Shown here: in pieces, positions 1-60,790 of the stretch
How positions within the stretch are numbered: position 1 is the stretch's first letter
Layout of the letters: each line of letters begins with the position of its first letter
Virus record (IMG/VR): IMGVR_UViG_3300005253_000580
Location: 1 to 60,790 of that record
Strand: one strand, 5' to 3'
Source of the DNA: a virus
Length of the DNA stretch: 60,790 nucleotides
Program-made: the position numbers and the translations under genes
The notes under the pieces: model-generated
The model's input: the letters and a program-made list of their open reading frames with translations, nothing else
Told to the model about the DNA's origin: nothing
Databases searched by the model: none

Positions 1-121
1 CCCCGTTGAGTTCTCAACCATCATCGCCCCCTCTTGAATGCGCCTACCACTGACTGACGTACAAGCCGTTGCACGGCACCAGAGCGTACAACTTTGTCAA
101 TCGCGGTTTGGTCAGTCACCC
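1..121. repeat. Terminal direct repeat, copy 1 (identical to 60670..60790)
   Basis: ccccgttgagttctcaacc...ggtcagtcaccc occurs exactly at both ends. Joining the ends puts the ATG of ORF 60469..60693 in an ATGA overlap with the stop of ORF 21..479. Confidence 0.95.
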
Positions 122-479
122 AGCCACGGCGAGAGGCCCAACGTACTTGCCGCTTTCTACTATGCAGGAAGGCAGAGTAGCTCGCCTTGGAGCCTAGTTT
201 GTAGCCCGTAGCGCCGACTCTCCTAACTCCCCAGGAGCGATTGAGCTGCTCTGAGGTCTTGCGTCCACCACCTCGCCAGCGTGGACCGAAACCTCGCTGG
301 TACCAGCGGCCCGTAGGGTTAGACGGAGAGTTTGCGATAGTCGCCGGCGGATAGGGCGTCAGCTCATTGCGTATCTGCTCAATGATTGCTCGTGACGCTG
401 CGCGGATGGAGGGTTTGTAGTTGCGCCCAAGGGCTTGCTGTAGCCTCCTATCCCCACGAACCTGGATGCTGATAGCCAT
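21..479 (-). CDS. Hypothetical head-module protein (possibly HK97 gp10-like; weak)
   Basis: 152-aa ORF with a 1-nt overlap to the upstream gene and an ATGA overlap across the circular junction. Lies just downstream of the head-morphogenesis gene. No firm motif. Confidence 0.5.
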   Translation of the reverse strand: MAISIQVRGDRRLQQALGRNYKPSIRAASRAIIEQIRNELTPYPPATIANSPSNPTGRWYQRGFGPRWRGGGRKTSEQLNRSWGVRRVGATGYKLGSKASYSAFLHSRKRQVRWASRRGWVTDQTAIDKVVRSGAVQRLVRQSVVGAFKRGR

Positions 480-823
480 TAGCGCACCCGGTCAGGGTAG
501 CGCACGACACTGTTGTTGACCCTCTTCACCTTCACGTTGACCTTGGCGAGCGTTAGGTCCGCATCGTCGAACGCCAGGTCTGGACGGAGGGACGTATCGT
601 GCTTGTCGAGGTAGTAGTCAGCGGTCAGGCCCAGCTTGGCCGCCCATGTCTTAGCGTAGTCCTCACCACCGCCAGACCAGATGACCATCGTGTGACCCTG
701 AGCCTGAAACCAACGGTAGACAGCGATGACCTCGTAGTTGGGCACATCGATATCAAAGCCCGTCGCGGAGGCAGGGATGATGAGGGTGTCATCTACGTCA
801 AAGGCAACGATTAGGTTACCCAT
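479..823 (-). CDS. Small HAD-superfamily phosphatase-like protein
   Basis: N-terminal FDVDDTL matches HAD motif I (DxDxT). 114 aa, same operon. Confidence 0.6.
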   Translation of the reverse strand: MGNLIVAFDVDDTLIIPASATGFDIDVPNYEVIAVYRWFQAQGHTMVIWSGGGEDYAKTWAAKLGLTADYYLDKHDTSLRPDLAFDDADLTLAKVNVKVKRVNNSVVRYPDRVR

Positions 824-835
824 CAGTCACGATCA

Positions 836-1480
836 TCACGCCACCTTCAGCGTCGCATTGCATCTGCACGCCACGTGGGCGGGCGGTCCATCAGGAAATT
901 GATTCTTCCATACCGACTCTGGCTTCCCGTTGAGTGGCCTACAGATATCCGTATCAACCAAGTCATCACCCAGCGTGTGCCATATGCGCTCCATGACGAT
1001 ACCCGCACCACCAAGCTGGCGCTGAGCTATGTTGGTCGCCTCAGCGGACGCCCTCGTCACCTCGGTCACCGCGATAGCTTGTGCACGAGCAGGGCCAAAA
1101 GCTGGCCTTAGTGCCCCCTCCAATTCCCCCCGTGTCATCCCTGGCGTGGTGATGAAGGTCTGGATGGCCCGACTCACCACGTCTCGTGTCGTTGCGGTCA
1201 GGTCCTTCACCAGCCCGAATGTATGGTCTCGTGCCCAGGCAGCCGCCGCCTCATTGATGACTACAGCATCAAGATCAGCACTGACAGCCAGGGCTATGCC
1301 AGACGCTCGCTGCGCAACGTCAGTGAGTTGAGGTACGATGGCGGCGTTGAACATCCTCTCTACTTCATCGAAGCTGAGGATGTCGCCACGGATGATCTTG
1401 TCCGCTATGAGCGTGCCCTGTCGCCCCATCGCTCTAGTCAAGGCGAGACGCAGGGCGTCCTCGTCACGCTCCTGCGACAA
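836..1480 (-). CDS. Head morphogenesis / minor head protein (SPP1 gp7 / Mu F family)
   Basis: C-terminal ICRPLNGK...PPAHVACRCN signature typical of this family. Immediately downstream of portal. Confidence 0.8.
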   Translation of the reverse strand: MSQERDEDALRLALTRAMGRQGTLIADKIIRGDILSFDEVERMFNAAIVPQLTDVAQRASGIALAVSADLDAVVINEAAAAWARDHTFGLVKDLTATTRDVVSRAIQTFITTPGMTRGELEGALRPAFGPARAQAIAVTEVTRASAEATNIAQRQLGGAGIVMERIWHTLGDDLVDTDICRPLNGKPESVWKNQFPDGPPAHVACRCNATLKVA

Positions 1481-2810
1481 GAATGTCCTCCTCAGTCCTA
1501 TGCCCGTTGGTCTCTATCTCAGCGTAGCCAGGCATTGAGTAGGACCGGACTGGCTCCTTCACCAGCGCTGCAGGAATCTCAATGATGTTGGCCGATACTA
1601 GGAACACATCCCCATTGGGGGCAGCTTCAAACCCTAGAGCCTCACGGTATTCATTCCGCGTGAGTGCCCCGTCCTGGAAGCCATCCCTGATAGGAACCAA
1701 TGCCTCCTGCCTATTGATGGCGAGGGCACGGACTTCAGAGGTATCAAACTCAGTGATGATCCGCTCGTCAAACTCCGCTGCGACGTCAGTCTGGTACTGC
1801 TCCTGTAGGTTCCGCCAGAGATTCGACAGGGTAGTCTCGGCGAAGAACCGACGCATACCTGAAACGTTGTTATAGGTCGCAGCATCCAAGCCAGCCTGGA
1901 GTCCCGCAAGAATGGCAGGAACCCCCAAAGCCCCAGCGATCCGTGACTCTGAGACGGTACGGATAGAGGAGAGGTCAAGCTGGCGGGGGTTGAAACCGAT
2001 GGTTGTGATGGTCGTATCCCCATCCACAACGGCTGGAGTACCCAGCATAGCCCCGCCAAACTCCGCACGGAAATGTTCTTTAACCTGTCGTGCGGTCTCC
2101 TGGTTTAGCTTTGCCTTGATACTAAGCACCGTCGTAGGCGCAGCGTAGTTCGCCAGCAATGCCCCCACGAACTTGGTCGCCTCATTGTCTGATGCGATCT
2201 GCCGCGAGAGAACTTCCAGCGGCCCAAGACCCTCTACGATGCCACCCGACTCGCCGGCCGGATCGGGAAGCGTGAATGACACTACGTCCTTACGGGGGAT
2301 AGAGATGATCTGGGCATCCCCAGGCTGCTGGTAGCTGTAGCCCCAAAGTACCCGCTCGCCCGGCTCGTTGGAGTTGGAATAGATAGGCCCTACCCTATCA
2401 GGGCGCAGCGGCCACAGAGCGAGAAGTTGGCCTGTCATGTTGCGCTCTTTCCACCAAACGGATCGGCCCGTAATCCCTAGGTGGAGAGTCGTCAGTGCCC
2501 ACATCCGATACTCAGTCATGAGTTCGTTGGGGTGGCGCATGAGTTCTAGCAGCTTATGCCCCTCTGGCAACTCTTGGCGCTTATCCCCACCATCGAGAAA
2601 GGCTTTCATCGGTGGCTCAGCAACACCATGGGCCAAGAGTCGCAAACAAGCATAGACTACTTCATTCCGCGCATATGCCTGCCGAGCAAGCGGAAGGAAC
2701 TTGGTCTCAATGAGCCATGCCATATTGGCAAGCCATGAGGAGATGAGCGAGATGCCCTGGGTCGGAGTCGCCTTCAACCCATTCCAGAAGCTCTTGAATC
2801 GGTCAATCAT
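1464..2810 (-). CDS. Portal protein (HK97-type family)
   Basis: 448 aa with portal-like core (...FNPRQLDLSSIRTVSESRIAGALGVPAILAGL...). Followed by the gp7-like head protein. Confidence 0.85.
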   Translation of the reverse strand: MIDRFKSFWNGLKATPTQGISLISSWLANMAWLIETKFLPLARQAYARNEVVYACLRLLAHGVAEPPMKAFLDGGDKRQELPEGHKLLELMRHPNELMTEYRMWALTTLHLGITGRSVWWKERNMTGQLLALWPLRPDRVGPIYSNSNEPGERVLWGYSYQQPGDAQIISIPRKDVVSFTLPDPAGESGGIVEGLGPLEVLSRQIASDNEATKFVGALLANYAAPTTVLSIKAKLNQETARQVKEHFRAEFGGAMLGTPAVVDGDTTITTIGFNPRQLDLSSIRTVSESRIAGALGVPAILAGLQAGLDAATYNNVSGMRRFFAETTLSNLWRNLQEQYQTDVAAEFDERIITEFDTSEVRALAINRQEALVPIRDGFQDGALTRNEYREALGFEAAPNGDVFLVSANIIEIPAALVKEPVRSYSMPGYAEIETNGHRTEEDILVAGA

Positions 2811-3858
2811 CGATGTCCCCCCTTTGGATGACCTGCCCCCGCTCGATAATCCTGGAGGCCGTTCGTCCTAACACCACGGCGAGGTCGGTCATACCCGCCG
2901 GACCCCGCAAGGTTCTTACGTTCTCTGGCGTAAACACCTCGCCTACCGTCATGTCCTTTACACAGTGAACGCTGCGCCGATAGCGACGATAGAACGCCTC
3001 ATCAACCGCCTCCACTCTACCGTACATGATGACCTCTGTCTCACGTACCCGTTCCACCATCTCTTTGAACTCGTCGGGCTCTAGGGAGAAGGTAGCATCC
3101 GCCGCACCGTTGGCGCGGGAGCGCGTGAAGTGCTTCTCGATAATGCGGGCCCCGGCGGCTACGGCGAGGGCTGGCACCATAGGGCTCAGGGAATGGTCGC
3201 TGAGGCCCCTCACTACATGGTGTAGCCTATCCTGGTACTGACGATGCACCATATGGAGATTCATGTAGTGCAAGGGGGTGGGATAAGCAGTTACGCAATG
3301 CAAGACTGCTACATGGTCGAGACCAGTTAGGAGAGTAAAGGGGTGCAAACTTGCAAGGATTTCGTCCTCAGTTGCCATCCCTGTGGAGATAATGACGCGC
3401 TTGCCAGTGCGAGCTACGGCCCGAATCAGGTTCAAGTCCGTGATCTCAAAGGAGGCGATCTTGTAGGCCCAGACGTCAAGCATGTACTCCGTGAACATCA
3501 GTGCAGTGGGGTCGTAGATAGAAACAATAAACTCCAAGCCCAGAACCCTCGCCACCTCCTGTAGGGGCTGCGCCCAACTCCACGGCGTCCGTGCCTCAGA
3601 ATATAAGTCCCATAGCGTACGCCCTGCCCAGGGGCCAGAGTGGATCTGGAAGGGCTCTGTATCCATGGGTAGCGTCATCGTCTCGGGGCTGTAGAGCTGG
3701 ATCTTGACTGCATCAGCGCCAGCCTTGGCGGCAGCCTCCACCAGTGCCACGGCTTCGTCATAGCTGCCCCGGTGGTTGCAGGACAGCTCCGCAACAATAA
3801 TCGTTTTATCCGGCCACATTGAAGAGCCCCTTAATCCTAGCGAGTTCCTGGTCATCAT
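2803..3858 (-). CDS. neuB: Nonulosonic acid synthase, NeuB/PseI/LegI family, with C-terminal SAF domain. Likely true start is the ATG at 3819.
   Basis: IVAELSCNHRGSYDEAVALVEAAAKAGADAVKIQ matches the NeuB N-terminal signature. C-terminus VKDMTVGEVFTPENVRTLRG is SAF-like. Confidence 0.85.
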   Translation of the reverse strand: MMTRNSLGLRGSSMWPDKTIIVAELSCNHRGSYDEAVALVEAAAKAGADAVKIQLYSPETMTLPMDTEPFQIHSGPWAGRTLWDLYSEARTPWSWAQPLQEVARVLGLEFIVSIYDPTALMFTEYMLDVWAYKIASFEITDLNLIRAVARTGKRVIISTGMATEDEILASLHPFTLLTGLDHVAVLHCVTAYPTPLHYMNLHMVHRQYQDRLHHVVRGLSDHSLSPMVPALAVAAGARIIEKHFTRSRANGAADATFSLEPDEFKEMVERVRETEVIMYGRVEAVDEAFYRRYRRSVHCVKDMTVGEVFTPENVRTLRGPAGMTDLAVVLGRTASRIIERGQVIQRGDIDD

Positions 3859-4474
3859 CTAATGCCTCTGTACTCTTGGCCACATCCTCCACCTCTATGA
3901 TGGGCCGCGACTCATCAAATCCGTACTGCCATCGTGTCCTCACCAGGTTGAAAGTGTAGAACAAGTCCTCGCTCTCCACCTCGACCTCGATGCCCCGGCC
4001 CATCGCCATACCCAGCCAGAACTCCAGACAGGCACGGGCCGAGAGTGGCTCGCCCACTGGATGCAGTGTAACACCACAGAGCCTGATATGGGTCACCCCC
4101 TCCAGAATCGCATGGGCCACGAGCCAATCGAAGGTTCCACAGTGGTAGCGCCCATTGGGTAGCTCCTCCTCGATCCGCTTCTTCGGGAACTCCACACTGC
4201 CAGGAAATTCAGGGTAGTGGCGCTGCATGTATAGAGGGGTGCTGCCATCGTATTTCCAATGATTTAACCATGTGTCCTTGCTGACAGCATCCCAATAGGG
4301 CCAGTGCTCTTCCAGATACTCGGCTGAGTGAAGCTGATACCAGCGATCAGCATCCCAGGGGCCGAATGTGGACAAGGGATCATTGATACCCCATATTTCG
4401 TAGCCCGCTCTTCGGGCCTCGCGCCATGTCTTGAAGCCCTTACCAAACCCTACGATGGCAACCTTCCTAGTCAC
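3806..4474 (-). CDS. Rossmann-type transferase-like protein, paralog A. Architecture resembles CMP-nonulosonate transferases (CstII / DUF115-Maf-like); assignment tentative.
   Basis: KVAIVGFG ... EIWGIND ... RWYQLH ... GTFDWLVAHAILEGVTHIRLCGV aligns block by block with ORF 52065..53036. The block order resembles VIIAGNGPS / CNQ / ...GIDFY of sialyltransferase-like enzymes. Adjacent to the NeuB-family gene. Confidence 0.45.
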   Translation of the reverse strand: MTRKVAIVGFGKGFKTWREARRAGYEIWGINDPLSTFGPWDADRWYQLHSAEYLEEHWPYWDAVSKDTWLNHWKYDGSTPLYMQRHYPEFPGSVEFPKKRIEEELPNGRYHCGTFDWLVAHAILEGVTHIRLCGVTLHPVGEPLSARACLEFWLGMAMGRGIEVEVESEDLFYTFNLVRTRWQYGFDESRPIIEVEDVAKSTEALDDDQELARIKGLFNVAG

Positions 4475-4649
4475 GACTCACCACCCCTTTGCCCTTGCAC
4501 ATTGGGCAGCGCTCCTCGCCCGGGTCTTGGTCTTCCAGCGCATCGAATAGCTGAGTGATCGGGTCCACCAGCTTGGCCCAGATGTTCGTCTTTGGCTTTC
4601 GTCGCACACCGACTCCATGACAGACCGGACAGCGTCTAGTCATTCTCAA
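4467..4649 (-). CDS. Small zinc-finger protein with two DnaJ-type CxxCxGxG motifs
   Basis: CPVCHGVG and CPMCKGKG in 60 aa. Overlaps both neighbours (8 and 14 nt). Confidence 0.5.
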   Translation of the reverse strand: MRMTRRCPVCHGVGVRRKPKTNIWAKLVDPITQLFDALEDQDPGEERCPMCKGKGVVSRD

Positions 4650-5499
4650 AGATCCATAGCCTGGTCTGACCTAAGTCAGGGTAGTGAATCTCACTAGGGA
4701 TGGTGAATGCAAGGTGATTGACTGGTGCTTCGTAGTCCGGCTCCCGCCCCTCCTGCTGAGCAAGAAGAGCATTCACAACACGGGAGAGAAAGTAATATGT
4801 CCCCGTAAACCCGACTGTCACGTAATTGGGCAGTTTCTCCTCCAGCACGGCCGTGCATAGTTCTTCTGCTCGTAGGTACCGGGTATGGCTTGGCGGTACA
4901 ATCTCTGGTAGACCCACCCACTTCCGCATCCGGTTCAATCCATTGAGTCCGTCCTGCGACGACTCCACCATCACGTACTTCTTGCCCAGGGAGATGAGGT
5001 GCTGGATGGCCCGAAGCTGCGTCGGCCAGTCTGGCAGGTTGATGATGCAGCGCTCGGTGTAGACGGCATCGTACTCCGCACCCTTCCAGTCAAAGAGATC
5101 AGAGCAACCATATCGAACCGAACCGAGCGCACTAGACGAAAGCCGCTGGAGGTTACTCAGCATATCGGTGGAAAAGTCCACGGCGTCTATCACCATAGAG
5201 TACCGCTCAGCCAGATACCGCGCCGTCTCGCCATCACCGCAACCCATGTCCAGTACCCGCTTGGCACCCTGTAGCCTTCTGGCGATCTCACGCATCTCCA
5301 GTTCCTTCAGCACGCGATCCCGCGTCCCCGCATACTCGCCGAGGGAGGCGCGGTCATCCCAGAAGGCTTGCATATCTACAGCCATGTCAAGATTACCCAG
5401 AAGAACAATAATGCGCACACGACAGCTTCCCACGCTACAAAGACGCGCAGCCAATGCTCCCAGCCCAGATGGCCTCCTTGGCTTTGCCAGCTTGTCCAT
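4636..5499 (-). CDS. Class I SAM-dependent methyltransferase. Start uncertain: alternative ATGs at 5385 and 5373.
   Basis: VLDMGCGDGETARYLAE matches SAM-binding motif I. Confidence 0.7.
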   Translation of the reverse strand: MDKLAKPRRPSGLGALAARLCSVGSCRVRIIVLLGNLDMAVDMQAFWDDRASLGEYAGTRDRVLKELEMREIARRLQGAKRVLDMGCGDGETARYLAERYSMVIDAVDFSTDMLSNLQRLSSSALGSVRYGCSDLFDWKGAEYDAVYTERCIINLPDWPTQLRAIQHLISLGKKYVMVESSQDGLNGLNRMRKWVGLPEIVPPSHTRYLRAEELCTAVLEEKLPNYVTVGFTGTYYFLSRVVNALLAQQEGREPDYEAPVNHLAFTIPSEIHYPDLGQTRLWIFEND

Positions 5500-5569
5500 G
5501 GATCAGGTGGCGTCTCTAGCGTTCCCGTGTCCGTCCAAGGTGGTGGTGCTGGTGGCGGACCTGGGGTCT

Positions 5570-5941
5570 TCATGCTAGCCCCTCCAAGCTCAAGGCATCG
5601 AATGCTGCGTTGACCTCCTGCATCTTCTTCTCAGTGCCCCCTAGGTCAGGATGGTGACGCCGAGCAGCCTCACGATAGGCCGTGCGAATTTCAGTTGGTG
5701 AAGCCGTAGCGGTTGTGATGCCAAGCACTTTGAATGCCCGTTGTGCACGATGGCTAAGATGCAGCACCGTTGGTGCTGGGCGGCTAGCAGGTCGCTCACC
5801 GTACCAACCCCACTCCACTCGTAAGCGCCGAATCATCTCAGCAGTAAGTATGGGATCAACCCGCCACGCATTTGGATCCAGAACGTCACCCTCAAACTCA
5901 AACTCCCACTCTATCCGTATCTTGGGGCCATCGGGATTCAT
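5570..5941 (-). CDS. J-domain (DnaJ-like co-chaperone) protein
   Basis: C-terminal TEIRTAYREAARRHHPDLGG...MQEVNAAFDAL with the HPD tripeptide. Confidence 0.75.
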   Translation of the reverse strand: MNPDGPKIRIEWEFEFEGDVLDPNAWRVDPILTAEMIRRLRVEWGWYGERPASRPAPTVLHLSHRAQRAFKVLGITTATASPTEIRTAYREAARRHHPDLGGTEKKMQEVNAAFDALSLEGLA

Positions 5942-6570
5942 TCTATCATCCTCACAACCTCGAACGCCTCAGCGTACTCCACCCCCACCACGGCACCCCA
6001 GTATTGCGCTCGTGCTTCCAAGGCTCGGAAGGACCGGGGATGGGGAAAGGGGCGCATCTCGCTCTCATAGCACCGTAAGCCAGCTACCTTCTCTTGCCAA
6101 TACTGTGACACGTCCACGAACCGAGCGGGCCGGAACGAGTAGTCAAAGGCCCACTCGGTAGAAGATAGCACCTCAAAACTGTAGAGCGCTTGGAGAGGGT
6201 CCGCATAGCCAGGTCGCGTAGCTGTGAGTACCGCCTCGAACACTGCGCGGTGGTCTACATTCAGGTCGCTTCGGTGGTGGGTGTAGACGATGTGCGGCTC
6301 ATGAGCTTTTATCCATGCCTCGACTGCATGGATAATCCGTATCAACGGCACTGTATCCATCTGGTTATCAGGAAAGAGGTCGCCAACAAAGACAGGACTG
6401 AAGCCAAGCGCCCCTGCCGCTCTTACTGCACCCTCCACCTGCTGCCCGCCCTCTCGCCCTCTACCCAGGTATAGCACACTCACGCTCTCCCCCTCGGCGA
6501 TGTGCCGAGCGATGGTGCCACCCATGCCGAGAATCTCGTCGTCAGGATGAGCGCAGACCACACCGATCAT
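5938..6570 (-). CDS. PIG-L / LmbE-family N-acetyl-sugar deacetylase
   Basis: N-terminal VVCAHPDDEILGMGG matches the AHPDD(E) PIG-L signature. Confidence 0.8.
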   Translation of the reverse strand: MIGVVCAHPDDEILGMGGTIARHIAEGESVSVLYLGRGREGGQQVEGAVRAAGALGFSPVFVGDLFPDNQMDTVPLIRIIHAVEAWIKAHEPHIVYTHHRSDLNVDHRAVFEAVLTATRPGYADPLQALYSFEVLSSTEWAFDYSFRPARFVDVSQYWQEKVAGLRCYESEMRPFPHPRSFRALEARAQYWGAVVGVEYAEAFEVVRMIE

Positions 6571-6692
6571 TGGCCCTCCGCCTTTTCCATCTCAACTATG
6601 ATCTCGACATGCTCAGGGTCTTCAGTGTAACGGTGGCTTGCTTCCTCGAATGCCTGCCACAGGATTGTCAGCGTCGTCTTGATTTCCGTCAT
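6567..6692 (-). CDS. Hypothetical 41-aa protein (below the ORF-track cutoff)
   Basis: Hand translation gives MTEIKTTLTILWQAFEEASHRYTEDPEHVEIIVEMEKAEGQ. It exactly fills the gap, with an ATGA overlap onto the PIG-L start. Confidence 0.35.
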   Translation of the reverse strand: MTEIKTTLTILWQAFEEASHRYTEDPEHVEIIVEMEKAEGQ

Positions 6693-6693
6693 C

Positions 6694-6921
6694 TTACGTT
6701 GATCTATTGACATTTTTCACCTCCCACCCCTTCACCCTGAAAGCTCGCGCTATGTCGAAGTGCAACTCCACCTCCCCCTCAACCTCCGGCATCTCGGCCA
6801 TGACACGGAACTGATTAGGAACAGAGCCGCGCTGGACATCGAGAATCCGGCTCCCCTCTGGCGCGTTGAGAAGGCCAAGGAGGAAATTATACGAGACCTG
6901 GAAATTTATACGGCCCATCAC
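6694..6921 (-). CDS. Hypothetical protein
   Basis: 75-aa ORF with a 4-nt overlap to the upstream gene, in-operon. Confidence 0.5.
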   Translation of the reverse strand: MMGRINFQVSYNFLLGLLNAPEGSRILDVQRGSVPNQFRVMAEMPEVEGEVELHFDIARAFRVKGWEVKNVNRST

Positions 6922-7586
6922 CTCACCTCCGTTATCGTCACGTCCGCCTCGATCCTCCCCGTCTTCAGCGAGGCACGCGAGAACTCCAAACGGTAGCCAT
7001 TGACCTCTATGAACGCTTTGGGGTAGCCCTCCGCGTCCAGCATACGGATGAAGTCATGGAGTCCTTCCATGTCCAACTCTATGGGCAGCCAGCTCTGATC
7101 AGGTGTACGACGCTTGAACGTCACTACCTCGCCCACCTGCGATACCGACTCAGGCTCCGTAGCCGCTATCTCCTGGGCCATGTCGATGCACAGGTGTGCG
7201 GCGCGCAGATAGACCTCCTCAGCCGTGCCGTACAGGGCCAGGGGACGCTCCATGTAGATGGGCCCGGCATCCACCACCTGGGTCATCCGGTGCGCGGTAA
7301 TGACCGTCTCCGTCGCGCCTAGCATGATGAGGTTCTGCAGGGGAGAACCGCCGCGACCATAGGGCAAATCAGTTAGATGAAAGTTCACGGCCTCGTACCG
7401 CTCCGTAATCTCGGCGGAAACCCATTTTGAATAATGAATAAAGAATATGTAGCGCGGCACCATTAGCGGTAGCCAGTCCTTTGCCAACTCACCCGAATGG
7501 AAGTGCCAGTTGCTTGGGAGGTGTGCACGCTCAAAAGCATACTGTCCCCAGGGACGGTCACTGACGACGAGGTAATTGCTTCGCAC
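6918..7586 (-). CDS. Formyltransferase-like protein (Fmt N-terminal domain family)
   Basis: NFHLTDLPYGRGGSPLQN matches the H-x-(S/T)-x-LP-x-x-RG formyltransferase motif. The ORF is open to 7631, but a GTG at 7586 sits in a TAGTG overlap with the upstream small ORF. That start gives an N-terminus (VRSNYLVVSDRPWG) collinear with the duplicated fragment MKHYAVVSDRPWG. Confidence 0.7.
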   Translation of the reverse strand: MRSNYLVVSDRPWGQYAFERAHLPSNWHFHSGELAKDWLPLMVPRYIFFIHYSKWVSAEITERYEAVNFHLTDLPYGRGGSPLQNLIMLGATETVITAHRMTQVVDAGPIYMERPLALYGTAEEVYLRAAHLCIDMAQEIAATEPESVSQVGEVVTFKRRTPDQSWLPIELDMEGLHDFIRMLDAEGYPKAFIEVNGYRLEFSRASLKTGRIEADVTITEVR

Positions 7587-7753
7587 TATGTAAGCATCAG
7601 GGCATAGGCATAGACGAGGAGAGCGATCCAAAGACCCATAACGACCCCCGCCAATGCACCGTCCAGGTAGGCTTTATGCTCCCGCTCGGTCTCATATCCC
7701 CCTTCAACCCAGGCGGGTACCATTCTTTCGCCCTGTGTATCTAGTCTACTCAT
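7586..7753 (-). CDS. Hypothetical 55-aa protein with C-terminal TM helix
   Basis: Hand translation gives MSRLDTQGERMVPAWVEGGYETEREHKAYLDGALAGVVMGLWIALLVYAYALMLT. 1-nt overlaps at both ends. Confidence 0.4.
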   Translation of the reverse strand: MSRLDTQGERMVPAWVEGGYETEREHKAYLDGALAGVVMGLWIALLVYAYALMLT

Positions 7754-7899
7754 CACACGTCCTCCGCTTCGAACTCATCGAATGGGCAAATCTCTTCGTC
7801 TTCATATTCTACGCCGACAGGGTGGCGTTCAGATTGCCTCGCCCGCTCAAAGGCGTAGCGCCCCCAGGGTCGGTCGCTGACGACAGCATAGTGTTTCAT
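7753..7899 (-). pseudogene. Duplicated N-terminal fragment of the formyltransferase-like gene (48-aa ORF)
   Basis: MKHYAVVSDRPWGRYAFERAR... versus ...NYLVVSDRPWGQYAFERAH... in 6918..7586. The nucleotide match is also visible (gtcgtcag[c/t]gaccg[a/t]ccctgggg). ATGA overlap with the HNH gene stop. Confidence 0.45.
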
Positions 7900-8381
7900 G
7901 GAGCCACCGTCCGTTTGTAGTAAGCCCGACGCTGTATCCCTCGCGCCTTCTCAAGATTCCTCTTCCGCCAGCCTCTTCCCTGTTCATTCTTGCATATCTG
8001 ACACCACCGTCGCCCCTCTTCTACTTGATATGCATGCCCTCTTTGGCAATACTCGCGACGCGCATTAAGGGCTGCCGGCCCCATACCTCGAAGTATATTC
8101 TCTCTGTCCGATACTGCCTCCAAGTGAGAAGGGTTGACGCAAGCATGATTGCGACACAGATGATCTATGGTCAATCCGATGGGGATTGGTGACTTGAAAT
8201 ACGCATAGGCAAAGCGATGGACAAACTCTGCCCCCCTAGTATTATCTGTTCGACTCCCAACTGTGAATTGAGCATAGCCTTTATTGGTTATCGTGCCTTG
8301 CCAATTCCAACACTGCGTTATCACGTCAATCTCTACACACTTCCAGAACCGAATTATTAGGGGCGCCGCTATTCTAGACAT
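7896..8381 (-). CDS. HNH homing endonuclease (type A: DHLC..CVNPSHLE)
   Basis: LTIDHLCRNHACVNPSHLEAVSDRENILRG plus a C-terminal CQRGH...CQIC zinc module. GC is visibly lower than the neighbours. Confidence 0.8.
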   Translation of the reverse strand: MSRIAAPLIIRFWKCVEIDVITQCWNWQGTITNKGYAQFTVGSRTDNTRGAEFVHRFAYAYFKSPIPIGLTIDHLCRNHACVNPSHLEAVSDRENILRGMGPAALNARREYCQRGHAYQVEEGRRWCQICKNEQGRGWRKRNLEKARGIQRRAYYKRTVAP

Positions 8382-8628
8382 CAGATAACGCCCAGTCCAT
8401 GAACAGCCCAGCCTGAAACCGTGGGTTGTCCGCTTGCAGCACCTCGCAGACCGCGTTGATCGCCTCTAGGCGCCTACCGTCCACCATCGGGATCTTCTGA
8501 AGTGCGCGGGCAAAGTGGCGGTAGTTGTAGCGGCGCTCTTCTAGGGCTTCCATTAGCCTACCGTTGGTTCGTTGCAAGCTGTCACGCTCAGCTTCCAGGC
8601 TGGAGATAACTTTCTGTGAATCAATCAT
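8374..8628 (-). CDS. Hypothetical coiled-coil protein (start taken at the ATG at 8628)
   Basis: MIDSQKVISSLEAERDSLQ...; the ATG at 8628 makes an ATGA overlap with the stop of ORF 8625..8813. Confidence 0.5.
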   Translation of the reverse strand: MIDSQKVISSLEAERDSLQRTNGRLMEALEERRYNYRHFARALQKIPMVDGRRLEAINAVCEVLQADNPRFQAGLFMDWALSDV

Positions 8629-8813
8629 CTCGCCTCTATAGGTGGTGGTGGAGAGCCGTAATATATAGTGGCCCGCTGCCCGATGCCGAATACCCTCCCA
8701 CACCGAGCGCAATAGTCCTCTACCGTCTCCGTCCAGGCATTGACGGGCATCGGTTCGCGAGCGATCACGCGCTCTTGCAAGTCATGCAACCTCAGACTAC
8801 ATAGCAACGGCAT
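8625..8813 (-). CDS. Hypothetical protein
   Basis: 62-aa ORF, ATGA-coupled to the downstream gene. Confidence 0.45.
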   Translation of the reverse strand: MPLLCSLRLHDLQERVIAREPMPVNAWTETVEDYCARCGRVFGIGQRATIYYGSPPPPIEAR

Positions 8814-8872
8814 ACCTCACCTCCTCACTTAGCACCTTATCTATAGATGTTTTCTTGAAGAACCACATGGCC

Positions 8873-10096
8873 TCATCTCTCCTCGAACAGCACTCGCGGT
8901 AGCCGCTCCCGCATCACTTCCTTGACGTCAATCTTCTGCATCTCAGTCCACACCTCGCCAGCAGCTTCGGTAGTCAGCCTCACATCCTCGGCCATGTGTG
9001 CCAGATTAGGAAGAATGGGGCGGTTCATGAGGATGCCCCGGTCACGCATGCCCACGATAAAATAGGCCCGCTCCTCTGGGCTGTCGAACTGGATGAGTGA
9101 GCGTGGACCATGACCAATAACTCGATAACCATGAATCTGACATAGGCGTAGACCTTCCATGAGATCATTCCCCATCTCCCAAAGATGCCACACTCCCCAC
9201 TGATCCCAGATGTCCAGCACAGCGTCCGCTGCCGCCAGGGATAGGGCGTTGCCGAAGTGGGTGGAGGAGACGAACACCGGATCGTTGCGCTCGAACCACT
9301 CGAAGTATGCCCTGTGTCCCACGATGGCCGAGATAGGCACACCGTTGCCCAGTGCCTTGCCATAGCACACGATGTCGGGCTTGATGCCGTAGACCTCAGA
9401 GGCACCGCCCAGCGCCCAGCGAAAACCGGTCACCACCTCGTCCATGATCAGGAGAGCGCCCGTCTTGTCACAGATGTGGCGCACGTACTCGTAGTAGTTG
9501 GGCTCAGGGTCAACCATCGGGTGCTCCAAGATGATGGCAGCCGGGGCATCATCTGGCTTCACAACCACGGCCAACTCCACGAGCTGCTGCTTGTCATTGA
9601 ACGGAAGGTCCACGACATTCTGCGGGGCTACCCCCCACGCTGGCGGGGTCTTGCCGATGGACCAGTCTGCCCAGCCCGAGTAGCCCGACGAGAGGACACG
9701 CTGTCGCCCCGTTACCGCCCGCGCCAAGCGCACAGCCATGGTGGTAGCGTCCGTGCCGCTGAGCCCGAAGCGTACACCAAGGGTGTCCGGTGACCAACCC
9801 GGAACATGGGTACCAAGGAGGTTGGCCAGCTTCTCGGCGACCCGTGCTTCTAGGACATGAGGGAGGGAGAAGCCAATGCCCTCGAATGCTTGATCGGCGA
9901 GGCGGCAGCAGAAATCTACATTAGCGTAACCAAGCAGGTTCGCACCCAGTCCCGATACCCAGTCCAGGTACCTGTTGCCAGCACGGTCATAAACGTGCGC
10001 TCCCACACCCCACGCCAGTTCCTTGGGCTCAAAGTCCACGCCCCAGAAGACGGGCGATTTCGAGAAGGTGGCGGCGATGGGGAGAGGCTTAGGCAT
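8873..10096 (-). CDS. Class-III (HemL/GSA-aminomutase-like) PLP-dependent aminotransferase
   Basis: GLSGTDATTMAVRLAR, LIMDEVVTGFR, and the PLP-lysine context CYGKALGNG. The ATG at 10096 is preceded by GGAGGA. The ORF is open to 10180. Confidence 0.8.
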   Translation of the reverse strand: MPKPLPIAATFSKSPVFWGVDFEPKELAWGVGAHVYDRAGNRYLDWVSGLGANLLGYANVDFCCRLADQAFEGIGFSLPHVLEARVAEKLANLLGTHVPGWSPDTLGVRFGLSGTDATTMAVRLARAVTGRQRVLSSGYSGWADWSIGKTPPAWGVAPQNVVDLPFNDKQQLVELAVVVKPDDAPAAIILEHPMVDPEPNYYEYVRHICDKTGALLIMDEVVTGFRWALGGASEVYGIKPDIVCYGKALGNGVPISAIVGHRAYFEWFERNDPVFVSSTHFGNALSLAAADAVLDIWDQWGVWHLWEMGNDLMEGLRLCQIHGYRVIGHGPRSLIQFDSPEERAYFIVGMRDRGILMNRPILPNLAHMAEDVRLTTEAAGEVWTEMQKIDVKEVMRERLPRVLFEER

Positions 10097-10233
10097 TAGG
10101 TTCCTCCACCATCTATAACCCAGCCGATCAAGAGCAAAACTAAGCCACATGCAGCCGAACCTATCAACACCACCCACCATATAAGCGAAAGTATAGTGAG
10201 AACGTTGAGGAGAGATTCGAGTAGCACTTCCAT
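10096..10233 (-). CDS. Hypothetical 45-aa hydrophobic (TM) micro-protein
   Basis: Hand translation gives MEVLLESLLNVLTILSLIWWVVLIGSAACGLVLLLIGWVIDGGGT. 1-nt overlaps with both flanking sugar genes. Confidence 0.4.
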   Translation of the reverse strand: MEVLLESLLNVLTILSLIWWVVLIGSAACGLVLLLIGWVIDGGGT

Positions 10234-10895
10234 CACGCCCTCACCACTCCCAGCACACTGAGCCACCCGAAGTCCTCACCCAGCGCTGCATAGACGCCAC
10301 GCACATACTCCATATCCTCCTCAGTATCCACTGACCACTTCAGCGCCGAGAGGTCATCGGCGTGCTGAAGGTGCCCGCTCTTGTAGGTCTTGCGTAGCCA
10401 CGTCGTGACGTGCTCCCGGTCCTTCTGCGCCGTCTTACGGTCTGCTTGGCGTAGTGCCTCGATGGTGAAGGCCTCCACATCGAGGCCATCAGGGTAAGTG
10501 CGGGGGTCCACGTTGTTGAGGTAGGGCGCGTTGAGCGCCGCATGAGCCGCCACTACTTCGTCAATCAATCCTGGGTCAATCAGGGGGCAGTCAGCCGTGA
10601 TCCGCACGATGACGGTAGCTCCCGTTATCGTCGCCACGTCCGCGTAGCGCCCCAGCACATCCCCCTCAAAGTGACCACCGCGTAGAACGCTGATATCATT
10701 GGCTTGGCAGAAGCGCACGATCTGCTGGTCGGCCCCTGAGAACGAGGTGGCCACCACCACTGAACCAACTAACTCCGCCCGCTTCACCCGCTCGTAGACA
10801 CGCTGAAGCATGGGCTTGCCGCAGACATCCTGGAGCACTTTGCCGGGTAGGCGGGACGATCCCATACGGGCTTGGATGATGGCGACTGTGTTCAC
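10233..10895 (-). CDS. Cytidylyltransferase, SpsF/PseF-like (CMP-nonulosonate synthetase family). GTG start.
   Basis: IIQARMGSSRLPGKVL is the N-terminal signature of this family. Confidence 0.8.
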   Translation of the reverse strand: MNTVAIIQARMGSSRLPGKVLQDVCGKPMLQRVYERVKRAELVGSVVVATSFSGADQQIVRFCQANDISVLRGGHFEGDVLGRYADVATITGATVIVRITADCPLIDPGLIDEVVAAHAALNAPYLNNVDPRTYPDGLDVEAFTIEALRQADRKTAQKDREHVTTWLRKTYKSGHLQHADDLSALKWSVDTEEDMEYVRGVYAALGEDFGWLSVLGVVRA

Positions 10896-10956
10896 ATCGC
10901 CTCCAGGTCAACCGCTATCCTTTTCAATGCTTCTTCGGTCGTTTCGCTAGCCATTC

Positions 10957-11244
10957 TCACCACCCCCTGAACTCTAGTAGCTTCCTATCCAGCTTGGCTA
11001 TCTCGTCGTCGGTCCGTGCTATCCGCTCCAATGTTCCCATCTGCGCCATGCGGTAGGCAACGCCCAGGAATAGCCCCGCAAAGGCAAGCGGAAACAGCAG
11101 CGCAAAGGCCCACGGTATGCCTGCCTCCCTCAATGGAACAAGAGAAGCACTCGCCGCTAGAATCCCGCCACCGAGCACCAGGTGAAACTCACTGTATACT
11201 ACGTCCCAGAACCGATGCCAGTCAGTCTTCTTCCTGGTGCTCAT
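10957..11244 (-). CDS. Membrane protein (2 predicted TM helices)
   Basis: HLVLGGGILAASASLV and IPWAFALLFPLAFAGLFLGVAY are hydrophobic stretches. Confidence 0.55.
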   Translation of the reverse strand: MSTRKKTDWHRFWDVVYSEFHLVLGGGILAASASLVPLREAGIPWAFALLFPLAFAGLFLGVAYRMAQMGTLERIARTDDEIAKLDRKLLEFRGW

Positions 11245-11255
11245 ACTACTCCCCC

Positions 11256-11600
11256 TTAGCGCCCCAGAAGCGCTTGGATGGCGTAGAACTCAGGGTTGAG
11301 GATATGCAGGATAGGGGACATCACGGTAAGCATTGCCACCGAAGCAATCAGCCCCAGGATTATTAACCCCCCCCAGGCCACAGCCGTGCCGTTTGTATCA
11401 GATGTCATTTCCCGCTTAACCCATTTACCAGCTTTCCGAGCCACCACAAACAAAAGGGTGGCAAATGCTAAGCGTAGCGCTCCGGCCACTACACCCCAGC
11501 TTAGTTGCTGTCGCACGTATATCCCCCACACCTCGGTACCCATAGGTCCAAGGCGCTCCACTAGCATGTCCAGGATTCCGCCAATGTCTTCAGGATTCAC
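11256..11600 (-). CDS. Membrane protein (multi-TM)
   Basis: WGVVAGALRLAFATLLFVV and WGGLIILGLIASVAMLTV are hydrophobic stretches. Confidence 0.55.
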   Translation of the reverse strand: MNPEDIGGILDMLVERLGPMGTEVWGIYVRQQLSWGVVAGALRLAFATLLFVVARKAGKWVKREMTSDTNGTAVAWGGLIILGLIASVAMLTVMSPILHILNPEFYAIQALLGR

Positions 11601-11613
11601 GATCTAGCCTCCC

Positions 11614-12069
11614 CTACGCAACGTCACATATCAAGCATATCCATCCCATCTCTTCTAACCGCCTAACATCCTTGTCTTGGTGAGACGCTGAGCAATAGGC
11701 GTAAGCCACTACTCGCGCACTAGCCGTCTGAAGACAAGACCAGAAGGGATCCACTACTGGCTCCATACATGTCACGTGGCAGCACACTATGGGCCTGACC
11801 TGTAAGGTTGCTCCTGAAAGAGACCAGTCCAACTCCCAATTCCGGAAACCTTTTCCTGAATTGACATCAAACTCCACCCCAGCCGAGCGTAAAAGTCGCT
11901 CGGCCTCATAGACCATGTGACGCTGTTCGGTTGTTATCAGGGACATATCAATCTTGAGCGTGGCATAGCCGTTGGAGAAATCCACTCTGGCAACAGAAGC
12001 ATATATTTCGTGGCTGAATCTCTCGGCTAGCTGTTGAGCGTGTTCATGCGCTTCACCCAATAAGTCCAT
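11614..12069 (-). CDS. Hypothetical protein
   Basis: 151-aa ORF on the operon strand. No motif recognised. Confidence 0.55.
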   Translation of the reverse strand: MDLLGEAHEHAQQLAERFSHEIYASVARVDFSNGYATLKIDMSLITTEQRHMVYEAERLLRSAGVEFDVNSGKGFRNWELDWSLSGATLQVRPIVCCHVTCMEPVVDPFWSCLQTASARVVAYAYCSASHQDKDVRRLEEMGWICLICDVA

Positions 12070-12089
12070 GCCTAGTATCCCTTGCCTTC

Positions 12090-12275
12090 GTGCCTAACAT
12101 GTGGAAGGCCCTCTTTCGGCAGCGCCAGGCCGTGGAGTGGGCGTTTTCCAGGCTCAAAGGGCAGCGTTCCTTGAACCGGATTACGGTGCGGCGGCGAATG
12201 AAGGTGACTACGCACTGCTACCTCTCCCTGATTGCAATGCAGGCGGCCTCATGTATAATGTCACTGGCTGTCTGA
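12090..12275 (+). pseudogene. C-terminal remnant of an IS4/IS5-superfamily DDE transposase
   Basis: FRQRQAVEWAFSRLK fits the (Y/F)-x2-R-x3-E-x6-K signature. ...RITVRRRMKVTTHCYLSLIAMQA is a typical transposase tail. Only about 60 aa remain, on the opposite strand to all neighbours. Confidence 0.55.
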
Positions 12276-12303
12276 ACCTAGCCTGTGCTGGTCTAGGACG
12301 GCA

Positions 12304-12335
12304 CGAACTCACAAGGTGAAAGCCTTGTGAGTTCG
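12304..12335. other. Perfect 13-bp stem / 6-nt loop hairpin downstream of the IS remnant
   Basis: cgaactcacaagg-tgaaag-ccttgtgagttcg. There is no U-tract on either strand. Confidence 0.6.
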
Positions 12336-12349
12336 GCGTTACGGCCATC

Positions 12350-12562
12350 TCACCATGCCTGCTGGCCCTCCGCGGACGTTACTGAAGCATTACCCTCAGT
12401 GACTGCTACCCTCCACCCCTCTTCTTCGTCCTTAACAACCACCCAGCGCCAGCCCAACCCTGCGCTCGTGAGTGCATCTGCCACATCCCCGGCACAGAAG
12501 GAGCAGCGCCCGTCCACTACCGCTATAGCCGTTGCCACAGCCTCTGCTTCCCAATTCGTCAT
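12350..12562 (-). CDS. Hypothetical protein
   Basis: 70-aa ORF whose ATG is in an ATGA overlap with the TerL stop. Confidence 0.45.
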   Translation of the reverse strand: MTNWEAEAVATAIAVVDGRCSFCAGDVADALTSAGLGWRWVVVKDEEEGWRVAVTEGNASVTSAEGQQAW

Positions 12563-14067
12563 GGTGCCATTCTCTCCATCAACTCTATCTCGCTCCGTTC
12601 ACGCCGTCCCGTTGGCTCCAGCCACCAGTCGGGAATAGCCGAGCCCTGGAGTAGCAGGAGTGCCATAGTGGTGGTGTCCACCCAGTCGTCGTGGTCTGCG
12701 CTGGGGAACTCCAGGTGCTCAGCCTTCCACTCCTGAAGCCACGGGGCCTCCGGCGGGAGCCACACACGCATCGAGGCGAATATGTCCGTCACGGCATGGG
12801 CACGGGCCAGCTTGCCTCGCTCCTCTTTCCACCCTTGCACCTGGAGACCCTGGCTCTGCATCTGCTGCACCAGGCTGATCCCGCTAGCCTTATACTCCAC
12901 CCAGGTCCTATTGGGTTTGATTCGCTCTATGTGCCGTTCTACGAGATGCTTCAGATCGGGGAAGCCTACCTTCCAGCGCCCAGCGTCCAGCAGGTAGAGG
13001 TTGATTCCGCGACGCCCCCACGTGGCGGTAGCGGACCAATCGGCCTCCTGCCCCTCCTCGAAGGCTGTGTCCCAGACGGTGATGATGTCCTCCAGTATCT
13101 CCCGCGAGAATACCTCTGGAGGTAGAGGCACCATCTCCTCTGCCAGCGCTCGCCGCTCCTCCTCAGTGGGCACCCGCCAGGACTGCCACCACTCACCCCT
13201 GAATACATTACCCTCTTCCTCTCCAATATCACCCTGATAGACGCGGCGGAAGGTAAGGGGTGCCAGTGTCTGCTCACGCTGGAGGCGCTCAATAGACCAT
13301 CGCTCAGGCCATAGGGCAGTGCCGTCGTCCTGGATCGCCTTCTGGTGGATGAGAGTCCATTCCCTCTGGAGAAGATGGGCGGCGAGGTCACCGGAGTGCC
13401 AGCGCGTCATGATACAGACGGCTACGCCCTTGTCTGTGAGTCGGGTCAGCGCCACACGGTCCACCTTCTCTATGATCTTCTCGCGCTGATACCGAGTAGC
13501 CGTGTTCTCCAGGTCGTTCACGTCGTCGAGGATAAGCACATCAGCGCGGGGACCAGCAGGAAGCTCGGCGATTCCATAGGCTGAGAAGCTGGGGTGGGGG
13601 TCGGCTATATTGGGCCTCTTGAGATACCAAGCATGACCCGCCGTGCCACGACGGTCATCCAGCTCAACACCGGGAAAGGCATCGTGGAATTCAGCGCTAT
13701 CCCTGATAGTGTCCCTAACCGCCAGGCTCTTGGCAACCGCTAGGCCAGCAGCGCTGGACAGGTAGATAATATGAAGGCTAGGGTCTTGCCCCAGTAGCCA
13801 CGCAGGCCAGTGAACGCCAACCCACTGCGTCTTCGCGTAGCCAGGAGGGGCAATGATCAGCAATGGGTTATCAGGACTCACCTCAGCAAGCGCCTCTAGC
13901 CACACCTTATGGTGTATGGCGGGCGGGAGACCGTGAACAATGCGACCATAGTCGCCAAGGGTGGGCGGGGGAGGCGGCACTACGGTAGCCTTTGCCTCCT
14001 GAATACGCCGTACTACTTCAGTCAGTGCTGGGGTAAAATCCGCAGGACCATGAAGGAGCTGGTTCAC
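12559..14067 (-). CDS. terL: Terminase large subunit
   Basis: Walker-A-like IIAPPGYAKT, Walker-B-like VLILDDVND, and a C-terminal nuclease-like region. 4-nt overlap with TerS. Confidence 0.85.
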   Translation of the reverse strand: MNQLLHGPADFTPALTEVVRRIQEAKATVVPPPPPTLGDYGRIVHGLPPAIHHKVWLEALAEVSPDNPLLIIAPPGYAKTQWVGVHWPAWLLGQDPSLHIIYLSSAAGLAVAKSLAVRDTIRDSAEFHDAFPGVELDDRRGTAGHAWYLKRPNIADPHPSFSAYGIAELPAGPRADVLILDDVNDLENTATRYQREKIIEKVDRVALTRLTDKGVAVCIMTRWHSGDLAAHLLQREWTLIHQKAIQDDGTALWPERWSIERLQREQTLAPLTFRRVYQGDIGEEEGNVFRGEWWQSWRVPTEEERRALAEEMVPLPPEVFSREILEDIITVWDTAFEEGQEADWSATATWGRRGINLYLLDAGRWKVGFPDLKHLVERHIERIKPNRTWVEYKASGISLVQQMQSQGLQVQGWKEERGKLARAHAVTDIFASMRVWLPPEAPWLQEWKAEHLEFPSADHDDWVDTTTMALLLLQGSAIPDWWLEPTGRRERSEIELMERMAP

Positions 14068-14576
14068 GGTGCTGGTAGTTCCTTTTGCTCAATACCTAAG
14101 CTAAGCACTCCCGTTAGAAGTTCCTCCTCGGATATACCACTTTCCTCAGCGAAAAGCTTGAGCCGCTCCGTCAGGATATCCCAGCGATCACGACGACCGA
14201 AGAATGCTGGGAACCGCCTTTCGAGTAGCCATGCGTCAGCCGCCCACTCCCCTTTGCTATAGGTCTCATGGACAGTAGTTACACCTGTCCTCTCGTTGGT
14301 AGTAGTGGTCCGAGATAACACCTGTCCACCCTCAGCAGCTCGGCTAATACGGGCAACCCGTGTAAGAATAGCATCCGCCTCTGCCCTCGCGATATCTAGG
14401 ACGAAAGTGACAAAGCGTCCACTAGTTTGCTCTTTCCCCTGAAGCATCCAACGGTCCAATGTGCGGTAGCTGATACCCCCATGAACAGCAGCGACCACTA
14501 AGGGGTTGCCATCGCGCACAGCCTGCACGATATGCGCCGCAGCGGCTGGGGTGAACTTGCTGGGCCGACCTGCCAT
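14064..14576 (-). CDS. terS: Terminase small subunit (HTH DNA-binding)
   Basis: MAGRPSKFTP...GISYRTLDRWM is an N-terminal HTH typical of TerS. Lies directly upstream of TerL. Confidence 0.65.
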   Translation of the reverse strand: MAGRPSKFTPAAAAHIVQAVRDGNPLVVAAVHGGISYRTLDRWMLQGKEQTSGRFVTFVLDIARAEADAILTRVARISRAAEGGQVLSRTTTTNERTGVTTVHETYSKGEWAADAWLLERRFPAFFGRRDRWDILTERLKLFAEESGISEEELLTGVLSLGIEQKELPAP

Positions 14577-16507
14577 CAGAGCCCCATCCCTACCTGCGCC
14601 TCGCGCCCCACAGCCATATCGTAATATTCCTGCTCCTTCTCGATGCCGATAAAGCTGAACCCCTCAGCCAAGGCCGCGATGCCAGTAGTGCCGCTGCCCA
14701 TAAAGGGATCTAAAATGAGACCATTCGGAGGACACACGAGGCGGCATAGCCAGCGCATGAGATCCACAGGCTTCTGCGTTGGGTGCATGGACCGCCCGTT
14801 CTCCTGCTGACGCTCGGAGGGCGACACCTTAGCTGTATAGAAGAAGCGGGAGGCACCGCCTGAGTCAAGATAGCCAACTGTCATGCGGTCTTTACTGCTT
14901 GCGGGACCAGAATACACAGGGCTATTATGGTTCTCGCGCGTGAATCCTGGAGCGCTACCCCCTCGCTCCCCGCTCTGCTCGTCCAGCAAGCGCACGGCGC
15001 AATCAGGGGCGCACTCCCAAGCGGCTACGGTCTCGGTACCATCAGGGGCGTAATTCTGTCTCGGATTACGTTCATAATTCTTTCCTGACATTGAGGTATT
15101 TTCTGATTCTGCTAGATGGTGCGTGGTTAGTAAGGTGCTTGACTTCACCTGCTTGGTGCCCACCTCCACGCACTCAGGGCTGTGGGCCAGCACCAAATTA
15201 GCCGGCCATCGACCTATATCCCCAGCAACGCTCTCAGTTTGACGTTTTCCGCCTCCGCCTCGGCCAGCCGCCTCATTATTCGCAAATGCTCCTTGCCGTG
15301 TTCTGTCCACTCCGATAGGACTAGATTTTCTATCCGGTTGTCCTTCTTGTCCCCGTTGATGTGGTGCACCATCTCTGTACTCAGTAGTGGTCTCCCTAAT
15401 GCTCTCGCCATTACCAGGCGGTGTTCCCTCACCTGGCGAACGTTCGGGTCTAGCAGCAACGCCTTGTCGGTATCCGGCAGAATGTCTACCCGTAGGTCTT
15501 GATACCCCTCCCGCTTGGAGTCCCACCGACCACCCTTCCACCTGGGGTTGTTCGCTCCCATCATCACTTTCGACCGGCATGGTAGACTGCAAGTCATTGG
15601 TAATTTTGCGCGGTTGATTTGACTTATCCACCGCTTCATCGGCTTGCCGCAACCCGCGCAATTCATGTCGCGCACTCGCTCGCGCCTCCGCTTTTCGGCT
15701 GAGGCCCTGACCGCCGCTTCTGTTCTCTTCTTCATAGGTACTATTATGGGTCTTGATACGGTTGCTGTCAATGTTTATGCCGCCTACACCCCATCTCAGG
15801 ACGTTGGCGGCTACCGTGCGCTCACTGAGGGGCTTGCGGCAGAGGGCAATTATTTCCCACGATGGCTTCAGCGCTGTGCCCCAGCCATCCCACTGCTGAG
15901 CGGCTTCGGTGGCGGGAGTAGTTTGACTGAATTCACCAGCGTAGTCACCGTAGGCAACCTTGCCATCCTCAAGACGTGTCCGCCCCCAATTCTGTTGTCG
16001 CCCCACAACCTCGCGCTCAGCACCTGCCGCCTTGTCTATGGCCTTGCTCACCGAGGCGCTTTTCGGAAACCCACTGCCGTAGAGCCAGCAGAGGGTGTCC
16101 CGTATCTCAAACCCGGCGTCCTCCAGAGCCACCATGAGGCGATGGTGAGTTCTCGTTGAGCCGAAGGCCACGAGGTGCCCTCCAGGTTTGAGAACGCGCA
16201 AAGCTTGAGTAGCCCAGTTGTAGGACCATTCCTGAAACGCCAGGTTACCTTTGGTGGAACGGTCGTAAGCACCAGCATAATCACTCCGAGTGAATCCACT
16301 TGTTGTGCGACCTGACGCCAAGCGCGATGCACTGGGCCCCATAGCCTCACGCTTCCGAGCAGCCTCTTCAATCTCCGCGCCATCCCATGCTTTACCCATA
16401 AAGCGAATTCCATACGGAGGATCGCACACGATGGCATCCACGCTGTCGGGCTCCATGCTCGCCATGTGCTCAACGCAGTCGGCTAGGACGTGCTCGGGGT
16501 TAGGCAT
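14576..16507 (-). CDS. DNA methyltransferase (beta-class N6A/N4C, DPPY ... FxGxG order) carrying a roughly 175-aa insertion. The ORF is open to 16609; the likely start is the ATG at 16507.
   Basis: IVCDPPYG (motif IV) is N-terminal and LDPFMGSGTTGIAA (motif I) is C-terminal. A low-complexity stretch lies between GGINIDSNRI and GRWPANLVLAH. Confidence 0.8.
   Translation of the reverse strand: MPNPEHVLADCVEHMASMEPDSVDAIVCDPPYGIRFMGKAWDGAEIEEAARKREAMGPSASRLASGRTTSGFTRSDYAGAYDRSTKGNLAFQEWSYNWATQALRVLKPGGHLVAFGSTRTHHRLMVALEDAGFEIRDTLCWLYGSGFPKSASVSKAIDKAAGAEREVVGRQQNWGRTRLEDGKVAYGDYAGEFSQTTPATEAAQQWDGWGTALKPSWEIIALCRKPLSERTVAANVLRWGVGGINIDSNRIKTHNSTYEEENRSGGQGLSRKAEARASARHELRGLRQADEAVDKSNQPRKITNDLQSTMPVESDDGSEQPQVEGWSVGLQAGGVSRPTGRHSAGYRQGVAARPERSPGEGTPPGNGESIRETTTEYRDGAPHQRGQEGQPDRKSSPIGVDRTRQGAFANNEAAGRGGGGKRQTESVAGDIGRWPANLVLAHSPECVEVGTKQVKSSTLLTTHHLAESENTSMSGKNYERNPRQNYAPDGTETVAAWECAPDCAVRLLDEQSGERGGSAPGFTRENHNSPVYSGPASSKDRMTVGYLDSGGASRFFYTAKVSPSERQQENGRSMHPTQKPVDLMRWLCRLVCPPNGLILDPFMGSGTTGIAALAEGFSFIGIEKEQEYYDMAVGREAQVGMGL
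15214..15771 (-). CDS. HNH homing endonuclease (type B) nested out of frame inside the methyltransferase ORF
   Basis: REHRLVMARALGRPLLSTEMVHHINGDKKDNRIENLVLSEWTEHGKEH plus an N-terminal CAGCG...CSLPC zinc motif. Same strand as the MTase, and 16609-15771=838 is not a multiple of 3. Confidence 0.75.
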   Translation of the reverse strand: MTATVSRPIIVPMKKRTEAAVRASAEKRRRERVRDMNCAGCGKPMKRWISQINRAKLPMTCSLPCRSKVMMGANNPRWKGGRWDSKREGYQDLRVDILPDTDKALLLDPNVRQVREHRLVMARALGRPLLSTEMVHHINGDKKDNRIENLVLSEWTEHGKEHLRIMRRLAEAEAENVKLRALLGI

Positions 16508-16715
16508 CAGCCCTCTTCCGCTCCCTGTACGCTTTGTCCCTACAGGACACAGAGCAGTACCTGCGCGTAGCGAGGCCGAGTATGACCGCGCCGCACACAA
16601 CGCACTCACCCTCTACCCGTGGCCTCATGGCAGCGAGAGCGCGGGCAGCGTCAGTAGCGTTAGTCATAAGCCAGGCCCAGGGCCATTCTCCCAGGGACAC
16701 CGATGGTTGGCCCAC
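16500..16715 (-). CDS. Small zinc-ribbon protein
   Basis: CVVCG...YCSVSCRDKAYRERKR. Confidence 0.5.
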   Translation of the reverse strand: MGQPSVSLGEWPWAWLMTNATDAARALAAMRPRVEGECVVCGAVILGLATRRYCSVSCRDKAYRERKRADA

Positions 16716-16854
16716 TACTTAGCTGTTGCCTTGTGTTTGTCAACTCATTCACAAAGCAGCCGTATGTGGTGGTGAGGATTCCAGCGTTCTGGTTACCCTG
16801 CTGACGGGCCATCGATTCCTCACTTGGGCGTCTCTCTTCCGCCACCTGGCTCAT
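16660..16854 (-). CDS. Hypothetical first gene of the leftward arm (possibly leaderless)
   Basis: The ATG lies 6 nt downstream of a TAGAGT -10 element, with no SD. Overlaps the next ORF by 56 nt, so it is uncertain. Confidence 0.35.
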   Translation of the reverse strand: MSQVAEERRPSEESMARQQGNQNAGILTTTYGCFVNELTNTRQQLSSGPTIGVPGRMALGLAYD

Positions 16855-16860
16855 GCGCTT

Positions 16861-16889
16861 ACTCTACCACACTCGCTATGGTTGCGCAA
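16861..16889 (-). promoter_or_regulatory. Putative sigma70-type promoter, leftward arm
   Basis: Minus strand reads TTGCGC-17 nt-TAGAGT, then 6 nt to the ATG at 16854. Confidence 0.35.
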
Positions 16890-16935
16890 CCCCACTAAAT
16901 GGCGTAAGGTGGGGTCGTTTCAGGGGTTATCCCTA

Positions 16936-16964
16936 TTGCCAAACCGCTAGGGATGCGCTATGAT
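16936..16964 (+). promoter_or_regulatory. Putative sigma70-type promoter, rightward early arm
   Basis: TTGCCA-17 nt-TATGAT, about 35 nt upstream of the AAGGAGGA RBS and the ATG at 17001. Confidence 0.45.
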
Positions 16965-17000
16965 AGTGCTAGAGAGGGCAAGGAACTAAGGAGGAAGGAC

Positions 17001-17369
17001 ATGGACCGCACGAAAGCGATAGACCACCTGAAGGGATTGCTCAGTCCAGACGATACGGTGTACCTCATCCTCCGGCACGTCTCTGCATCAGGAATGACAC
17101 GATGGATCAGCCCGCTCGTGTTCCGCGAGGGCAGAGCAATGGACCTGACCTACGCCGTTTGCGCCACCCTCGGCATCAAGCGCTCGGAGATCCACGAAGG
17201 CGTTAGGCTGGCGAACCTCGGCGATATGGATTTGGGCTTCCATCTCCTCTACGAGTTGGGCCAAGCGCTCTTCCCTGAAGGCTTCGATATCCAAACGATA
17301 GGCCGCAACGGCGACATCAGCGGCCACGAGCCTGATGGTGGCTACGCCTTCAACCGTGAATGGCTGTAA
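17001..17369 (+). CDS. Hypothetical early protein (first rightward gene)
   Basis: ATG preceded by AAGGAGGAAGG. The ORF track extends to 16953. Confidence 0.6.
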   Translation: MDRTKAIDHLKGLLSPDDTVYLILRHVSASGMTRWISPLVFREGRAMDLTYAVCATLGIKRSEIHEGVRLANLGDMDLGFHLLYELGQALFPEGFDIQTIGRNGDISGHEPDGGYAFNREWL

Positions 17370-17502
17370 TGAGCAGGGACACAGAACGAAGATTCATCCC
17401 CCCAATCGACCACGGGCTCCTCTCACCCTCTGGCAGGGGCTCCACCCCTGTAACGGGCAAGGTCCAGTCCCAAGCCTGGGCCACGAGTAGAGGAGGAGCG
17501 AG

Positions 17503-17652
17503 ATGGATAGCCATTCTTTCGTCAAAGCCATAGTGCTGCTGACAGCAACCATGAGAGAAGGAGTTGAGGTGATAACAGCCTTTGTAAGTGCGTGGAGGCA
17601 AGCCTTCCCTCAACGGGCTATGTGGGGTTGTGGTCAACCGGAGGAGGAGTAG
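17503..17652 (+). CDS. Hypothetical 49-aa protein
   Basis: GAGGAGGAG RBS. Ends in the conserved GGAGGAGTAGCCATG junction. Confidence 0.35.
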   Translation: MDSHSFVKAIVLLTATMREGVEVITAFVSAWRQAFPQRAMWGCGQPEEE

Positions 17653-17654
17653 CC

Positions 17655-17861
17655 ATGCACCATCCAGGCGATTGCCCCATCTGTGGCCTCCTCTGCCGAC
17701 TCCGTAGGGACGGCACCGTGGGGCGGCACTACCCAGCAAGAGGGCGTTGGCGTATGACGGTAAGAGACTGGACCCCGTGCGTGGGCGAGGGCCGCATACC
17801 TGTGCAACATGACGGCAGCTCCACCGTCGCCAGGGCTAGTCACCTATTGCAGGGGGGGTAG
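17655..17861 (+). CDS. Small CxxC protein, paralog 1 of 21093..21317
   Basis: MHHPGDCPICGLLCRLRRDGTVGRHYPA is identical to the paralog. The first 83 nt are identical at DNA level. Confidence 0.55.
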   Translation: MHHPGDCPICGLLCRLRRDGTVGRHYPARGRWRMTVRDWTPCVGEGRIPVQHDGSSTVARASHLLQGG

Positions 17862-17863
17862 AT

Positions 17864-18628
17864 ATGACACGCCCCAGAATAGCCATAGAGGACATTGTGA
17901 CCCTCCGTGCTGGTGGCATCCGTAGCCTCCAAGAGGTGGGTGAAATCCTTGGCGTGACTCGCCAGCGTGTTCATCAACTATTGAAAAGGCATGGAATAAC
18001 AGAGCCATATCATAAGCACCAGTTCCCACTCCTACAGAATGCCGAGTGGCTCCACGCGAATAAGCACCGAACGGCCCGGGAAATAGCCCGATTGTTGGGA
18101 TGCTCTGTAACAACAGTATTGGATCATACCAGGGCTATAGGAATCACGCTCACTATCCGCTACCCCCGCGCCGTTTCTGAGGCGACTATCCATAGCATCA
18201 AAGATGACCCGAGGCCACTCCACGAGATCGGCAAGGCTTTAGGCGTCTCCGTCCAGGTCTTGTCCTTCTGGATGCGTCGAGTAGGAGTAGCAAGAGGGGG
18301 AGGCGGACCGGGCAGAATACGCCCAGCGGTCCGCCAAGCAGCCCAAGCAAGACGCGCAGCCCTCACCCATTGCTTCCATGGGCACGCCTACGCCGAATAC
18401 GGATACTACCAAACACCCAAGGGCTACCGAACATGCAAGGCGTGTTCTAGGTTGGGCCACCAGCGCAATCACCCACCAAAGCCACGTATCCCAATGGTGT
18501 ATTGCAAACGAGGTCATCTCCTGCAACCACCGAACATCAGAATTGAGTCTCGCAGGGACGGAAGAACACAACGCCGATGCTTGCTGTGCGTGAAGATTAA
18601 GAGATCAACACCGCAGCAGAGGAGGTAG
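17864..18628 (+). CDS. Multi-HTH protein with two CxxGH...CxxC zinc modules (putative regulator)
   Basis: EVGEILGVTRQRVHQLL is a sigma-region-4-like HTH. HCFHGH...CKAC and YCKRGH...CLLC are the zinc modules. Confidence 0.6.
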   Translation: MTRPRIAIEDIVTLRAGGIRSLQEVGEILGVTRQRVHQLLKRHGITEPYHKHQFPLLQNAEWLHANKHRTAREIARLLGCSVTTVLDHTRAIGITLTIRYPRAVSEATIHSIKDDPRPLHEIGKALGVSVQVLSFWMRRVGVARGGGGPGRIRPAVRQAAQARRAALTHCFHGHAYAEYGYYQTPKGYRTCKACSRLGHQRNHPPKPRIPMVYCKRGHLLQPPNIRIESRRDGRTQRRCLLCVKIKRSTPQQRR

Positions 18629-18630
18629 AG

Positions 18631-19041
18631 ATGGCACTATTACCAGCCGCAGAACGGTGCCAGAAGCAGGTATCCAGCGCAGGATATTGGCACTCCCGTC
18701 AATGTTATAGCCGATTCTCCTTGACCCGTGAAGGTGTTCGGTACTGCAAGGTCCACGATCCAGTGCGCGTCCAAGAGAAGCGCGACGCTCAATACGCCGA
18801 GTATGAAGCGAAATGGGCAAAAGAGCGCGAAGGTATGCGGCGTCGCCGCGCAGAATCAAAAGCCTGTGAAGGCATCAGCACCAAGGCGCTCGAAGAAGGC
18901 GTGGTCAAGGAAATGGTGAAGGCTGCCAAGTCAGCCCTGAGCGCCATTCGGCGCATGGAGCGAACCCTGGAAGAAGATGAACACCTTATATCAGTGGCTA
19001 TGCACTTGGCCACTGTCCTTGCCAAGGCTGAGGAGGAGTAG
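18631..19041 (+). CDS. Hypothetical protein (Cys/His N-terminus, coiled-coil C-terminus)
   Basis: 136-aa ORF, RBS GGAGGTAG, tightly packed. Confidence 0.55.
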   Translation: MALLPAAERCQKQVSSAGYWHSRQCYSRFSLTREGVRYCKVHDPVRVQEKRDAQYAEYEAKWAKEREGMRRRRAESKACEGISTKALEEGVVKEMVKAAKSALSAIRRMERTLEEDEHLISVAMHLATVLAKAEEE

Positions 19042-19043
19042 CC

Positions 19044-19358
19044 GTGCAGATCAACACCGACGCCCCCATCCTCCACGACTGCCGGTGCGGGACGAGTAAA
19101 AGCAGCCGCCCCCACCACGAATTCTACAAGGGCTTCCTCATCCATCGCTGGAACGGTGGCCGCTGCCTGATCCCCCTGGAGATACCCACCAAAGAGGCGG
19201 GCAACTACATGATGAAGACGCCCATCCAACACTGGTCAGCTGAAGAAAAGGTGTCTTGCCTCTATTTCAAGGGGCCCGGCTCTGACCGTATCTACACAGC
19301 AATCGACCGCTTCTGGGCGGCCGTGCAGGCAGGGCTTGCACAACCCGCACCTGGATAG
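19044..19358 (+). CDS. Hypothetical protein (GTG start)
   Basis: Preceded by the GGAGGAGTAGCCGTG junction. Confidence 0.5.
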   Translation: MQINTDAPILHDCRCGTSKSSRPHHEFYKGFLIHRWNGGRCLIPLEIPTKEAGNYMMKTPIQHWSAEEKVSCLYFKGPGSDRIYTAIDRFWAAVQAGLAQPAPG

Positions 19359-19365
19359 CATAAAG

Positions 19366-19389
19366 CCCCGGCGGGTCGATTCGCCGGGG
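19366..19389 (+). promoter_or_regulatory. Conserved GC stem-loop, copy 1
   Basis: agcataaaG-CCCCGGCG-ggtcgatt-CGCCGGGG-cagagcagca, just after a stop codon. No U-tract. Confidence 0.5.
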
Positions 19390-19432
19390 CAGAGCAGCAC
19401 CAAGGGGGTTAGCGATGGTGCCAGGATGTCCC

Positions 19433-19460
19433 TTGACACCCCCGCTTTGACTGCTATCAT
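19433..19460 (+). promoter_or_regulatory. Putative promoter with leaderless geometry
   Basis: TTGACA-16 nt-TATCAT, then 6 nt to the ATG at 19467. No SD. Confidence 0.3.
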
Positions 19461-19466
19461 GCCCGT

Positions 19467-19661
19467 ATGGACACACCTGGAGAACAGCACTGTGACTGGT
19501 GCGGACTACCGTTCAAGACCGACATCCATGCCGCCGGCACCCAGCGCTTCTGCCCTGGCGGAAAGTGCCAACGAGCCTCCGCCACAGAGCTCCGGAGACA
19601 AGAACGAGAGGTCCGCCGGGCCCTCGCTCACATGCTCCCACCGATCACGAAGCCAGCATAA
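19467..19661 (+). CDS. Small zinc-ribbon protein
   Basis: CDWCG...FCPGGKC. Confidence 0.5.
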   Translation: MDTPGEQHCDWCGLPFKTDIHAAGTQRFCPGGKCQRASATELRRQEREVRRALAHMLPPITKPA

Positions 19662-19663
19662 GG

Positions 19664-19690
19664 CCCCGGCGCTGCGACATTACGCCGGGG
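19664..19690 (+). promoter_or_regulatory. Conserved GC stem-loop, copy 2
   Basis: agcataagG-CCCCGGCG-ctgcgacatta-CGCCGGGG-cagagtagca, with the same flanks as copy 1. Confidence 0.5.
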
Positions 19691-19718
19691 CAGAGTAGCA
19701 GCACAGGAGGCGACAACA

Positions 19719-19928
19719 ATGCTGCAACCACGACCCAGTATACACCCCAGGACGGTCCGCCATCTATGCGGCAATTGCGGGCACCCTGTCCCCATCGGTA
19801 CGGAGATCCGATGCTACCACCCCAATCGCACGGTGACACTCTGTGAGCACTGCGTCGATTGCGACCGGGATTGTGCAGACGTGCATCGGCGGGTCCACCT
19901 GATTGAGTTGCAAGAGCAGGAGGTGTAG
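19719..19928 (+). CDS. Small Cys-rich protein
   Basis: CGNCG...CEHCVDCDRDC. Confidence 0.5.
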   Translation: MLQPRPSIHPRTVRHLCGNCGHPVPIGTEIRCYHPNRTVTLCEHCVDCDRDCADVHRRVHLIELQEQEV

Positions 19929-19930
19929 CG

Positions 19931-20746
19931 ATGGGTATCTACTACAAGGGCACTCAGTTGGATGGCTTTGATTGGCATACAGGCCGCACGATCAACTACC
20001 GCACGGCGCTGGGCTCCAAGGCTATCCACCCCAGACCAAACCCTGCGGCTGACTTGTGCTCTGACGGCGTTCTCCACGCATCGCCAACCCCCGAAGGGGT
20101 GTTCATCGGCTCTCGTATCCCCTTGGCCCTCTTCCGCGTAGAGGGTACGCCCGTAGTCGAGGACACGGAGAAGGCGGGGTTTGTCGAGTTAACCGTCATC
20201 GAGGAACTGGACCCCGCCAAGACGTTTCGCTGGAACTACGCAGGGGCAGCAAGCCCAGTCAATCCACTACTCCTAACCCCTCCAGCCATAGACGGTGAGA
20301 TCATGGCATTGGTACGGACATGGGCCAGCGTCGGGGCCAGCGTCGGGGCCAGCGTCTGGGCCAGCGTCTGGGACAGCGTCGGGGACAGCGTCAGGGCCAG
20401 CGTCGGGGCCAGCGTCGGGGCCAGCGTCTGGGTCAGCGTCGGGGACAGCGTCGGGGCCAGCGTCAGGGCCAGCGTCTGGGCCAGCGTCAGGGCCAGCGTC
20501 TGGGACAGCGTCAGGGACAGCGTCTGGGTCAGCGTCAGGGCCAGCGTCTGGGACAGCGTCGGGGCCAGCGTCGGGGCTTACATCGGATCGCTGTTCGTGG
20601 CTGTCGTGCCCGACTGGGATACCAACTACCCATACCAATCCGCCGTTGATCTGTGGCGGAAAGGACTCGTGCTGTCATATGACGGTCGCCTCTATCGCCT
20701 GCACGGCCACCGTGACGCTCGCATCCTGTGGGAAGGGACGGTGTAG
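19931..20746 (+). CDS. Protein with a central 21-unit tetrapeptide repeat [W/G/R]-[A/D/V]-S-V
   Basis: N-terminal globular part (CSDGVLHASPTPEG) and a non-repetitive C-terminus. The other frames through the repeat are low-complexity artefacts. Confidence 0.65.
   Translation: MGIYYKGTQLDGFDWHTGRTINYRTALGSKAIHPRPNPAADLCSDGVLHASPTPEGVFIGSRIPLALFRVEGTPVVEDTEKAGFVELTVIEELDPAKTFRWNYAGAASPVNPLLLTPPAIDGEIMALVRTWASVGASVGASVWASVWDSVGDSVRASVGASVGASVWVSVGDSVGASVRASVWASVRASVWDSVRDSVWVSVRASVWDSVGASVGAYIGSLFVAVVPDWDTNYPYQSAVDLWRKGLVLSYDGRLYRLHGHRDARILWEGTV
20321..20572 (+). repeat. Tandem repeat, 21 x 12 nt, consensus [T/G/A]GGG[C/A/T]CAGCGTC
   Basis: Counted unit by unit. 10 of 12 positions are invariant in all 21 units. 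Confidence 0.95.
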
Positions 20747-20748
20747 CG

Positions 20749-21090
20749 ATGGAATGGACAGAACTAACTAGCCAGCAACGGAGCGGGGCTCTCACGGGCC
20801 TCACCTACAGGATTACCAGGACAACCATCTCACTCAGTCCTGATGCCTGCAACTTTCTGGGGGAACGTGTGCGCATTGTGCAGGACGGCAACCGGATAGG
20901 ATTCCTCCCCGCAGAGGAAGGTGTTGGCCAAAGGATACTTTGGACGGGGGGAACGGCTGCGGGCCAAATCGTAAACCGCCATCGCTCCCCTTTGCGTCAT
21001 CTCCCCAGCGGTGGACCCCTTGCACTCCATCGGGAAGCCACAGAAGGCTACGGCGACGCCCTAGTCGGTGATCTGCCCCTGGAGGTGTAG
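20749..21090 (+). CDS. Hypothetical protein (start at the ATG after the GTGTAGCGATG junction)
   Basis: MEWTELTSQQ.... The ORF track begins at 20728. Confidence 0.5.
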   Translation: MEWTELTSQQRSGALTGLTYRITRTTISLSPDACNFLGERVRIVQDGNRIGFLPAEEGVGQRILWTGGTAAGQIVNRHRSPLRHLPSGGPLALHREATEGYGDALVGDLPLEV

Positions 21091-21092
21091 CG

Positions 21093-21317
21093 ATGCACCA
21101 TCCAGGCGATTGCCCCATCTGTGGCCTCCTCTGCCGACTCCGTAGGGACGGCACCGTGGGGCGGCACTACCCAGCTACGGCGCGATGGCGCTATACACCC
21201 AACGGGGGTATGACCCACGACAGCGACCCGTGCAATGGAGAAGGGCAGAAGCCTACGCCTCACGTCGGCAGTTCAGCCGTCGCCAAGGCTAGCCATCTGT
21301 TACAGGAGACCCCATGA
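21093..21317 (+). CDS. Small CxxC protein, paralog 2 of 17655..17861
   Basis: The first 83 nt are identical to 17655-17737. The C-terminus SSAVAKASHLLQ compares with SSTVARASHLLQ. Confidence 0.55.
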   Translation: MHHPGDCPICGLLCRLRRDGTVGRHYPATARWRYTPNGGMTHDSDPCNGEGQKPTPHVGSSAVAKASHLLQETP

Positions 21318-21787
21318 CCACTGCCGAAGAGCACCGCGAAGCCATCACCACTCAGGCCCACCTCGTGCGAGTCGCACGAGAGAATCATCGTCACCTCAGC
21401 GCTAACATGTCACGAGCCGTGACTGCATTCGAGACGAAGCTCATCACCGAACGCCAAGAACTAGCTGACGCCAGTGATGCCGTGCTTACCACAGAGGCCC
21501 AGCTACGCGCCCTCACCCTCGCAGCCTTCGCCGATGACCCCACCAACAAGGCTCCAGGCCCCGGCGTCGGCATCCGCGTGGCAACCAACCTGGAGTACGA
21601 TCCGGGAACAGCCTATGACTATGCCTTGTCACACAGCCTGTTTCTGACGCTGGATAGGCGAGCGTTTGACCGACACGCAAGTGCAGAGACCCCCTCCTTC
21701 GTAACCAAGACAGAGATACCCCAAGCCACCATCACGGCCAAACTGAGTGAGGCGCTCGGCCTGCCGGCGGAGGGTGGGCCGTTTTGA
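21314..21787 (+). CDS. Hypothetical protein (upstream of the recombination gene)
   Basis: 157-aa ORF with a 4-nt overlap to the upstream gene. Confidence 0.55.
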   Translation: MTTAEEHREAITTQAHLVRVARENHRHLSANMSRAVTAFETKLITERQELADASDAVLTTEAQLRALTLAAFADDPTNKAPGPGVGIRVATNLEYDPGTAYDYALSHSLFLTLDRRAFDRHASAETPSFVTKTEIPQATITAKLSEALGLPAEGGPF

Positions 21788-21945
21788 TGAGATTTGACTG
21801 TCTCTATTGTGATTGGAACACCCGCCAGCTCAAAAAGGCATTCGCGCACTGGATCAATCACATAGCCGCTGGAGGAAAGCATGAACGATCTGCTACAGAA
21901 GCCACGGCCACCCACCAGGGAGCCCTACCTCCCCAGCGATGATCC
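21787..21945 (+). CDS. Possible 52-aa C2H2-type zinc-finger protein (below the track cutoff; overlaps 21881..22081)
   Basis: MRFDCLYCDWNTRQLKKAFAHWINH fits C-x2-C-x12-H-x3-H. TGATG overlap with the upstream stop. Confidence 0.3.
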
Positions 21946-22081
21946 CGTATGCCGACTGGACGGGGAGCCTCTGTCGGCCCATGAGCGCTGTGAATACTCA
22001 GTCCTGGTAGGCCCCCAGCACGAGACCAGGACGGCTCCCTGCCTTACCTGCGCCTACTACACAGCCACAGGAGGAGAATAG
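21881..22081 (+). CDS. Hypothetical small protein
   Basis: GGAGGA RBS 5 nt upstream of the ATG. Confidence 0.4.
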   Translation: MNDLLQKPRPPTREPYLPSDDPVCRLDGEPLSAHERCEYSVLVGPQHETRTAPCLTCAYYTATGGE

Positions 22082-22083
22082 AC

Positions 22084-22977
22084 ATGGCAACCACCGAACG
22101 CTCGTTTGCAGCCAGAGAACAGAGGGAACTCGCCACCACTGAGGAAGCTAGGGGGCGACTCGCTGACATACGGCAGTTCGTGCGCACGGAACTAATCGAA
22201 GGCCAGGACTACGGGACCATCCCCGGCACTCAGAAGCCGAGCCTCTGGCAGCCTGGGGCGGAGAAGCTCACCGAGAAGCTGATGTTGGCCCCTACCTTTG
22301 ACTCCGTTAGCTGGGTGGTGGAAGACCATGAGCGCGGTGCTTACATGGTGGACGTGCTGTGCCGCCTCATCTACTACCCCACGGGCCAGATTGTGGCGGA
22401 GTGCTTCGGCAGTGCTGCCAGAGACGCCACGGACGATAAGCCCAACCCTTCCTTCCGAGAGAAGGGGCTAGCACGGAACACCACCATCAAGATGGCTCAG
22501 AAGTCAGCCCTGGTGGGAGCGGTTCTGAAAGCGGCACGGCTGGCCGTGGAGTTCACACAGGACGTTGAGGACATGACCATGCCTCCTCAAAAGCAAGAGG
22601 GCGGGCCTTCTGCAATATGCCCAGAGTGTGGCGGTCCTCTCCGAACGGGTATCTCCCCAAAGAACAACAAGCGCTGGTGGCGCTGCGATGCCTGCGACAA
22701 GTTTGTCAATGAGCCCCAGCAGCGCGAACTCGGCGATGACCAGCCAGTCCCGAAGCCAGAGCATACCGCCCTACAACTGAGCGTCCAGAAGATCAGGAAC
22801 AACTCCCTGATGCTATGGCCCTACAACCCCGAAGAACGCAAGGCAGAGGCGGACGCTTGGATTCAGAAATACCTCGGCCACTCCTTCGAGGAGCTGGACG
22901 AGACTGAGATGGCTATAGCAGCAGACGAACTGGAGCGGTTGGTGGCGGCGAACCTGGAGCCCAACGATGGGAAGTGA
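22084..22977 (+). CDS. Putative ssDNA-annealing/recombination protein with C-terminal zinc ribbon (family assignment tentative)
   Basis: DYGTIPGTQKPSLWQPGAEKL block and CPECGG...CDACDKF. Sits in a replication/recombination neighbourhood with RusA downstream. Confidence 0.4.
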   Translation: MATTERSFAAREQRELATTEEARGRLADIRQFVRTELIEGQDYGTIPGTQKPSLWQPGAEKLTEKLMLAPTFDSVSWVVEDHERGAYMVDVLCRLIYYPTGQIVAECFGSAARDATDDKPNPSFREKGLARNTTIKMAQKSALVGAVLKAARLAVEFTQDVEDMTMPPQKQEGGPSAICPECGGPLRTGISPKNNKRWWRCDACDKFVNEPQQRELGDDQPVPKPEHTALQLSVQKIRNNSLMLWPYNPEERKAEADAWIQKYLGHSFEELDETEMAIAADELERLVAANLEPNDGK

Positions 22978-23245
22978 GTCCATTCTGCTAGACCTGATCG
23001 AGGACGTGAAGCAGGCTATCACGGATGAAGGCACGCTCCGAACACACCTCGTGGAGATAGTAGCCAACCTGGAGGCTGTGCCAGACCGCCTAACCGGCCT
23101 GACCCAGGGCCAGGACACCCTCCCCGACCACGAGCGCAGGCTGGACGCGGCGATAGCAGCGATAGCCAGAGTGTCATTGCTTACTATGAGCAACCGCGAA
23201 ATAGCGGTGATAGTCGCCCGCGCCTACGTGGGGTTCCGGCCTTGA
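22967..23245 (+). CDS. Hypothetical protein
   Basis: 92-aa ORF overlapping both neighbours by a few nt. Confidence 0.45.
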   Translation: MGSESILLDLIEDVKQAITDEGTLRTHLVEIVANLEAVPDRLTGLTQGQDTLPDHERRLDAAIAAIARVSLLTMSNREIAVIVARAYVGFRP

Positions 23246-24078
23246 CCCTCGCCGAGTGGAAGGCCCGCGTATCCGTTGCCTCTGGTGGCCTCTGCGCCGC
23301 TTGTCGCAACAAGCCAATCTCGGAGTTCGATCATATAATTGCGCGCTCGCTGGCCCCCGAGCTGATAGACGAGCCTTCGAATCAACTCCCCGTGTGCCGC
23401 GAGTGCCACGAGCGAAAGGAGCGGGGCGAGCTCACCTGGGGCCGGGACGGAGGCATCCTGTGGATCGAGGGCGAGGGGGTCAGTGTGCGGAGGCACTGGC
23501 CCCCCACCGATGTTGCCATTGGCCTCTTATCCCACGTCAACTACTCGACCAATGCCATCCAGCACCACGCCGAGGAGCTTGGCTTTCTGGATGACCAGGA
23601 ACTACTCGATTACGTAGCGGCTCTCAGGGAGCATGAGGGGGTCACCTACCACCTCCAGTGCCTCGCCCTAGCCGAGGGAAGCCGCCGCAACCTCTATGGG
23701 GACAAGATGATGTTCTACCGCGCCGCCGCCGAGGAAACCCGCCTCAGCGTCCGTAGCGTCCAGGACCGGACTAAGGTGGGCGCCGCCTTCGGTGAGCGGC
23801 TCATGGATGAGGAGGTGCAGAACCTACCGGAGGGCCACCTGGTCGCCCTGGCACGGGCCGAGAAGCCCCTGGAGGCCCTGGACCTAGCTCTGGCGCAGAA
23901 GGCCGAGAAAGGCACCTACACCCTCCAGGAGATGAGCGATGATCTGCACTTGAAACACCGGGAATTCTGCCACTTCTGGAGCAGCGAAGAGGGTACCAAC
24001 GGCACATGTTTGGTGGAAAGAATGGCGAATCTTGCCAAAGTTGACGCCGCCCCCGATTCGGGGGTAGAATCACCGTGA
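23242..24078 (+). CDS. HNH-domain protein (type C) with a helical C-terminal extension
   Basis: CAACRN...FDHIIARS...NQLPVCRECHERK. Confidence 0.6.
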   Translation: MTLAEWKARVSVASGGLCAACRNKPISEFDHIIARSLAPELIDEPSNQLPVCRECHERKERGELTWGRDGGILWIEGEGVSVRRHWPPTDVAIGLLSHVNYSTNAIQHHAEELGFLDDQELLDYVAALREHEGVTYHLQCLALAEGSRRNLYGDKMMFYRAAAEETRLSVRSVQDRTKVGAAFGERLMDEEVQNLPEGHLVALARAEKPLEALDLALAQKAEKGTYTLQEMSDDLHLKHREFCHFWSSEEGTNGTCLVERMANLAKVDAAPDSGVESP

Positions 24079-24138
24079 AATGAAGCTGCCCCAGGCTGGC
24101 GAGGCCCGGGGACAGCGGCCAGCGGGAAGACGCTGACG

Positions 24139-24963
24139 GTGGAGTCAGTATACCAAACCTCCCCGCTAGGCGCAAAGGGAGGTTATCTTTTGCCCGAACA
24201 AAACACTATGACTCGCAATGAGCAACTAATCGCCCTCCATGCCGAAGGCTATACCCTGGCAGAGGTTGGGCGGGAACTGGGCATCACAAGGGAGAGGGTG
24301 CGCCAGATTCTCAACACAAAGGGCACCTTCAACCGTAACGGAAACGTGGTGAAGTATCCGATGCTACGCGACCACGGATGGCTCTCGGAACACGCTGATT
24401 GGGCCATCAAAGATCTGGTAAAGATGACAGGAGCCAGCCAGACAACCATCAACCTCGCATTCCACACACTCAGCATCCCCCGAAACGCCCCACCCCCGAC
24501 CAGCCCCCCTAGGAGGACTCACTGCCCCCGCGGGCATCTCATAGTGGGGCATAACGTTTACGGCTACCAGTGCCGGATATGCTTCAACGAGACTCGGCGG
24601 CTAACCCGCACACCCAAAGGGGCAAGACGCGGAAGAAGACTAGAAGATAGCGACTACTACAGAGACCGCCCAGACCTCAAGATCGCTAACATCTGGAAGG
24701 AGAACGGGACAATGGAACTCACCAAGGGGAGACATTGGATCATCAGCGCGAGTTATCTGCAATGGCTGCAAGATAACGGCCACGCCGATATGCTAGGTCA
24801 GTTCGCGGCGCTTCTGCAAAAACGAGATGTCTATCTAGCGAAGAGGCGTGGACTCACCCGCTATCACATGATGGACGATACTGCTCTCCTAAGACATCGT
24901 GAGAAGCTAGAAACTCAACTCCAGAATATATCGCATGTTGCAGTAGAGCGAGGCATTCAGTGA
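24139..24963 (+). CDS. HTH protein with a CxxGH...CxxC zinc module (putative regulator). Start uncertain.
   Basis: LAEVGRELGITRERVRQILN is a sigma-region-4-like HTH. HCPRGH...CRIC is the zinc module. Confidence 0.55.
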   Translation: MESVYQTSPLGAKGGYLLPEQNTMTRNEQLIALHAEGYTLAEVGRELGITRERVRQILNTKGTFNRNGNVVKYPMLRDHGWLSEHADWAIKDLVKMTGASQTTINLAFHTLSIPRNAPPPTSPPRRTHCPRGHLIVGHNVYGYQCRICFNETRRLTRTPKGARRGRRLEDSDYYRDRPDLKIANIWKENGTMELTKGRHWIISASYLQWLQDNGHADMLGQFAALLQKRDVYLAKRRGLTRYHMMDDTALLRHREKLETQLQNISHVAVERGIQ

Positions 24964-25232
24964 GCATCCTAGCCCGCCGCATCGAAGACGCCGAGCAAGC
25001 CACCGCTGAACTGGCCCGGGACGTGAGCGCCCTTGAACTCGTGGACCTGCGCGCCCAGGTCGCCACACTCCAGGAGGAGAAGTGGGGGCTGTGGTCGGCG
25101 ATGGACGCAATGGTAATTGTCTTGCTGGATGGTGAACCCTGTTACCGGACCAGAAACAGCGTGCCGATGGAGATGCCACCACGGGCGAGGCGGCTAGTCA
25201 CCGCCGCTCTCCGTAAGGTCGGAGCGGTATGA
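24960..25232 (+). CDS. Hypothetical coiled-coil protein
   Basis: 90-aa ORF with 4-nt overlaps. Confidence 0.45.
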   Translation: MSILARRIEDAEQATAELARDVSALELVDLRAQVATLQEEKWGLWSAMDAMVIVLLDGEPCYRTRNSVPMEMPPRARRLVTAALRKVGAV

Positions 25233-25546
25233 TGGCACGCAAGGATAAAGAGGCGCAGGCTGCCTACATGAGGGAGTATCGCGCAGCTCACAAAGCAGAA
25301 CTGGCTGCCTACCAACAGGCCTATGATGCTGCGCACAAGGAGGAACGTACTGCATGGGAAGCAGAGCACAGGGCAAGGATGGCCAGCTACCGCGCAACTC
25401 ACAAAGAGGAGATAGCTGCGTGGGCGCGAATCTACTATGCAACCCACAAAGAAGAGAGGGCCATCTATAACCTTACTTACAACGCAGCCCACAAAGAGGA
25501 CAGGGCCACCTATGGCCGCGCTTACCGTGAGGCCCACAGAGAATGA
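25229..25546 (+). CDS. Repeat protein (A-x-HKEE-x-A-x-Y heptad-like repeats). Corresponds to the N-terminal part of the HNH gene 40995..41534.
   Basis: AAHKAELAAY, AAHKEERTAW, ATHKEEIAAW, ATHKEERAIY, AAHKEDRATY. Confidence 0.5.
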   Translation: MMARKDKEAQAAYMREYRAAHKAELAAYQQAYDAAHKEERTAWEAEHRARMASYRATHKEEIAAWARIYYATHKEERAIYNLTYNAAHKEDRATYGRAYREAHRE

Positions 25547-25845
25547 TAGCTGTCCAGAAGCATGACTATCACCGCACTGAGAAGGGCAAAGCGGTAATAG
25601 CGGTCCAGGGCGCGAAGCGTAGGGCCTTGATGCGCACACCTGAGGTCGGTCTGTCTGCTGCCGGGTGGCTGGACATCCTAAGCCGTGCCAAGGGTCGCTG
25701 TTTCTACTGCAAGGCTAAGGCGAAGCTCACCCTCGACCACGTTGTTCCGCTGAGCAGGGGCGGCCAGCACGTCAAAGAGAATGTCGTGGCGGCTTGCTTA
25801 AGTTGTAACTCCAAGAAGGGCAACAGATTATGGCTCCTAATATGA
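25543..25845 (+). CDS. HNH endonuclease (type C, McrA-like)
   Basis: CFYCKAKAKLTLDHVVPLSRGGQHVKENVVAACLSCNSKK. Confidence 0.7.
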   Translation: MIAVQKHDYHRTEKGKAVIAVQGAKRRALMRTPEVGLSAAGWLDILSRAKGRCFYCKAKAKLTLDHVVPLSRGGQHVKENVVAACLSCNSKKGNRLWLLI

Positions 25846-25899
25846 GGAGAAACATGAGCATCTTTCGTAGTTATAAGGTCGGAGCGCTGGAGGAGCCAG

Positions 25900-26157
25900 A
25901 TGGGCGTTTATAGTTGCCGAGGTTGTGGGGGCATAATTTACAGCGATGAGCGGCGTATCCAGCACGCGCCGCGCCAGAACTATCACCTCGTGTGCCACAA
26001 GAGAATGCTGGCTAGGAAACAGGCGCGGGCGCAAGCGAGTAAATGCCCAGGCCATCTGCGTCACTGGTTCACAGCGTCAGTCGGCGATCGGCTATCGCAC
26101 TGTTCCCGATGCGGTGCGCCTAACCCCTCCATGAGGGTCGGAGCGCTGGAGCCATGA
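25900..26157 (+). CDS. Small zinc-ribbon protein
   Basis: CRGCGG...CSRCG. Confidence 0.45.
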   Translation: MGVYSCRGCGGIIYSDERRIQHAPRQNYHLVCHKRMLARKQARAQASKCPGHLRHWFTASVGDRLSHCSRCGAPNPSMRVGALEP

Positions 26158-26378
26158 GCCAACCTGAACCAACTGGACTCTGTGAGAACTGCGGGCTGCG
26201 TGACGCTACGGGTTGGTGGGTTGGCGACGGTGGCGTCCTGGCTTTTGTTCATGGCCACAAAAAGGCGTGGTGCGAGCAGTGTGTAGTACGGGCTCAGATA
26301 CAGCACGCCGAGGAGATGGCAGCGAACCTTCCAAGTCTACGAGAAACATTAGACACCCTGGAAAGGAGGGAGTCATGA
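26154..26378 (+). CDS. Small Cys-containing protein
   Basis: CENCG...WCEQC. Confidence 0.45.
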   Translation: MSQPEPTGLCENCGLRDATGWWVGDGGVLAFVHGHKKAWCEQCVVRAQIQHAEEMAANLPSLRETLDTLERRES

Positions 26379-26596
26379 TGGACATCACGGAGCGGCGCAT
26401 TCGAGTGAGCCGAGACAAAGAACCTCAGATCGGCGTCTATCATAACTGGTGCCGTGAGTGCACTCAATGGTCTATATGGGCGGTTACATTCTATGGCTCC
26501 CCACCAGGACCACGGATAAGATCAGTTTACCACTACTATTGTGACCTCCATCTCCCTGCCAAATATCGGAGGTTGTTGGAGGAACTGGAGCCATGA
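26375..26596 (+). CDS. Hypothetical protein (start at the ATG after GGAGGGAG)
   Basis: MMDITERRIRV.... ATGA overlap with the upstream stop. The ORF track starts at 26213. Confidence 0.45.
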   Translation: MMDITERRIRVSRDKEPQIGVYHNWCRECTQWSIWAVTFYGSPPGPRIRSVYHYYCDLHLPAKYRRLLEELEP

Positions 26597-27372
26597 GTTG
26601 GGGAGCGCTAGACGCAGTAGAGAACATGGTCGAGGTGAAGGGTATAGAACGCTTCGTGCTCTACATCCTCGCTTACCGCCAGAACAGCGAAACGCTCCGC
26701 TGTGATCCCTCGCTTTCTAGACTCCAGCGGGATACAGGGCTCACCCGACCAACCCTGAGTAAACACCTGTGGGCTCTGCATACAAAGGGGCTCATCCGCA
26801 TTGAAAGCCGCTACGACGACAGAGGCCAACTCAGTAACTTCTACCACCTCCTTTTTGCAACCCCCCTAGTAAAGGAGATTACCTACCCCCCCCTAGGAGC
26901 TTTACCCAAACAGGAAGAGAACAGAGAAGACATTAAGAACCCCCCTACTCTTAAAAAGAGTAGACCCCCATCGGCTACTGCTCCACCAGAATTGGAAGAG
27001 TTTGACTCAACGCTCAGGGAAGGACTCGGAGACGCCTACCATCCAACGGGGGGTTTTTACGCAACGGTGCTGAGAAAGTATGGCGGGCTTGATCTCGTTG
27101 AAGAGGCGGTGAAGATGGTTGGATACTATGCTGCCAACCCAGGCAAAAATAAGGGGGCCACGTCATACGTGCTGAACTGGCTTGGAGGTGTGAGGAGTGG
27201 CACAGCGCAGAGACAAGGGATTGGAACGACTCGGAAGCGTGATGGAAGAGACCCGTGGGCAGACGGTACCGATGGCTACCGAGACGACGGAGCCATCCCC
27301 ACTCTGCCTGAAGTGCAACGGCGCGGGCTGGACCTCGACGCCAGTGGCCCGCGGGCAGAGATCCGGGAGTAA
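26593..27372 (+). CDS. Putative replication initiator (winged-HTH, DnaD/O-like by position)
   Basis: LSRLQRDTGLTRPTLSKHLWALHTKGLI is a wHTH. Followed by a DnaC-like loader. Has a Pro-rich linker. Confidence 0.45.
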   Translation: MSWGALDAVENMVEVKGIERFVLYILAYRQNSETLRCDPSLSRLQRDTGLTRPTLSKHLWALHTKGLIRIESRYDDRGQLSNFYHLLFATPLVKEITYPPLGALPKQEENREDIKNPPTLKKSRPPSATAPPELEEFDSTLREGLGDAYHPTGGFYATVLRKYGGLDLVEEAVKMVGYYAANPGKNKGATSYVLNWLGGVRSGTAQRQGIGTTRKRDGRDPWADGTDGYRDDGAIPTLPEVQRRGLDLDASGPRAEIRE

Positions 27373-28003
27373 GGCTGTGCCCTGTGAGTGCCAGGACGTG
27401 CGCCTACGGGCTGAGCGCCATGCCTCAGACCTCTACTGGGACATCGTGCGACTCCCCCTGCGAGGTGACTTCCTACGGTGGACCTTTGAGGCCTGGGAGC
27501 ATGTCCCGAAGCTGGAGGGCGCTTTCACCGTAGCAATGGCGATGGCAGACGGGAAGCCTTGGCCCTCCGTCCTCCTGTTCGCCGGACCATCTGGCACGGG
27601 CAAGACCCACCTGGGCGTAGCGGCTGTGCGTAGGGCTCAGCAGAGAGGTGTGCCGGCGCGGTATGTCTACGTTGCCAGCTATCTCACCGAGCTCCGGGGC
27701 TTCATGTTCGGTGAGGGGGATGCCGACTCTCAGAAGATGACGGCTGAGAAGTGGGAAGCTATCCATATCGATCTGCCGCTCCTGGTGCTGGATGACTACG
27801 GCGTGAGCAAAGACACAGACTGGACCGACGAGAGGTTGGACCGGCTTATTGCTGAGCGCGACGCCAATGGCGACCCTACGATTCTCACGACGAATCTTGA
27901 CATCGACCAACTCCCTACGAGGATACGGGATCGGGTCACAGGCACCAAGGCGCTCAACTTCCGCTTCGCGGTGCCCAGCTACCGCCAGCGTAAGGGAGCC
28001 TGA
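27197..28003 (+). CDS. DnaC/IstB-like AAA+ helicase loader. Start uncertain: ATGs at 27242 and 27272.
   Basis: Walker A GPSGTGKTH, Walker B LLVLDDYG, and an N-terminal CLKCNG...CEC motif. Confidence 0.75.
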   Translation: MAQRRDKGLERLGSVMEETRGQTVPMATETTEPSPLCLKCNGAGWTSTPVARGQRSGSKAVPCECQDVRLRAERHASDLYWDIVRLPLRGDFLRWTFEAWEHVPKLEGAFTVAMAMADGKPWPSVLLFAGPSGTGKTHLGVAAVRRAQQRGVPARYVYVASYLTELRGFMFGEGDADSQKMTAEKWEAIHIDLPLLVLDDYGVSKDTDWTDERLDRLIAERDANGDPTILTTNLDIDQLPTRIRDRVTGTKALNFRFAVPSYRQRKGA

Positions 28004-28545
28004 TGGACGCCTCTGTGGAAAATGGACACTGCGCCGTGTGTGGGAAGCGCTTCGGTGAGCGCGAATGGGCCGCTGCGTGCTATGTGTGCAAACCCGCCCG
28101 GCAGATGTGCCAGCGCTGTTTCCGGTTGCACGGGAGACTCGACCGGGATGAACATGAGGGCTACGAGCCGAATGAGCACCCTGAGCCAGCGCTGGACGTG
28201 ATGAAGAGAATGCGCGGAGATCCAATGCTTCCAAGGGTTATTGCAAGAGAGCCTGACATGACCACCATCGCACGAAAGGGCAAGGTGCCCGGTTTCGATG
28301 TGCCTGACCCAGACTGGGCCGCGCTCTTCCCCGACACGGGCTGCGAGTTGGCCCCACACTGCTTGACGTGCGATCTCCCACGCTGCCGCTGGGACACGCT
28401 GATCAGGAGCCCGTCTCCGGCTCGCATAGCCCGCAATGCCGACATCGTGACCCGGGTCCAGCATGGCGAGGAGATCAAGGACGTAGCGGAAGCCGTGAGC
28501 CTCAGCCCGCGCCGTGTCTGGGGCATCATTCAGAATGGGAGGTGA
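28003..28545 (+). CDS. Zn-ribbon plus C-terminal HTH protein
   Basis: CAVCG...CYVC...CQRC and IKDVAEAVSLSPRRVWGI. Confidence 0.5.
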   Translation: MDASVENGHCAVCGKRFGEREWAAACYVCKPARQMCQRCFRLHGRLDRDEHEGYEPNEHPEPALDVMKRMRGDPMLPRVIAREPDMTTIARKGKVPGFDVPDPDWAALFPDTGCELAPHCLTCDLPRCRWDTLIRSPSPARIARNADIVTRVQHGEEIKDVAEAVSLSPRRVWGIIQNGR

Positions 28546-28548
28546 GAG

Positions 28549-28938
28549 GTGAACTTGGTACTGAGGACTGTGGAAGAGGAGCGGAAAGCTATTATTGAGA
28601 AGATCGAATTCACGGATACTCCGCCCCGTGGAATCATGGTACCAGTCGGGATAGTCTACGACCTCCAGGACGCCCTCACCGAGATGGAGCGGCTACAGGG
28701 CCTGGTAGACCGGGAGGCTGCCACCCGTGTAGCGCTCACAGACTGCAACGAGGCGCACGCACGGCTCACGTCGGCCAATCGCAGGCTACATGCTGAGGCG
28801 GAGCGGCTGGAGCAGCATGTGGTTGACCTTATTGGGCTCAATACTGCTGAGCACGCCAAGGTTCATAAGGCAGAGCAGCGCTACCAACGCCTGCTGGAGC
28901 TGGCGGAGCCTCTCCTTCCTACAGTGGATAATTCCTGA
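28549..28938 (+). CDS. Hypothetical coiled-coil protein
   Basis: 129-aa ORF. Confidence 0.5.
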   Translation: MNLVLRTVEEERKAIIEKIEFTDTPPRGIMVPVGIVYDLQDALTEMERLQGLVDREAATRVALTDCNEAHARLTSANRRLHAEAERLEQHVVDLIGLNTAEHAKVHKAEQRYQRLLELAEPLLPTVDNS

Positions 28939-29147
28939 TGCTATGGAGGAGCACGATGGCCCGTCATAGCCACCGCTGGAAGAACGGCTACCCCCGCCAC
29001 TGCCGATGTGGGGCACAGATAACCCTCGATGAGCGTCTTGTCCTATTGCCAGAGCATGTCGAAGAACTCCGCACCGTGTGGCTCCGCCCTGGACCGATGC
29101 CGGACTGGGCGCAGGAGAGGCTACGGCAGGAGAGAGTGAATGCCTGA
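28938..29147 (+). CDS. Hypothetical protein
   Basis: 69-aa ORF, tightly packed. Confidence 0.4.
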   Translation: MLWRSTMARHSHRWKNGYPRHCRCGAQITLDERLVLLPEHVEELRTVWLRPGPMPDWAQERLRQERVNA

Positions 29148-29517
29148 CCCCCTTGTCATTACCATTCCCGGGATGCCGCCCAGTGCAAACCATGCCTTTG
29201 TGACGCGCTCCAACGGTATGCGGGTACTCACGAGGGAGGCCGAGGAGTATCAAGGGTGGGTAGAGAACGCAGCACTGGCGGCCTATGCAAACGGCAATCT
29301 CACCCTACACAAGGGCCAATGGCTCCGGCTCACCTTCAAGGCGTATTTCCCTGACAAGCGGAAGCGCGACCTGGATAATATGAAAAAGGTGATCGGAGAT
29401 GGAATTGCCAGGGGGCTTTTCATCGACGACCGTTGGTTCCTGTGGACAGACGATGTACCAGAAGTGGACAAGGCCGACCCCCGTATCGTCGTGACGGTAG
29501 AGGAGGAGGCGCTGTGA
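29140..29517 (+). CDS. rusA: RusA-family Holliday junction resolvase
   Basis: MPPSANHAF, KRDLDNMKKVIGDGI, FIDDRW. Confidence 0.8.
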   Translation: MPDPLVITIPGMPPSANHAFVTRSNGMRVLTREAEEYQGWVENAALAAYANGNLTLHKGQWLRLTFKAYFPDKRKRDLDNMKKVIGDGIARGLFIDDRWFLWTDDVPEVDKADPRIVVTVEEEAL

Positions 29518-29894
29518 AAATAATATCCTTCAGCTATACAGTTGAAGCGCTCCTGGCTGGAGCCAAGACCGTCACGCGCCGGGACTGGAGCGAGCGCTAT
29601 GCCCGCAGCTTCAATGCGGGCGAGGTGGTGCAAGCCTGGGATAAGTTGCCCCGCGCCGGTGGCAAGAGGGTGGGGGCCATTCGCCTGACGCACGCTCCCT
29701 TCCAAGAGAACGTGCGGGCTGCTCCTCGCTGGGCGTTCGCCGACGAGGGCCTCGCGTGGATGGCTGTCCATGACCTGCGATTGCAGGGCCTCACGCCTGA
29801 GGCGTTCTGGCTGCGTTGGCGGGAGGAGAACCCGCTCCTCTGGGTGGTGCGCTTCGAGCTCATAGAGAGAACCGTGACGATAGAAGAGGCGTGA
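29514..29894 (+). CDS. ASCH-domain-like protein (GTG start in a GTGA overlap with the rusA stop)
   Basis: KIISFSYTVEALLAGAKTVTRRDW. RBS GGAGGAGG. Confidence 0.55.
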   Translation: MKIISFSYTVEALLAGAKTVTRRDWSERYARSFNAGEVVQAWDKLPRAGGKRVGAIRLTHAPFQENVRAAPRWAFADEGLAWMAVHDLRLQGLTPEAFWLRWREENPLLWVVRFELIERTVTIEEA

Positions 29895-29914
29895 CGATAG
29901 AGGAGGCGTGAGCG

Positions 29915-30091
29915 ATGGCAATCTACATCTGCCGCACGTGCGGTATCTACCTGCTAGCGGGTTGTGGCTGTGCCCACGCGCATGGCTGGGAGAACGATGG
30001 ACACGAGGTTGCGAAACTCCCCAACGCCGGCGGCAACTTCTGCGACTGTGCCTGTGGCTGCGGAGAGGAGCCCCACGATGGCTCCCACTGA
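29915..30091 (+). CDS. Possible 58-aa Cys-rich protein (third frame, not in the ORF track)
   Basis: MAIYICRTCG...CGCAHAHG...FCDCACGCGEE. RBS GAGGAGG. All three frames are open here. Confidence 0.3.
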   Translation: MAIYICRTCGIYLLAGCGCAHAHGWENDGHEVAKLPNAGGNFCDCACGCGEEPHDGSH

Positions 30092-30293
30092 GTCGCCCTC
30101 CTGCGCCTGCCCCCACCGGAACGGGGCCTGTGGTCAGACTGCTAGGCATCAATGTGTACTCCGTGAGAGATCCTTGTGCGCACGGTGTAGCGCTGACCCC
30201 AGTGACCTGCGCCAAGGAATGTGTGAGATCTGCGCACGAGAGGCCAAGCTGGTGGAGAAGCACAAGCCGAGGGAGCGCGTGACTGATGGATAG
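30078..30293 (+). CDS. Possible 71-aa Cys-rich protein (internal ATG of ORF 29964..30293)
   Basis: MAPTESPSCACPH...CARC...CEIC. RBS GGAGAGGAG. Confidence 0.35.
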   Translation: MAPTESPSCACPHRNGACGQTARHQCVLRERSLCARCSADPSDLRQGMCEICAREAKLVEKHKPRERVTDG

Positions 30294-30295
30294 CC

Positions 30296-30595
30296 ATGCC
30301 GCGTGAGAGCGGTCGTAGGGGCAAGGTGAAAGGCGAGATCATGGCCGCCGTTCTTGGTGCCATGGCGGGCTTTGAACATGACCATGAGATCAAAGTGGGT
30401 CATCTGAAGACATCACTCGCCAAGAGAATTGCTGGTGAATTACTTGATCTCTTTGATAGATTCGACCGTGACCCGAACTACGGTCGGGGTTACGTTGGGA
30501 GTGTTGGAGGGCATTCGTTTTCTAAGAATAGCCAGCGGTACAAAGACCGGAAGATCGCCAAAGTAGTGAGGGCCATACGCAAATCGGGCGGCTAG
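30296..30595 (+). CDS. Hypothetical protein
   Basis: 99-aa ORF. Confidence 0.45.
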   Translation: MPRESGRRGKVKGEIMAAVLGAMAGFEHDHEIKVGHLKTSLAKRIAGELLDLFDRFDRDPNYGRGYVGSVGGHSFSKNSQRYKDRKIAKVVRAIRKSGG

Positions 30596-30609
30596 ATAGG
30601 AGGAGCGAG

Positions 30610-30876
30610 ATGGAAATTTGGATGCGGGACATCTCAACTTGCGACCACTGGAGAAAGGACCAGCGGTGTAGTCGTTGCGGCTCAGAGACCACGGGACGCC
30701 AGCTATGCCCTAGAGGTCCGGTCACTTTGCGTATGCAAGGAGTGGACTGCCCCTACTGTGAGGACGGCACGGAACACTCCCATTTCCAGGGATTGGCGAT
30801 ACGTGATGATTTGGCAGAGGGTGACTGGGTGGAGGCGGGCTACAAGCAGGGCGTCCCGGGTATCCCATTCGCGTGA
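30610..30876 (+). CDS. Small Cys-rich protein
   Basis: CSRCG...CPYCEDG. RBS GGAGGAG. Confidence 0.45.
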   Translation: MEIWMRDISTCDHWRKDQRCSRCGSETTGRQLCPRGPVTLRMQGVDCPYCEDGTEHSHFQGLAIRDDLAEGDWVEAGYKQGVPGIPFA

Positions 30877-31143
30877 TGTGGCACACGCTGGTGGCCTCCT
30901 TCTACCTTGGGATCGTGCACGACACCGACCTGATACGCGCCCTTCGAGCGAACCCTTGACAAGGGGGTGTACACTTAGGGAGCGGAGACGCGAAGCAGTT
31001 CGCGCCTGGCGTAGCCAGCGCTTAGCGCAGCGTCTACGATCCCTAAAGGACGTAGCGATGCTTGGGCCAGAAGACGGTTTATTGTAGCCCATCGGCGGCG
31101 TGATAACCCCCTATACGGGGGCTGCCGCTGATCATTGGAACCC

Positions 31144-31181
31144 CAGGGGGTGCATCTCGGTGCACCCCCTGAATTGTTTCT
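31144..31181 (+). terminator. Putative intrinsic terminator
   Basis: Perfect 11-bp stem CAGGGGGTGCA-tctcgg-TGCACCCCCTG followed by aattgtttct. Confidence 0.5.
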
Positions 31182-31323
31182 AGGAGGTGTAGCCATGGGC
31201 ACGACCAGCACTCCAGCCACCTCCTTGGCTAGAGTTTCGCAACTAGCTACTTGTGCCGTGAGTGTGCTCATTGGTCTACATGGGTGGTTACATTCTATTA
31301 TTCAGAAAGGAGGTGATGCCAAT

Positions 31324-31825
31324 GCCTACGGAGATTAGTTGGACAGACGTGCTGGGACTCCCTGACTACCAGGTCTCCAGTGGCGGCCATATCCGGCGAT
31401 CTACATCAGGTAAGTCCACACGGGTAGGTAGAATCCTCAAGGCCCAGATCGCGAAGGATGGCTACCTGTACTTGATGGTTCGGCGTCACAAGATATGGAT
31501 TCACAGGGCTGTTCTGGAGGCGTTCGTCGGACCGTGCCCAGAGGGGCAAGAGACTCGTCACCTGAATGGCGATCCCACAGATAACTGCGTAGCGAATCTT
31601 GCTTGGGGTAATCGGTTTGAACAACGGGAAGATGCCAGGCGGCACGGCACATTACCAATAGGTGAGAGGTCTTGGTCAGCAAAGCTAACAGAGAAGCAGG
31701 TCAGGGAGATCCGCCGACTCTACGGCTCGCTCTCGCTCAGAACGCTTGGGCAGCAATTCGGCGTCTCACATACTGCAATACGACGCGCTGCACTTGGCTT
31801 GAAATGGAGGCACCTCAATGGGTGA
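31324..31825 (+). CDS. HNH homing endonuclease (type B). The ORF track starts at 31262.
   Basis: DYQVSSGGHIRR...HRAVLEAFVGPCPEGQETRHLNGDPTDNCVANLAWG. RBS AAAGGAGG. Confidence 0.7.
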
Positions 31826-32699
31826 TCGCACGGGGATTTCCTGGGCCGATGCAACTTGGTCACCAATAGTCGGGTGTAGCAAGATCTCGCCGGGCTGTGC
31901 CTATTGCTATGCAGAGCGCCTGAGCACCCGCTTCAAGTGGACGACGCTGCCCTGGATCCCGAAGTACGAGGCCGAGAACGTGGTGTTGCACCCGGAGCGC
32001 TTGGAGCAACCCCTTCGCTGGAAGAAGCCACGGCGCATCTTCGTCAACTCCATGAGCGACCTGTTCCACGAGCTGGTGCCAGATGGGTTTATCGAGCAAG
32101 TGTTTGTCGTCATGGCCCTGGCTCCGCAACACACCTTCCAAGTACTGACGAAGCGCCCGGAGCGGATGCAAGCCTTCTGCGCTGCGCATCCCTGGTTTGG
32201 CAAGCAGGTCCGCATAGGACGAGGTGAGCGCCTACTTGCTGAGGGAACAATCAGCCACTCTGTTCTCCCCAACGTTTGGCTCGGCGTCAGCGTGGAGAAC
32301 CAATACTGGGCCGGTCACCGCATCCCGCTCCTGCTCGATACGCCGGCCGCCGTGCGCTTCATCTCGGCGGAGCCTTTATTGTCCGCCTTGGACTTGAGAC
32401 CGTACCTAGACGATCTCCAAGATAGCCAGAGGGCAACGCTGGATCTCGTAATCGTCGGTGGCGAGAGCGGCGGGCCGGAGAAACGACGACTGGTGCAATG
32501 GGCCTGTCCTGGAAACCTTTGGCCAGACGGCTACGCCTGGTATCCGAAGCCACGAGCCCTCGAATGGGTCCGTTCTCTTGTGGTACAATGTGAGAGTGCA
32601 GACATCCCGCTGCATTTCAAAGGATGGGGCGGTCCAACATCGCGATCGGGAGGACATCTGATTGATGGGCGTGAATATCGCAGCTTTCCAAAGCCGTAG
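31818..32699 (+). CDS. Phage Gp37/Gp68-family (DUF5131) protein
   Basis: GISWADATWSPIVGCSKISPGCAYCYAE, RIFVNSMSDLFH, VIVGGESGG. Confidence 0.75.
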   Translation: MGDRTGISWADATWSPIVGCSKISPGCAYCYAERLSTRFKWTTLPWIPKYEAENVVLHPERLEQPLRWKKPRRIFVNSMSDLFHELVPDGFIEQVFVVMALAPQHTFQVLTKRPERMQAFCAAHPWFGKQVRIGRGERLLAEGTISHSVLPNVWLGVSVENQYWAGHRIPLLLDTPAAVRFISAEPLLSALDLRPYLDDLQDSQRATLDLVIVGGESGGPEKRRLVQWACPGNLWPDGYAWYPKPRALEWVRSLVVQCESADIPLHFKGWGGPTSRSGGHLIDGREYRSFPKP

Positions 32700-32952
32700 T
32701 TTGGCTGAACGCTTCTGGCGACGGGTTGACTATTCGGGGGGATTAGAGGCTTGTTGGCCCTGGAAGGGTGCACAGGATAAACATGGCTATGGATGGATCA
32801 CGATCGGCAGCATGTTAGACGGTTCCCGGCATACTGAACGCTGTCCTCGTGTGGCGTATATCCTGACTCATTCAACTTATAGCGTAGAACCCAGCAGAAG
32901 GGAAGGGTCAATGCGTGCAACACCTACCCCGTCAGGGAATGGAATGTTATGA
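32662..32952 (+). pseudogene. Truncated type-A HNH endonuclease remnant (N-terminal half only, no DHLC/HNH core)
   Basis: ERFWRRVDYSGGLEACWPWKGAQDKHGYGWI parallels ERFWPKVGFTEACWLWLGAVDRDGYGQF (33571..34002) but diverges before the catalytic motif. Its 3' end overlaps the convergent M23 gene. Confidence 0.5.
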
Positions 32953-33650
32953 GCCTCCGCATAGGCCCGCGAGGCCAGGCACTCCCAATGGAGATGTGCC
33001 CCACTCACAAGGCCAGTCGCGCCGCTCCGCCCTATCTCCTGCCCCTCCTCTATCAGCTTGCCATACTCTACCGAGTACCAGCTAAGGTGGGCGTAGCCTG
33101 TCTCTAGACCGTTCCCGTGGTCGAGTCGAACGTAGTTGCCCAGATACTTGTGGTTCTCCAGCAGCATCGTCACCTTGCCAGGAGCAGCGGCCAGCACGGG
33201 CGTACCAGACCAGAGCGCCCAGTCCAGGCCGTAGTGGAAGTGCTCCTGATTCCCGATGTAGGTGGGGTCGTAACCCCACGGCTGGCTCATTGACCAGCGG
33301 CCGTTAAAGGGAAGTCGGAGCTCTAACGGGTAGAGGAGACCCCTTACGCTTGAAGAGCGCCGCTCCTCAAGCAACCCTATTTGTGTACTAATGCTGTCCT
33401 GATCACCAAGGATGGCCTGGTAGTCTTCCTCGCCGATAGAACGGTTAGCATCAATTGCGAGCAGGTGTTTGTAGTACTCCCATTCCTCGGGGGACCGCCC
33501 GTTGTGATTGCGCCGGTATTCACCGAGCCAGTCTTGCATACTCCCCTCTCGATCTGGTACCATAAGGATAATGCCGCACCACTGGTCGAATCCTCGCAAC
33601 AAGCCTAGCCATCCCGCAGAAGAAAGGTTCTGGCCTAAGGTCGGTTTCAC
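32877..33650 (-). CDS. M23-family peptidase (putative endolysin). Start probably 33563 or 33539.
   Basis: HYGLDWA...GTPVLAAAPGKV...VRLDHGNGLETGYAHL...GRSGATGLVSGAHLHWE. Confidence 0.8.
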   Translation of the reverse strand: MKPTLGQNLSSAGWLGLLRGFDQWCGIILMVPDREGSMQDWLGEYRRNHNGRSPEEWEYYKHLLAIDANRSIGEEDYQAILGDQDSISTQIGLLEERRSSSVRGLLYPLELRLPFNGRWSMSQPWGYDPTYIGNQEHFHYGLDWALWSGTPVLAAAPGKVTMLLENHKYLGNYVRLDHGNGLETGYAHLSWYSVEYGKLIEEGQEIGRSGATGLVSGAHLHWECLASRAYAEAHNIPFPDGVGVARIDPSLLLGSTL

Positions 33651-34002
33651 TGAGGCTTGTTGGTTGTGGCTTGGCGCTGTGGACAGAGATGGCTACGGCC
33701 AATTCGGTCTCACCACAGCTCCTGTAACAATGATCACCGCCCACCGGTACGCCTATATCACTTGGTATGGAACTATCCCCGATGGCCTCCAGATCGACCA
33801 CCTTTGCCAGATCAAGAACTGTGTGAACCCAACGCATATGGAGCTGGTGACTTCTGGCGAAAATACCCGGAGGAGAGCTAGGCTGAAGACTCACTGCAAG
33901 CATGGCCATCGGTATACCGCCGAGAATGTCTATGTCAATCCCACCACTGGGCGGCGACAGTGCCGTGTCTGCCAGAAGGCTAGGAACTATCGGCGAAGTT
34001 AG
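33571..34002 (+). CDS. HNH homing endonuclease (type A), opposite strand inside the lysis cassette
   Basis: LQIDHLCQIKNCVNPTHMELVTSGEN and HCKHGH...CRVC. Confidence 0.8.
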   Translation: MPHHWSNPRNKPSHPAEERFWPKVGFTEACWLWLGAVDRDGYGQFGLTTAPVTMITAHRYAYITWYGTIPDGLQIDHLCQIKNCVNPTHMELVTSGENTRRRARLKTHCKHGHRYTAENVYVNPTTGRRQCRVCQKARNYRRS

Positions 34003-35347
34003 CAAGGAGATCCACGATCAGGTTGAACTCGTGGAGGACTGGAGTCCCTGCTTCCTGGAGGAGTTCCACACTGGCTGGAATTTGGCCTACCGCCGCCGCG
34101 TGCATAGCCGCCGCCTCGAGCATCTCGGCGTCCTTACCGCCGGTCTCCTGAGTCCATGCTCTACCTGCCGGGGTCAGAAGCCACGCCTTTGCATCAGTTC
34201 GCCAGCTCATCGTTGCCTCCGGGGGGATAGGGTCGGCCACCACTTCTGATAGCGGCTCCTGCGCCGCCAGCCAAGCCGTCCATGCTCGCGCCATCTCCGT
34301 GCCCACATGGGTATACTCGCCGTGGTCAATGCCCGCCGAGTGATGGAGGAAGACGTTGGTAGCCTCGATGCGGTCCCCCCACTCAGCCAGGATGCGCGTC
34401 AGAAACAGCACCGCGTCCGCAGCATAGGCGGGCTGCTGGCCTGGCTCCGAGTTGTCGGGGCTGTTGAACTCGGTGATAACGATGGGCATGTCGGTAGGGA
34501 TGTGGTGGATGAGCCCACCAGGGTCCCGGGGCGGCTCGTCCCATAGTTCGGTCTTATCCTTGTAGCCAGGGGGCCGGGCGAACCGGAAGGCGTGGTAGTA
34601 GCTTGCGATGGGCTTGATACCGTAGCCGAATTTCTGCCAATAAGTATGAATTCCGCATTTTATGATGCCCTTGCCGGGGCGTTGATAGTTCAGCACCACG
34701 CCATAGATATCAGGCTGAAGGGCATAGAAGCCCCGCCCTCGCTCCTGGTAGATGTTGCCGTCACCGCCGATGTATTGCCGCACATAGGCAGGGTTGACCG
34801 CTGGCCCGTCCTCCTGGTGCCCGTAGGACTCGTTCCAGGCCACGTAGTCCACGTCCGGCAGCACCTCGTCGAAGCCCTTGATGATTTCCAGTTCGTAGGC
34901 GGCAATGCGCCGCCAGCCCTCCTCGGACTCCCAGTAGCCCTGGTTAGGCCAGAAGTCGGGCTCGCTGTCATCGTGCCCGCCGTGCTCGTTCCACAGCGTC
35001 AGCTCGTTCTTGCCGATGACGCCGCCTATCTTCTCGGCGGGCCAGCCGGGGACGTTCTCCCAGGGCATCCCATGCACGAAATCCAGGTAGCGCTCGGCGA
35101 TCATGCGGCCCCAGACACGCCCATCGGGGTACGTCTCCATGATGGAGCCGTGGTAGGGCCGCAGGTACACCATCGGCAGCTCCTCAGCCGGCGTCCCCGC
35201 GTAGTAGCGCAGCACCTGCGCAGCCTCACCCAGGCCCCCAGCCGCCGTGAGCACCACCAGGGACTCGGCGCCGGTCTCCTTCAACCCCTCAGTGGCGGCG
35301 GGGCCGCTACCTTGAGTGCCCCAGCCTGCTCTCTGTGTGCGCGTCAT
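33980..35347 (-). CDS. Putative TIM-barrel glycoside hydrolase (clan GH-A-like; tentative), possible second lysin or depolymerase
   Basis: LWNEHGG / AWNESYG (acid/base-like NE) and PIVITEFN (nucleophile-like TE). Adjacent to the M23 lysin. Confidence 0.4.
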   Translation of the reverse strand: MTRTQRAGWGTQGSGPAATEGLKETGAESLVVLTAAGGLGEAAQVLRYYAGTPAEELPMVYLRPYHGSIMETYPDGRVWGRMIAERYLDFVHGMPWENVPGWPAEKIGGVIGKNELTLWNEHGGHDDSEPDFWPNQGYWESEEGWRRIAAYELEIIKGFDEVLPDVDYVAWNESYGHQEDGPAVNPAYVRQYIGGDGNIYQERGRGFYALQPDIYGVVLNYQRPGKGIIKCGIHTYWQKFGYGIKPIASYYHAFRFARPPGYKDKTELWDEPPRDPGGLIHHIPTDMPIVITEFNSPDNSEPGQQPAYAADAVLFLTRILAEWGDRIEATNVFLHHSAGIDHGEYTHVGTEMARAWTAWLAAQEPLSEVVADPIPPEATMSWRTDAKAWLLTPAGRAWTQETGGKDAEMLEAAAMHAAAVGQIPASVELLQEAGTPVLHEFNLIVDLLANFADSS

Positions 35348-35535
35348 CGCTCCTCCAATCGGTTCAAGTCGCCGTGGATCTCCCAGGCTTCGGCCGACTC
35401 TTCTTTCATGCGTTCCATGACTTCGTGGAGCCTATCAAGCATGATGCGACCGGTGAGGTAGAGGTCCAGGGCACGATCAGCAAAAGCGGGCCATCTAGCC
35501 TGGTCCTGCTCAATCTGCTCAGCCGTCACCATCAT
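35344..35535 (-). CDS. Hypothetical protein (start at the internal ATG at 35535)
   Basis: MMVTAEQIEQDQ.... 4-nt overlap with the downstream gene. Confidence 0.4.
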   Translation of the reverse strand: MMVTAEQIEQDQARWPAFADRALDLYLTGRIMLDRLHEVMERMKEESAEAWEIHGDLNRLEER

Positions 35536-35679
35536 CCTACCTCTTGGCCAACGCCTCCCATATGCGGCGGTAGCGGCATAGACTCTCTTTGAGGAGGGCC
35601 TCGTGGACCGCCGAATCAAGAACTCCCCACCCTAGCTTCTTGAGGTCGGCCCAGTTAGCGTTGTCCGTGCTTTCGTTCA

Positions 35680-35940
35680 TCATCGCTGTAACTGCTCTAA
35701 CCGCCACCTTTGTTCATAGTAGCGATCCTGAATGGCCCTTGTAGGATACGCCTTCGGCCTGAAGTGTGCCCGCATGGCCCTTCGCGCCTCCTCGCTACGG
35801 TTGGCAGTCTCATGCGGCGTGGTTCGGAGGTAGCGCAAGGACTCCTCGTGGCGTCGGCGCGTGGCCCTGCCGCGTGGAGTCAGTGCTAGAATGAGCACCC
35901 TGAGCCAATGGATGGGATTCATCTCACGCCTCCAGTCCAT
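35680..35940 (-). CDS. Hypothetical basic protein
   Basis: 86-aa ORF. Confidence 0.4.
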   Translation of the reverse strand: MDWRREMNPIHWLRVLILALTPRGRATRRRHEESLRYLRTTPHETANRSEEARRAMRAHFRPKAYPTRAIQDRYYEQRWRLEQLQR

Positions 35941-35995
35941 GCAGTTCTGCGGCTACTTCCCATATCTCTGTCGCCTCTTCCTTGCGTCACCATCG

Positions 35996-36232
35996 CTACA
36001 CTGATACGACCAGGGTGCGGAGATACTCCAGCCTAGTGCTCAGGTGGTCTACCAGTTTGTCGGCATTGAGTTCCAGGTGTTCATAGGTAGACAGGAGGAC
36101 TTGGCTAAGACCATCCAACGCGGCAGGGAGTGTGCCGCCAACCCCGAAGATACCATACCGCTCCAGCGAGACGAGCCACCGCTGACCATCGAAGGATGCG
36201 GTAAGTCGAAGGGTTTTCTTCTCGTTCACCAT
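35996..36232 (-). CDS. HicB-like (UPF0150-fold) small protein; tentative
   Basis: MVNEKKTLRLTASFDGQRWLVSLERYGIFGVGGTLPAALDGLSQVL resembles the HicB N-terminal domain. Confidence 0.4.
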   Translation of the reverse strand: MVNEKKTLRLTASFDGQRWLVSLERYGIFGVGGTLPAALDGLSQVLLSTYEHLELNADKLVDHLSTRLEYLRTLVVSV

Positions 36233-36483
36233 TGCTCTATCACTCCTGCCCTGTTCACCTCTTCTACCGTGGGAGGAGGATAGACCTTTTCCTGCCCACA
36301 ATAGGCACATACCCCCACTACCGGCATTATACCAGAGGGCGTCAACAGCATCCTATGCGCACCCGTCGGGGACTCTGGGCAGTGCCAGGACTCACTACCC
36401 ACGTAGGAGTCAAAGCGGGGGTTGATGACGCGCTTCCCAGGGGTGAGTGCGCCCAGGGAGTGCTTCCAATCAGTCATCCTCAA
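36226..36483 (-). CDS. Hypothetical Cys/His protein
   Basis: HCPESPTGAH...CAYCG. Confidence 0.45.
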   Translation of the reverse strand: MRMTDWKHSLGALTPGKRVINPRFDSYVGSESWHCPESPTGAHRMLLTPSGIMPVVGVCAYCGQEKVYPPPTVEEVNRAGVIEQW

Positions 36484-36802
36484 ACTCCATCTCTGTATCC
36501 ATCTCGTACTCGGCTAGCTGGGCGATGATGGAGGACTCGGAGGCCCCCTCTTCTACCATGACCAGGAGGTGGGCGACGACGGGGCGCAGAACCTCGGTCT
36601 GGTGCAGGAACTCGCCAAACCTGCCCGGGGGGACGATGGGCTCAATGAGGGAGCGCATGTGTTCTCGCTCCTCTATATACCCCTCAAAGGCGTGAAGCGC
36701 AACCTGAAAGATGGGAATCATCCGACCATCCTGGATGAGGGCGACGAAGGCTACCCACTCGTCCTCTTCGTTCTTCCCGACGCCCCATCCTAGTTGGGCC
36801 AT
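36470..36802 (-). CDS. Hypothetical acidic protein (start at the ATG at 36802)
   Basis: MAQLGWGVGKNEEDEW.... The upstream extension of the track ORF is low-complexity. Confidence 0.45.
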   Translation of the reverse strand: MAQLGWGVGKNEEDEWVAFVALIQDGRMIPIFQVALHAFEGYIEEREHMRSLIEPIVPPGRFGEFLHQTEVLRPVVAHLLVMVEEGASESSIIAQLAEYEMDTEMEFEDD

Positions 36803-36804
36803 GA

Positions 36805-37005
36805 CTACGCCGGGGGTGCCCCGCTCTTGCCGAAGTAGTAGCCAATGCTGCCCATCGCCAAGCCCACCAAAGCCGTCAGAGCGGCTTCTGAGGCGCTGGC
36901 CGTCGCCAGGTAGACCAATGCCCCTACCGTAGGGCCGATGACGATGAAGGCCAGCACCGCCCGCACAGAGCCGGTCGGCCAACCGAACGCGCCTCGCTCC
37001 ATCAT
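36805..37005 (-). CDS. Small 2-TM membrane protein (holin candidate)
   Basis: VRAVLAFIVIGPTVGALVYLA and ALTALVGLAMGSIGYYFG. Confidence 0.4.
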   Translation of the reverse strand: MMERGAFGWPTGSVRAVLAFIVIGPTVGALVYLATASASEAALTALVGLAMGSIGYYFGKSGAPPA

Positions 37006-37049
37006 GACCTCCCGTTGACTTTCAGGATAGAAGTGCGATAATTACTAAT

Positions 37050-37637
37050 ATGGAACGCGAACGTATCAGTGGAAGGTATGCGCCAGGTTCGACGCTGCCT
37101 CTGCTTCCACGTTTTTGGGCGAAGGTGCGGATCACAGATTCCTGCTGGATCTGGATAGGCACTCATAATTCGTATGGCTACGGAATCTTCTGGCATCAGG
37201 GCAGGTATGTTCCCGCTCATCGTTTTTCCTATGAGTTGCACCGGGAAAACATCCCCGTGGGTTTGACTATTGATCACCTCTGTCGCGTGCGCCACTGCGT
37301 CAATCCGAGTCATCTTGAAGTGGTTTCTATGCGAGTGAATATTCTCCGAGGTGAAGCTCCTCCTGCTCGGAACAGACGGAAGCGGCACTGCCTCAGAGGC
37401 CATCCTTTCAACACAGCCAATACCTACTATACAAGGGGTGGTGATAGACACTGCCGTATTTGCGCACGTGATCGACAACGAAAGCGGACAGGGTATAAAG
37501 GGCCACGTACTCATTGTCGTCAAGGCCATCCGTTTGATGAGGCTAACACTTACCTTCAGCCAGATGGAAGTCGGGCTTGCCGCATTTGCAAGCGAGAAGC
37601 TCTGAAACGTTGGCGAGCAAGGATGCATCATAGCTAA
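37050..37637 (+). CDS. HNH homing endonuclease (type A) with two C-terminal CxxGH...CxxC modules
   Basis: LTIDHLCRVRHCVNPSHLEVVSMRVNILRG; HCLRGH...CRIC; HCRQGH...CRIC. Confidence 0.8.
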   Translation: MERERISGRYAPGSTLPLLPRFWAKVRITDSCWIWIGTHNSYGYGIFWHQGRYVPAHRFSYELHRENIPVGLTIDHLCRVRHCVNPSHLEVVSMRVNILRGEAPPARNRRKRHCLRGHPFNTANTYYTRGGDRHCRICARDRQRKRTGYKGPRTHCRQGHPFDEANTYLQPDGSRACRICKREALKRWRARMHHS

Positions 37638-37837
37638 GATGGGTGATGATTCTGCCTCCGTAGCAGTGTCGCTACTTCGCTTAGAACTAGGTGCATCTGA
37701 CGGCTTACCTCAGTGTGGTCATGGAGCTCACGGCGGAGGTCGCCGATCACAGCCTTCACCACCCAGCTTAGCAGACCAGCCAGCACCAGGGCTAGGCCAA
37801 AGCCGCCGTACTGGATCACCGGCAGAAGCTCTATCAC
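37634..37837 (-). CDS. Small N-terminal-TM membrane protein (holin/spanin-like candidate)
   Basis: YGGFGLALVLAGLLSWVV. Confidence 0.45.
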   Translation of the reverse strand: MIELLPVIQYGGFGLALVLAGLLSWVVKAVIGDLRRELHDHTEVSRQMHLVLSEVATLLRRQNHHPS

Positions 37838-38178
37838 GCCTTGGCCCGGCTACGCCTCGGCCTCTTCAGGTCTGGGGGCTTTCCCACTGGCACTTCTGGG
37901 GGTGTCTCCTTGGCCTTCTCCATCGTCTCCGCTTGGTGCTGTAGCTTCTCCACCATAGGGAGTAGTTCAGCCTTCGCCGCCTCCGCGCCCACTTGTTGAC
38001 GGGCCATCCGCCCCCTGAACTCCAGGGCGACGGCTATCTCTCCGATGGTCAGGTCGCCCATGACCTGAAGCTCCGCGTTGAGATTGGCTCCCTGCGCTTT
38101 GACGTTCAGAGTGATGACGCCGTGACGCTCTGGTGGAGTGTCGGGGGGTAAGGCTCGGCCTTCTCGCTTCGGGGTCAT
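37834..38178 (-). CDS. Hypothetical protein (start at the ATG at 38178 behind GGAGG)
   Basis: MTPKREGRALPP.... Confidence 0.45.
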   Translation of the reverse strand: MTPKREGRALPPDTPPERHGVITLNVKAQGANLNAELQVMGDLTIGEIAVALEFRGRMARQQVGAEAAKAELLPMVEKLQHQAETMEKAKETPPEVPVGKPPDLKRPRRSRAKA

Positions 38179-38189
38179 CACCACACCTC

Positions 38190-38459
38190 CTATCCCAGGA
38201 TCGTGTTGTCCAACCGCTGCTTGATGAGGTCCTGGATGGCCTGTACCTCGTCCTTGCGAGGCTGAGGTGCCACGAGCCATAGATCCTCGGTCTCCCGTGC
38301 CTGGTGCCCAGGACGGTTGCCCTCATCATCCGGAGCCGCGCTCAGGTTTTCGTAGCGGACGTTGTATTCCACCAGGTAGCCGATGACCTGGTTGTCAGTG
38401 TTGATCTGCGGTTCCACCTTCTCTATCCTGTAGGAGACCGCCGTGAGTACCTTGGCCAT
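38190..38459 (-). CDS. Hypothetical protein downstream of the tail fibre
   Basis: 89-aa ORF. Confidence 0.5.
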   Translation of the reverse strand: MAKVLTAVSYRIEKVEPQINTDNQVIGYLVEYNVRYENLSAAPDDEGNRPGHQARETEDLWLVAPQPRKDEVQAIQDLIKQRLDNTILG

Positions 38460-38468
38460 ACCCTCTTC

Positions 38469-40928
38469 CTATGCCGCCTGCAGCGCGGCTACCTCTGCCT
38501 CTAGTTCTTCAATGCGACCAATAAGCTGCTGAATGCCTTTGATTTGTAGACCAGCAAGATGTTCATACTCTACCTTCCAGGGGAGATGATTGCAACCCGG
38601 TAGGCCGGTGGAGCAGTATGGGCAGTCGCGCCCGCCGCCCTGGTCATTGACGATCCAAGGAGCGACCTTGATAGTCTCGTGAGCCAACATCCCTGTGTAC
38701 CGACCCCTATAGTTGCGACCGTAGGGAGATTGATCAGCAGGGTCATCCCACGCAAAGTCTACCACGCGCATCTGCCGGATGAGGCTAAGGGCATCTCTCT
38801 GGGTATCCTCAATGTCCACCTTCAGCCGTGCATCCGACGTTACGTTGATAGAGGCATTGCCGATGAAGAGCTGGGTGCTGGCCGCTCCTTGGGTCGCGTC
38901 GTCGATCTCGTTGTCACCGGAGTCGGCACCAATACGGATGCCTGTCTGCGCCACAATATCAGCCGACGCCACAAAACCTTCATGGGTGATGCTGGCCCAC
39001 GTCGCTACCGCCGTGGCGACTACACCGGAAATATCGAGACGTTTGACATACGCTTGTGCGTCAGCACGCGATGTGAGGACATGCAAAGCTCCTGGTTCGG
39101 TAGCGTGAGTTGCGCCGTACCAAATTATGCGGCTAGCTTTCCCTGCCGCGCCATCTGTCCCGCCACTGAGAATAAATGAACTATTGTCGGTCGCTACGTT
39201 CGCAAAGGAGCCATTCCCAAGTTGTATGTGCTGGTTCGCGGGGATAATTAAGGAGCCTGCTGGGTCTAGCGTCAAGTTGCCAGCAGCTGTACTGATAGTG
39301 GTGGCAGCGTCAAACTCCAAGGTGGACTCAGCTTCCACTGCAAGAACGGCCTCAGCATCGGTGTACTTGGCGTGGTGCTTAGGGTGCACGTGATCCTTGC
39401 GTGCCAAGCTACCTTCAGTGCCGTCAGCAGCCGAGTCAGCATCTATCAGAGGGTCGGAGGTGGCGTCGTCAATGAGAGTTACATCCTCGTCCGGCATCGT
39501 GATCGTGCGAGTGTTCCCTGTCGTGATGCCCGAGAGTTGGAAGTCCAGGATCCTCGTGGCGTCGCCCTCGTCGAAGATTTTGAAGGCGTTGTCGGCGAAA
39601 GTCGTAGCGATGGCTTGGGTAGTAGTCCCCGCGATACTGCTAGGAAACTTACCCCGTAGGTCGGCCTCCTCTACAGAGGTCCACGTTCCACCGCCGCCAG
39701 CACTGTGCTTTAAGAGGAGTCGAGAGATCAGGAACGCGGCGCCCTTGAAGTCGGCAGGGAGGTCGAATACCGTGTAACCCAACACGTCCTGTTCGGCGTC
39801 CGTTTGCTTGTTATAGGACCCCCCGGGAAGGTTCACGAACAACTGAGAGTCTGCAGCAGCTTCCGAGATGGACGCCCAGATGACCAGGTTGAAGTACTTC
39901 CCCGACATGCTCGCGCCGGTGTTGTCGGTCAACAGGTCGGCTAGGTCGGTAATGGTGGTGTATGGCGAGGCGTTGTCGTTGACGACGTGGACCACACTCC
40001 CAGTGCCAGTATTCTTTGCTGGCATCGTATGCGGGTGGAGCTGGAAGATAGTCCCAGAGGTGGTGGCAAAGTCGATCGTATCTGGGCTCCCACCTGTGAT
40101 CGTCAACGTCTGCGAGACACCGGACTTCCAGGTAGCGTGCTGCTCACGAATCCACTCTGTGAAGTGAGAAAGCTGGCCCTGGTTGTCTGCGTCGCTCAGG
40201 TGATCTGTCCACGCGTGGAACTTCAGCGCCCCGTTGGTTTGGACCAGCGCTGCCGTCTGGACGATGACCGTCGCTAGGGGTGCGTGCTCAGCGCTAGGGA
40301 AGGCTGACGTGCTGACGGTCAAGGCCTTGGTGGATTGCAGGATGTAGACGTAGTTCTGCTGTGGCGAGGTGGCGCTCCCGGCAGTCAGCGCGATGGTCGC
40401 GGGTGCTGCCGTAAACGTGGTGAAGCCATCCGAGAACAAGAGCGTGAGGTTGCCGCCACCTTCCTTCTGAACCGAGAAGGTGATGGTGGCACCGTCCGAG
40501 GAGGCACTGGCGTCGATGGTCTCTACGATACCGCCGTTGAGGATGCTTAGATTCGCTTCACCGTTCTTGATGAGGAGGCCATCCACGGTGACACCAGCGT
40601 CAGCGCCCAACTCGCCTATAACATCAAGGCTGAGCAGACCGTTAGAATCGATAGTCGCGACCGTCGCTGAGTCTGAATCCTGGATAATGACTTTTCGAGC
40701 ACCAGCGTTATCGGGCAACCGGATGGTGAAGTCGAGGCCGGCACCTGGGATGAAGAGGGGGCCGGTAGCGTCCGCGGCATCAACGAATTCTGCGGCTCCC
40801 ACCATGAGGTCATAGAGCGCCTTGATAGCATTGATGACGTTCGTGTTGAAGTCGTCGGGACGCACACCGCCGGACGTAACAGGTACGTCATTAGCGGCGT
40901 AGACCACAGGGTCAACGAAATCAATCAT
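38469..40928 (-). CDS. Tail fibre / tailspike with C-terminal intramolecular chaperone (peptidase S74) domain
   Basis: TSDARLKVDIEDTQRDALSLIRQMRVVDFAWDD...GMLAHETIKVAPWIV in the last ~120 aa (about 38469-38837). 819 aa. Confidence 0.75.
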   Translation of the reverse strand: MIDFVDPVVYAANDVPVTSGGVRPDDFNTNVINAIKALYDLMVGAAEFVDAADATGPLFIPGAGLDFTIRLPDNAGARKVIIQDSDSATVATIDSNGLLSLDVIGELGADAGVTVDGLLIKNGEANLSILNGGIVETIDASASSDGATITFSVQKEGGGNLTLLFSDGFTTFTAAPATIALTAGSATSPQQNYVYILQSTKALTVSTSAFPSAEHAPLATVIVQTAALVQTNGALKFHAWTDHLSDADNQGQLSHFTEWIREQHATWKSGVSQTLTITGGSPDTIDFATTSGTIFQLHPHTMPAKNTGTGSVVHVVNDNASPYTTITDLADLLTDNTGASMSGKYFNLVIWASISEAAADSQLFVNLPGGSYNKQTDAEQDVLGYTVFDLPADFKGAAFLISRLLLKHSAGGGGTWTSVEEADLRGKFPSSIAGTTTQAIATTFADNAFKIFDEGDATRILDFQLSGITTGNTRTITMPDEDVTLIDDATSDPLIDADSAADGTEGSLARKDHVHPKHHAKYTDAEAVLAVEAESTLEFDAATTISTAAGNLTLDPAGSLIIPANQHIQLGNGSFANVATDNSSFILSGGTDGAAGKASRIIWYGATHATEPGALHVLTSRADAQAYVKRLDISGVVATAVATWASITHEGFVASADIVAQTGIRIGADSGDNEIDDATQGAASTQLFIGNASINVTSDARLKVDIEDTQRDALSLIRQMRVVDFAWDDPADQSPYGRNYRGRYTGMLAHETIKVAPWIVNDQGGGRDCPYCSTGLPGCNHLPWKVEYEHLAGLQIKGIQQLIGRIEELEAEVAALQAA

Positions 40929-40994
40929 GTGACGTTCCCCTCAGAGCACGGACCTTTCCCAAAAGACCCCAATGAAAGGCGCTCATGTTTCTCC

Positions 40995-41534
40995 TCATAA
41001 TAGAAGCCATAACCTGGCGCTCTTCCTGGAGTTGCAGCTTTTACAAGCCGCCACGATGTTCTCCTTCACGTGGAACCCGTCCTTGCTCAGAGGTAGCACA
41101 TGGTCCATCGTGAGCTTGGCTACCTTCTCTTTGCAGTAGTAGCATCTACCCTTGGCATGATTGAGGATGGCCAGCCACTCAGCGGAGGTGAGTGGGGCTG
41201 TGGTGCTGCGCTTCTGTGCTCTGCGTCTGGCATCTTTGGCTGCCACCACCGCCCTGCCCTTCTCGGTGCGGCGGTAATCTCGCGTTTGGAGAGCTATCCA
41301 TTCTCTGTGGGCTTTTAGGTAGGCGGCCCTCTCCTCCTTGTGCGCTTCGCCATAGGTGCGGCCCCAAGCGGCCCTCTCCTCCTTGTGCGCTTCTCGGTAG
41401 GTGCGGCCGTAGGCGTCCATCTTGGCCTTGTGCGTCTCGTAGTAGGTGCGGCCGTAGGCGGCCAACTCATTCCTGTGCGCTTCTCGGTAAGCGCGGCCCC
41501 AGGCAGCCTTCCTTGCCCTGTCCTTGTATGGCAT
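40995..41534 (-). CDS. HNH endonuclease (type C) with N-terminal AHKEE repeats. Intact (fused) paralog of 25229..25845.
   Basis: EAHKEERAAW repeats plus CYYCKEKVAKLTMDHVLPLSKDGFHVKENIVAACKSCNSRK. The ATG at 41534 is behind GGAGG. Confidence 0.7.
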   Translation of the reverse strand: MPYKDRARKAAWGRAYREAHRNELAAYGRTYYETHKAKMDAYGRTYREAHKEERAAWGRTYGEAHKEERAAYLKAHREWIALQTRDYRRTEKGRAVVAAKDARRRAQKRSTTAPLTSAEWLAILNHAKGRCYYCKEKVAKLTMDHVLPLSKDGFHVKENIVAACKSCNSRKSARLWLLL

Positions 41535-41587
41535 CGTCTGCCTCCTCTCGGCTACGTGTCGTGAGGGGAACGTCACCCCTAAGGCTA

Positions 41588-41875
41588 TCAAGGCGCCAGG
41601 TGTCCCACATCGAATCCAATGGTGCTATCGAACTGGAACCAGTTGATGCCACCACCGACAGCCGGGTCGCCGAAGGCGTGGCTGGCGATGACCCAGTGCT
41701 GGGCGAAGCCCACGCGCTCCAGGTAGACGTGATCCCCGACGACGAACAGGGCGACGGCATCGGTGCGATTGAACGACGCCTCGATGGTCCGCCCGTTGGT
41801 GAGCGTGACGGCGTAGTTGTTGTCGCCGATCTTCTCCTTGATCGTGCCGAAGGCGTTGTTGACTTCTGGCCTCAT
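41588..41875 (-). CDS. Hypothetical tail-module protein
   Basis: 95-aa ORF with a 4-nt overlap. Confidence 0.5.
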   Translation of the reverse strand: MRPEVNNAFGTIKEKIGDNNYAVTLTNGRTIEASFNRTDAVALFVVGDHVYLERVGFAQHWVIASHAFGDPAVGGGINWFQFDSTIGFDVGHLAP

Positions 41876-42117
41876 GTCGTCGCCTCAACGATGTAGACCT
41901 GTTGCGTTGCTCGCACGAAAAGACACCTCACGCGCTCCCCACCTGACGGGTCCGTAATCGGCCCCTCTGGAATCACGAATGCCTCCATGCGCCTACCTGC
42001 ATAGAGTATCACGCCAATGTCCACCACGTCAGCGTAGAAGCTGAACGGCAACTCGATGAGCGAGTCCAGATTCTCCCGCTCGATAGGGGTGACGATGCCG
42101 GGAATCTTACTGCTCAT
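41872..42117 (-). CDS. Hypothetical tail-module protein
   Basis: 81-aa ORF. Confidence 0.5.
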   Translation of the reverse strand: MSSKIPGIVTPIERENLDSLIELPFSFYADVVDIGVILYAGRRMEAFVIPEGPITDPSGGERVRCLFVRATQQVYIVEATT

Positions 42118-42124
42118 GCCTTTC

Positions 42125-43450
42125 TCATCTCACACGCGTTATACCAATAGGTATGACGCTACCCGCCCCAAGAATCGTGAGTAAATTACTTTCAATGCGT
42201 GTAAAGGCGACCCAATCTGTAGTGCGGTATACCCGTATGCCCGGGGCATCATCTCCGAGAGCGTTATATTGTGTTTTGCTCAGGGGAATACCAATCTGAA
42301 TCCTCGGTGCTGCGGCTGCATCGAAAGTATCACCCCCGTCCGTACTCTTTGCACGCTGAAACCCCAGCCCTGCTACTATCACAGCCTCATCATTTGGTGC
42401 AACCCCAAGCCAATCAGGACCGATACCTGGAGTCAAATCAGTCCAATCCACACCTGCATTTGTGCTTATAAATAGAAGCCCACCGGTGTCACGGTAGGCC
42501 ATTACAATATCGTCATCTGGATTGGCGCTCTGAGGAAGCACCAACTCATACGCAATAGCAGTTTGGGTTAGGCTACCCGCATCAACCTTGGAAAATGAGT
42601 GCGCCTCATCATCAGATCGATATATTTGGGATTCATTTGCGCTATTAGAATCCCGTAATGCACAATAGACCCTTGTATTATCATGAAGCCCCCACACAGC
42701 GTTATAAGGAGGATCGATTGAGGCTACAACTGCACCGCCACCAGCCAATAGAACCGCGGTCCAGGTATCCCCTTGATCATGACTATGGAAGAAATATACA
42801 AGCTCGTCACTGCCGTCGAAGAAGGAAACAGCGATGCCTACAATACCAGTTTGCGACAATGTAGGTGCCGCCATCAAAAATGCACTGGAAATCGTCTTAC
42901 CTGTGGCACTTTCAACCCCAGCTTTATCCAGCACTTTGGTCCACGCAACACCAGTCAAAATCGCGCTATTTCGCCATAACTCGGGCTCAAATGATGCATT
43001 CTCCAATGTAAGCCAATGACGATCAGGCGTTGTGGGATCTTGCGCTAGAGCATGGAAATGAGCTTGTGTAGTTCCATCCGAGGGTAAGCCAGAACTATTT
43101 TCGGTCCACGTTATATCCGCAGCGCCTGCATCAGGAGTGGGTGTATAAAACACTCTCGGCGCTGTGGTTGTAACATCCCCAATGTAAATGTAAAGAAGCA
43201 ACCTGGCGCGGCGAGGCGATGGAATAAAGAGTTGTTTGCCCCCCTCCACACGACGAGCCACAGCGAAATCACCAGTCGCATAATCGCGAGGTGTATCAGT
43301 ATCTCCCGACTGACTCAGCACCTCGATATTCCGCCCCTGGACCCATGCTCGGTAGCCATAGCCACTCGCCAAGTCTTCAGCTATGGTCACGGGCTGGAAC
43401 ACCGGCAACCGTGGCCGGCGGATGGGCGGGATGAAGGGATAGCGGCTCAT
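42125..43450 (-). CDS. BNR/Asp-box repeat (sialidase-like beta-propeller) tail-module protein
   Basis: Asp-boxes SHDQGDTW and STDGGDTF, plus degenerate STNAGVDW and RSDDEAHSF. GC is visibly lower than the flanks. Confidence 0.65.
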   Translation of the reverse strand: MSRYPFIPPIRRPRLPVFQPVTIAEDLASGYGYRAWVQGRNIEVLSQSGDTDTPRDYATGDFAVARRVEGGKQLFIPSPRRARLLLYIYIGDVTTTAPRVFYTPTPDAGAADITWTENSSGLPSDGTTQAHFHALAQDPTTPDRHWLTLENASFEPELWRNSAILTGVAWTKVLDKAGVESATGKTISSAFLMAAPTLSQTGIVGIAVSFFDGSDELVYFFHSHDQGDTWTAVLLAGGGAVVASIDPPYNAVWGLHDNTRVYCALRDSNSANESQIYRSDDEAHSFSKVDAGSLTQTAIAYELVLPQSANPDDDIVMAYRDTGGLLFISTNAGVDWTDLTPGIGPDWLGVAPNDEAVIVAGLGFQRAKSTDGGDTFDAAAAPRIQIGIPLSKTQYNALGDDAPGIRVYRTTDWVAFTRIESNLLTILGAGSVIPIGITRVR

Positions 43451-45318
43451 TAGTAAGCCACCGTCGAACTCTTATCGAGCGCTCCCGACATGATAGTGTT
43501 CTCCGGGCGCTGGTTAACAAGGTGCAGACTACACCTCCAGCCTTCCTGGGCCGACCACAGATAATCCCAACCAATGGTGATATAGTCCTCCTCATGGATG
43601 CCCAGCACGCGCCGATCCAGCACCCGCATTTCTATCCCGTGCTCGATCCAATCCTGGCCCAGCATAGAGACGACTATGCTGTTCAACTCACGGTTGGCGG
43701 CTCGGTACCACAGGTGCCCTATGCGCCGCGTGGTGCCCCCCGTACCATTGATCTCTCCGATCGTCTGAGCCACCCGCGCATTGCGCGAGATACGGGCTCC
43801 GTATGGCGGGACGGGTACTGGGGGGTCTACCTCGGCGAACCCCGCAAATTCGGAATGTTCAACCCTAGTGACAACCTGAGCCGTCATGCCCAGATTGGTC
43901 TCCGCCCAATCAAGGGCTACTATTTCATCCGAACTTAGATAGTAGGTAGGAGTGCCAGTGCCGAAGTCAAAATCCTGAACCTCTACCCGCCCAGGATTAG
44001 CGCTCCCAGCATTCCGCGTGATAGCCATCACGGAGTCGTCGGCTATCTCCTGAAGAGCATCTATGGCGCTCTCACCGAGCACCTGCCAGGTGCGTGGTTT
44101 CAAAAGCATGGTGCCCACATTGTAGTCGGCGGCGACAAGGCCACCGAGGTCCATCATGCGCTCCATGATCTCCTTGGTCGTCTTGTTCATTTCCGCCCCC
44201 GTAATAGGGGTACCGTTGTCTGACCAGCCCTGGACAATATGGGCCATCTGCAAGAGGCGCCGGTTCTTATCCCGTGCCGTCATGCGGAGAACATCCTGGC
44301 CAGATTGGGAAATGATCTGTGGCTCATCCAAGAGCCCGCGAAAGACTTCCTTCCATGAAGTCCAGCGAGCGCCGTCGCCCTGGCGGCTCTCTATCCGTAC
44401 CTCACGATTGAGCCATTGATAGCCGGCGAACATATTGGATCGGTGCCCCGGCCCCTGGCTATCCCCAATGATGCCAGTGATGTGCCCGCCCGCTGCCATG
44501 TCAAGAACTGCTTGATCTACGCCATTGCGTTCATGAGTGCTGATCTGCAATCCCTGGAGCCAGGGAAGGAACCCCCAGGTCTCGCCACTCTCTATCGTGG
44601 TATCTCTGTCACTCCATTCCGGGAAGCCCTCGCTCTCGTTGGAGTCCAGGTTCACATCCACGCGAGCAACATTGATCTGTGACCAGTCAGTGCTCTCCTG
44701 ATCCTGGACTCGCCCGTTGCCGATAGCGAAGACCCAGGCGTGACGGTTAGTGGCGTCAATCGTCCCCTTGCTGACGGTATCCCGTTTGAGTTCATACGTT
44801 GCATTGGCAAGGTTCGTCGCCGGCACGTAGATGAATTCATAATCATGTGAGGTCGTATGGCTCGCCCCCAGATTCTCAATCTCTGTCAGCGTTGGCATGT
44901 GGATGCTATAGCCCTCCGCCACATCATTGTTGATAGTGACGATGGCATCGGCATTCTGTAGATCGATGATCTGGAACTTGGTGCCGAAGCCCCCTACGGT
45001 GGTATAGTCCATCGTCCATTCGAGGGTGTAGCCGATGGACCGATCGAACGGGAATGTCTTTCCGGCTCTCGACCACACAATGGGATACCCATTATCCGCA
45101 GCACCGACACTCAGTGAGAGTTTACCGGCGGCGACGGTTATGACGCCATTCGGCGGAGTAATGCTGTCAAACAGATCGTCATCCAGGGAGCCGCCCCCAA
45201 ACTCATCCACAAAGTTCTGGGTAGCCTTGGCGCGGTCAAGGCGGATACGCACCCGCACATCGGAGAACTTGTGCGGGCTGGCGTATATCTCTCGCTCAAC
45301 GCCAGTGGGAACAGCCAT
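43450..45318 (-). CDS. Large distal tail / baseplate-like protein (by position)
   Basis: 622 aa, third gene after the tape measure, with 1-nt overlaps. Confidence 0.5.
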   Translation of the reverse strand: MAVPTGVEREIYASPHKFSDVRVRIRLDRAKATQNFVDEFGGGSLDDDLFDSITPPNGVITVAAGKLSLSVGAADNGYPIVWSRAGKTFPFDRSIGYTLEWTMDYTTVGGFGTKFQIIDLQNADAIVTINNDVAEGYSIHMPTLTEIENLGASHTTSHDYEFIYVPATNLANATYELKRDTVSKGTIDATNRHAWVFAIGNGRVQDQESTDWSQINVARVDVNLDSNESEGFPEWSDRDTTIESGETWGFLPWLQGLQISTHERNGVDQAVLDMAAGGHITGIIGDSQGPGHRSNMFAGYQWLNREVRIESRQGDGARWTSWKEVFRGLLDEPQIISQSGQDVLRMTARDKNRRLLQMAHIVQGWSDNGTPITGAEMNKTTKEIMERMMDLGGLVAADYNVGTMLLKPRTWQVLGESAIDALQEIADDSVMAITRNAGSANPGRVEVQDFDFGTGTPTYYLSSDEIVALDWAETNLGMTAQVVTRVEHSEFAGFAEVDPPVPVPPYGARISRNARVAQTIGEINGTGGTTRRIGHLWYRAANRELNSIVVSMLGQDWIEHGIEMRVLDRRVLGIHEEDYITIGWDYLWSAQEGWRCSLHLVNQRPENTIMSGALDKSSTVAY

Positions 45319-45698
45319 TACACATCGTCCATGAAGAAGACAACCACGGCCCAGATTTCAGCGTCCGCTGGGTTGGTGCTGATAGCATCAGCATCCAGAT
45401 CAATCACGTCATCCTTGGCAAAGGAGGCGTTGGTGGTGTCCACCACCTGGCCTTCCAGTAGCTTCGTGCCACTGTCTACCTCGAAGGCTCCTACCGTGGA
45501 GAGGATGTCTTTGTTGCCATCGGTTTCATTCCGGAGTTGGAAATCAGTGCTCGTACCGCCCCCACTGCCGAGGGTCGTCATGTAGCCGCCGACTTCGATG
45601 ATCTCCCCAGCGTAGGGCATTTCCTTTGACCACTTCCCGTTCGCAACGGTGATGGTCCCATTGGCTTTCCACCGGACGATAGCTCGTTGTGCAATCAT
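45318..45698 (-). CDS. Tail-module protein sharing a domain with 45700..46413
   Basis: MPYAGEIIEVGGY...GAFEVDSGTKLLEGQVV...DDVIDLDADAI versus MPAGGRILKVKGF...GDFVVASATGLLENQVL...NDTLELDVDGI. Confidence 0.5.
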   Translation of the reverse strand: MIAQRAIVRWKANGTITVANGKWSKEMPYAGEIIEVGGYMTTLGSGGGTSTDFQLRNETDGNKDILSTVGAFEVDSGTKLLEGQVVDTTNASFAKDDVIDLDADAISTNPADAEIWAVVVFFMDDV

Positions 45699-45699
45699 G

Positions 45700-46413
45700 T
45701 TAGGCTCCGTACATTATGGTAAAAACGGTGACTAGAAGTTCTTTGCTATCGGAGTTCCCAGGAATCCCATCCACGTCAAGCTCAAGCGTGTCGTTGCGGT
45801 CGAAGGTAGGGCTGGCCGCTAGCACCTGATTCTCCAGGAGCCCCGTCGCCGACGCCACTACGAAGTCGCCCCGTGTGGTCAGATAGTCCGTGGCTCCGTT
45901 GGAGACCTGGATGCGTGTCTGGCCCGCACCCGTTCCCACATCCTCAATGAAGCCTTTCACCTTCAGGATGCGACCGCCCGCTGGCATCTTGATCTTGGCC
46001 TTGCCGTCCCCCGTAACGATGGTGCCATCGATGTAGAACTCCCACACTGCCAATGCGGGGAAGGGGTTGTATTCCTCGAAGTCCAGGCTGAAGGTCTCTA
46101 CCACGCCCCCATCACCCTGTCCCACAGATATGAGGGGGATGACGACGTTACGATGATAGAGCCCCGTACCCCCCTCCTTCGTGAAGGACAGAACATGGCG
46201 AGCAATCATCCCTCGCTTGGCGCGGAGCTCAGCTATCGCCGCTATGACGGCGTTCTGTTCGCCCCATGTTGCTGAGATTACACCCGGTATGAGCAGTACC
46301 TGGATGATCTTCCCGTGAGCCGAAGTTGGTGTAGACACCACAGCAGGCTCGCCAATCCGCCAACGGGCAGGAGGATTGGTCATGGCAACGTTGTCGATCT
46401 TGAAGTCGGGCAT
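45700..46413 (-). CDS. Distal-tail-position protein (first gene after the tape measure)
   Basis: 237 aa with a 1-nt overlap to the TMP stop. Confidence 0.5.
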   Translation of the reverse strand: MPDFKIDNVAMTNPPARWRIGEPAVVSTPTSAHGKIIQVLLIPGVISATWGEQNAVIAAIAELRAKRGMIARHVLSFTKEGGTGLYHRNVVIPLISVGQGDGGVVETFSLDFEEYNPFPALAVWEFYIDGTIVTGDGKAKIKMPAGGRILKVKGFIEDVGTGAGQTRIQVSNGATDYLTTRGDFVVASATGLLENQVLAASPTFDRNDTLELDVDGIPGNSDSKELLVTVFTIMYGA

Positions 46414-49010
46414 TAGAATATCGGCTTGGGCCGAATAAGATCACGGAGACGCGGTTCCACAGCAAACTTATCCAGCACCTCGCGTGGCGACCCACCCATG
46501 ATATTGATAGTGACGTTGCGGTTATCGGTAGCGTTGGAGATATTGGGTGAAATGCTGCCATTCGTTCGGGGGATGAATAACTCAGGGCCTCGCTCACCCA
46601 CCAGGAACGGGCGGCCAGCGCTCACAGGGCCGCCGTGCTCACGGGGAGTGGGAGGAGCACCAGGACCAAGCACAAACCCAACCCCTGCCATCTGTTCCAG
46701 GAACTGTAGATAGGTCTCGGCTTGCTGATTCACCTTCGCCCACTCGCCGCCCAATTCCACTACGGCAGGTAGGGCGAAGCGGCTCATCTGTGCATCTGTC
46801 TTTTGTACGCGGGTGAGAAATTCCCCCGTGATGTCACGGATTTCTACCCACCCGGATTTCAGAATGCCCAGTGATGGAAAGGTCGTGAAGCCCTGGAGCA
46901 TCTCAACATCCGCCACTATGAGCCCCATTGCCTCCGCCGCTATACGGATGTCCTCAACCGTGGTCGCCTCCAGGCTCAGAAGCGTGTCCAGCTTCTCTTG
47001 CACTGTCATCTCCTGAATAGAATTGACGAGACGGTCTATCATCCGGTTCGCCGGGTCGAAGGCGATCTCCCCCCTGAGCCGCACAATATCCATCTGGCGG
47101 CGTAGCTCTTTGAGTTGATTCTCTAGGGGTTCAATGCCCTCAGCACCCCGCCCCCCAGCCTCAGCGATGGCAAGCTGGAGCTTCTTGGCGTCAATGCTCA
47201 TGCGGAAGAGCTCGTCTCCAACTGCCGTCTCGCCGAATAGAGGAATGTCCGCAATGGCACGGATGATGTCCTGGAGCTCGCGGGCTTGATCAATAGGAGG
47301 GCCAAGGTCTGGGGGCGGGGGTGGTGAGGGAGGCGGGGGTATCTCTTCCATTTCACGTCTTAGATTCTTGGCCCCATCGATCCAGCGCTGCATGGGATCT
47401 TCCCCGTCAGCCCTACCAAGATTCCGCCTAAATCTATTGAACTTTTCAGTGAGTCGATCAATGATCGCGCCCCCCTCAATCTCCAGGTTCTTGAGTTGCT
47501 TGAGTTCAGGCAGATCAAACCCCGGAATCTGATTGAGGAAAATGCGCAGCTCCTGGTATGCCCTGATAAAGTCATTGATGGAATCAATAACTCTATTCAC
47601 CATAATGCCGAAAAGGTTGATGACCGCAGCAGCCATCGCCTTGAAGAATCCCAGGATATTCCCCGCCACGGTCTCTACTATGCCCTGTATATCGCCCCAG
47701 TTATTGCGCCATGCTTTCACGAAGAGGAAGACGGCTGCTGTGATGGCGGCAAGCGCAAGTGTGATAGGCAGGAAGGCCAGTGCTGTAGCAATAGCTGCCC
47801 TGATCGCTGCCGCTTGCATGATCCCAAAGGCTATCGCCGCACCCGCCGTCATGACCCCAATGGTTACCCCAATCTCAACCATATTATCAGCCAAGAGTTC
47901 AATGGCATTGATGATAGGGCTGGGGTCAAAGCTGGTCGCAAACTCTATCATGCGCTCAATCAAGGGTGATAGGATGGGGAGTAGCTTGGTTCCGATCTCT
48001 ATAAACACAACCTGAATGGCTGCCGCTAGCCGCTCCATCTGACGATTGAAGCCTGCGTTGATGGTATTGAACGCCTCGGTTGCGGCACCAGCGGAGGTCA
48101 TGGCGGCTTCATAGTCTGCTGCGAATTTCCCTGCACCCTCACCCGTGAGAGCCAATACTGCCTGCAAGGCTTCTACTGACCCAAAGAGTTTGGCCATCTT
48201 TGTTATATTCCCACCCGTAGCCTTATCTACATCTTGAAGAAGGCCGACCAGCCCCTTGGCTTCTAGGCCCTCAGCATTAAATGCGATGCCCAGATCCGTG
48301 GCCAGTTCAATAGCCTGAGATGAAGGCGTGATAATATTTGCAATTGCCTGCCGCAATGCAGACGTAGCAACTCTTGCAGGTATATTCTGCTTCGTCATTG
48401 TTGTTATGGCCGCCGCGACCTCTTCAATACTGATACCAGTGGAAGCAGCAATGGGGGCGACCACAGCGATGCTTCGAGTAAGCTCTTCAAAGGTTACTAC
48501 TCCACCCTTCACTGTTGTAAAGAGAATGTCAGCTATTCGCTGAGCATCCGACATTGGGAGGCTGAAGGCATTGATGACTCCCGTCAAAGCTGTTACGGCC
48601 ACTTCTGTTTCGGTCACACCTGCAATCGCTGCCTTAGTGGCGACCTCCATAAATTCAAAGACGTTCTCAGCGGGCACACCGGCTGAGATGGCTTGATACA
48701 ACGCCTTGGTAGACTCGATAGCGTCCACGCCCAATGCCTTCGAGAGCGCCAGTGTCTTCTCGGTGAGTGATTCTATCTGCCTCTCGCCATCCGGCAATAG
48801 AGAGGCGACCTCACGAATACCCGCTTCAAAGTCACCTGCCATCTTGGTGGCTGTAGCGCCGAGGGCAATGACGGCAGCACCAACGGCAGCGACGGGAATA
48901 GCCAGGTTCTTGATGGTGCGACCGAGCGTCTCAGTAGAACGACTGGCCTTCTGCATCTCCCTTGAGAGATTGCCAGTAGCATTGATGACAACTTCGACTT
49001 TCTCGGCCAT
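46413..49010 (-). CDS. Tail tape measure protein
   Basis: 865 aa. N-terminal core ...ATKMAGDFEAGIREVASLL..., long helical/TM-rich middle. Preceded by the G/G-T chaperones. Confidence 0.85.
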   Translation of the reverse strand: MAEKVEVVINATGNLSREMQKASRSTETLGRTIKNLAIPVAAVGAAVIALGATATKMAGDFEAGIREVASLLPDGERQIESLTEKTLALSKALGVDAIESTKALYQAISAGVPAENVFEFMEVATKAAIAGVTETEVAVTALTGVINAFSLPMSDAQRIADILFTTVKGGVVTFEELTRSIAVVAPIAASTGISIEEVAAAITTMTKQNIPARVATSALRQAIANIITPSSQAIELATDLGIAFNAEGLEAKGLVGLLQDVDKATGGNITKMAKLFGSVEALQAVLALTGEGAGKFAADYEAAMTSAGAATEAFNTINAGFNRQMERLAAAIQVVFIEIGTKLLPILSPLIERMIEFATSFDPSPIINAIELLADNMVEIGVTIGVMTAGAAIAFGIMQAAAIRAAIATALAFLPITLALAAITAAVFLFVKAWRNNWGDIQGIVETVAGNILGFFKAMAAAVINLFGIMVNRVIDSINDFIRAYQELRIFLNQIPGFDLPELKQLKNLEIEGGAIIDRLTEKFNRFRRNLGRADGEDPMQRWIDGAKNLRREMEEIPPPPSPPPPPDLGPPIDQARELQDIIRAIADIPLFGETAVGDELFRMSIDAKKLQLAIAEAGGRGAEGIEPLENQLKELRRQMDIVRLRGEIAFDPANRMIDRLVNSIQEMTVQEKLDTLLSLEATTVEDIRIAAEAMGLIVADVEMLQGFTTFPSLGILKSGWVEIRDITGEFLTRVQKTDAQMSRFALPAVVELGGEWAKVNQQAETYLQFLEQMAGVGFVLGPGAPPTPREHGGPVSAGRPFLVGERGPELFIPRTNGSISPNISNATDNRNVTINIMGGSPREVLDKFAVEPRLRDLIRPKPIF

Positions 49011-49231
49011 TAGATCAAGCTGTCCTTATCGCGGGGCTTGCGGTTCCGCTCTGTGTTGAACGCAGCCCACCGCTGCACCCATATCTCTGGTACCCGATCT
49101 TCTATTTCCCAGGGGGGGATGTGCCATTCTGATGCCAACAACAAATCCATTAGCCAGTCAGGACCGGCTCCGTGCCCTCGGAGGGCAAGGGTGAGTTGTT
49201 GGCGTTCTCCGGGGGGACCTCTGCGCCCCAT
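49010..49231 (-). CDS. Tail assembly chaperone, -1 frame extension (T part of G-T)
   Basis: Open in the -1 frame relative to 49150..49431, overlaps it by 82 nt, and ends at the TMP start. Confidence 0.6.
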   Translation of the reverse strand: MGRRGPPGERQQLTLALRGHGAGPDWLMDLLLASEWHIPPWEIEDRVPEIWVQRWAAFNTERNRKPRDKDSLI

Positions 49232-49431
49232 GTCACGCCCGCTAGAAGAGCATCGAATTGCTCTGCTGAGATATTATCTAGTGCCTCTTCGATTGGCGTT
49301 CCGTCATCTGTTTTGAGTCTCGGCAGCAGTAGTTCTTCTACGGCCTCGAACACATCCACGACTTCATGCCACCCCGCCGTATCGTCCTCACGCTTTTCCT
49401 GTAGCGTATTGAGACGTTTGGCGAGTGCCAT
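49150..49431 (-). CDS. Tail assembly chaperone (G-like)
   Basis: 93-aa acidic protein between the major tail protein and the TMP. Confidence 0.6.
   Translation of the reverse strand: MALAKRLNTLQEKREDDTAGWHEVVDVFEAVEELLLPRLKTDDGTPIEEALDNISAEQFDALLAGVTWGAEVPPENANNSPLPSEGTEPVLTG
49210..49216 (-). promoter_or_regulatory. Candidate -1 programmed frameshift slippery heptamer C CCC CCG
   Basis: In the G frame ...GTC CCC CCG GAG.... A -1 slip continues GGA GAA CGC... into ORF 49010..49231. Confidence 0.5.
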
Positions 49432-49543
49432 GAACTGCTTCCTGGCCTTGTATGACCCTGGCTTCGTTGGGTCAATAGGCTCTACTATTAACTTTGTGAT
49501 GTCTGGCCTCCTTCTGGCCTTTTGGGCACACGTTCTTTAGCTC

Positions 49544-50551
49544 CTACGTCGTACTGGATGAGCCATTTTGCACATTCATCGCGAGCCAGTTGCCCAGCCC
49601 CGTGCTGTAGCGCCCCATGAAGGTGAACTCAACCGTCATGTTGCCATCACGGTCGCCATACAGCAGTTCCCCCTCGGTCTTGATACCGGCGAAGTCGATG
49701 TTGAACTCCTTGTATTCCGATGAGGTGCCCTGGCTTGCCTCAAGCCTGATCTGCCTACTCACCGCAGCGCCGGTGGAGCCGAGCAACTCATCAACAAGGG
49801 CCTTGGCGTTGCTGTTGAATTCGGCGATGAACTTCAGCGTGCCCTCGAACTTGCCGTCCCCCCAATCCGCCGGCGTGATGGCTCCAGCGAACTGCTTGAG
49901 GTGACGGTTAGTCTCCATGTCAAAGTCGAAGCTGATCAGCGTGTCGCTGACGATGTCGCCCGTCGCGCCGATGGTCCCCGTGGAGAATGCGCTGATGTAG
50001 AGTCGAGTGTCCGCCACCCGTACAGGGCGAACCGTTCGATCATCCAACCCCGTCGTTAGCTGCGAGGTAACGACAATCTGCTTCGCTATCCAGTCCACTC
50101 TGCCGTTCCAGAACCCCCCGGCCTCGCCGGTGATGTTGAAGTGTTTGGCAACAGAACCAAGGGCCTTGTAGGGTAGACCGCTTGTGCCGTACTCAATGCC
50201 ATAGGTGCGGACTACTTGCGTGCTGGTGATAGGCGCAGTGTATGGATAGTTGTATGGTGCCGTTGTCGTCGTTGAGGCTCCGATAGCAGTGAAGAACCCA
50301 TTGAGAATCCTCGGTGATTCCTCGTAGGTCATCACCAGATCCCAGGTAGCTTCGCCGGAATGGGCCTGCTCCTGCGCGACCGGCCCAGGGCCGAACCATC
50401 CCACCTGCGAGATAGGCTCAACGACGCTGACGATCTTGAGTGTGGCATCGGTGATACCATGTACCTTGATCGTCGCCGTGGCAGGAGCGGTCGAGGTTCC
50501 CCAGGATGGCTCCGTCGAGATCTGAACAATCTTTGCAGCGGTTGCTGGCAT
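49544..50551 (-). CDS. Major tail protein (by position)
   Basis: 335-aa protein immediately upstream of the chaperone pair. No sheath gene is present. Confidence 0.6.
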   Translation of the reverse strand: MPATAAKIVQISTEPSWGTSTAPATATIKVHGITDATLKIVSVVEPISQVGWFGPGPVAQEQAHSGEATWDLVMTYEESPRILNGFFTAIGASTTTTAPYNYPYTAPITSTQVVRTYGIEYGTSGLPYKALGSVAKHFNITGEAGGFWNGRVDWIAKQIVVTSQLTTGLDDRTVRPVRVADTRLYISAFSTGTIGATGDIVSDTLISFDFDMETNRHLKQFAGAITPADWGDGKFEGTLKFIAEFNSNAKALVDELLGSTGAAVSRQIRLEASQGTSSEYKEFNIDFAGIKTEGELLYGDRDGNMTVEFTFMGRYSTGLGNWLAMNVQNGSSSTT

Positions 50552-50563
50552 GATCTACCTCCT

Positions 50564-50989
50564 CTATGTCGTCTTGTCGGTTACTTCGAAACTTAGCTCG
50601 AATCCGTGATAGGTGAATCCGGCATATTCCATGTCTCCCCTTACCCCTGAATCGTGAATGTCCCGTATGTGGTCCACAGTGTTGTCGAGGCTGAGGTTGC
50701 CATTGAAGGTATCGCCCATAGCCTGGAGGATGGGGAGCACTTCCTGAAACCCTTCGTCTATGCCTATCCCCTGGGGGAGTGGCTTGACGTAGACCAATAT
50801 GCGATAGGTACGATCATGACGCTTCAAGCCCACGGCTTGCGGCCCCCAATCCGCCTCACCAGGGATGCAGATAGCCATAGGCAGTGAGACGCTATTGAGT
50901 GATGCTGGCACCACTGTGGGAGCCGAGGCAATGCCAGAGCTAGCAGCTGCAAGCTCCTGTATCTTCTCGTAGATCGCTAGAATGCTCAT
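50564..50989 (-). CDS. Head-tail joining / tail terminator-position protein
   Basis: 141 aa, lying between the connector and the major tail protein. Confidence 0.45.
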   Translation of the reverse strand: MSILAIYEKIQELAAASSGIASAPTVVPASLNSVSLPMAICIPGEADWGPQAVGLKRHDRTYRILVYVKPLPQGIGIDEGFQEVLPILQAMGDTFNGNLSLDNTVDHIRDIHDSGVRGDMEYAGFTYHGFELSFEVTDKTT

Positions 50990-51660
50990 ATGATGTGTGT
51001 ATGCGAGGTGATGATTCCCCGCTGTTCCAGAATGACTCTGACATGCTGGGGGAAGCCCTTCGGCACCGTGATGATTCCCAGTTCTGGAGTGGCCGTCACA
51101 TCGAATATCTGGCTATCCTTCGCTTTGTAGAGATAGGCAGCAAGCTCTAAGTTGGCCTGCACGATAGAAGCCGATGGTGCTGTGGACTTACCCCAGACAC
51201 CTAATATACTGATCTCCCCGTCCGTCTCGAATGCCCATTGCTCCGAGGTGCGGAGACGGATGTAGCGGTAAGGGGGATCATTCCGAGGCTCCAACCAATA
51301 CCCGGTAGAGCTGATGGTGTTGGTGTCACCGTTGGTCAGCGTTGTGATGGATAGGAGGTCACGGTCTAGCTTCAGGACACGGTAGCCCCGCACACCACTC
51401 CCAGGCCAATCCCAGGAGAAGCCGCCTACCCCGCCGCCAGGAAGTGAAGGGTTGGTGACCTGCGAACCCACGGGGATATCTCTCAGGGCATCACTCTTGT
51501 AGACTCGCGTGGCTGCGGAGGATTCGAAGACCGTGCCTGTAATGTCTTCAATCTCCTGCTGGGCCACAGTGAGAAACCGTTCCAAGAGATCATCATCGCC
51601 GGTCGTGCCGGTTGAAATGTCGAGGTAGATTTTCAACTCGGCAAGGGTGGTATATGCCAC
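50986..51660 (-). CDS. Head-tail connector (gp6-like N-terminus)
   Basis: MAYTTLAELKIYLDISTGTTGDDDLLERFLTVAQQEIEDITG. Confidence 0.6.
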   Translation of the reverse strand: MAYTTLAELKIYLDISTGTTGDDDLLERFLTVAQQEIEDITGTVFESSAATRVYKSDALRDIPVGSQVTNPSLPGGGVGGFSWDWPGSGVRGYRVLKLDRDLLSITTLTNGDTNTISSTGYWLEPRNDPPYRYIRLRTSEQWAFETDGEISILGVWGKSTAPSASIVQANLELAAYLYKAKDSQIFDVTATPELGIITVPKGFPQHVRVILEQRGIITSHTHII

Positions 51661-51672
51661 TGCGCCCCCCTC

Positions 51673-52056
51673 TCATTCGACAAAGAGCCTCAACGTCCCG
51701 GAAGTTGTGCCCGAGGTTGAACCACACGTCATTGTCACGGTAACCTTCTCGTTGAACAGGGGGAGCCTATCAGCCACAGCTCCTGTCGTAGCCGTATCCG
51801 AGGCAGTGCTTAGCACACCTACTGTTCGGGGGAACCACTGGCCATCAGCGCTGATATCAGCCTTCGAGAATAGTAGCAGCCCCGTGCGGTCGCCTGTGAT
51901 CTGGAGAAGCCCCTGGGTGCTCAGTGGCGTGCTAGTGGAAACCTCAAGTTGTACAGCATGGAGATAGCCATTGTAGGTCTTAGAAGACGATGCCGTGGCC
52001 GGCGAGGTGCTGGTCGTCGCCGTGAGCGTGATATCTTCGGATGTGATGTAGGCCAT
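51673..52056 (-). CDS. Hypothetical Ser/Thr-rich head-module protein
   Basis: 127-aa ORF. Confidence 0.5.
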   Translation of the reverse strand: MAYITSEDITLTATTSTSPATASSSKTYNGYLHAVQLEVSTSTPLSTQGLLQITGDRTGLLLFSKADISADGQWFPRTVGVLSTASDTATTGAVADRLPLFNEKVTVTMTCGSTSGTTSGTLRLFVE

Positions 52057-52064
52057 GCTTTACC

Positions 52065-53036
52065 TCACTGCGGCTTCGGCCCGTTCCCAACAATGATGTC
52101 TTGAGGCGGCACCCATATCTTCTTGATGTGCTGCGTATCCTGAATAGCCCCTCGGTACTGGTCTCGCGCCCCCGTCAGATTGGCAATCTGCTGATCAAGC
52201 TCATTGAGTTTCTGTTGAAGTTCGGTCTCACGAGCCTGGAGCTTCTGCTGGAATGCTGATTGCGCGATGCTCTGGTAGCCGTACAAGAACGCTGCCTTGA
52301 GGAGATCCGACTGTGCTGGGATGGTGACTTTGATACCCATGCCCCTTGCATAGCCGATGTAGTATTCGCAGCTAGGGCGCTGGCTTTGATATTCTGTATC
52401 ATGGGCCATATCCACTCCGAACACCCCGATCTCCTCAAACCCTTCCATCATCGCCAGAGCGATCATGTACGAGATGCTGTTCGTGAGGTATGGCTGCTCA
52501 GGATCGCCATAGCGGTGGATGATCTCGGTCAGTGGGTAGACCACCGATTGCGGGATATCCTCCCAGTGCTGCTGCATGTACACTGGCACGGTCATGGCCT
52601 GGAGCTTCTGAATGTGTTCGTGGGTACGGCCTTTGTCCGCCTCATAGATTTCTCTTCGGTGTAACTCGAACCAGCGAGTCCAGCGCGGGATGAGCATGTA
52701 GAGCTCATTGAGCCCCCATATCTCCCACTCAGGATCATCGAAGGGTGCGAGTTTCCACGACTCCGTAAAGCCCAGGACGGCCACCTTCGTGAGCTTCTTG
52801 GGTTCCGCGATAGGCGGCGGCTCCGTTCCCAGGAGCAACGCCTGGGACATCCCCGTTCGCGCTGGCTCAATTCCCACCCCTGCATCAATCGTGATCATGC
52901 CCTCTGACGCGCTCACTGTTACGTCTGTGCCTGTCGGCATCTCGCCTACCATTCTAATTTCCTCCTGCGCCTCTAGGGCGTCTTGAAACTCACCTAGATG
53001 ACGTTCGTACCCGTCGATTGAGCAAGAACAGTCCAT
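52065..53036 (-). CDS. Rossmann-type transferase-like protein, paralog B of 3806..4474, with a C-terminal coiled coil. Start may be the ATG at 52952.
   Basis: KVAVLGFT...EIWGLNE...RWFELH...NSISYMIALAMMEGFEEIGVFGVDMA...YARGMGIKV aligns with paralog A. Confidence 0.45.
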   Translation of the reverse strand: MDCSCSIDGYERHLGEFQDALEAQEEIRMVGEMPTGTDVTVSASEGMITIDAGVGIEPARTGMSQALLLGTEPPPIAEPKKLTKVAVLGFTESWKLAPFDDPEWEIWGLNELYMLIPRWTRWFELHRREIYEADKGRTHEHIQKLQAMTVPVYMQQHWEDIPQSVVYPLTEIIHRYGDPEQPYLTNSISYMIALAMMEGFEEIGVFGVDMAHDTEYQSQRPSCEYYIGYARGMGIKVTIPAQSDLLKAAFLYGYQSIAQSAFQQKLQARETELQQKLNELDQQIANLTGARDQYRGAIQDTQHIKKIWVPPQDIIVGNGPKPQ

Positions 53037-53821
53037 CTGGTGCTATTCAGCCCAATCAAATGAATCCATCCCGGTGCAGCGGCTAGACCAGTCGTGAAGG
53101 CGATGTGCGTGCTGCCAGCCGTAGTGAAGTCAGCCCCCGCCGAGCTTGAGGTGATCGTCACCGTCGCGGCAGTCGAGACAACAGATATCCACTTCACCAC
53201 ACCAGCAACCGGGGCATTAAGATCCACCGTCAGCGCAGTGGCTGCATAGATGGTGCTAATGCCATAGGCCGTCATTTCCGTCGTGCCGCCGCTCGTTATT
53301 GCCTCGACATACTGCTGATAGCCAGTGTTAGCAAGGATGCGTTGGCCTGAGATGGCACCACCAGCACCACCAGTGGTAGTGACGCTATCAAAGGTTCCTG
53401 CACCCGTGGAGGTCACCGCCGCGCCAGTGATAGTGCCCGTGGAGGTGACGGCATTGAATGTGCCGAGCCCCGTGGAAGTCACCGCGTTGAACGTGCCCGT
53501 TCCGGTGCTGGTGACGGCATCGAATTTAGCCGCGACCCCCGACCCTGTGGATGTGTAGCTGGCGCCAGTGCTTACGAAGCCGCCAACAGCATCAACTTCG
53601 CCCGTGGTGTTGATGTCTCCACCAATAAACCCACCTGCCGTACTGAGGTCGATAGTACCGCCGGTGGTAATGAGTTCTGAACCACCTACCTTGAGTACAC
53701 CACCCGACTCGATGTCGATCTCTCCGCCCGATTCAACGTCAGCAGAACCAGAGGAGGCGATGACGAAGCGGTCGCCACCTCTCTCCCGATAGGTACCCGG
53801 CTGGTACGTATTGTCTGCCAT
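52994..53821 (-). CDS. Gly/Ser/Thr-rich repeat protein in the head module (decoration/fibre candidate)
   Basis: Five 11-aa repeats: FDAVTSTGTGT, FNAVTSTGLGT, FNAVTSTGTIT, GAAVTSTGAGT, FDSVTTTGGAG (about 53365-53530). Lies two genes downstream of the MCP. Confidence 0.6.
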   Translation of the reverse strand: MADNTYQPGTYRERGGDRFVIASSGSADVESGGEIDIESGGVLKVGGSELITTGGTIDLSTAGGFIGGDINTTGEVDAVGGFVSTGASYTSTGSGVAAKFDAVTSTGTGTFNAVTSTGLGTFNAVTSTGTITGAAVTSTGAGTFDSVTTTGGAGGAISGQRILANTGYQQYVEAITSGGTTEMTAYGISTIYAATALTVDLNAPVAGVVKWISVVSTAATVTITSSSAGADFTTAGSTHIAFTTGLAAAPGWIHLIGLNSTRWTVLAQSTGTNVI

Positions 53822-53905
53822 AGCATTCTCCTTTGCTGCTCTGGGGCGAGGCCGAGGCTAGTGACCCCGCCCCAGATAGCGCTGTGCGCTCGGAGCGCTA
53901 GTTCG

Positions 53906-54358
53906 TTATGCGGTCCCCGTGCTGGGGCGGCTGTGGTACTCAGCACCGATCAGATCGGCGGTGCTGTGCGTGACCGGTGCCTCCTTCGGCAGGTAGCCGA
54001 GGGCGATGATGGAGTCAAAGACATCACTCGTGTTTACCGACACATAGACGAGACGCACCCACTGCTTCCCTGGCTTATACAGATCCAGGATCGCCACGCC
54101 ATCTTCAATGGTGGTGGTCATCGAGATTGAGGTTCCAGTGAGATCGGAGACCGCACTGGTACTGAAGCCAGAAGAGGCTGACTCCTGCAGCTTGATGCTC
54201 GCGCCGGTGGTTTGCAGGGTGCTCAGCGACACTAGCCAAGCGACCCCCGTATAGGGCGTGGTGTCGATGCCAGCGTCGTTTTTGTCGGCGGTGGTGCCCG
54301 TGACCTGGCTTGTGCGGTGAATGATAGCCACATTGCGCATCAGATTGTGCATTGCCAT
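53906..54358 (-). CDS. Hypothetical head-module protein immediately after the MCP
   Basis: 150 aa, Thr/Ser-rich. Confidence 0.5.
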   Translation of the reverse strand: MAMHNLMRNVAIIHRTSQVTGTTADKNDAGIDTTPYTGVAWLVSLSTLQTTGASIKLQESASSGFSTSAVSDLTGTSISMTTTIEDGVAILDLYKPGKQWVRLVYVSVNTSDVFDSIIALGYLPKEAPVTHSTADLIGAEYHSRPSTGTA

Positions 54359-54385
54359 TGTCGTTTCCTCCCTTCCCCTATGTGC

Positions 54386-55735
54386 TTAGGTGCTGATGTT
54401 CTGGAGACGGAGCCGCCAGTCCTCGACCAGCGCGCCACCGAACCGGATGCGGCCCAGCATGATAATCTGGTTCGTCTGGGCCAATAGCTCCTTGAGTATC
54501 TGGATCGTGAAGCCTACCCGCTGCACCAGGAAGTATCCGCTGAGGTCGCCGTAGATGATGGGCTTGTTGGAAGCGGTCGTGGCGTTCGGCATGAATTCCG
54601 AATAGAGGATCGGGATGCCCAGAAGATCGCCCCTCACCTTTGGCACTGACAAGCCGCCGGCCTCATCATTGTTTGACCAGAGATATCTACCATCACCATC
54701 CTTGAGTTTGAAGATCGTGCGACCAGTATTCAGCTTGTTCATGACAAAGACAGAGTTCTGGTCGTACTGGGGCGGTAGGTTGAAGGCCAGGTCCACAATG
54801 CCATCGCCCGTGAGCGTGGCGGTGGCACCAGAGTTGACGGCATTGGTGATGGCGTTGGCATTGACGAGGATGCCTTCGGGACGACTGGTCCCCGATCCCT
54901 GGATGATCATATCCTCAAAGAGGAGCTCAATCGTCTCGCTGAACTTCGCGGAGATGTATCCCATGATGTCGAACCCAGAGTCCTCAACCATGTCATTGGT
55001 GAGGACCAGTGACATCATTGCTGTCCAGATTGGGATACGCACCTGACCGAATACCGGCTCCGTGACTCGGTGAACCGTGGATGACGCAGGAATCTCACCA
55101 CTCCAGGTTATCCGCATACCAGTGGTGTACAGATCATCATCAGTCCAGGTGACTTTCGGGAAAGCCATTGAATCTCTACCCGTAGTCAGCCGCGTTACCC
55201 GACCAGCCATGACGGTTGGGGTCGGCTCCTTCTGGAGGACACGGTTCTGAATGTCTTCGGGCACAAGGTATCCACCAGACACATCAAGCCCCTCCTGCAG
55301 AACCTTGATGGCTTCGGGAGTCTGATTGCCCATCCAGCCCTTGGTGCGAACATATGCGCGTATAGCCGCCCCGTAATCTGGATGGCGGATCGCGGCCATC
55401 TCCTTGTCAGTCATCAGGGCAATGCCATCGGAACTAACCAGAACAGACTCTGGGTTATTCTCGACGAGCACACTACCATGTGGGCTGAATCCAACAACGG
55501 CAGCACTGCCCTTATTCGGGTCCGCAAGACTGATCCCACCACTGGACTGACGGGCGTAAGCCGAAAGGTCACCCGCTTTCCGCTGGGCCTCAATCTCTGC
55601 CTTGATGGGCTCAACCTCAACATGGATAGCCTCGATGCGCTCAGCATCCGCTACCCCAAAGTCCTCCTTGGCTGCGATAGCCTCGACCTCTGTCACGAGA
55701 GCGGCTAGCTTTTCCTGTGCGTCTTTTAGAGCCAT
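54386..55735 (-). CDS. Major capsid protein (HK97-type)
   Basis: Coiled-coil N-terminal delta-like region, then GGYLVPEDIQ and a long capsid core. Follows the prohead protease. Confidence 0.85.
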   Translation of the reverse strand: MALKDAQEKLAALVTEVEAIAAKEDFGVADAERIEAIHVEVEPIKAEIEAQRKAGDLSAYARQSSGGISLADPNKGSAAVVGFSPHGSVLVENNPESVLVSSDGIALMTDKEMAAIRHPDYGAAIRAYVRTKGWMGNQTPEAIKVLQEGLDVSGGYLVPEDIQNRVLQKEPTPTVMAGRVTRLTTGRDSMAFPKVTWTDDDLYTTGMRITWSGEIPASSTVHRVTEPVFGQVRIPIWTAMMSLVLTNDMVEDSGFDIMGYISAKFSETIELLFEDMIIQGSGTSRPEGILVNANAITNAVNSGATATLTGDGIVDLAFNLPPQYDQNSVFVMNKLNTGRTIFKLKDGDGRYLWSNNDEAGGLSVPKVRGDLLGIPILYSEFMPNATTASNKPIIYGDLSGYFLVQRVGFTIQILKELLAQTNQIIMLGRIRFGGALVEDWRLRLQNIST

Positions 55736-55747
55736 GAGTTTCCCCCC

Positions 55748-56995
55748 TTAGCTCAGATACTGTATGGCTGCCAACTTCAATTTCAATACCTGGACTCGCC
55801 TCAGCGCCATCTCGGCTTTCGCCGGGTCACTGTCGCGCAGGAGACCCTTGATAGTCTCGGTAGCGTTTGCCATATCTCCCAGGTACTCCTGGAGTGCATG
55901 ACGGTTGTCATCCGAGATAACCCGACCCTCTTTTGCGCGTCGCTCATGGAGGTCTTGCGTGCGCTCCACGAGTTCGGCGATGTATGTCTTTGTCGTGTCT
56001 ATCATCATGCCCATCGACATTGCCGCTGGTGTGGGCACGAAGACCGCTTCTACCTCTACGGGATCGCCAATACTGGTGACGTTGTTGTCTTCATCAAGGG
56101 TGAAGGGCACGCTGAAATGACGTTCGGCACCCTGATGTTCCAGGGCAACGATGGCGTGATCGCTGAACGTCGCCTCGACGTAGCAATAACCCTGGGGTTC
56201 AAAGGGGGACGCCCAAGCCATATGGGTATGGCATAGAGCCTGAATCTGTGAGCGCACATCTTCCCAAGAAGTCGGTGAATGAGCTGCCTTGGTAACGGAT
56301 TCCTCCTCGGTGATATCAACCCCCAACACGGCGCCAAGCGCCTCCTCAGTCTCAGGAAGCTCGACCCCTATCGCCTTGTAATGGCCCTTCACCTCTGCAA
56401 AGGCCACATCAGCCAGGGGGTTCGCAGGCGTCGGCGTCAAAGAACCCTCAACAATGGGCCAGCGCAGAATCTCGCCAGTCTTCGTATTGGCCTGCACTAG
56501 ATGCCGCATGGAGCCAGACGATAGGCCCAGCTTGCCCTGTTTGATAAGTTCCTTGATCGCCTCGTAATACTCGTTGGCGGCATCTAGCTGGGCCTTCATC
56601 CATTGCCCCAAGTCTGTCGGCGAAATAGCCTTGATGCGCCCAACGACAGTTATGCCCGTTCCATCGTCCAGGCCGTGCTGGTAGAGCAATGGACGCTCAG
56701 TGAACCAATCAAGGGCGAAGTCTGTCTTGGCAGAGAAGAACTCACCCATGAGATCCCTGCCATTGAAGGGACCACCATAGGGCGCTAGAAGCCCCTCGAT
56801 CTCAGTCTCACTGTTATCCAGGAACTTGACCGCCATCTTCGACTCCTGGGCGTTGAGCGCGGCTAGTTGCTGCTGCGCCTCCTGCTGGGTCGCATGGCAC
56901 CCCAACGACTCGCCCGCAGCGTCTCCATCAGCGCCCTGCCTGAAGACACACCACTCATCTTCTCTTTTCTCAATAGTCCAGGGCATGTTCACCAC
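55748..56995 (-). CDS. Prohead serine protease (S78-like) with a C-terminal scaffold-like extension
   Basis: PLLYQHGLDDGTGITVVGRI ... LIKQGKLGLSSGS fits the His...Ser arrangement of HK97-type proteases. Confidence 0.7.
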   Translation of the reverse strand: MVNMPWTIEKREDEWCVFRQGADGDAAGESLGCHATQQEAQQQLAALNAQESKMAVKFLDNSETEIEGLLAPYGGPFNGRDLMGEFFSAKTDFALDWFTERPLLYQHGLDDGTGITVVGRIKAISPTDLGQWMKAQLDAANEYYEAIKELIKQGKLGLSSGSMRHLVQANTKTGEILRWPIVEGSLTPTPANPLADVAFAEVKGHYKAIGVELPETEEALGAVLGVDITEEESVTKAAHSPTSWEDVRSQIQALCHTHMAWASPFEPQGYCYVEATFSDHAIVALEHQGAERHFSVPFTLDEDNNVTSIGDPVEVEAVFVPTPAAMSMGMMIDTTKTYIAELVERTQDLHERRAKEGRVISDDNRHALQEYLGDMANATETIKGLLRDSDPAKAEMALRRVQVLKLKLAAIQYLS

Positions 56996-57073
56996 ACAAA
57001 AAGACCAGACTCCTGAACCTTACGGTTTCAAGAATCTGGCCTCGCTGGGCCTTAGTTATTTAGTTGTACTTAT

Positions 57074-57103
57074 ATTTCACCCGATAGCGAGGGTGTCTGT
57101 CAA
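57074..57103 (-). promoter_or_regulatory. Possible promoter for the protease/capsid operon
   Basis: Minus strand reads TTGACA-18 nt-TGAAAT. Confidence 0.25.
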
Positions 57104-57228
57104 GTCTCTCACTTCCAAACAAAGAAACACCCCCCACCTGGGAGGATGTTCCGAGAGCCTGAAGGCCCGGGCGGCGATGCATGGTGACTATCCCTTGACA
57201 GCAAGGAGGTTGCCGCAAAGCAGGCCGA

Positions 57229-57278
57229 TTAAGAGAAAGGAGGGTGATGCCTTCCCCTGGAAAGTTTAGGCATCACCC
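57229..57278 (-). terminator. Putative intrinsic terminator (minus strand)
   Basis: Perfect 10-bp stem GGGTGATGCC / GGCATCACCC (17-nt loop) followed on the minus strand by TCCTTTCTCTT. Confidence 0.45.
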
Positions 57279-57335
57279 CTCAGAAAGGAGCATTATGGGA
57301 AGTAGTGGTAGGTATTATCCACTTAGACATTGATG

Positions 57336-57614
57336 CTAAGGAATGGCCGACAATTCAGGAGATTGCTGAGGCAATCGCTGGGTGGCATCAGGCATGGGCT
57401 GATGCCCACAACGCATGGGGCGCAGTTCCGGAGCCTGACCGTCTCGGAGTTCAGCCGCCCGCGCCAAATAGGAGACAACCGTAGGGTCTGGATACACGTG
57501 CACGTAATTGCCCTCTGTGTCCTGAACACAGAGAAGCAATTTTTCGCCCGTTAGTTTCTCGCTCAACGCTCCTACCATGTTGCACAGAGTAATCAGTAGC
57601 TGCCTATCCGTCAT
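57336..57614 (-). CDS. Hypothetical protein
   Basis: 92-aa ORF. RBS GAGGAGGTGA upstream of the ATG. Confidence 0.45.
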   Translation of the reverse strand: MTDRQLLITLCNMVGALSEKLTGEKLLLCVQDTEGNYVHVYPDPTVVSYLARAAELRDGQAPELRPMRCGHQPMPDATQRLPQQSPELSAIP

Positions 57615-57630
57615 CGCATCACCTCCTCAG

Positions 57631-57684
57631 ACTTTTGAGGCAAAAGCCCCACTTTTGGGGCAAGTGCTACTTCTGGGGCAAAGC
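57631..57684. promoter_or_regulatory. Three direct repeats ACTT(T/C)TG(A/G)GGCAA(A/G) spaced 20 and 18 nt (operator/iteron-like)
   Basis: acttttgaggcaaaag (57631), acttttggggcaagtg (57651), acttctggggcaaagc (57669), immediately upstream of the RBS of 57336..57614. Confidence 0.4.
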
Positions 57685-57727
57685 CGGCGTGCTTGTCGAG
57701 ACGTCCAGTTGTATGGAGTATAGCACA

Positions 57728-58399
57728 TCACGTCTCCCACTGGTAGACCTTTTGCAACAGCGTGCAGTGCGCCCGTTGGTGGTCGGGGATCTCGGCTAGA
57801 TCGCCCACCTCATTGGTGTCGTGGTTGAAGATGATTTCCTTGCGGATACGGTAGCCCGCCGCCAGGAAGGGGGAGATGTAGTCCGCCTTGAAAGTGAACA
57901 GCCCCTCCTGGTGGTGGTAGGGCACCTCGGTCGGTATCTCAGGGAGGAAGTCGCCTATGAGGAGGAAACCCCGGTTGGGCACACAGGAGTCTATAGATTC
58001 CAAGGACGCCATCATCTCAACTCTGTCTATCCAGTGGAAGACAAAATAGACGATGGTGAGATCAATATTGTGCGGCGCAAAATGCAGAGCGTCTGAGGCG
58101 GGTGCTATGCTAAGCAATGATACTGGCCACTGATAGCCATCTTGAATGGCGGCCTTTGACACATCAATACCGTAACCGTGACAGCCGTAACGTTGATAGA
58201 GTTTCCGCAAGCGCCAGCCATTCGCGCACCCAATCTCAAAGACAGTCGATCTGTGGTCGAGCGGCGGGATACCCTCGGCCAACAAGCGGAGCGGCATATC
58301 GTCTGCTTCTGCCCTGTCCAACGCTGCCTTGTTGCGGTGGAACCAAGCGTCCCCCTCACCGTTGCGGAATGCGTCACCTTGGTTCATGCCTGCACCCAC
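57728..58399 (-). CDS. Class I SAM-dependent methyltransferase (resembles pseudaminic-acid-biosynthesis-associated methylases; tentative)
   Basis: VFEIGCANGWRLRKL matches motif I. The N-terminal GDAWFHRNK-type segment resembles that family. Confidence 0.65.
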   Translation of the reverse strand: MGAGMNQGDAFRNGEGDAWFHRNKAALDRAEADDMPLRLLAEGIPPLDHRSTVFEIGCANGWRLRKLYQRYGCHGYGIDVSKAAIQDGYQWPVSLLSIAPASDALHFAPHNIDLTIVYFVFHWIDRVEMMASLESIDSCVPNRGFLLIGDFLPEIPTEVPYHHQEGLFTFKADYISPFLAAGYRIRKEIIFNHDTNEVGDLAEIPDHQRAHCTLLQKVYQWET

Positions 58400-58465
58400 C
58401 CCTAAGGCGGAGAACCTGACGTATCAGGAACTGGTAGGGCAGTCGTCGTAATTACCCGCTCAAAC

Positions 58466-59455
58466 TCAGTCTTGGTTATGGGATGTGCTTTCGGCTTCTG
58501 TTTTTTGGGCATCTTGCACCTCTAGGCTCTTAGGCCACCATCGGAACCCGAAACCTTGATATGGCAGCAATGTTCCCCGCAACCGATACCTATGCGGGCT
58601 AAGTTGCTCACGCCTTTCCCGATGTTGCATGCCGACTTCATAGGAGAAATTGTCTGGTATTTGCACTTCGACTTCAGGCTTTTCGGTTGCATGGATGATA
58701 ATGGTCACTTCTTGATCACTTGGCCGTCGCACTTGGATGGTCTCAGACCACACGGAAATTATCTCTTTAGGTGCGAAGTCTTTTATTTCATGTTCGAATT
58801 CTAATGACCAAACTGTTCTCGTTACGGGTAATTCAGAACCAGAAAATTCACACCGATTACCAGCACGCAGGTAGCCAACACGGATTATCTCTGACTGTCT
58901 AATGCCGTAATGGTACTCATCAATACTTCGTCGTATTTTCAGAGTTTGAGTATGAGAGGAAATATTCTGGATATCGTAAGAGGAATATTCCCTCAATAGC
59001 ACTGACGCTCCATCTAATATTTCTATCGTAAAACGATGATAATAGTTCCTTCGCACCATAGTTATGTTTGTTAACCAGGTCATTTCCCCGCGTATTGATG
59101 GGGGCAACAAGTAACCTAGAACTGCTCTTACTATATCATCCAATGCCTTCTGTCGTAGATATGATTCAAAGACAAGGCCAAGAACACAAGCTATGAGGAT
59201 CGCTATGCCAGTCTCTGCTAAGAGAAAGGCGAACCAAGCACCCTTATGTTCCCCCGTGATTAGGAGTGCTGCTAAGATCAGGACTAAACCTATGACCAGA
59301 GGGATCGCGAACCACTTCGACGCTTCCCTAAAGCTCATACTCCTGTATCCTTGTTGGCGTAGTAGGTTCCGCTGCTGAATGATATCATCCAACTCAGCAA
59401 TAGAGCCATGTTTGAATTCAGGCGGCCATGCGTCGAGCCAAGTATTATGCCGCAT
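58466..59455 (-). CDS. Low-GC membrane protein (two adjacent TM helices plus a roughly 220-aa C-terminal domain), function unknown
   Basis: WFAIPLVIGLVLILAALLITG and AWFAFLLAETGIAILIACVLGLVF. Hand counts of 60-nt lines give about 37-48% GC against roughly 60-70% in sampled flanking genes. Confidence 0.6.
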   Translation of the reverse strand: MRHNTWLDAWPPEFKHGSIAELDDIIQQRNLLRQQGYRSMSFREASKWFAIPLVIGLVLILAALLITGEHKGAWFAFLLAETGIAILIACVLGLVFESYLRQKALDDIVRAVLGYLLPPSIRGEMTWLTNITMVRRNYYHRFTIEILDGASVLLREYSSYDIQNISSHTQTLKIRRSIDEYHYGIRQSEIIRVGYLRAGNRCEFSGSELPVTRTVWSLEFEHEIKDFAPKEIISVWSETIQVRRPSDQEVTIIIHATEKPEVEVQIPDNFSYEVGMQHRERREQLSPHRYRLRGTLLPYQGFGFRWWPKSLEVQDAQKTEAESTSHNQD

Positions 59456-59512
59456 GGCGCGCCCGCGTGGTAGTGGCCAGTATACTACAACATGACGTTT
59501 CTGTGACGCTGT

Positions 59513-60472
59513 TCATGCTCCCTCCAACAGAGTTTTGAAAGCCTCGTTCGTCAACCACTGCTTATTGGTGTCCGAAGTGTAACTCCACATAGGCGGCATC
59601 ATTATCCCCTTGCCTTCCCATCCCGTCACATGAGATGGCAGAATAACGTAGCAAGAGCCAATGTCCAGGGCTTGTTCACCAGGCGCTACCATCGCCTCGT
59701 GTAATTTCTCACCCGGTCGAATGCCTATGATCTCTACCTCGGCATCCGGCGCGAGAGCCCACGCCACGTCCACCACACGCATGGATGGTACCTTCGGCAC
59801 AAAGACCTCGCCACCCTTCATGCGCTCCAGGCAGGCCAGAACGAACTCAACGCCCTGCTCCAGGGTGAGCCAGAACCGCGTCATGTCCTTGTGCGTGACC
59901 GTTACCCGCCCCGTCCTGGCCTGCTCCTGGAACAGAGGCGCAACGCTTCCACGGCTACCGATGACGTTTCCGTATCGGGTACAGGCGAATGCTGTCAGAC
60001 GGTTCGGGCCACGGTAGGAGTTGGCCTGAATCAGCAGCTTCTCCATGACCAGCTTCGTTGCACCATAGAGGTTGAGTGGTGCAACGGCTTTATCCGATGA
60101 CAGCCCTAGTACCTTCCCTACACCGCAATCCAGGGCTGCCTCTACAAGGTTCAGAGTGCCGATGATGTTCGTCTTGACTGCCTCTGCCGGGTTGTACTCA
60201 GCCGCAGGCACCTGCTTCAGCGCAGCGGCGTGGACTACTATATCCACACCCTCCAGAGCTCGTCGTAGCCGAGCCTCATCCCGCACATCACCGATGAAAT
60301 AACGCAGCGGATCAGCATCACCAAACCGACGCCTCATCTCCTCTTGTTTCAACTCGTCTCGTGAGTAGATAATGAGGCGTCGGGGGCCTAGCGGCAGTGC
60401 CATCTCAGTGAACTTCTGTCCGAAGCTCCCTGAGCCGCCAGTGACCAGGACACTCAACCCCTCCAGGTTCAT
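59513..60472 (-). CDS. pseB: UDP-GlcNAc 4,6-dehydratase (inverting), PseB/FlaA1/CapD-like
   Basis: VLVTGGSGSFGQKF, IIYSRDELKQ, FIGDVRD, VVHAAALKQVPAAEYNPAEAVKTNIIGTLN. Confidence 0.85.
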   Translation of the reverse strand: MNLEGLSVLVTGGSGSFGQKFTEMALPLGPRRLIIYSRDELKQEEMRRRFGDADPLRYFIGDVRDEARLRRALEGVDIVVHAAALKQVPAAEYNPAEAVKTNIIGTLNLVEAALDCGVGKVLGLSSDKAVAPLNLYGATKLVMEKLLIQANSYRGPNRLTAFACTRYGNVIGSRGSVAPLFQEQARTGRVTVTHKDMTRFWLTLEQGVEFVLACLERMKGGEVFVPKVPSMRVVDVAWALAPDAEVEIIGIRPGEKLHEAMVAPGEQALDIGSCYVILPSHVTGWEGKGIMMPPMWSYTSDTNKQWLTNEAFKTLLEGA

Positions 60473-60693
60473 GCGCTAAACCGAATGCCAAGGGATGTCG
60501 TTGACGGGAAGTCTGCTTTGACTGAGAGCACCAGAGCGCCAGTATCGCTAACATCCATATGATTTATCGTGTTGCAATCATCACACTTGGTCTCAATGAC
60601 GGTACCCGGACCAAGGCTGTAAATATGATTGAACTTGTTGCCGCAATTGAAACAGCGATACTCCCAATACCCCGTTGAGTTCTCAACCATCAT
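60469..60693 (-). CDS. Small zinc-ribbon protein spanning into the terminal repeat
   Basis: CFNCG...CDDCN. 4-nt overlap with the pseB start. Confidence 0.5.
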   Translation of the reverse strand: MMVENSTGYWEYRCFNCGNKFNHIYSLGPGTVIETKCDDCNTINHMDVSDTGALVLSVKADFPSTTSLGIRFSA

Positions 60694-60790
60694 CGCCCCC
60701 TCTTGAATGCGCCTACCACTGACTGACGTACAAGCCGTTGCACGGCACCAGAGCGTACAACTTTGTCAATCGCGGTTTGGTCAGTCACCC
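60670..60790. repeat. Terminal direct repeat, copy 2 (identical to 1..121)
   Basis: Exact 121-nt match to the window start. Confidence 0.95.

Follow-up and report, generated by a model that had tools for sequence, protein, structure and literature searches.

What does a tailed phage do with a sialic acid-like sugar that it appears equipped to make itself? The window analysed in this study, a stretch of viral DNA of 60,790 nucleotides, represents a complete tailed-phage genome of ~60.7 kb (~60,669 bp) that is circular or terminally redundant. Its nonulosonate-type sugar genes are intermixed with portal, MuF, scaffold and capsid genes, and on the circular map the portal and MuF-like genes split them into two blocks (Table 1). 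Two paralogous enzyme genes, referred to here as copy A and copy B, occur in this setting. Copy B, together with sugar genes, sits inside the late head-morphogenesis module on one common strand, next to the gene of a Ser/Thr-rich partner protein, X. In this study, the fold of the paralogues, their genomic partners and the sugar pathway were analysed by computation, and the results were weighed against several possible roles.

Table 1. Positions of the features discussed, numbered along the window
Feature	Position	Strand	Basis
MuF-like protein	836..1480		Pfam Phage_Mu_F
Portal protein	1464..2810	-	Pfam Phage_portal E=7e-56
NeuB-family nonulosonate synthase, nearest PseI	2803..3858	-	Pfam NeuB E=8e-66 and SAF
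Copy A, 222-aa paralogue within the sugar-biosynthesis block	3806..4474	-	BLASTP, invariant columns
SAM-dependent methyltransferase, sugar block	4636..5499	-	Pfam Methyltransf_25/23/11
PIG-L/LmbE-type de-N-acetylase	5938..6570	-	Pfam PIG-L E=6e-22
Formyltransferase-like protein	6918..7631	-	Pfam Formyl_trans_C_2 E=5.5e-25
Class-III (GSA-like) aminotransferase, sugar block	8873..10180	-	Pfam Aminotran_3 E=7e-34; NCBIfam
CMP-sugar-type cytidylyltransferase	10233..10895	-	Pfam CTP_transf_3 E=1.4e-26
p127, 127-aa protein directly downstream of copy B (S+T 0.32)	51673..52056	-	Composition ranking
Copy B, 295-aa enzyme with a predicted CstII/GT42-like single-Rossmann fold	52065..52952	-	RBS, AF2 model, Foldseek, hhalign
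Partner protein X, 275 aa	52994..53821	-	Homologue alignment A2, AF2 model
X-C, C-terminal domain of X (residues 165-275)	52997..53329	-	jackhmmer, domain alignment
Five 11-residue (A/S)VT(S/T)TGxGTF(N/D) repeats, X residues ~96-150	53372..53536	-	Regex and shuffle, TRF, alignment A2
p150, 150-aa Ser/Thr-rich protein (S+T 0.26), between MCP and X	53906..54358	-	phrog_5707 E=3.5e-6
HK97-type major capsid protein (MCP)	54386..55735	-	Pfam Phage_capsid E=4e-45
Second SAM methyltransferase, second sugar block	57728..58399	-	
PseB, UDP-GlcNAc 4,6-dehydratase (inverting)	59513..60472	-	TIGR03589 417.6 bits > 407.75 cutoff; Pfam Polysacc_synt_2 E=1e-92
Terminal direct repeat of bases 1-121	60670..60790	.	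First 100 bases recur exactly at 60670

The two paralogues and their predicted fold

The first-pass annotation had described ORFs 3806..4474 and 52065..53036 as paralogues, with a NeuB-family gene adjoining copy A. Both points were borne out: BLASTP aligned the two products with 27% identity over 223 aa (E=8e-19), copy A conforms to a 55-sequence family alignment (A1) in each of its 12 invariant columns, and the synthase gene is the immediate neighbour of copy A. The reported 43-nt overlap between copy B and its partner gene, however, proved to be an artefact of choosing the longest ORF. The longest ORF extends to 53036, but the likely start of copy B is the ATG at 52952; it is preceded by AGGAGG at a spacing of 8 nt, and it agrees with the 295-aa NCBI protein LCGC14_0313430. 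Therefore, copy B spans 52065..52952 and begins 41 nt past the upstream stop codon. With this start the overlap vanishes, and translational coupling can no longer be read from it. The C-terminus of copy B forms a long helix (residues 225-280), which is missing from copy A, and the GVDM motif of the family reads GVTL in copy A, where Asp181 is consequently lost. Inteins were found to occupy the GVDMxHD motif in several homologues. The presence of an intein at the core motif and the 12 invariant polar, aromatic, Gly or Pro residues argue together for an active site.

Neither paralogue matched any Pfam model at E<=1, PF06002 (GT42) and PF01973 (DUF115) included, and neither gave a significant PHROG or NCBIfam match; single-sequence searches of the PDB were likewise empty. 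PF06002 is present in all true GT42 proteins, some of which also match PF01973. When the AlphaFold (AF2) model of copy B (pLDDT 85.2) was compared with the PDB by Foldseek, the top 12 matches were all CstII or Cst-I (E 2e-6 to 6e-5, probability 1.0), with modest TM-scores of 0.34-0.46 (0.37-0.46 when normalised to the target), followed by a DUF115/MptE-like HPPK kinase and then by human ST6GALNAC2. Viral DUF115/MptE-like proteins also appeared among the fold matches in BFVD (E 1.5e-3 to 3.6e-2) and were weaker than CstII. Moreover, GT42 sialyltransferases filled the top 8 places in a profile search of PDB sequences. Global hhalign of the enzyme family against GT42 failed, and the meaningful result is a local alignment with the GT42 alignment (probability 80%, E=1.3e-5, 31 columns), whose register differs from that of HMMER. 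It pairs TNSISYMIALA..GVDM with ITSGVYMCAVA..GIDF. From the GT42 central motif, R-I-T-S-G-x-Y-M...G-Y-x-x-I-Y-L-x-G-I-D, the elements Y-M, G-(F/Y) and G-x-D and the equivalent of Ser132 are retained in the hhalign register, and Arg129 is not clearly so.

CstII and Cst-I are the CMP-Neu5Ac sialyltransferases of Campylobacter jejuni (GT42; 1RO7, 2P2V) and represent the best structural match, with the same single-domain Rossmann-like fold. The beta1-Gly, (D/E)-(V/I)-(F/W)-x-x-N and YM.A.A...G(F/Y).EI...G(V/I)D line up between CstII and the enzyme in collinear order; in a collinear greedy hhalign alignment, G61 of the enzyme corresponds to G8 of CstII, E77..N82 to D26..N31 and Y188 to Y162. On the other hand, identity to CstII is only ~13-15%, and the long C-terminal helix is an extra feature of the enzyme. 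The lid of CstII (~155-188) provides two phosphate-binding residues, Tyr156 and Tyr162, and the catalytic base, His188, and all three are invariant in the GT42 alignment (A4). Residues ~163-188 of the lid, including His188, fall in a deletion of the greedy alignment and have no counterpart in the enzyme, although confidence in this alignment is low there. Catalysis by the enzyme family would thus need another base. These comparisons support a single-Rossmann, CstII/GT42-like nucleotide-sugar-binding fold of the DUF115 superfamily as the predicted structure of both paralogues. The earlier guess of a sialyl- or pseudaminyl-transferase-like protein therefore holds for the type of fold, to which Foldseek, the profile search and hhalign all point. 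Judged by Pfam, the paralogues belong neither to GT42 nor to DUF115, and they lack the lid and His188.

The partner protein and its Ser/Thr-rich neighbourhood

X is encoded by the second gene after the MCP gene, as had been noted from the sequence. The protein (S+T 0.28, G 0.17) is composed of a conserved N-terminal domain of ~55 aa, a region of 11-aa repeats and a C-terminal beta domain of ~110 aa, and no significant Pfam, PHROG or NCBIfam match was obtained for it. The five repeats reported earlier are real: V[TS][ST]TG occurs at residues 103, 114, 125, 136 and 147, exactly 11 apart, a number reached in 0 of 20,000 shuffles (maximum 2), and TRF detects a 33-nt period in the gene. Nothing specific to these repeats, however, spoke for the proposal that they are the glycosylation target. 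Their number among X homologues ranges from 0 to ~10, and most partners are proteins of ~150-160 aa without repeats, so that the VTSTG repeats were ruled out as a conserved recognition element. In the AF2 monomer model of X, with a moderate pLDDT of 71.6, the C-domain is beta and the repeats lack structure. The model gave a weak Foldseek match to the capsid spike of phage Pa223 (E=1.9e-3), and tailspike N-terminal domains matched weakly as well. The position of the gene and this one weak match to a capsid spike are the basis for suggesting that X may be displayed on the head surface.

The element of X that travels with the enzyme gene is X-C. By jackhmmer, X-C defines a family of 41 genes in 41 loci, 38 of which lie directly upstream of an enzyme-family gene. 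X-C and the enzyme thus constitute a conserved two-gene module and are functionally coupled. Furthermore, the pairing holds in podovirus-like genomes, in which the pair is located between TerS and TerL; that it survives such a move speaks for the pair as the unit of function. The coupling is the part of the earlier proposal, X as acceptor of copy B, that stands; it does not by itself show glycosylation.

The surroundings of copy B are rich in Ser and Thr beyond X. Of the ORFs examined in the window, the three with the highest Ser/Thr content all flank copy B, and p127 ranks first. Across the enzyme family, the gene upstream of the enzyme has a median S+T of 0.24 vs 0.14 in the background (p=2e-17, for loci that are not phylogenetically independent), and these Ser/Thr-rich neighbours fall into at least 20 clusters by sequence and accompany three types of MCP. 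Ser/Thr-richness is common among phage structural proteins, with S+T >=0.20 in 24% of background ORFs.

These observations bear on the question of the acceptor. If the enzyme is a CMP-nonulosonate transferase, its true acceptor might be another virion protein (MCP, tail tube, p150 or p127), with X serving as a specificity adaptor, a chaperone or a co-regulated structural protein. Such a role for X would fit the finding that an X-C gene is directly upstream in only 37 of 101 enzyme-family genes. In many loci the enzyme follows other Ser/Thr-rich genes, and the upstream slot is filled by p127 homologues in three loci and by a p150 homologue in one. The X-C/enzyme pair that stays together away from the MCP gene weighs against it, and we consider another acceptor unlikely.

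The sugar pathway and the spread of the enzyme family

PseB catalyses the first committed step of pseudaminic acid synthesis, and its gene was identified in the window above the model cutoff (Table 1). The synthase scored 324.3 bits with the NCBIfam PseI model TIGR03586 (cutoff 340.25) vs 212.9 bits with NeuB_NnaB. The cytidylyltransferase is weakly KdsB/PseF-like, as it reached 32 bits with the PseF model, against a cutoff of 205.7, and scored higher with KdsB models. PseC (DegT-type), PseH (GNAT) and PseG (UDP-sugar hydrolase) were not found among the sugar-block ORFs scanned, which makes the identity of the sugar uncertain; those ORFs instead include a class-III aminotransferase, a PIG-L deacetylase and a formyltransferase-like protein. 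The 329-aa protein at 58466..59455, beside the second methyltransferase, gave no family match.

The link between the enzyme family and this pathway extends beyond the window. NeuB lies within the locus in 9 of the 23 enzyme-family loci whose upstream sequence extends for 9 kb or more and elsewhere on the contig in 2 more, about half of the loci being without NeuB in the sequence examined. Conversely, 22 of the best 80 viral NeuB loci have an enzyme-family gene within 10 kb. As NeuB and the enzyme family each occur in only ~0.02% of IMG/VR contigs, the family is found near NeuB or cytidylyltransferase genes in many other, unrelated phages far above chance. In Acidobacteriota loci, an enzyme-family gene adjoins CTP_transf_3. 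The proposed nonulosonate-donor link was thereby strengthened, and a CMP-activated nonulosonate is the probable donor of copy B as judged from gene content.

Clustered at 50% identity, the enzyme family has ~5,500 representatives; it has no Pfam model and is almost confined to uncultured phages. Among the records of cultured phages, 1 of 50,697 contains a member, that of a Microcystis phage. This member is annotated as a 'type 11 methyltransferase' and positioned before TerS, which gives no functional clue.

The paralogues might alternatively act like CstII and sialylate glycoconjugates of the host (LOS, capsule, flagellin or S-layer). The surface of an infected cell or a lysogen would then be altered, which could for instance serve superinfection exclusion. 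The nearest solved structures are indeed LOS sialyltransferases, no phage acceptor candidate adjoins copy A, and a PMT_2 membrane glycosyltransferase or a CarboxypepD_reg repeat protein is encoded beside family members on the chromosomes of Acidobacteriota. However, the family is near-absent from cellular organisms, with 14 loci among the genomes of 185,579 species. Copy B lies with the sugar genes in the head module, and its close pairing with a protein that the phage encodes recurs from lineage to lineage. A host-surface role is accordingly regarded as improbable.

Proposed virion glycosylation and its significance

About equally improbable is that the family does not consist of glycosyltransferases, and that its members are MptE/HPPK-like kinases or pyrophosphokinases, or non-catalytic nucleotide-binding assembly factors with a Rossmann-like fold. 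MptE-like HPPK and SteA were among the Foldseek PDB matches (E 6e-3 to 6e-2; M. jannaschii MptE-like HPPK 8sd5, E 5.7e-3, probability 0.99), and the missing GT42 lid and His188 and the lack of a match at family-HMM level point the same way. Nevertheless, the CstII/Cst-I matches are ~1000-fold stronger than HPPK and the sequence profiles select GT42, NeuB and cytidylyltransferase genes are strongly linked to the family in genomes, and the conserved residues with the intein-bearing core motif speak for an active site. DNA hypermodification was set aside on the ground that the enzyme gene pairs with a protein-coding partner.

The reading favoured here is that the phage makes a CMP-nonulosonate and that copy B O-glycosylates its Ser/Thr-rich partner, which as a capsid spike or fibre gives the virion an acidic sugar coat; we give it an even chance. 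The phage would synthesise its own CMP-activated nonulosonate of the pseudaminic acid type through PseB, the PseI-like synthase and the cytidylyltransferase, with tailoring by the aminotransferase, formyltransferase, deacetylase and methyltransferase enzymes. Copy B would transfer this sugar in O-linkage to Ser/Thr residues of X in the cytoplasm during head assembly, and may also modify p150 and p127; modified X would then be mounted on the capsid. Copy A may be a second transferase for another acceptor or a second sugar. The wider claim, that a hitherto unrecognised, almost phage-confined CstII-like family O-glycosylates dedicated Ser/Thr-rich virion proteins with self-made pseudaminic acid-type nonulosonates, is put forward tentatively and with somewhat less confidence.

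Protein O-glycosylation with nonulosonates is known from flagellins, pilins and S-layers. CstII and the enzyme are both tied genomically to a CMP-nonulosonate pathway; the context of CstII is an LOS locus and a glycolipid, whereas that of the enzyme is phage structural genes and a presumed acceptor protein. Two papers describe Maf proteins (motility accessory factors, DUF115/PF01973) as O-glycosyltransferases that modify flagellin with pseudaminic or legionaminic acid (PMC4065374, PMC3426422). Like Maf, the enzyme would work in the cytoplasm and, ahead of assembly, join a CMP-activated nonulosonate by O-linkage to Ser/Thr of a structural protein that forms polymers, and the fold searches place it in the MptE-like/DUF115 superfamily. 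Unlike Maf, the enzyme has no PF01973 match and its acceptor would be a phage protein instead of flagellin. Maf proteins are also much larger and have flanking domains that this family of ~250-300 aa lacks.

To our knowledge, the only phages with known virion glycosylation are some mycobacteriophages, which use ordinary hexose transferases for it. Glycosyltransferases encoded beside the structural genes of these phages reportedly modify virion proteins; they are of the ordinary hexose type and use host nucleotide sugars. The present system differs in its phage-borne nonulosonate pathway, its CstII-like enzyme and its dedicated partner protein. A full-text literature search found no mention of this enzyme family, nor of phages with virions glycosylated by nonulosonates.

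If the proposed glycosylation is true, many tailed phages, uncultured and from several capsid lineages, would bear a sialic acid-like coat on their heads. This would be a new virion-surface chemistry, which may affect stability, adsorption, adherence to mucus or particles, and recognition by immune systems or grazers. Moreover, it would explain why NeuB-type genes, usually regarded as 'auxiliary metabolic genes', occur among structural genes, would assign a function to thousands of 'hypothetical' phage proteins, and would provide new protein-directed CMP-sugar transferases for glyco-engineering.

Fold and distribution of the enzyme family

Two related transferase-like ORFs, 3806..4474 (copy A) and 52065..53036 (containing copy B), were described in the first-pass annotation, and both exist as described. 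BLASTP of the 222-aa copy A against the product of 52065..53036 gave 27% identity over 223 residues (E=8e-19), and the sequence blocks they were said to share are the conserved columns of a 55-sequence family alignment (A1). The invariant positions, in the 295-aa numbering of copy B, are G61, E77, W79, N82, H98, P140, Y155, G179, E187, E196, G200 and Y224, and copy A retains every one of them. The start of copy B was placed at ATG 52952, which has AGGAGG 8 nt before it and matches a deposited 295-aa marine sediment metagenome protein (LCGC14_0313430); this evidence makes it a likelier start than that of the longest ORF (53036). Thus, 41 nt separate the upstream stop codon from the start of copy B, in place of the proposed 43-nt overlap with the upstream gene.

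Neither copy matched Pfam, PHROG or NCBIfam, and single-sequence PDB searches with the paralogues returned nothing. The AlphaFold2 model of copy B from A1 (mean pLDDT 85.2, pTM 0.74) has a core in which beta and alpha elements alternate (residues 56-210), and a long helix at the C terminus (225-280). Its top 12 Foldseek matches in the PDB were all Campylobacter jejuni CstII or Cst-I, which are GT42 sialyltransferases (E 2e-6 to 6e-5, probability 1.0), at modest TM-scores of 0.34-0.46, followed by the MptE-like HPPK 8sd5, SteA and human ST6GALNAC2; DUF115 and MptE-like viral proteins were among the named BFVD matches. The A1 HMM also ranked GT42 sialyltransferases as the first eight PDB sequences, at non-significant E values (0.14-0.85). 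In hhalign, A1 matched a 39-sequence GT42 alignment, whose CstII reference was checked as identical to 1RO7_A, with a probability of 80% and E=1.3e-5, and TNSISYMIALAxxEGFxEIxVYGVDM was aligned with ITSGVYMCAVAIALGYKEIYLSGIDF. Moreover, a greedy local alignment was collinear with CstII across the whole catalytic domain, pairing G61 with G8, E77-I-W-G-L-N82 with D26-V-F-R-C-N31 and Y188 with Tyr162, and the remaining CstII lid, including the invariant His188, fell in a deletion of this alignment. The model and alignments thus indicate that the family has the CstII/DUF115 fold and core motifs. The earlier suggestion of CstII/Maf resemblance held at this level, but the GT42 and DUF115 HMMs did not recognize the family as a member of either. 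Because His188 falls in the deletion, the family, if a transferase, would have to use another catalytic base. The missing His188 and lid, together with the modest TM-scores to CstII, keep alive a non-transferase function, either kinase-like or purely structural.

The family had 820 matches in a 90%-identity database, none carrying a Pfam domain, and 5,483 representatives at 50% identity (E<=1e-3). It was present on 452 IMG/VR viral contigs, at 14 loci in 185,579 cellular species genomes (mostly phage-like MAG contigs) and in one of 50,697 deposited phage genomes. That single member, in Microcystis phage Mvi-Yong1342-1 (PP496355.1, 19908-20711), immediately precedes the gene for the small terminase subunit and is annotated 'type 11 methyltransferase', probably a misannotation.

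Several homologues of ~500-550 aa (P0004, P0008, P0034, P0040 and P0063) carried a ~270-residue insert after GVDMxHD, beginning with Cys and ending in SHN before (S/T)EY. One insert-bearing homologue had a weak LAGLIDADG_3 match, and ~13 of the 150 best cluster representatives were split at a shared profile position (171-175). By sequence, these inserts look like inteins, recurrently placed at the conserved GVDMxHD motif; inteins prefer conserved functional sites. The insertion site corresponds to about 52398, after GVDMAHD of copy B, and the window itself is free of the insert.

The Ser/Thr-rich upstream partner

Protein X, encoded upstream of copy B, has 275 aa, an S+T fraction of 0.28 and a Gly fraction of 0.17. 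As noticed earlier, its gene is the second after the HK97-type MCP, and it carries five V[TS][ST]TG repeats (residues 103, 114, 125, 136 and 147, spacing exactly 11); none of 20,000 shuffles yielded five matches (maximum two), and TRF detected a 33-nt period. The three most Ser/Thr-rich of the 40 window ORFs examined flank copy B: p127 downstream (0.32), X, and p150 between the MCP and X (0.26). Homologues of p127 and p150 fill the slot upstream of the enzyme in other phages.

The order MCP, unannotated protein, enzyme recurred in phages with three MCP types (HK97 Phage_capsid, protease-MCP fusion and Mu gpT/Phage_capsid_4). Immediate upstream neighbours of the enzyme gene had a median S+T of 0.24, vs 0.14 for the remaining ORFs at those loci (Mann-Whitney p 2e-17), and 78% vs 24% reached at least 0.20; the neighbours fell into at least 20 BLASTP clusters. 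At one locus of the Mu-gpT-type phages (L042, 9110-10009), the upstream product is a less Ser/Thr-rich 299-aa protein (S+T 0.16) that by eye resembles a right-handed beta-helix (tailspike-like).

With residues 165-275 of X (X-C) as the seed, jackhmmer found 41 genes at 41 loci, 38 of them immediately upstream of an enzyme-family gene, a two-gene module. In podovirus-like genomes with a T7-type portal, this pair lies away from the MCP, between TerS and a 541-aa ORF without Pfam match that is, by position, probably TerL. X-C partners were mostly 150-160 aa with Ser/Thr-rich C-terminal tails and no repeats. In close X homologues, conservation covered the C-terminal domain and ~55 residues at the N terminus, and the 11-residue repeat occurred in 0 to ~10 copies. 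It had been proposed that copy B glycosylates the VTSTG repeats of X. The conserved enzyme/X-C pairing points to functional coupling and lends partial support to action on X. The repeats are a possible target, but the comparison does not favour them, since what is conserved among partners is the C-terminal domain. In a rival reading, X is an adaptor and another virion protein the acceptor. The X model was moderate (pLDDT 71.6) with a confident beta C-domain. Its best PDB match was the Pseudomonas phage Pa223 capsid spike (E=1.9e-3), with N-terminal domains of tailspikes next, a suggestive but weak resemblance.

Nonulosonate genes and their linkage to the family

Bases 1-121 are repeated exactly, in the same direction, at 60670-60790, so the window is a complete phage genome, circular or terminally redundant, of ~60.7 kb (about 60,669 bp). 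Because the contig ends join, two sugar-gene blocks flank the portal and MuF genes.

Minus-strand genes of the head and sugar region, in order around the circle
Feature	Coordinates	Strand	Remarks
N6/N4 DNA methylase, 677 aa	14576-16609	-	upstream of 170-aa ORF and TerL
170-aa ORF	14064..14576	-	no Pfam match; between DNA methylase and TerL
TerL	12559..14067	-	
Cytidylyltransferase	10233..10895	-	CTP_transf_3
Class-III aminotransferase, GSA-like	8873-10180	-	
HNH endonuclease	7896-8381	-	HNH_3 homing-type; inside nonulosonate block
Formyltransferase-like protein	6918-7631	-	
PIG-L deacetylase	5938-6570	-	
DnaJ-domain protein	5570-5941	-	in sugar block near copy A
Methyltransferase		-	before copy A
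CxxC zinc-ribbon protein, 60 aa	4467-4649	-	in sugar block near copy A
Copy A	3806..4474	-	
NeuB-family synthase		-	before portal
Portal and MuF, then two small genes		-	
PseB	59513..60472	-	NCBIfam equivalog
329-aa protein		-	function unassigned
Second methyltransferase		-	
415-aa ORF	55748..56995	-	no family match; probably scaffold, by position
HK97-type MCP	54386..55735	-	Pfam Phage_capsid E=4e-45
p150	53906..54358	-	
X	52994..53821	-	
Copy B	52065..52952	-	
p127	51673..52056	-	
Head-tail adaptor, tail tube		-	after p127

Copy A adjoins the NeuB-family synthase gene, as reported before. Because PseB scored 417.6 bits, above its equivalog cutoff of 407.75, and the synthase scored 324 bits on the PseI model (cutoff 340) vs 213 on NeuB_NnaB, the sugar is most likely a pseudaminic-acid-type nonulosonate. 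No equivalents of PseC, PseH and PseG were found among the window's sugar genes; the aminotransferase, formyltransferase-like protein and deacetylase stand where these would be expected. There are hints of a non-canonical pseudaminic-acid-like product, possibly N-formylated or methylated. The interleaving of sugar and head genes on a single strand speaks for their late expression, together with head assembly. The DnaJ-domain and zinc-ribbon proteins beside copy A raise the possibility of acceptor chaperoning. A second HNH gene lies just upstream of NeuB on an unrelated podovirus-like contig (L124, 9541-10014).

A related groundwater phage carries a copy-A-like paralogue within a PseB-like, methyltransferase, GFO/IDH, CTP_transf_3, aminotransferase, formyltransferase-like, PIG-L and NeuB block, and a copy-B-like paralogue after the MCP. 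Among the IMG/VR family loci, 23 had an upstream flank of 9 kb or more; NeuB was present in the examined locus sequence of 9 of these, and elsewhere on the contig in two further loci (L007/L094 and L011/L162). Of the 80 best viral NeuB loci, in turn, 22 had a same-strand family member no more than 10 kb away. Chance would give a far smaller overlap, given that each family occurs on only ~450-540 of 2.9 million viral contigs. The family gene also adjoins a CTP_transf_3 cytidylyltransferase in two Acidobacteriota chromosomes. These loci (L175, 8317-11665; L180, 8436-13142) look cellular and may represent a non-phage use of the family; the former also has a PMT_2 membrane glycosyltransferase, the latter two family copies and a CarboxypepD_reg repeat protein. 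Such gene linkage is the main evidence for a CMP-activated sugar as the donor.

Proposed role of copy B

The evidence best supports a reading of copy B as a CMP-nonulosonate-dependent protein O-glycosyltransferase that would act on its upstream-encoded partner, perhaps also on the nearby Ser/Thr-rich head proteins; in this reading, copy A is a second transferase. The analysis establishes the paralogy, the fold, the presence of pathway genes, their co-occurrence with the family and the two-gene module, whereas donor, acceptor, catalysis and a place in the virion are inferred. A rival is that the enzyme modifies the host surface. The closest known systems to the putative glycosyltransferase are CstII/GT42, Maf/DUF115 flagellin glycosylation and mycobacteriophage virion glycosylation, the last of which uses hexose transferases. 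Copy B would act as Maf does towards flagellin, though its catalytic domain would be a minimal, CstII-like one. Full-text literature searches found no report of this enzyme family, nor of nonulosonate glycosylation of phage virions, the latter in line with the first-pass annotation. The case is computational throughout; it points to known chemistry in a biological setting that is new, carried by what appears to be a new family of a known fold superfamily.
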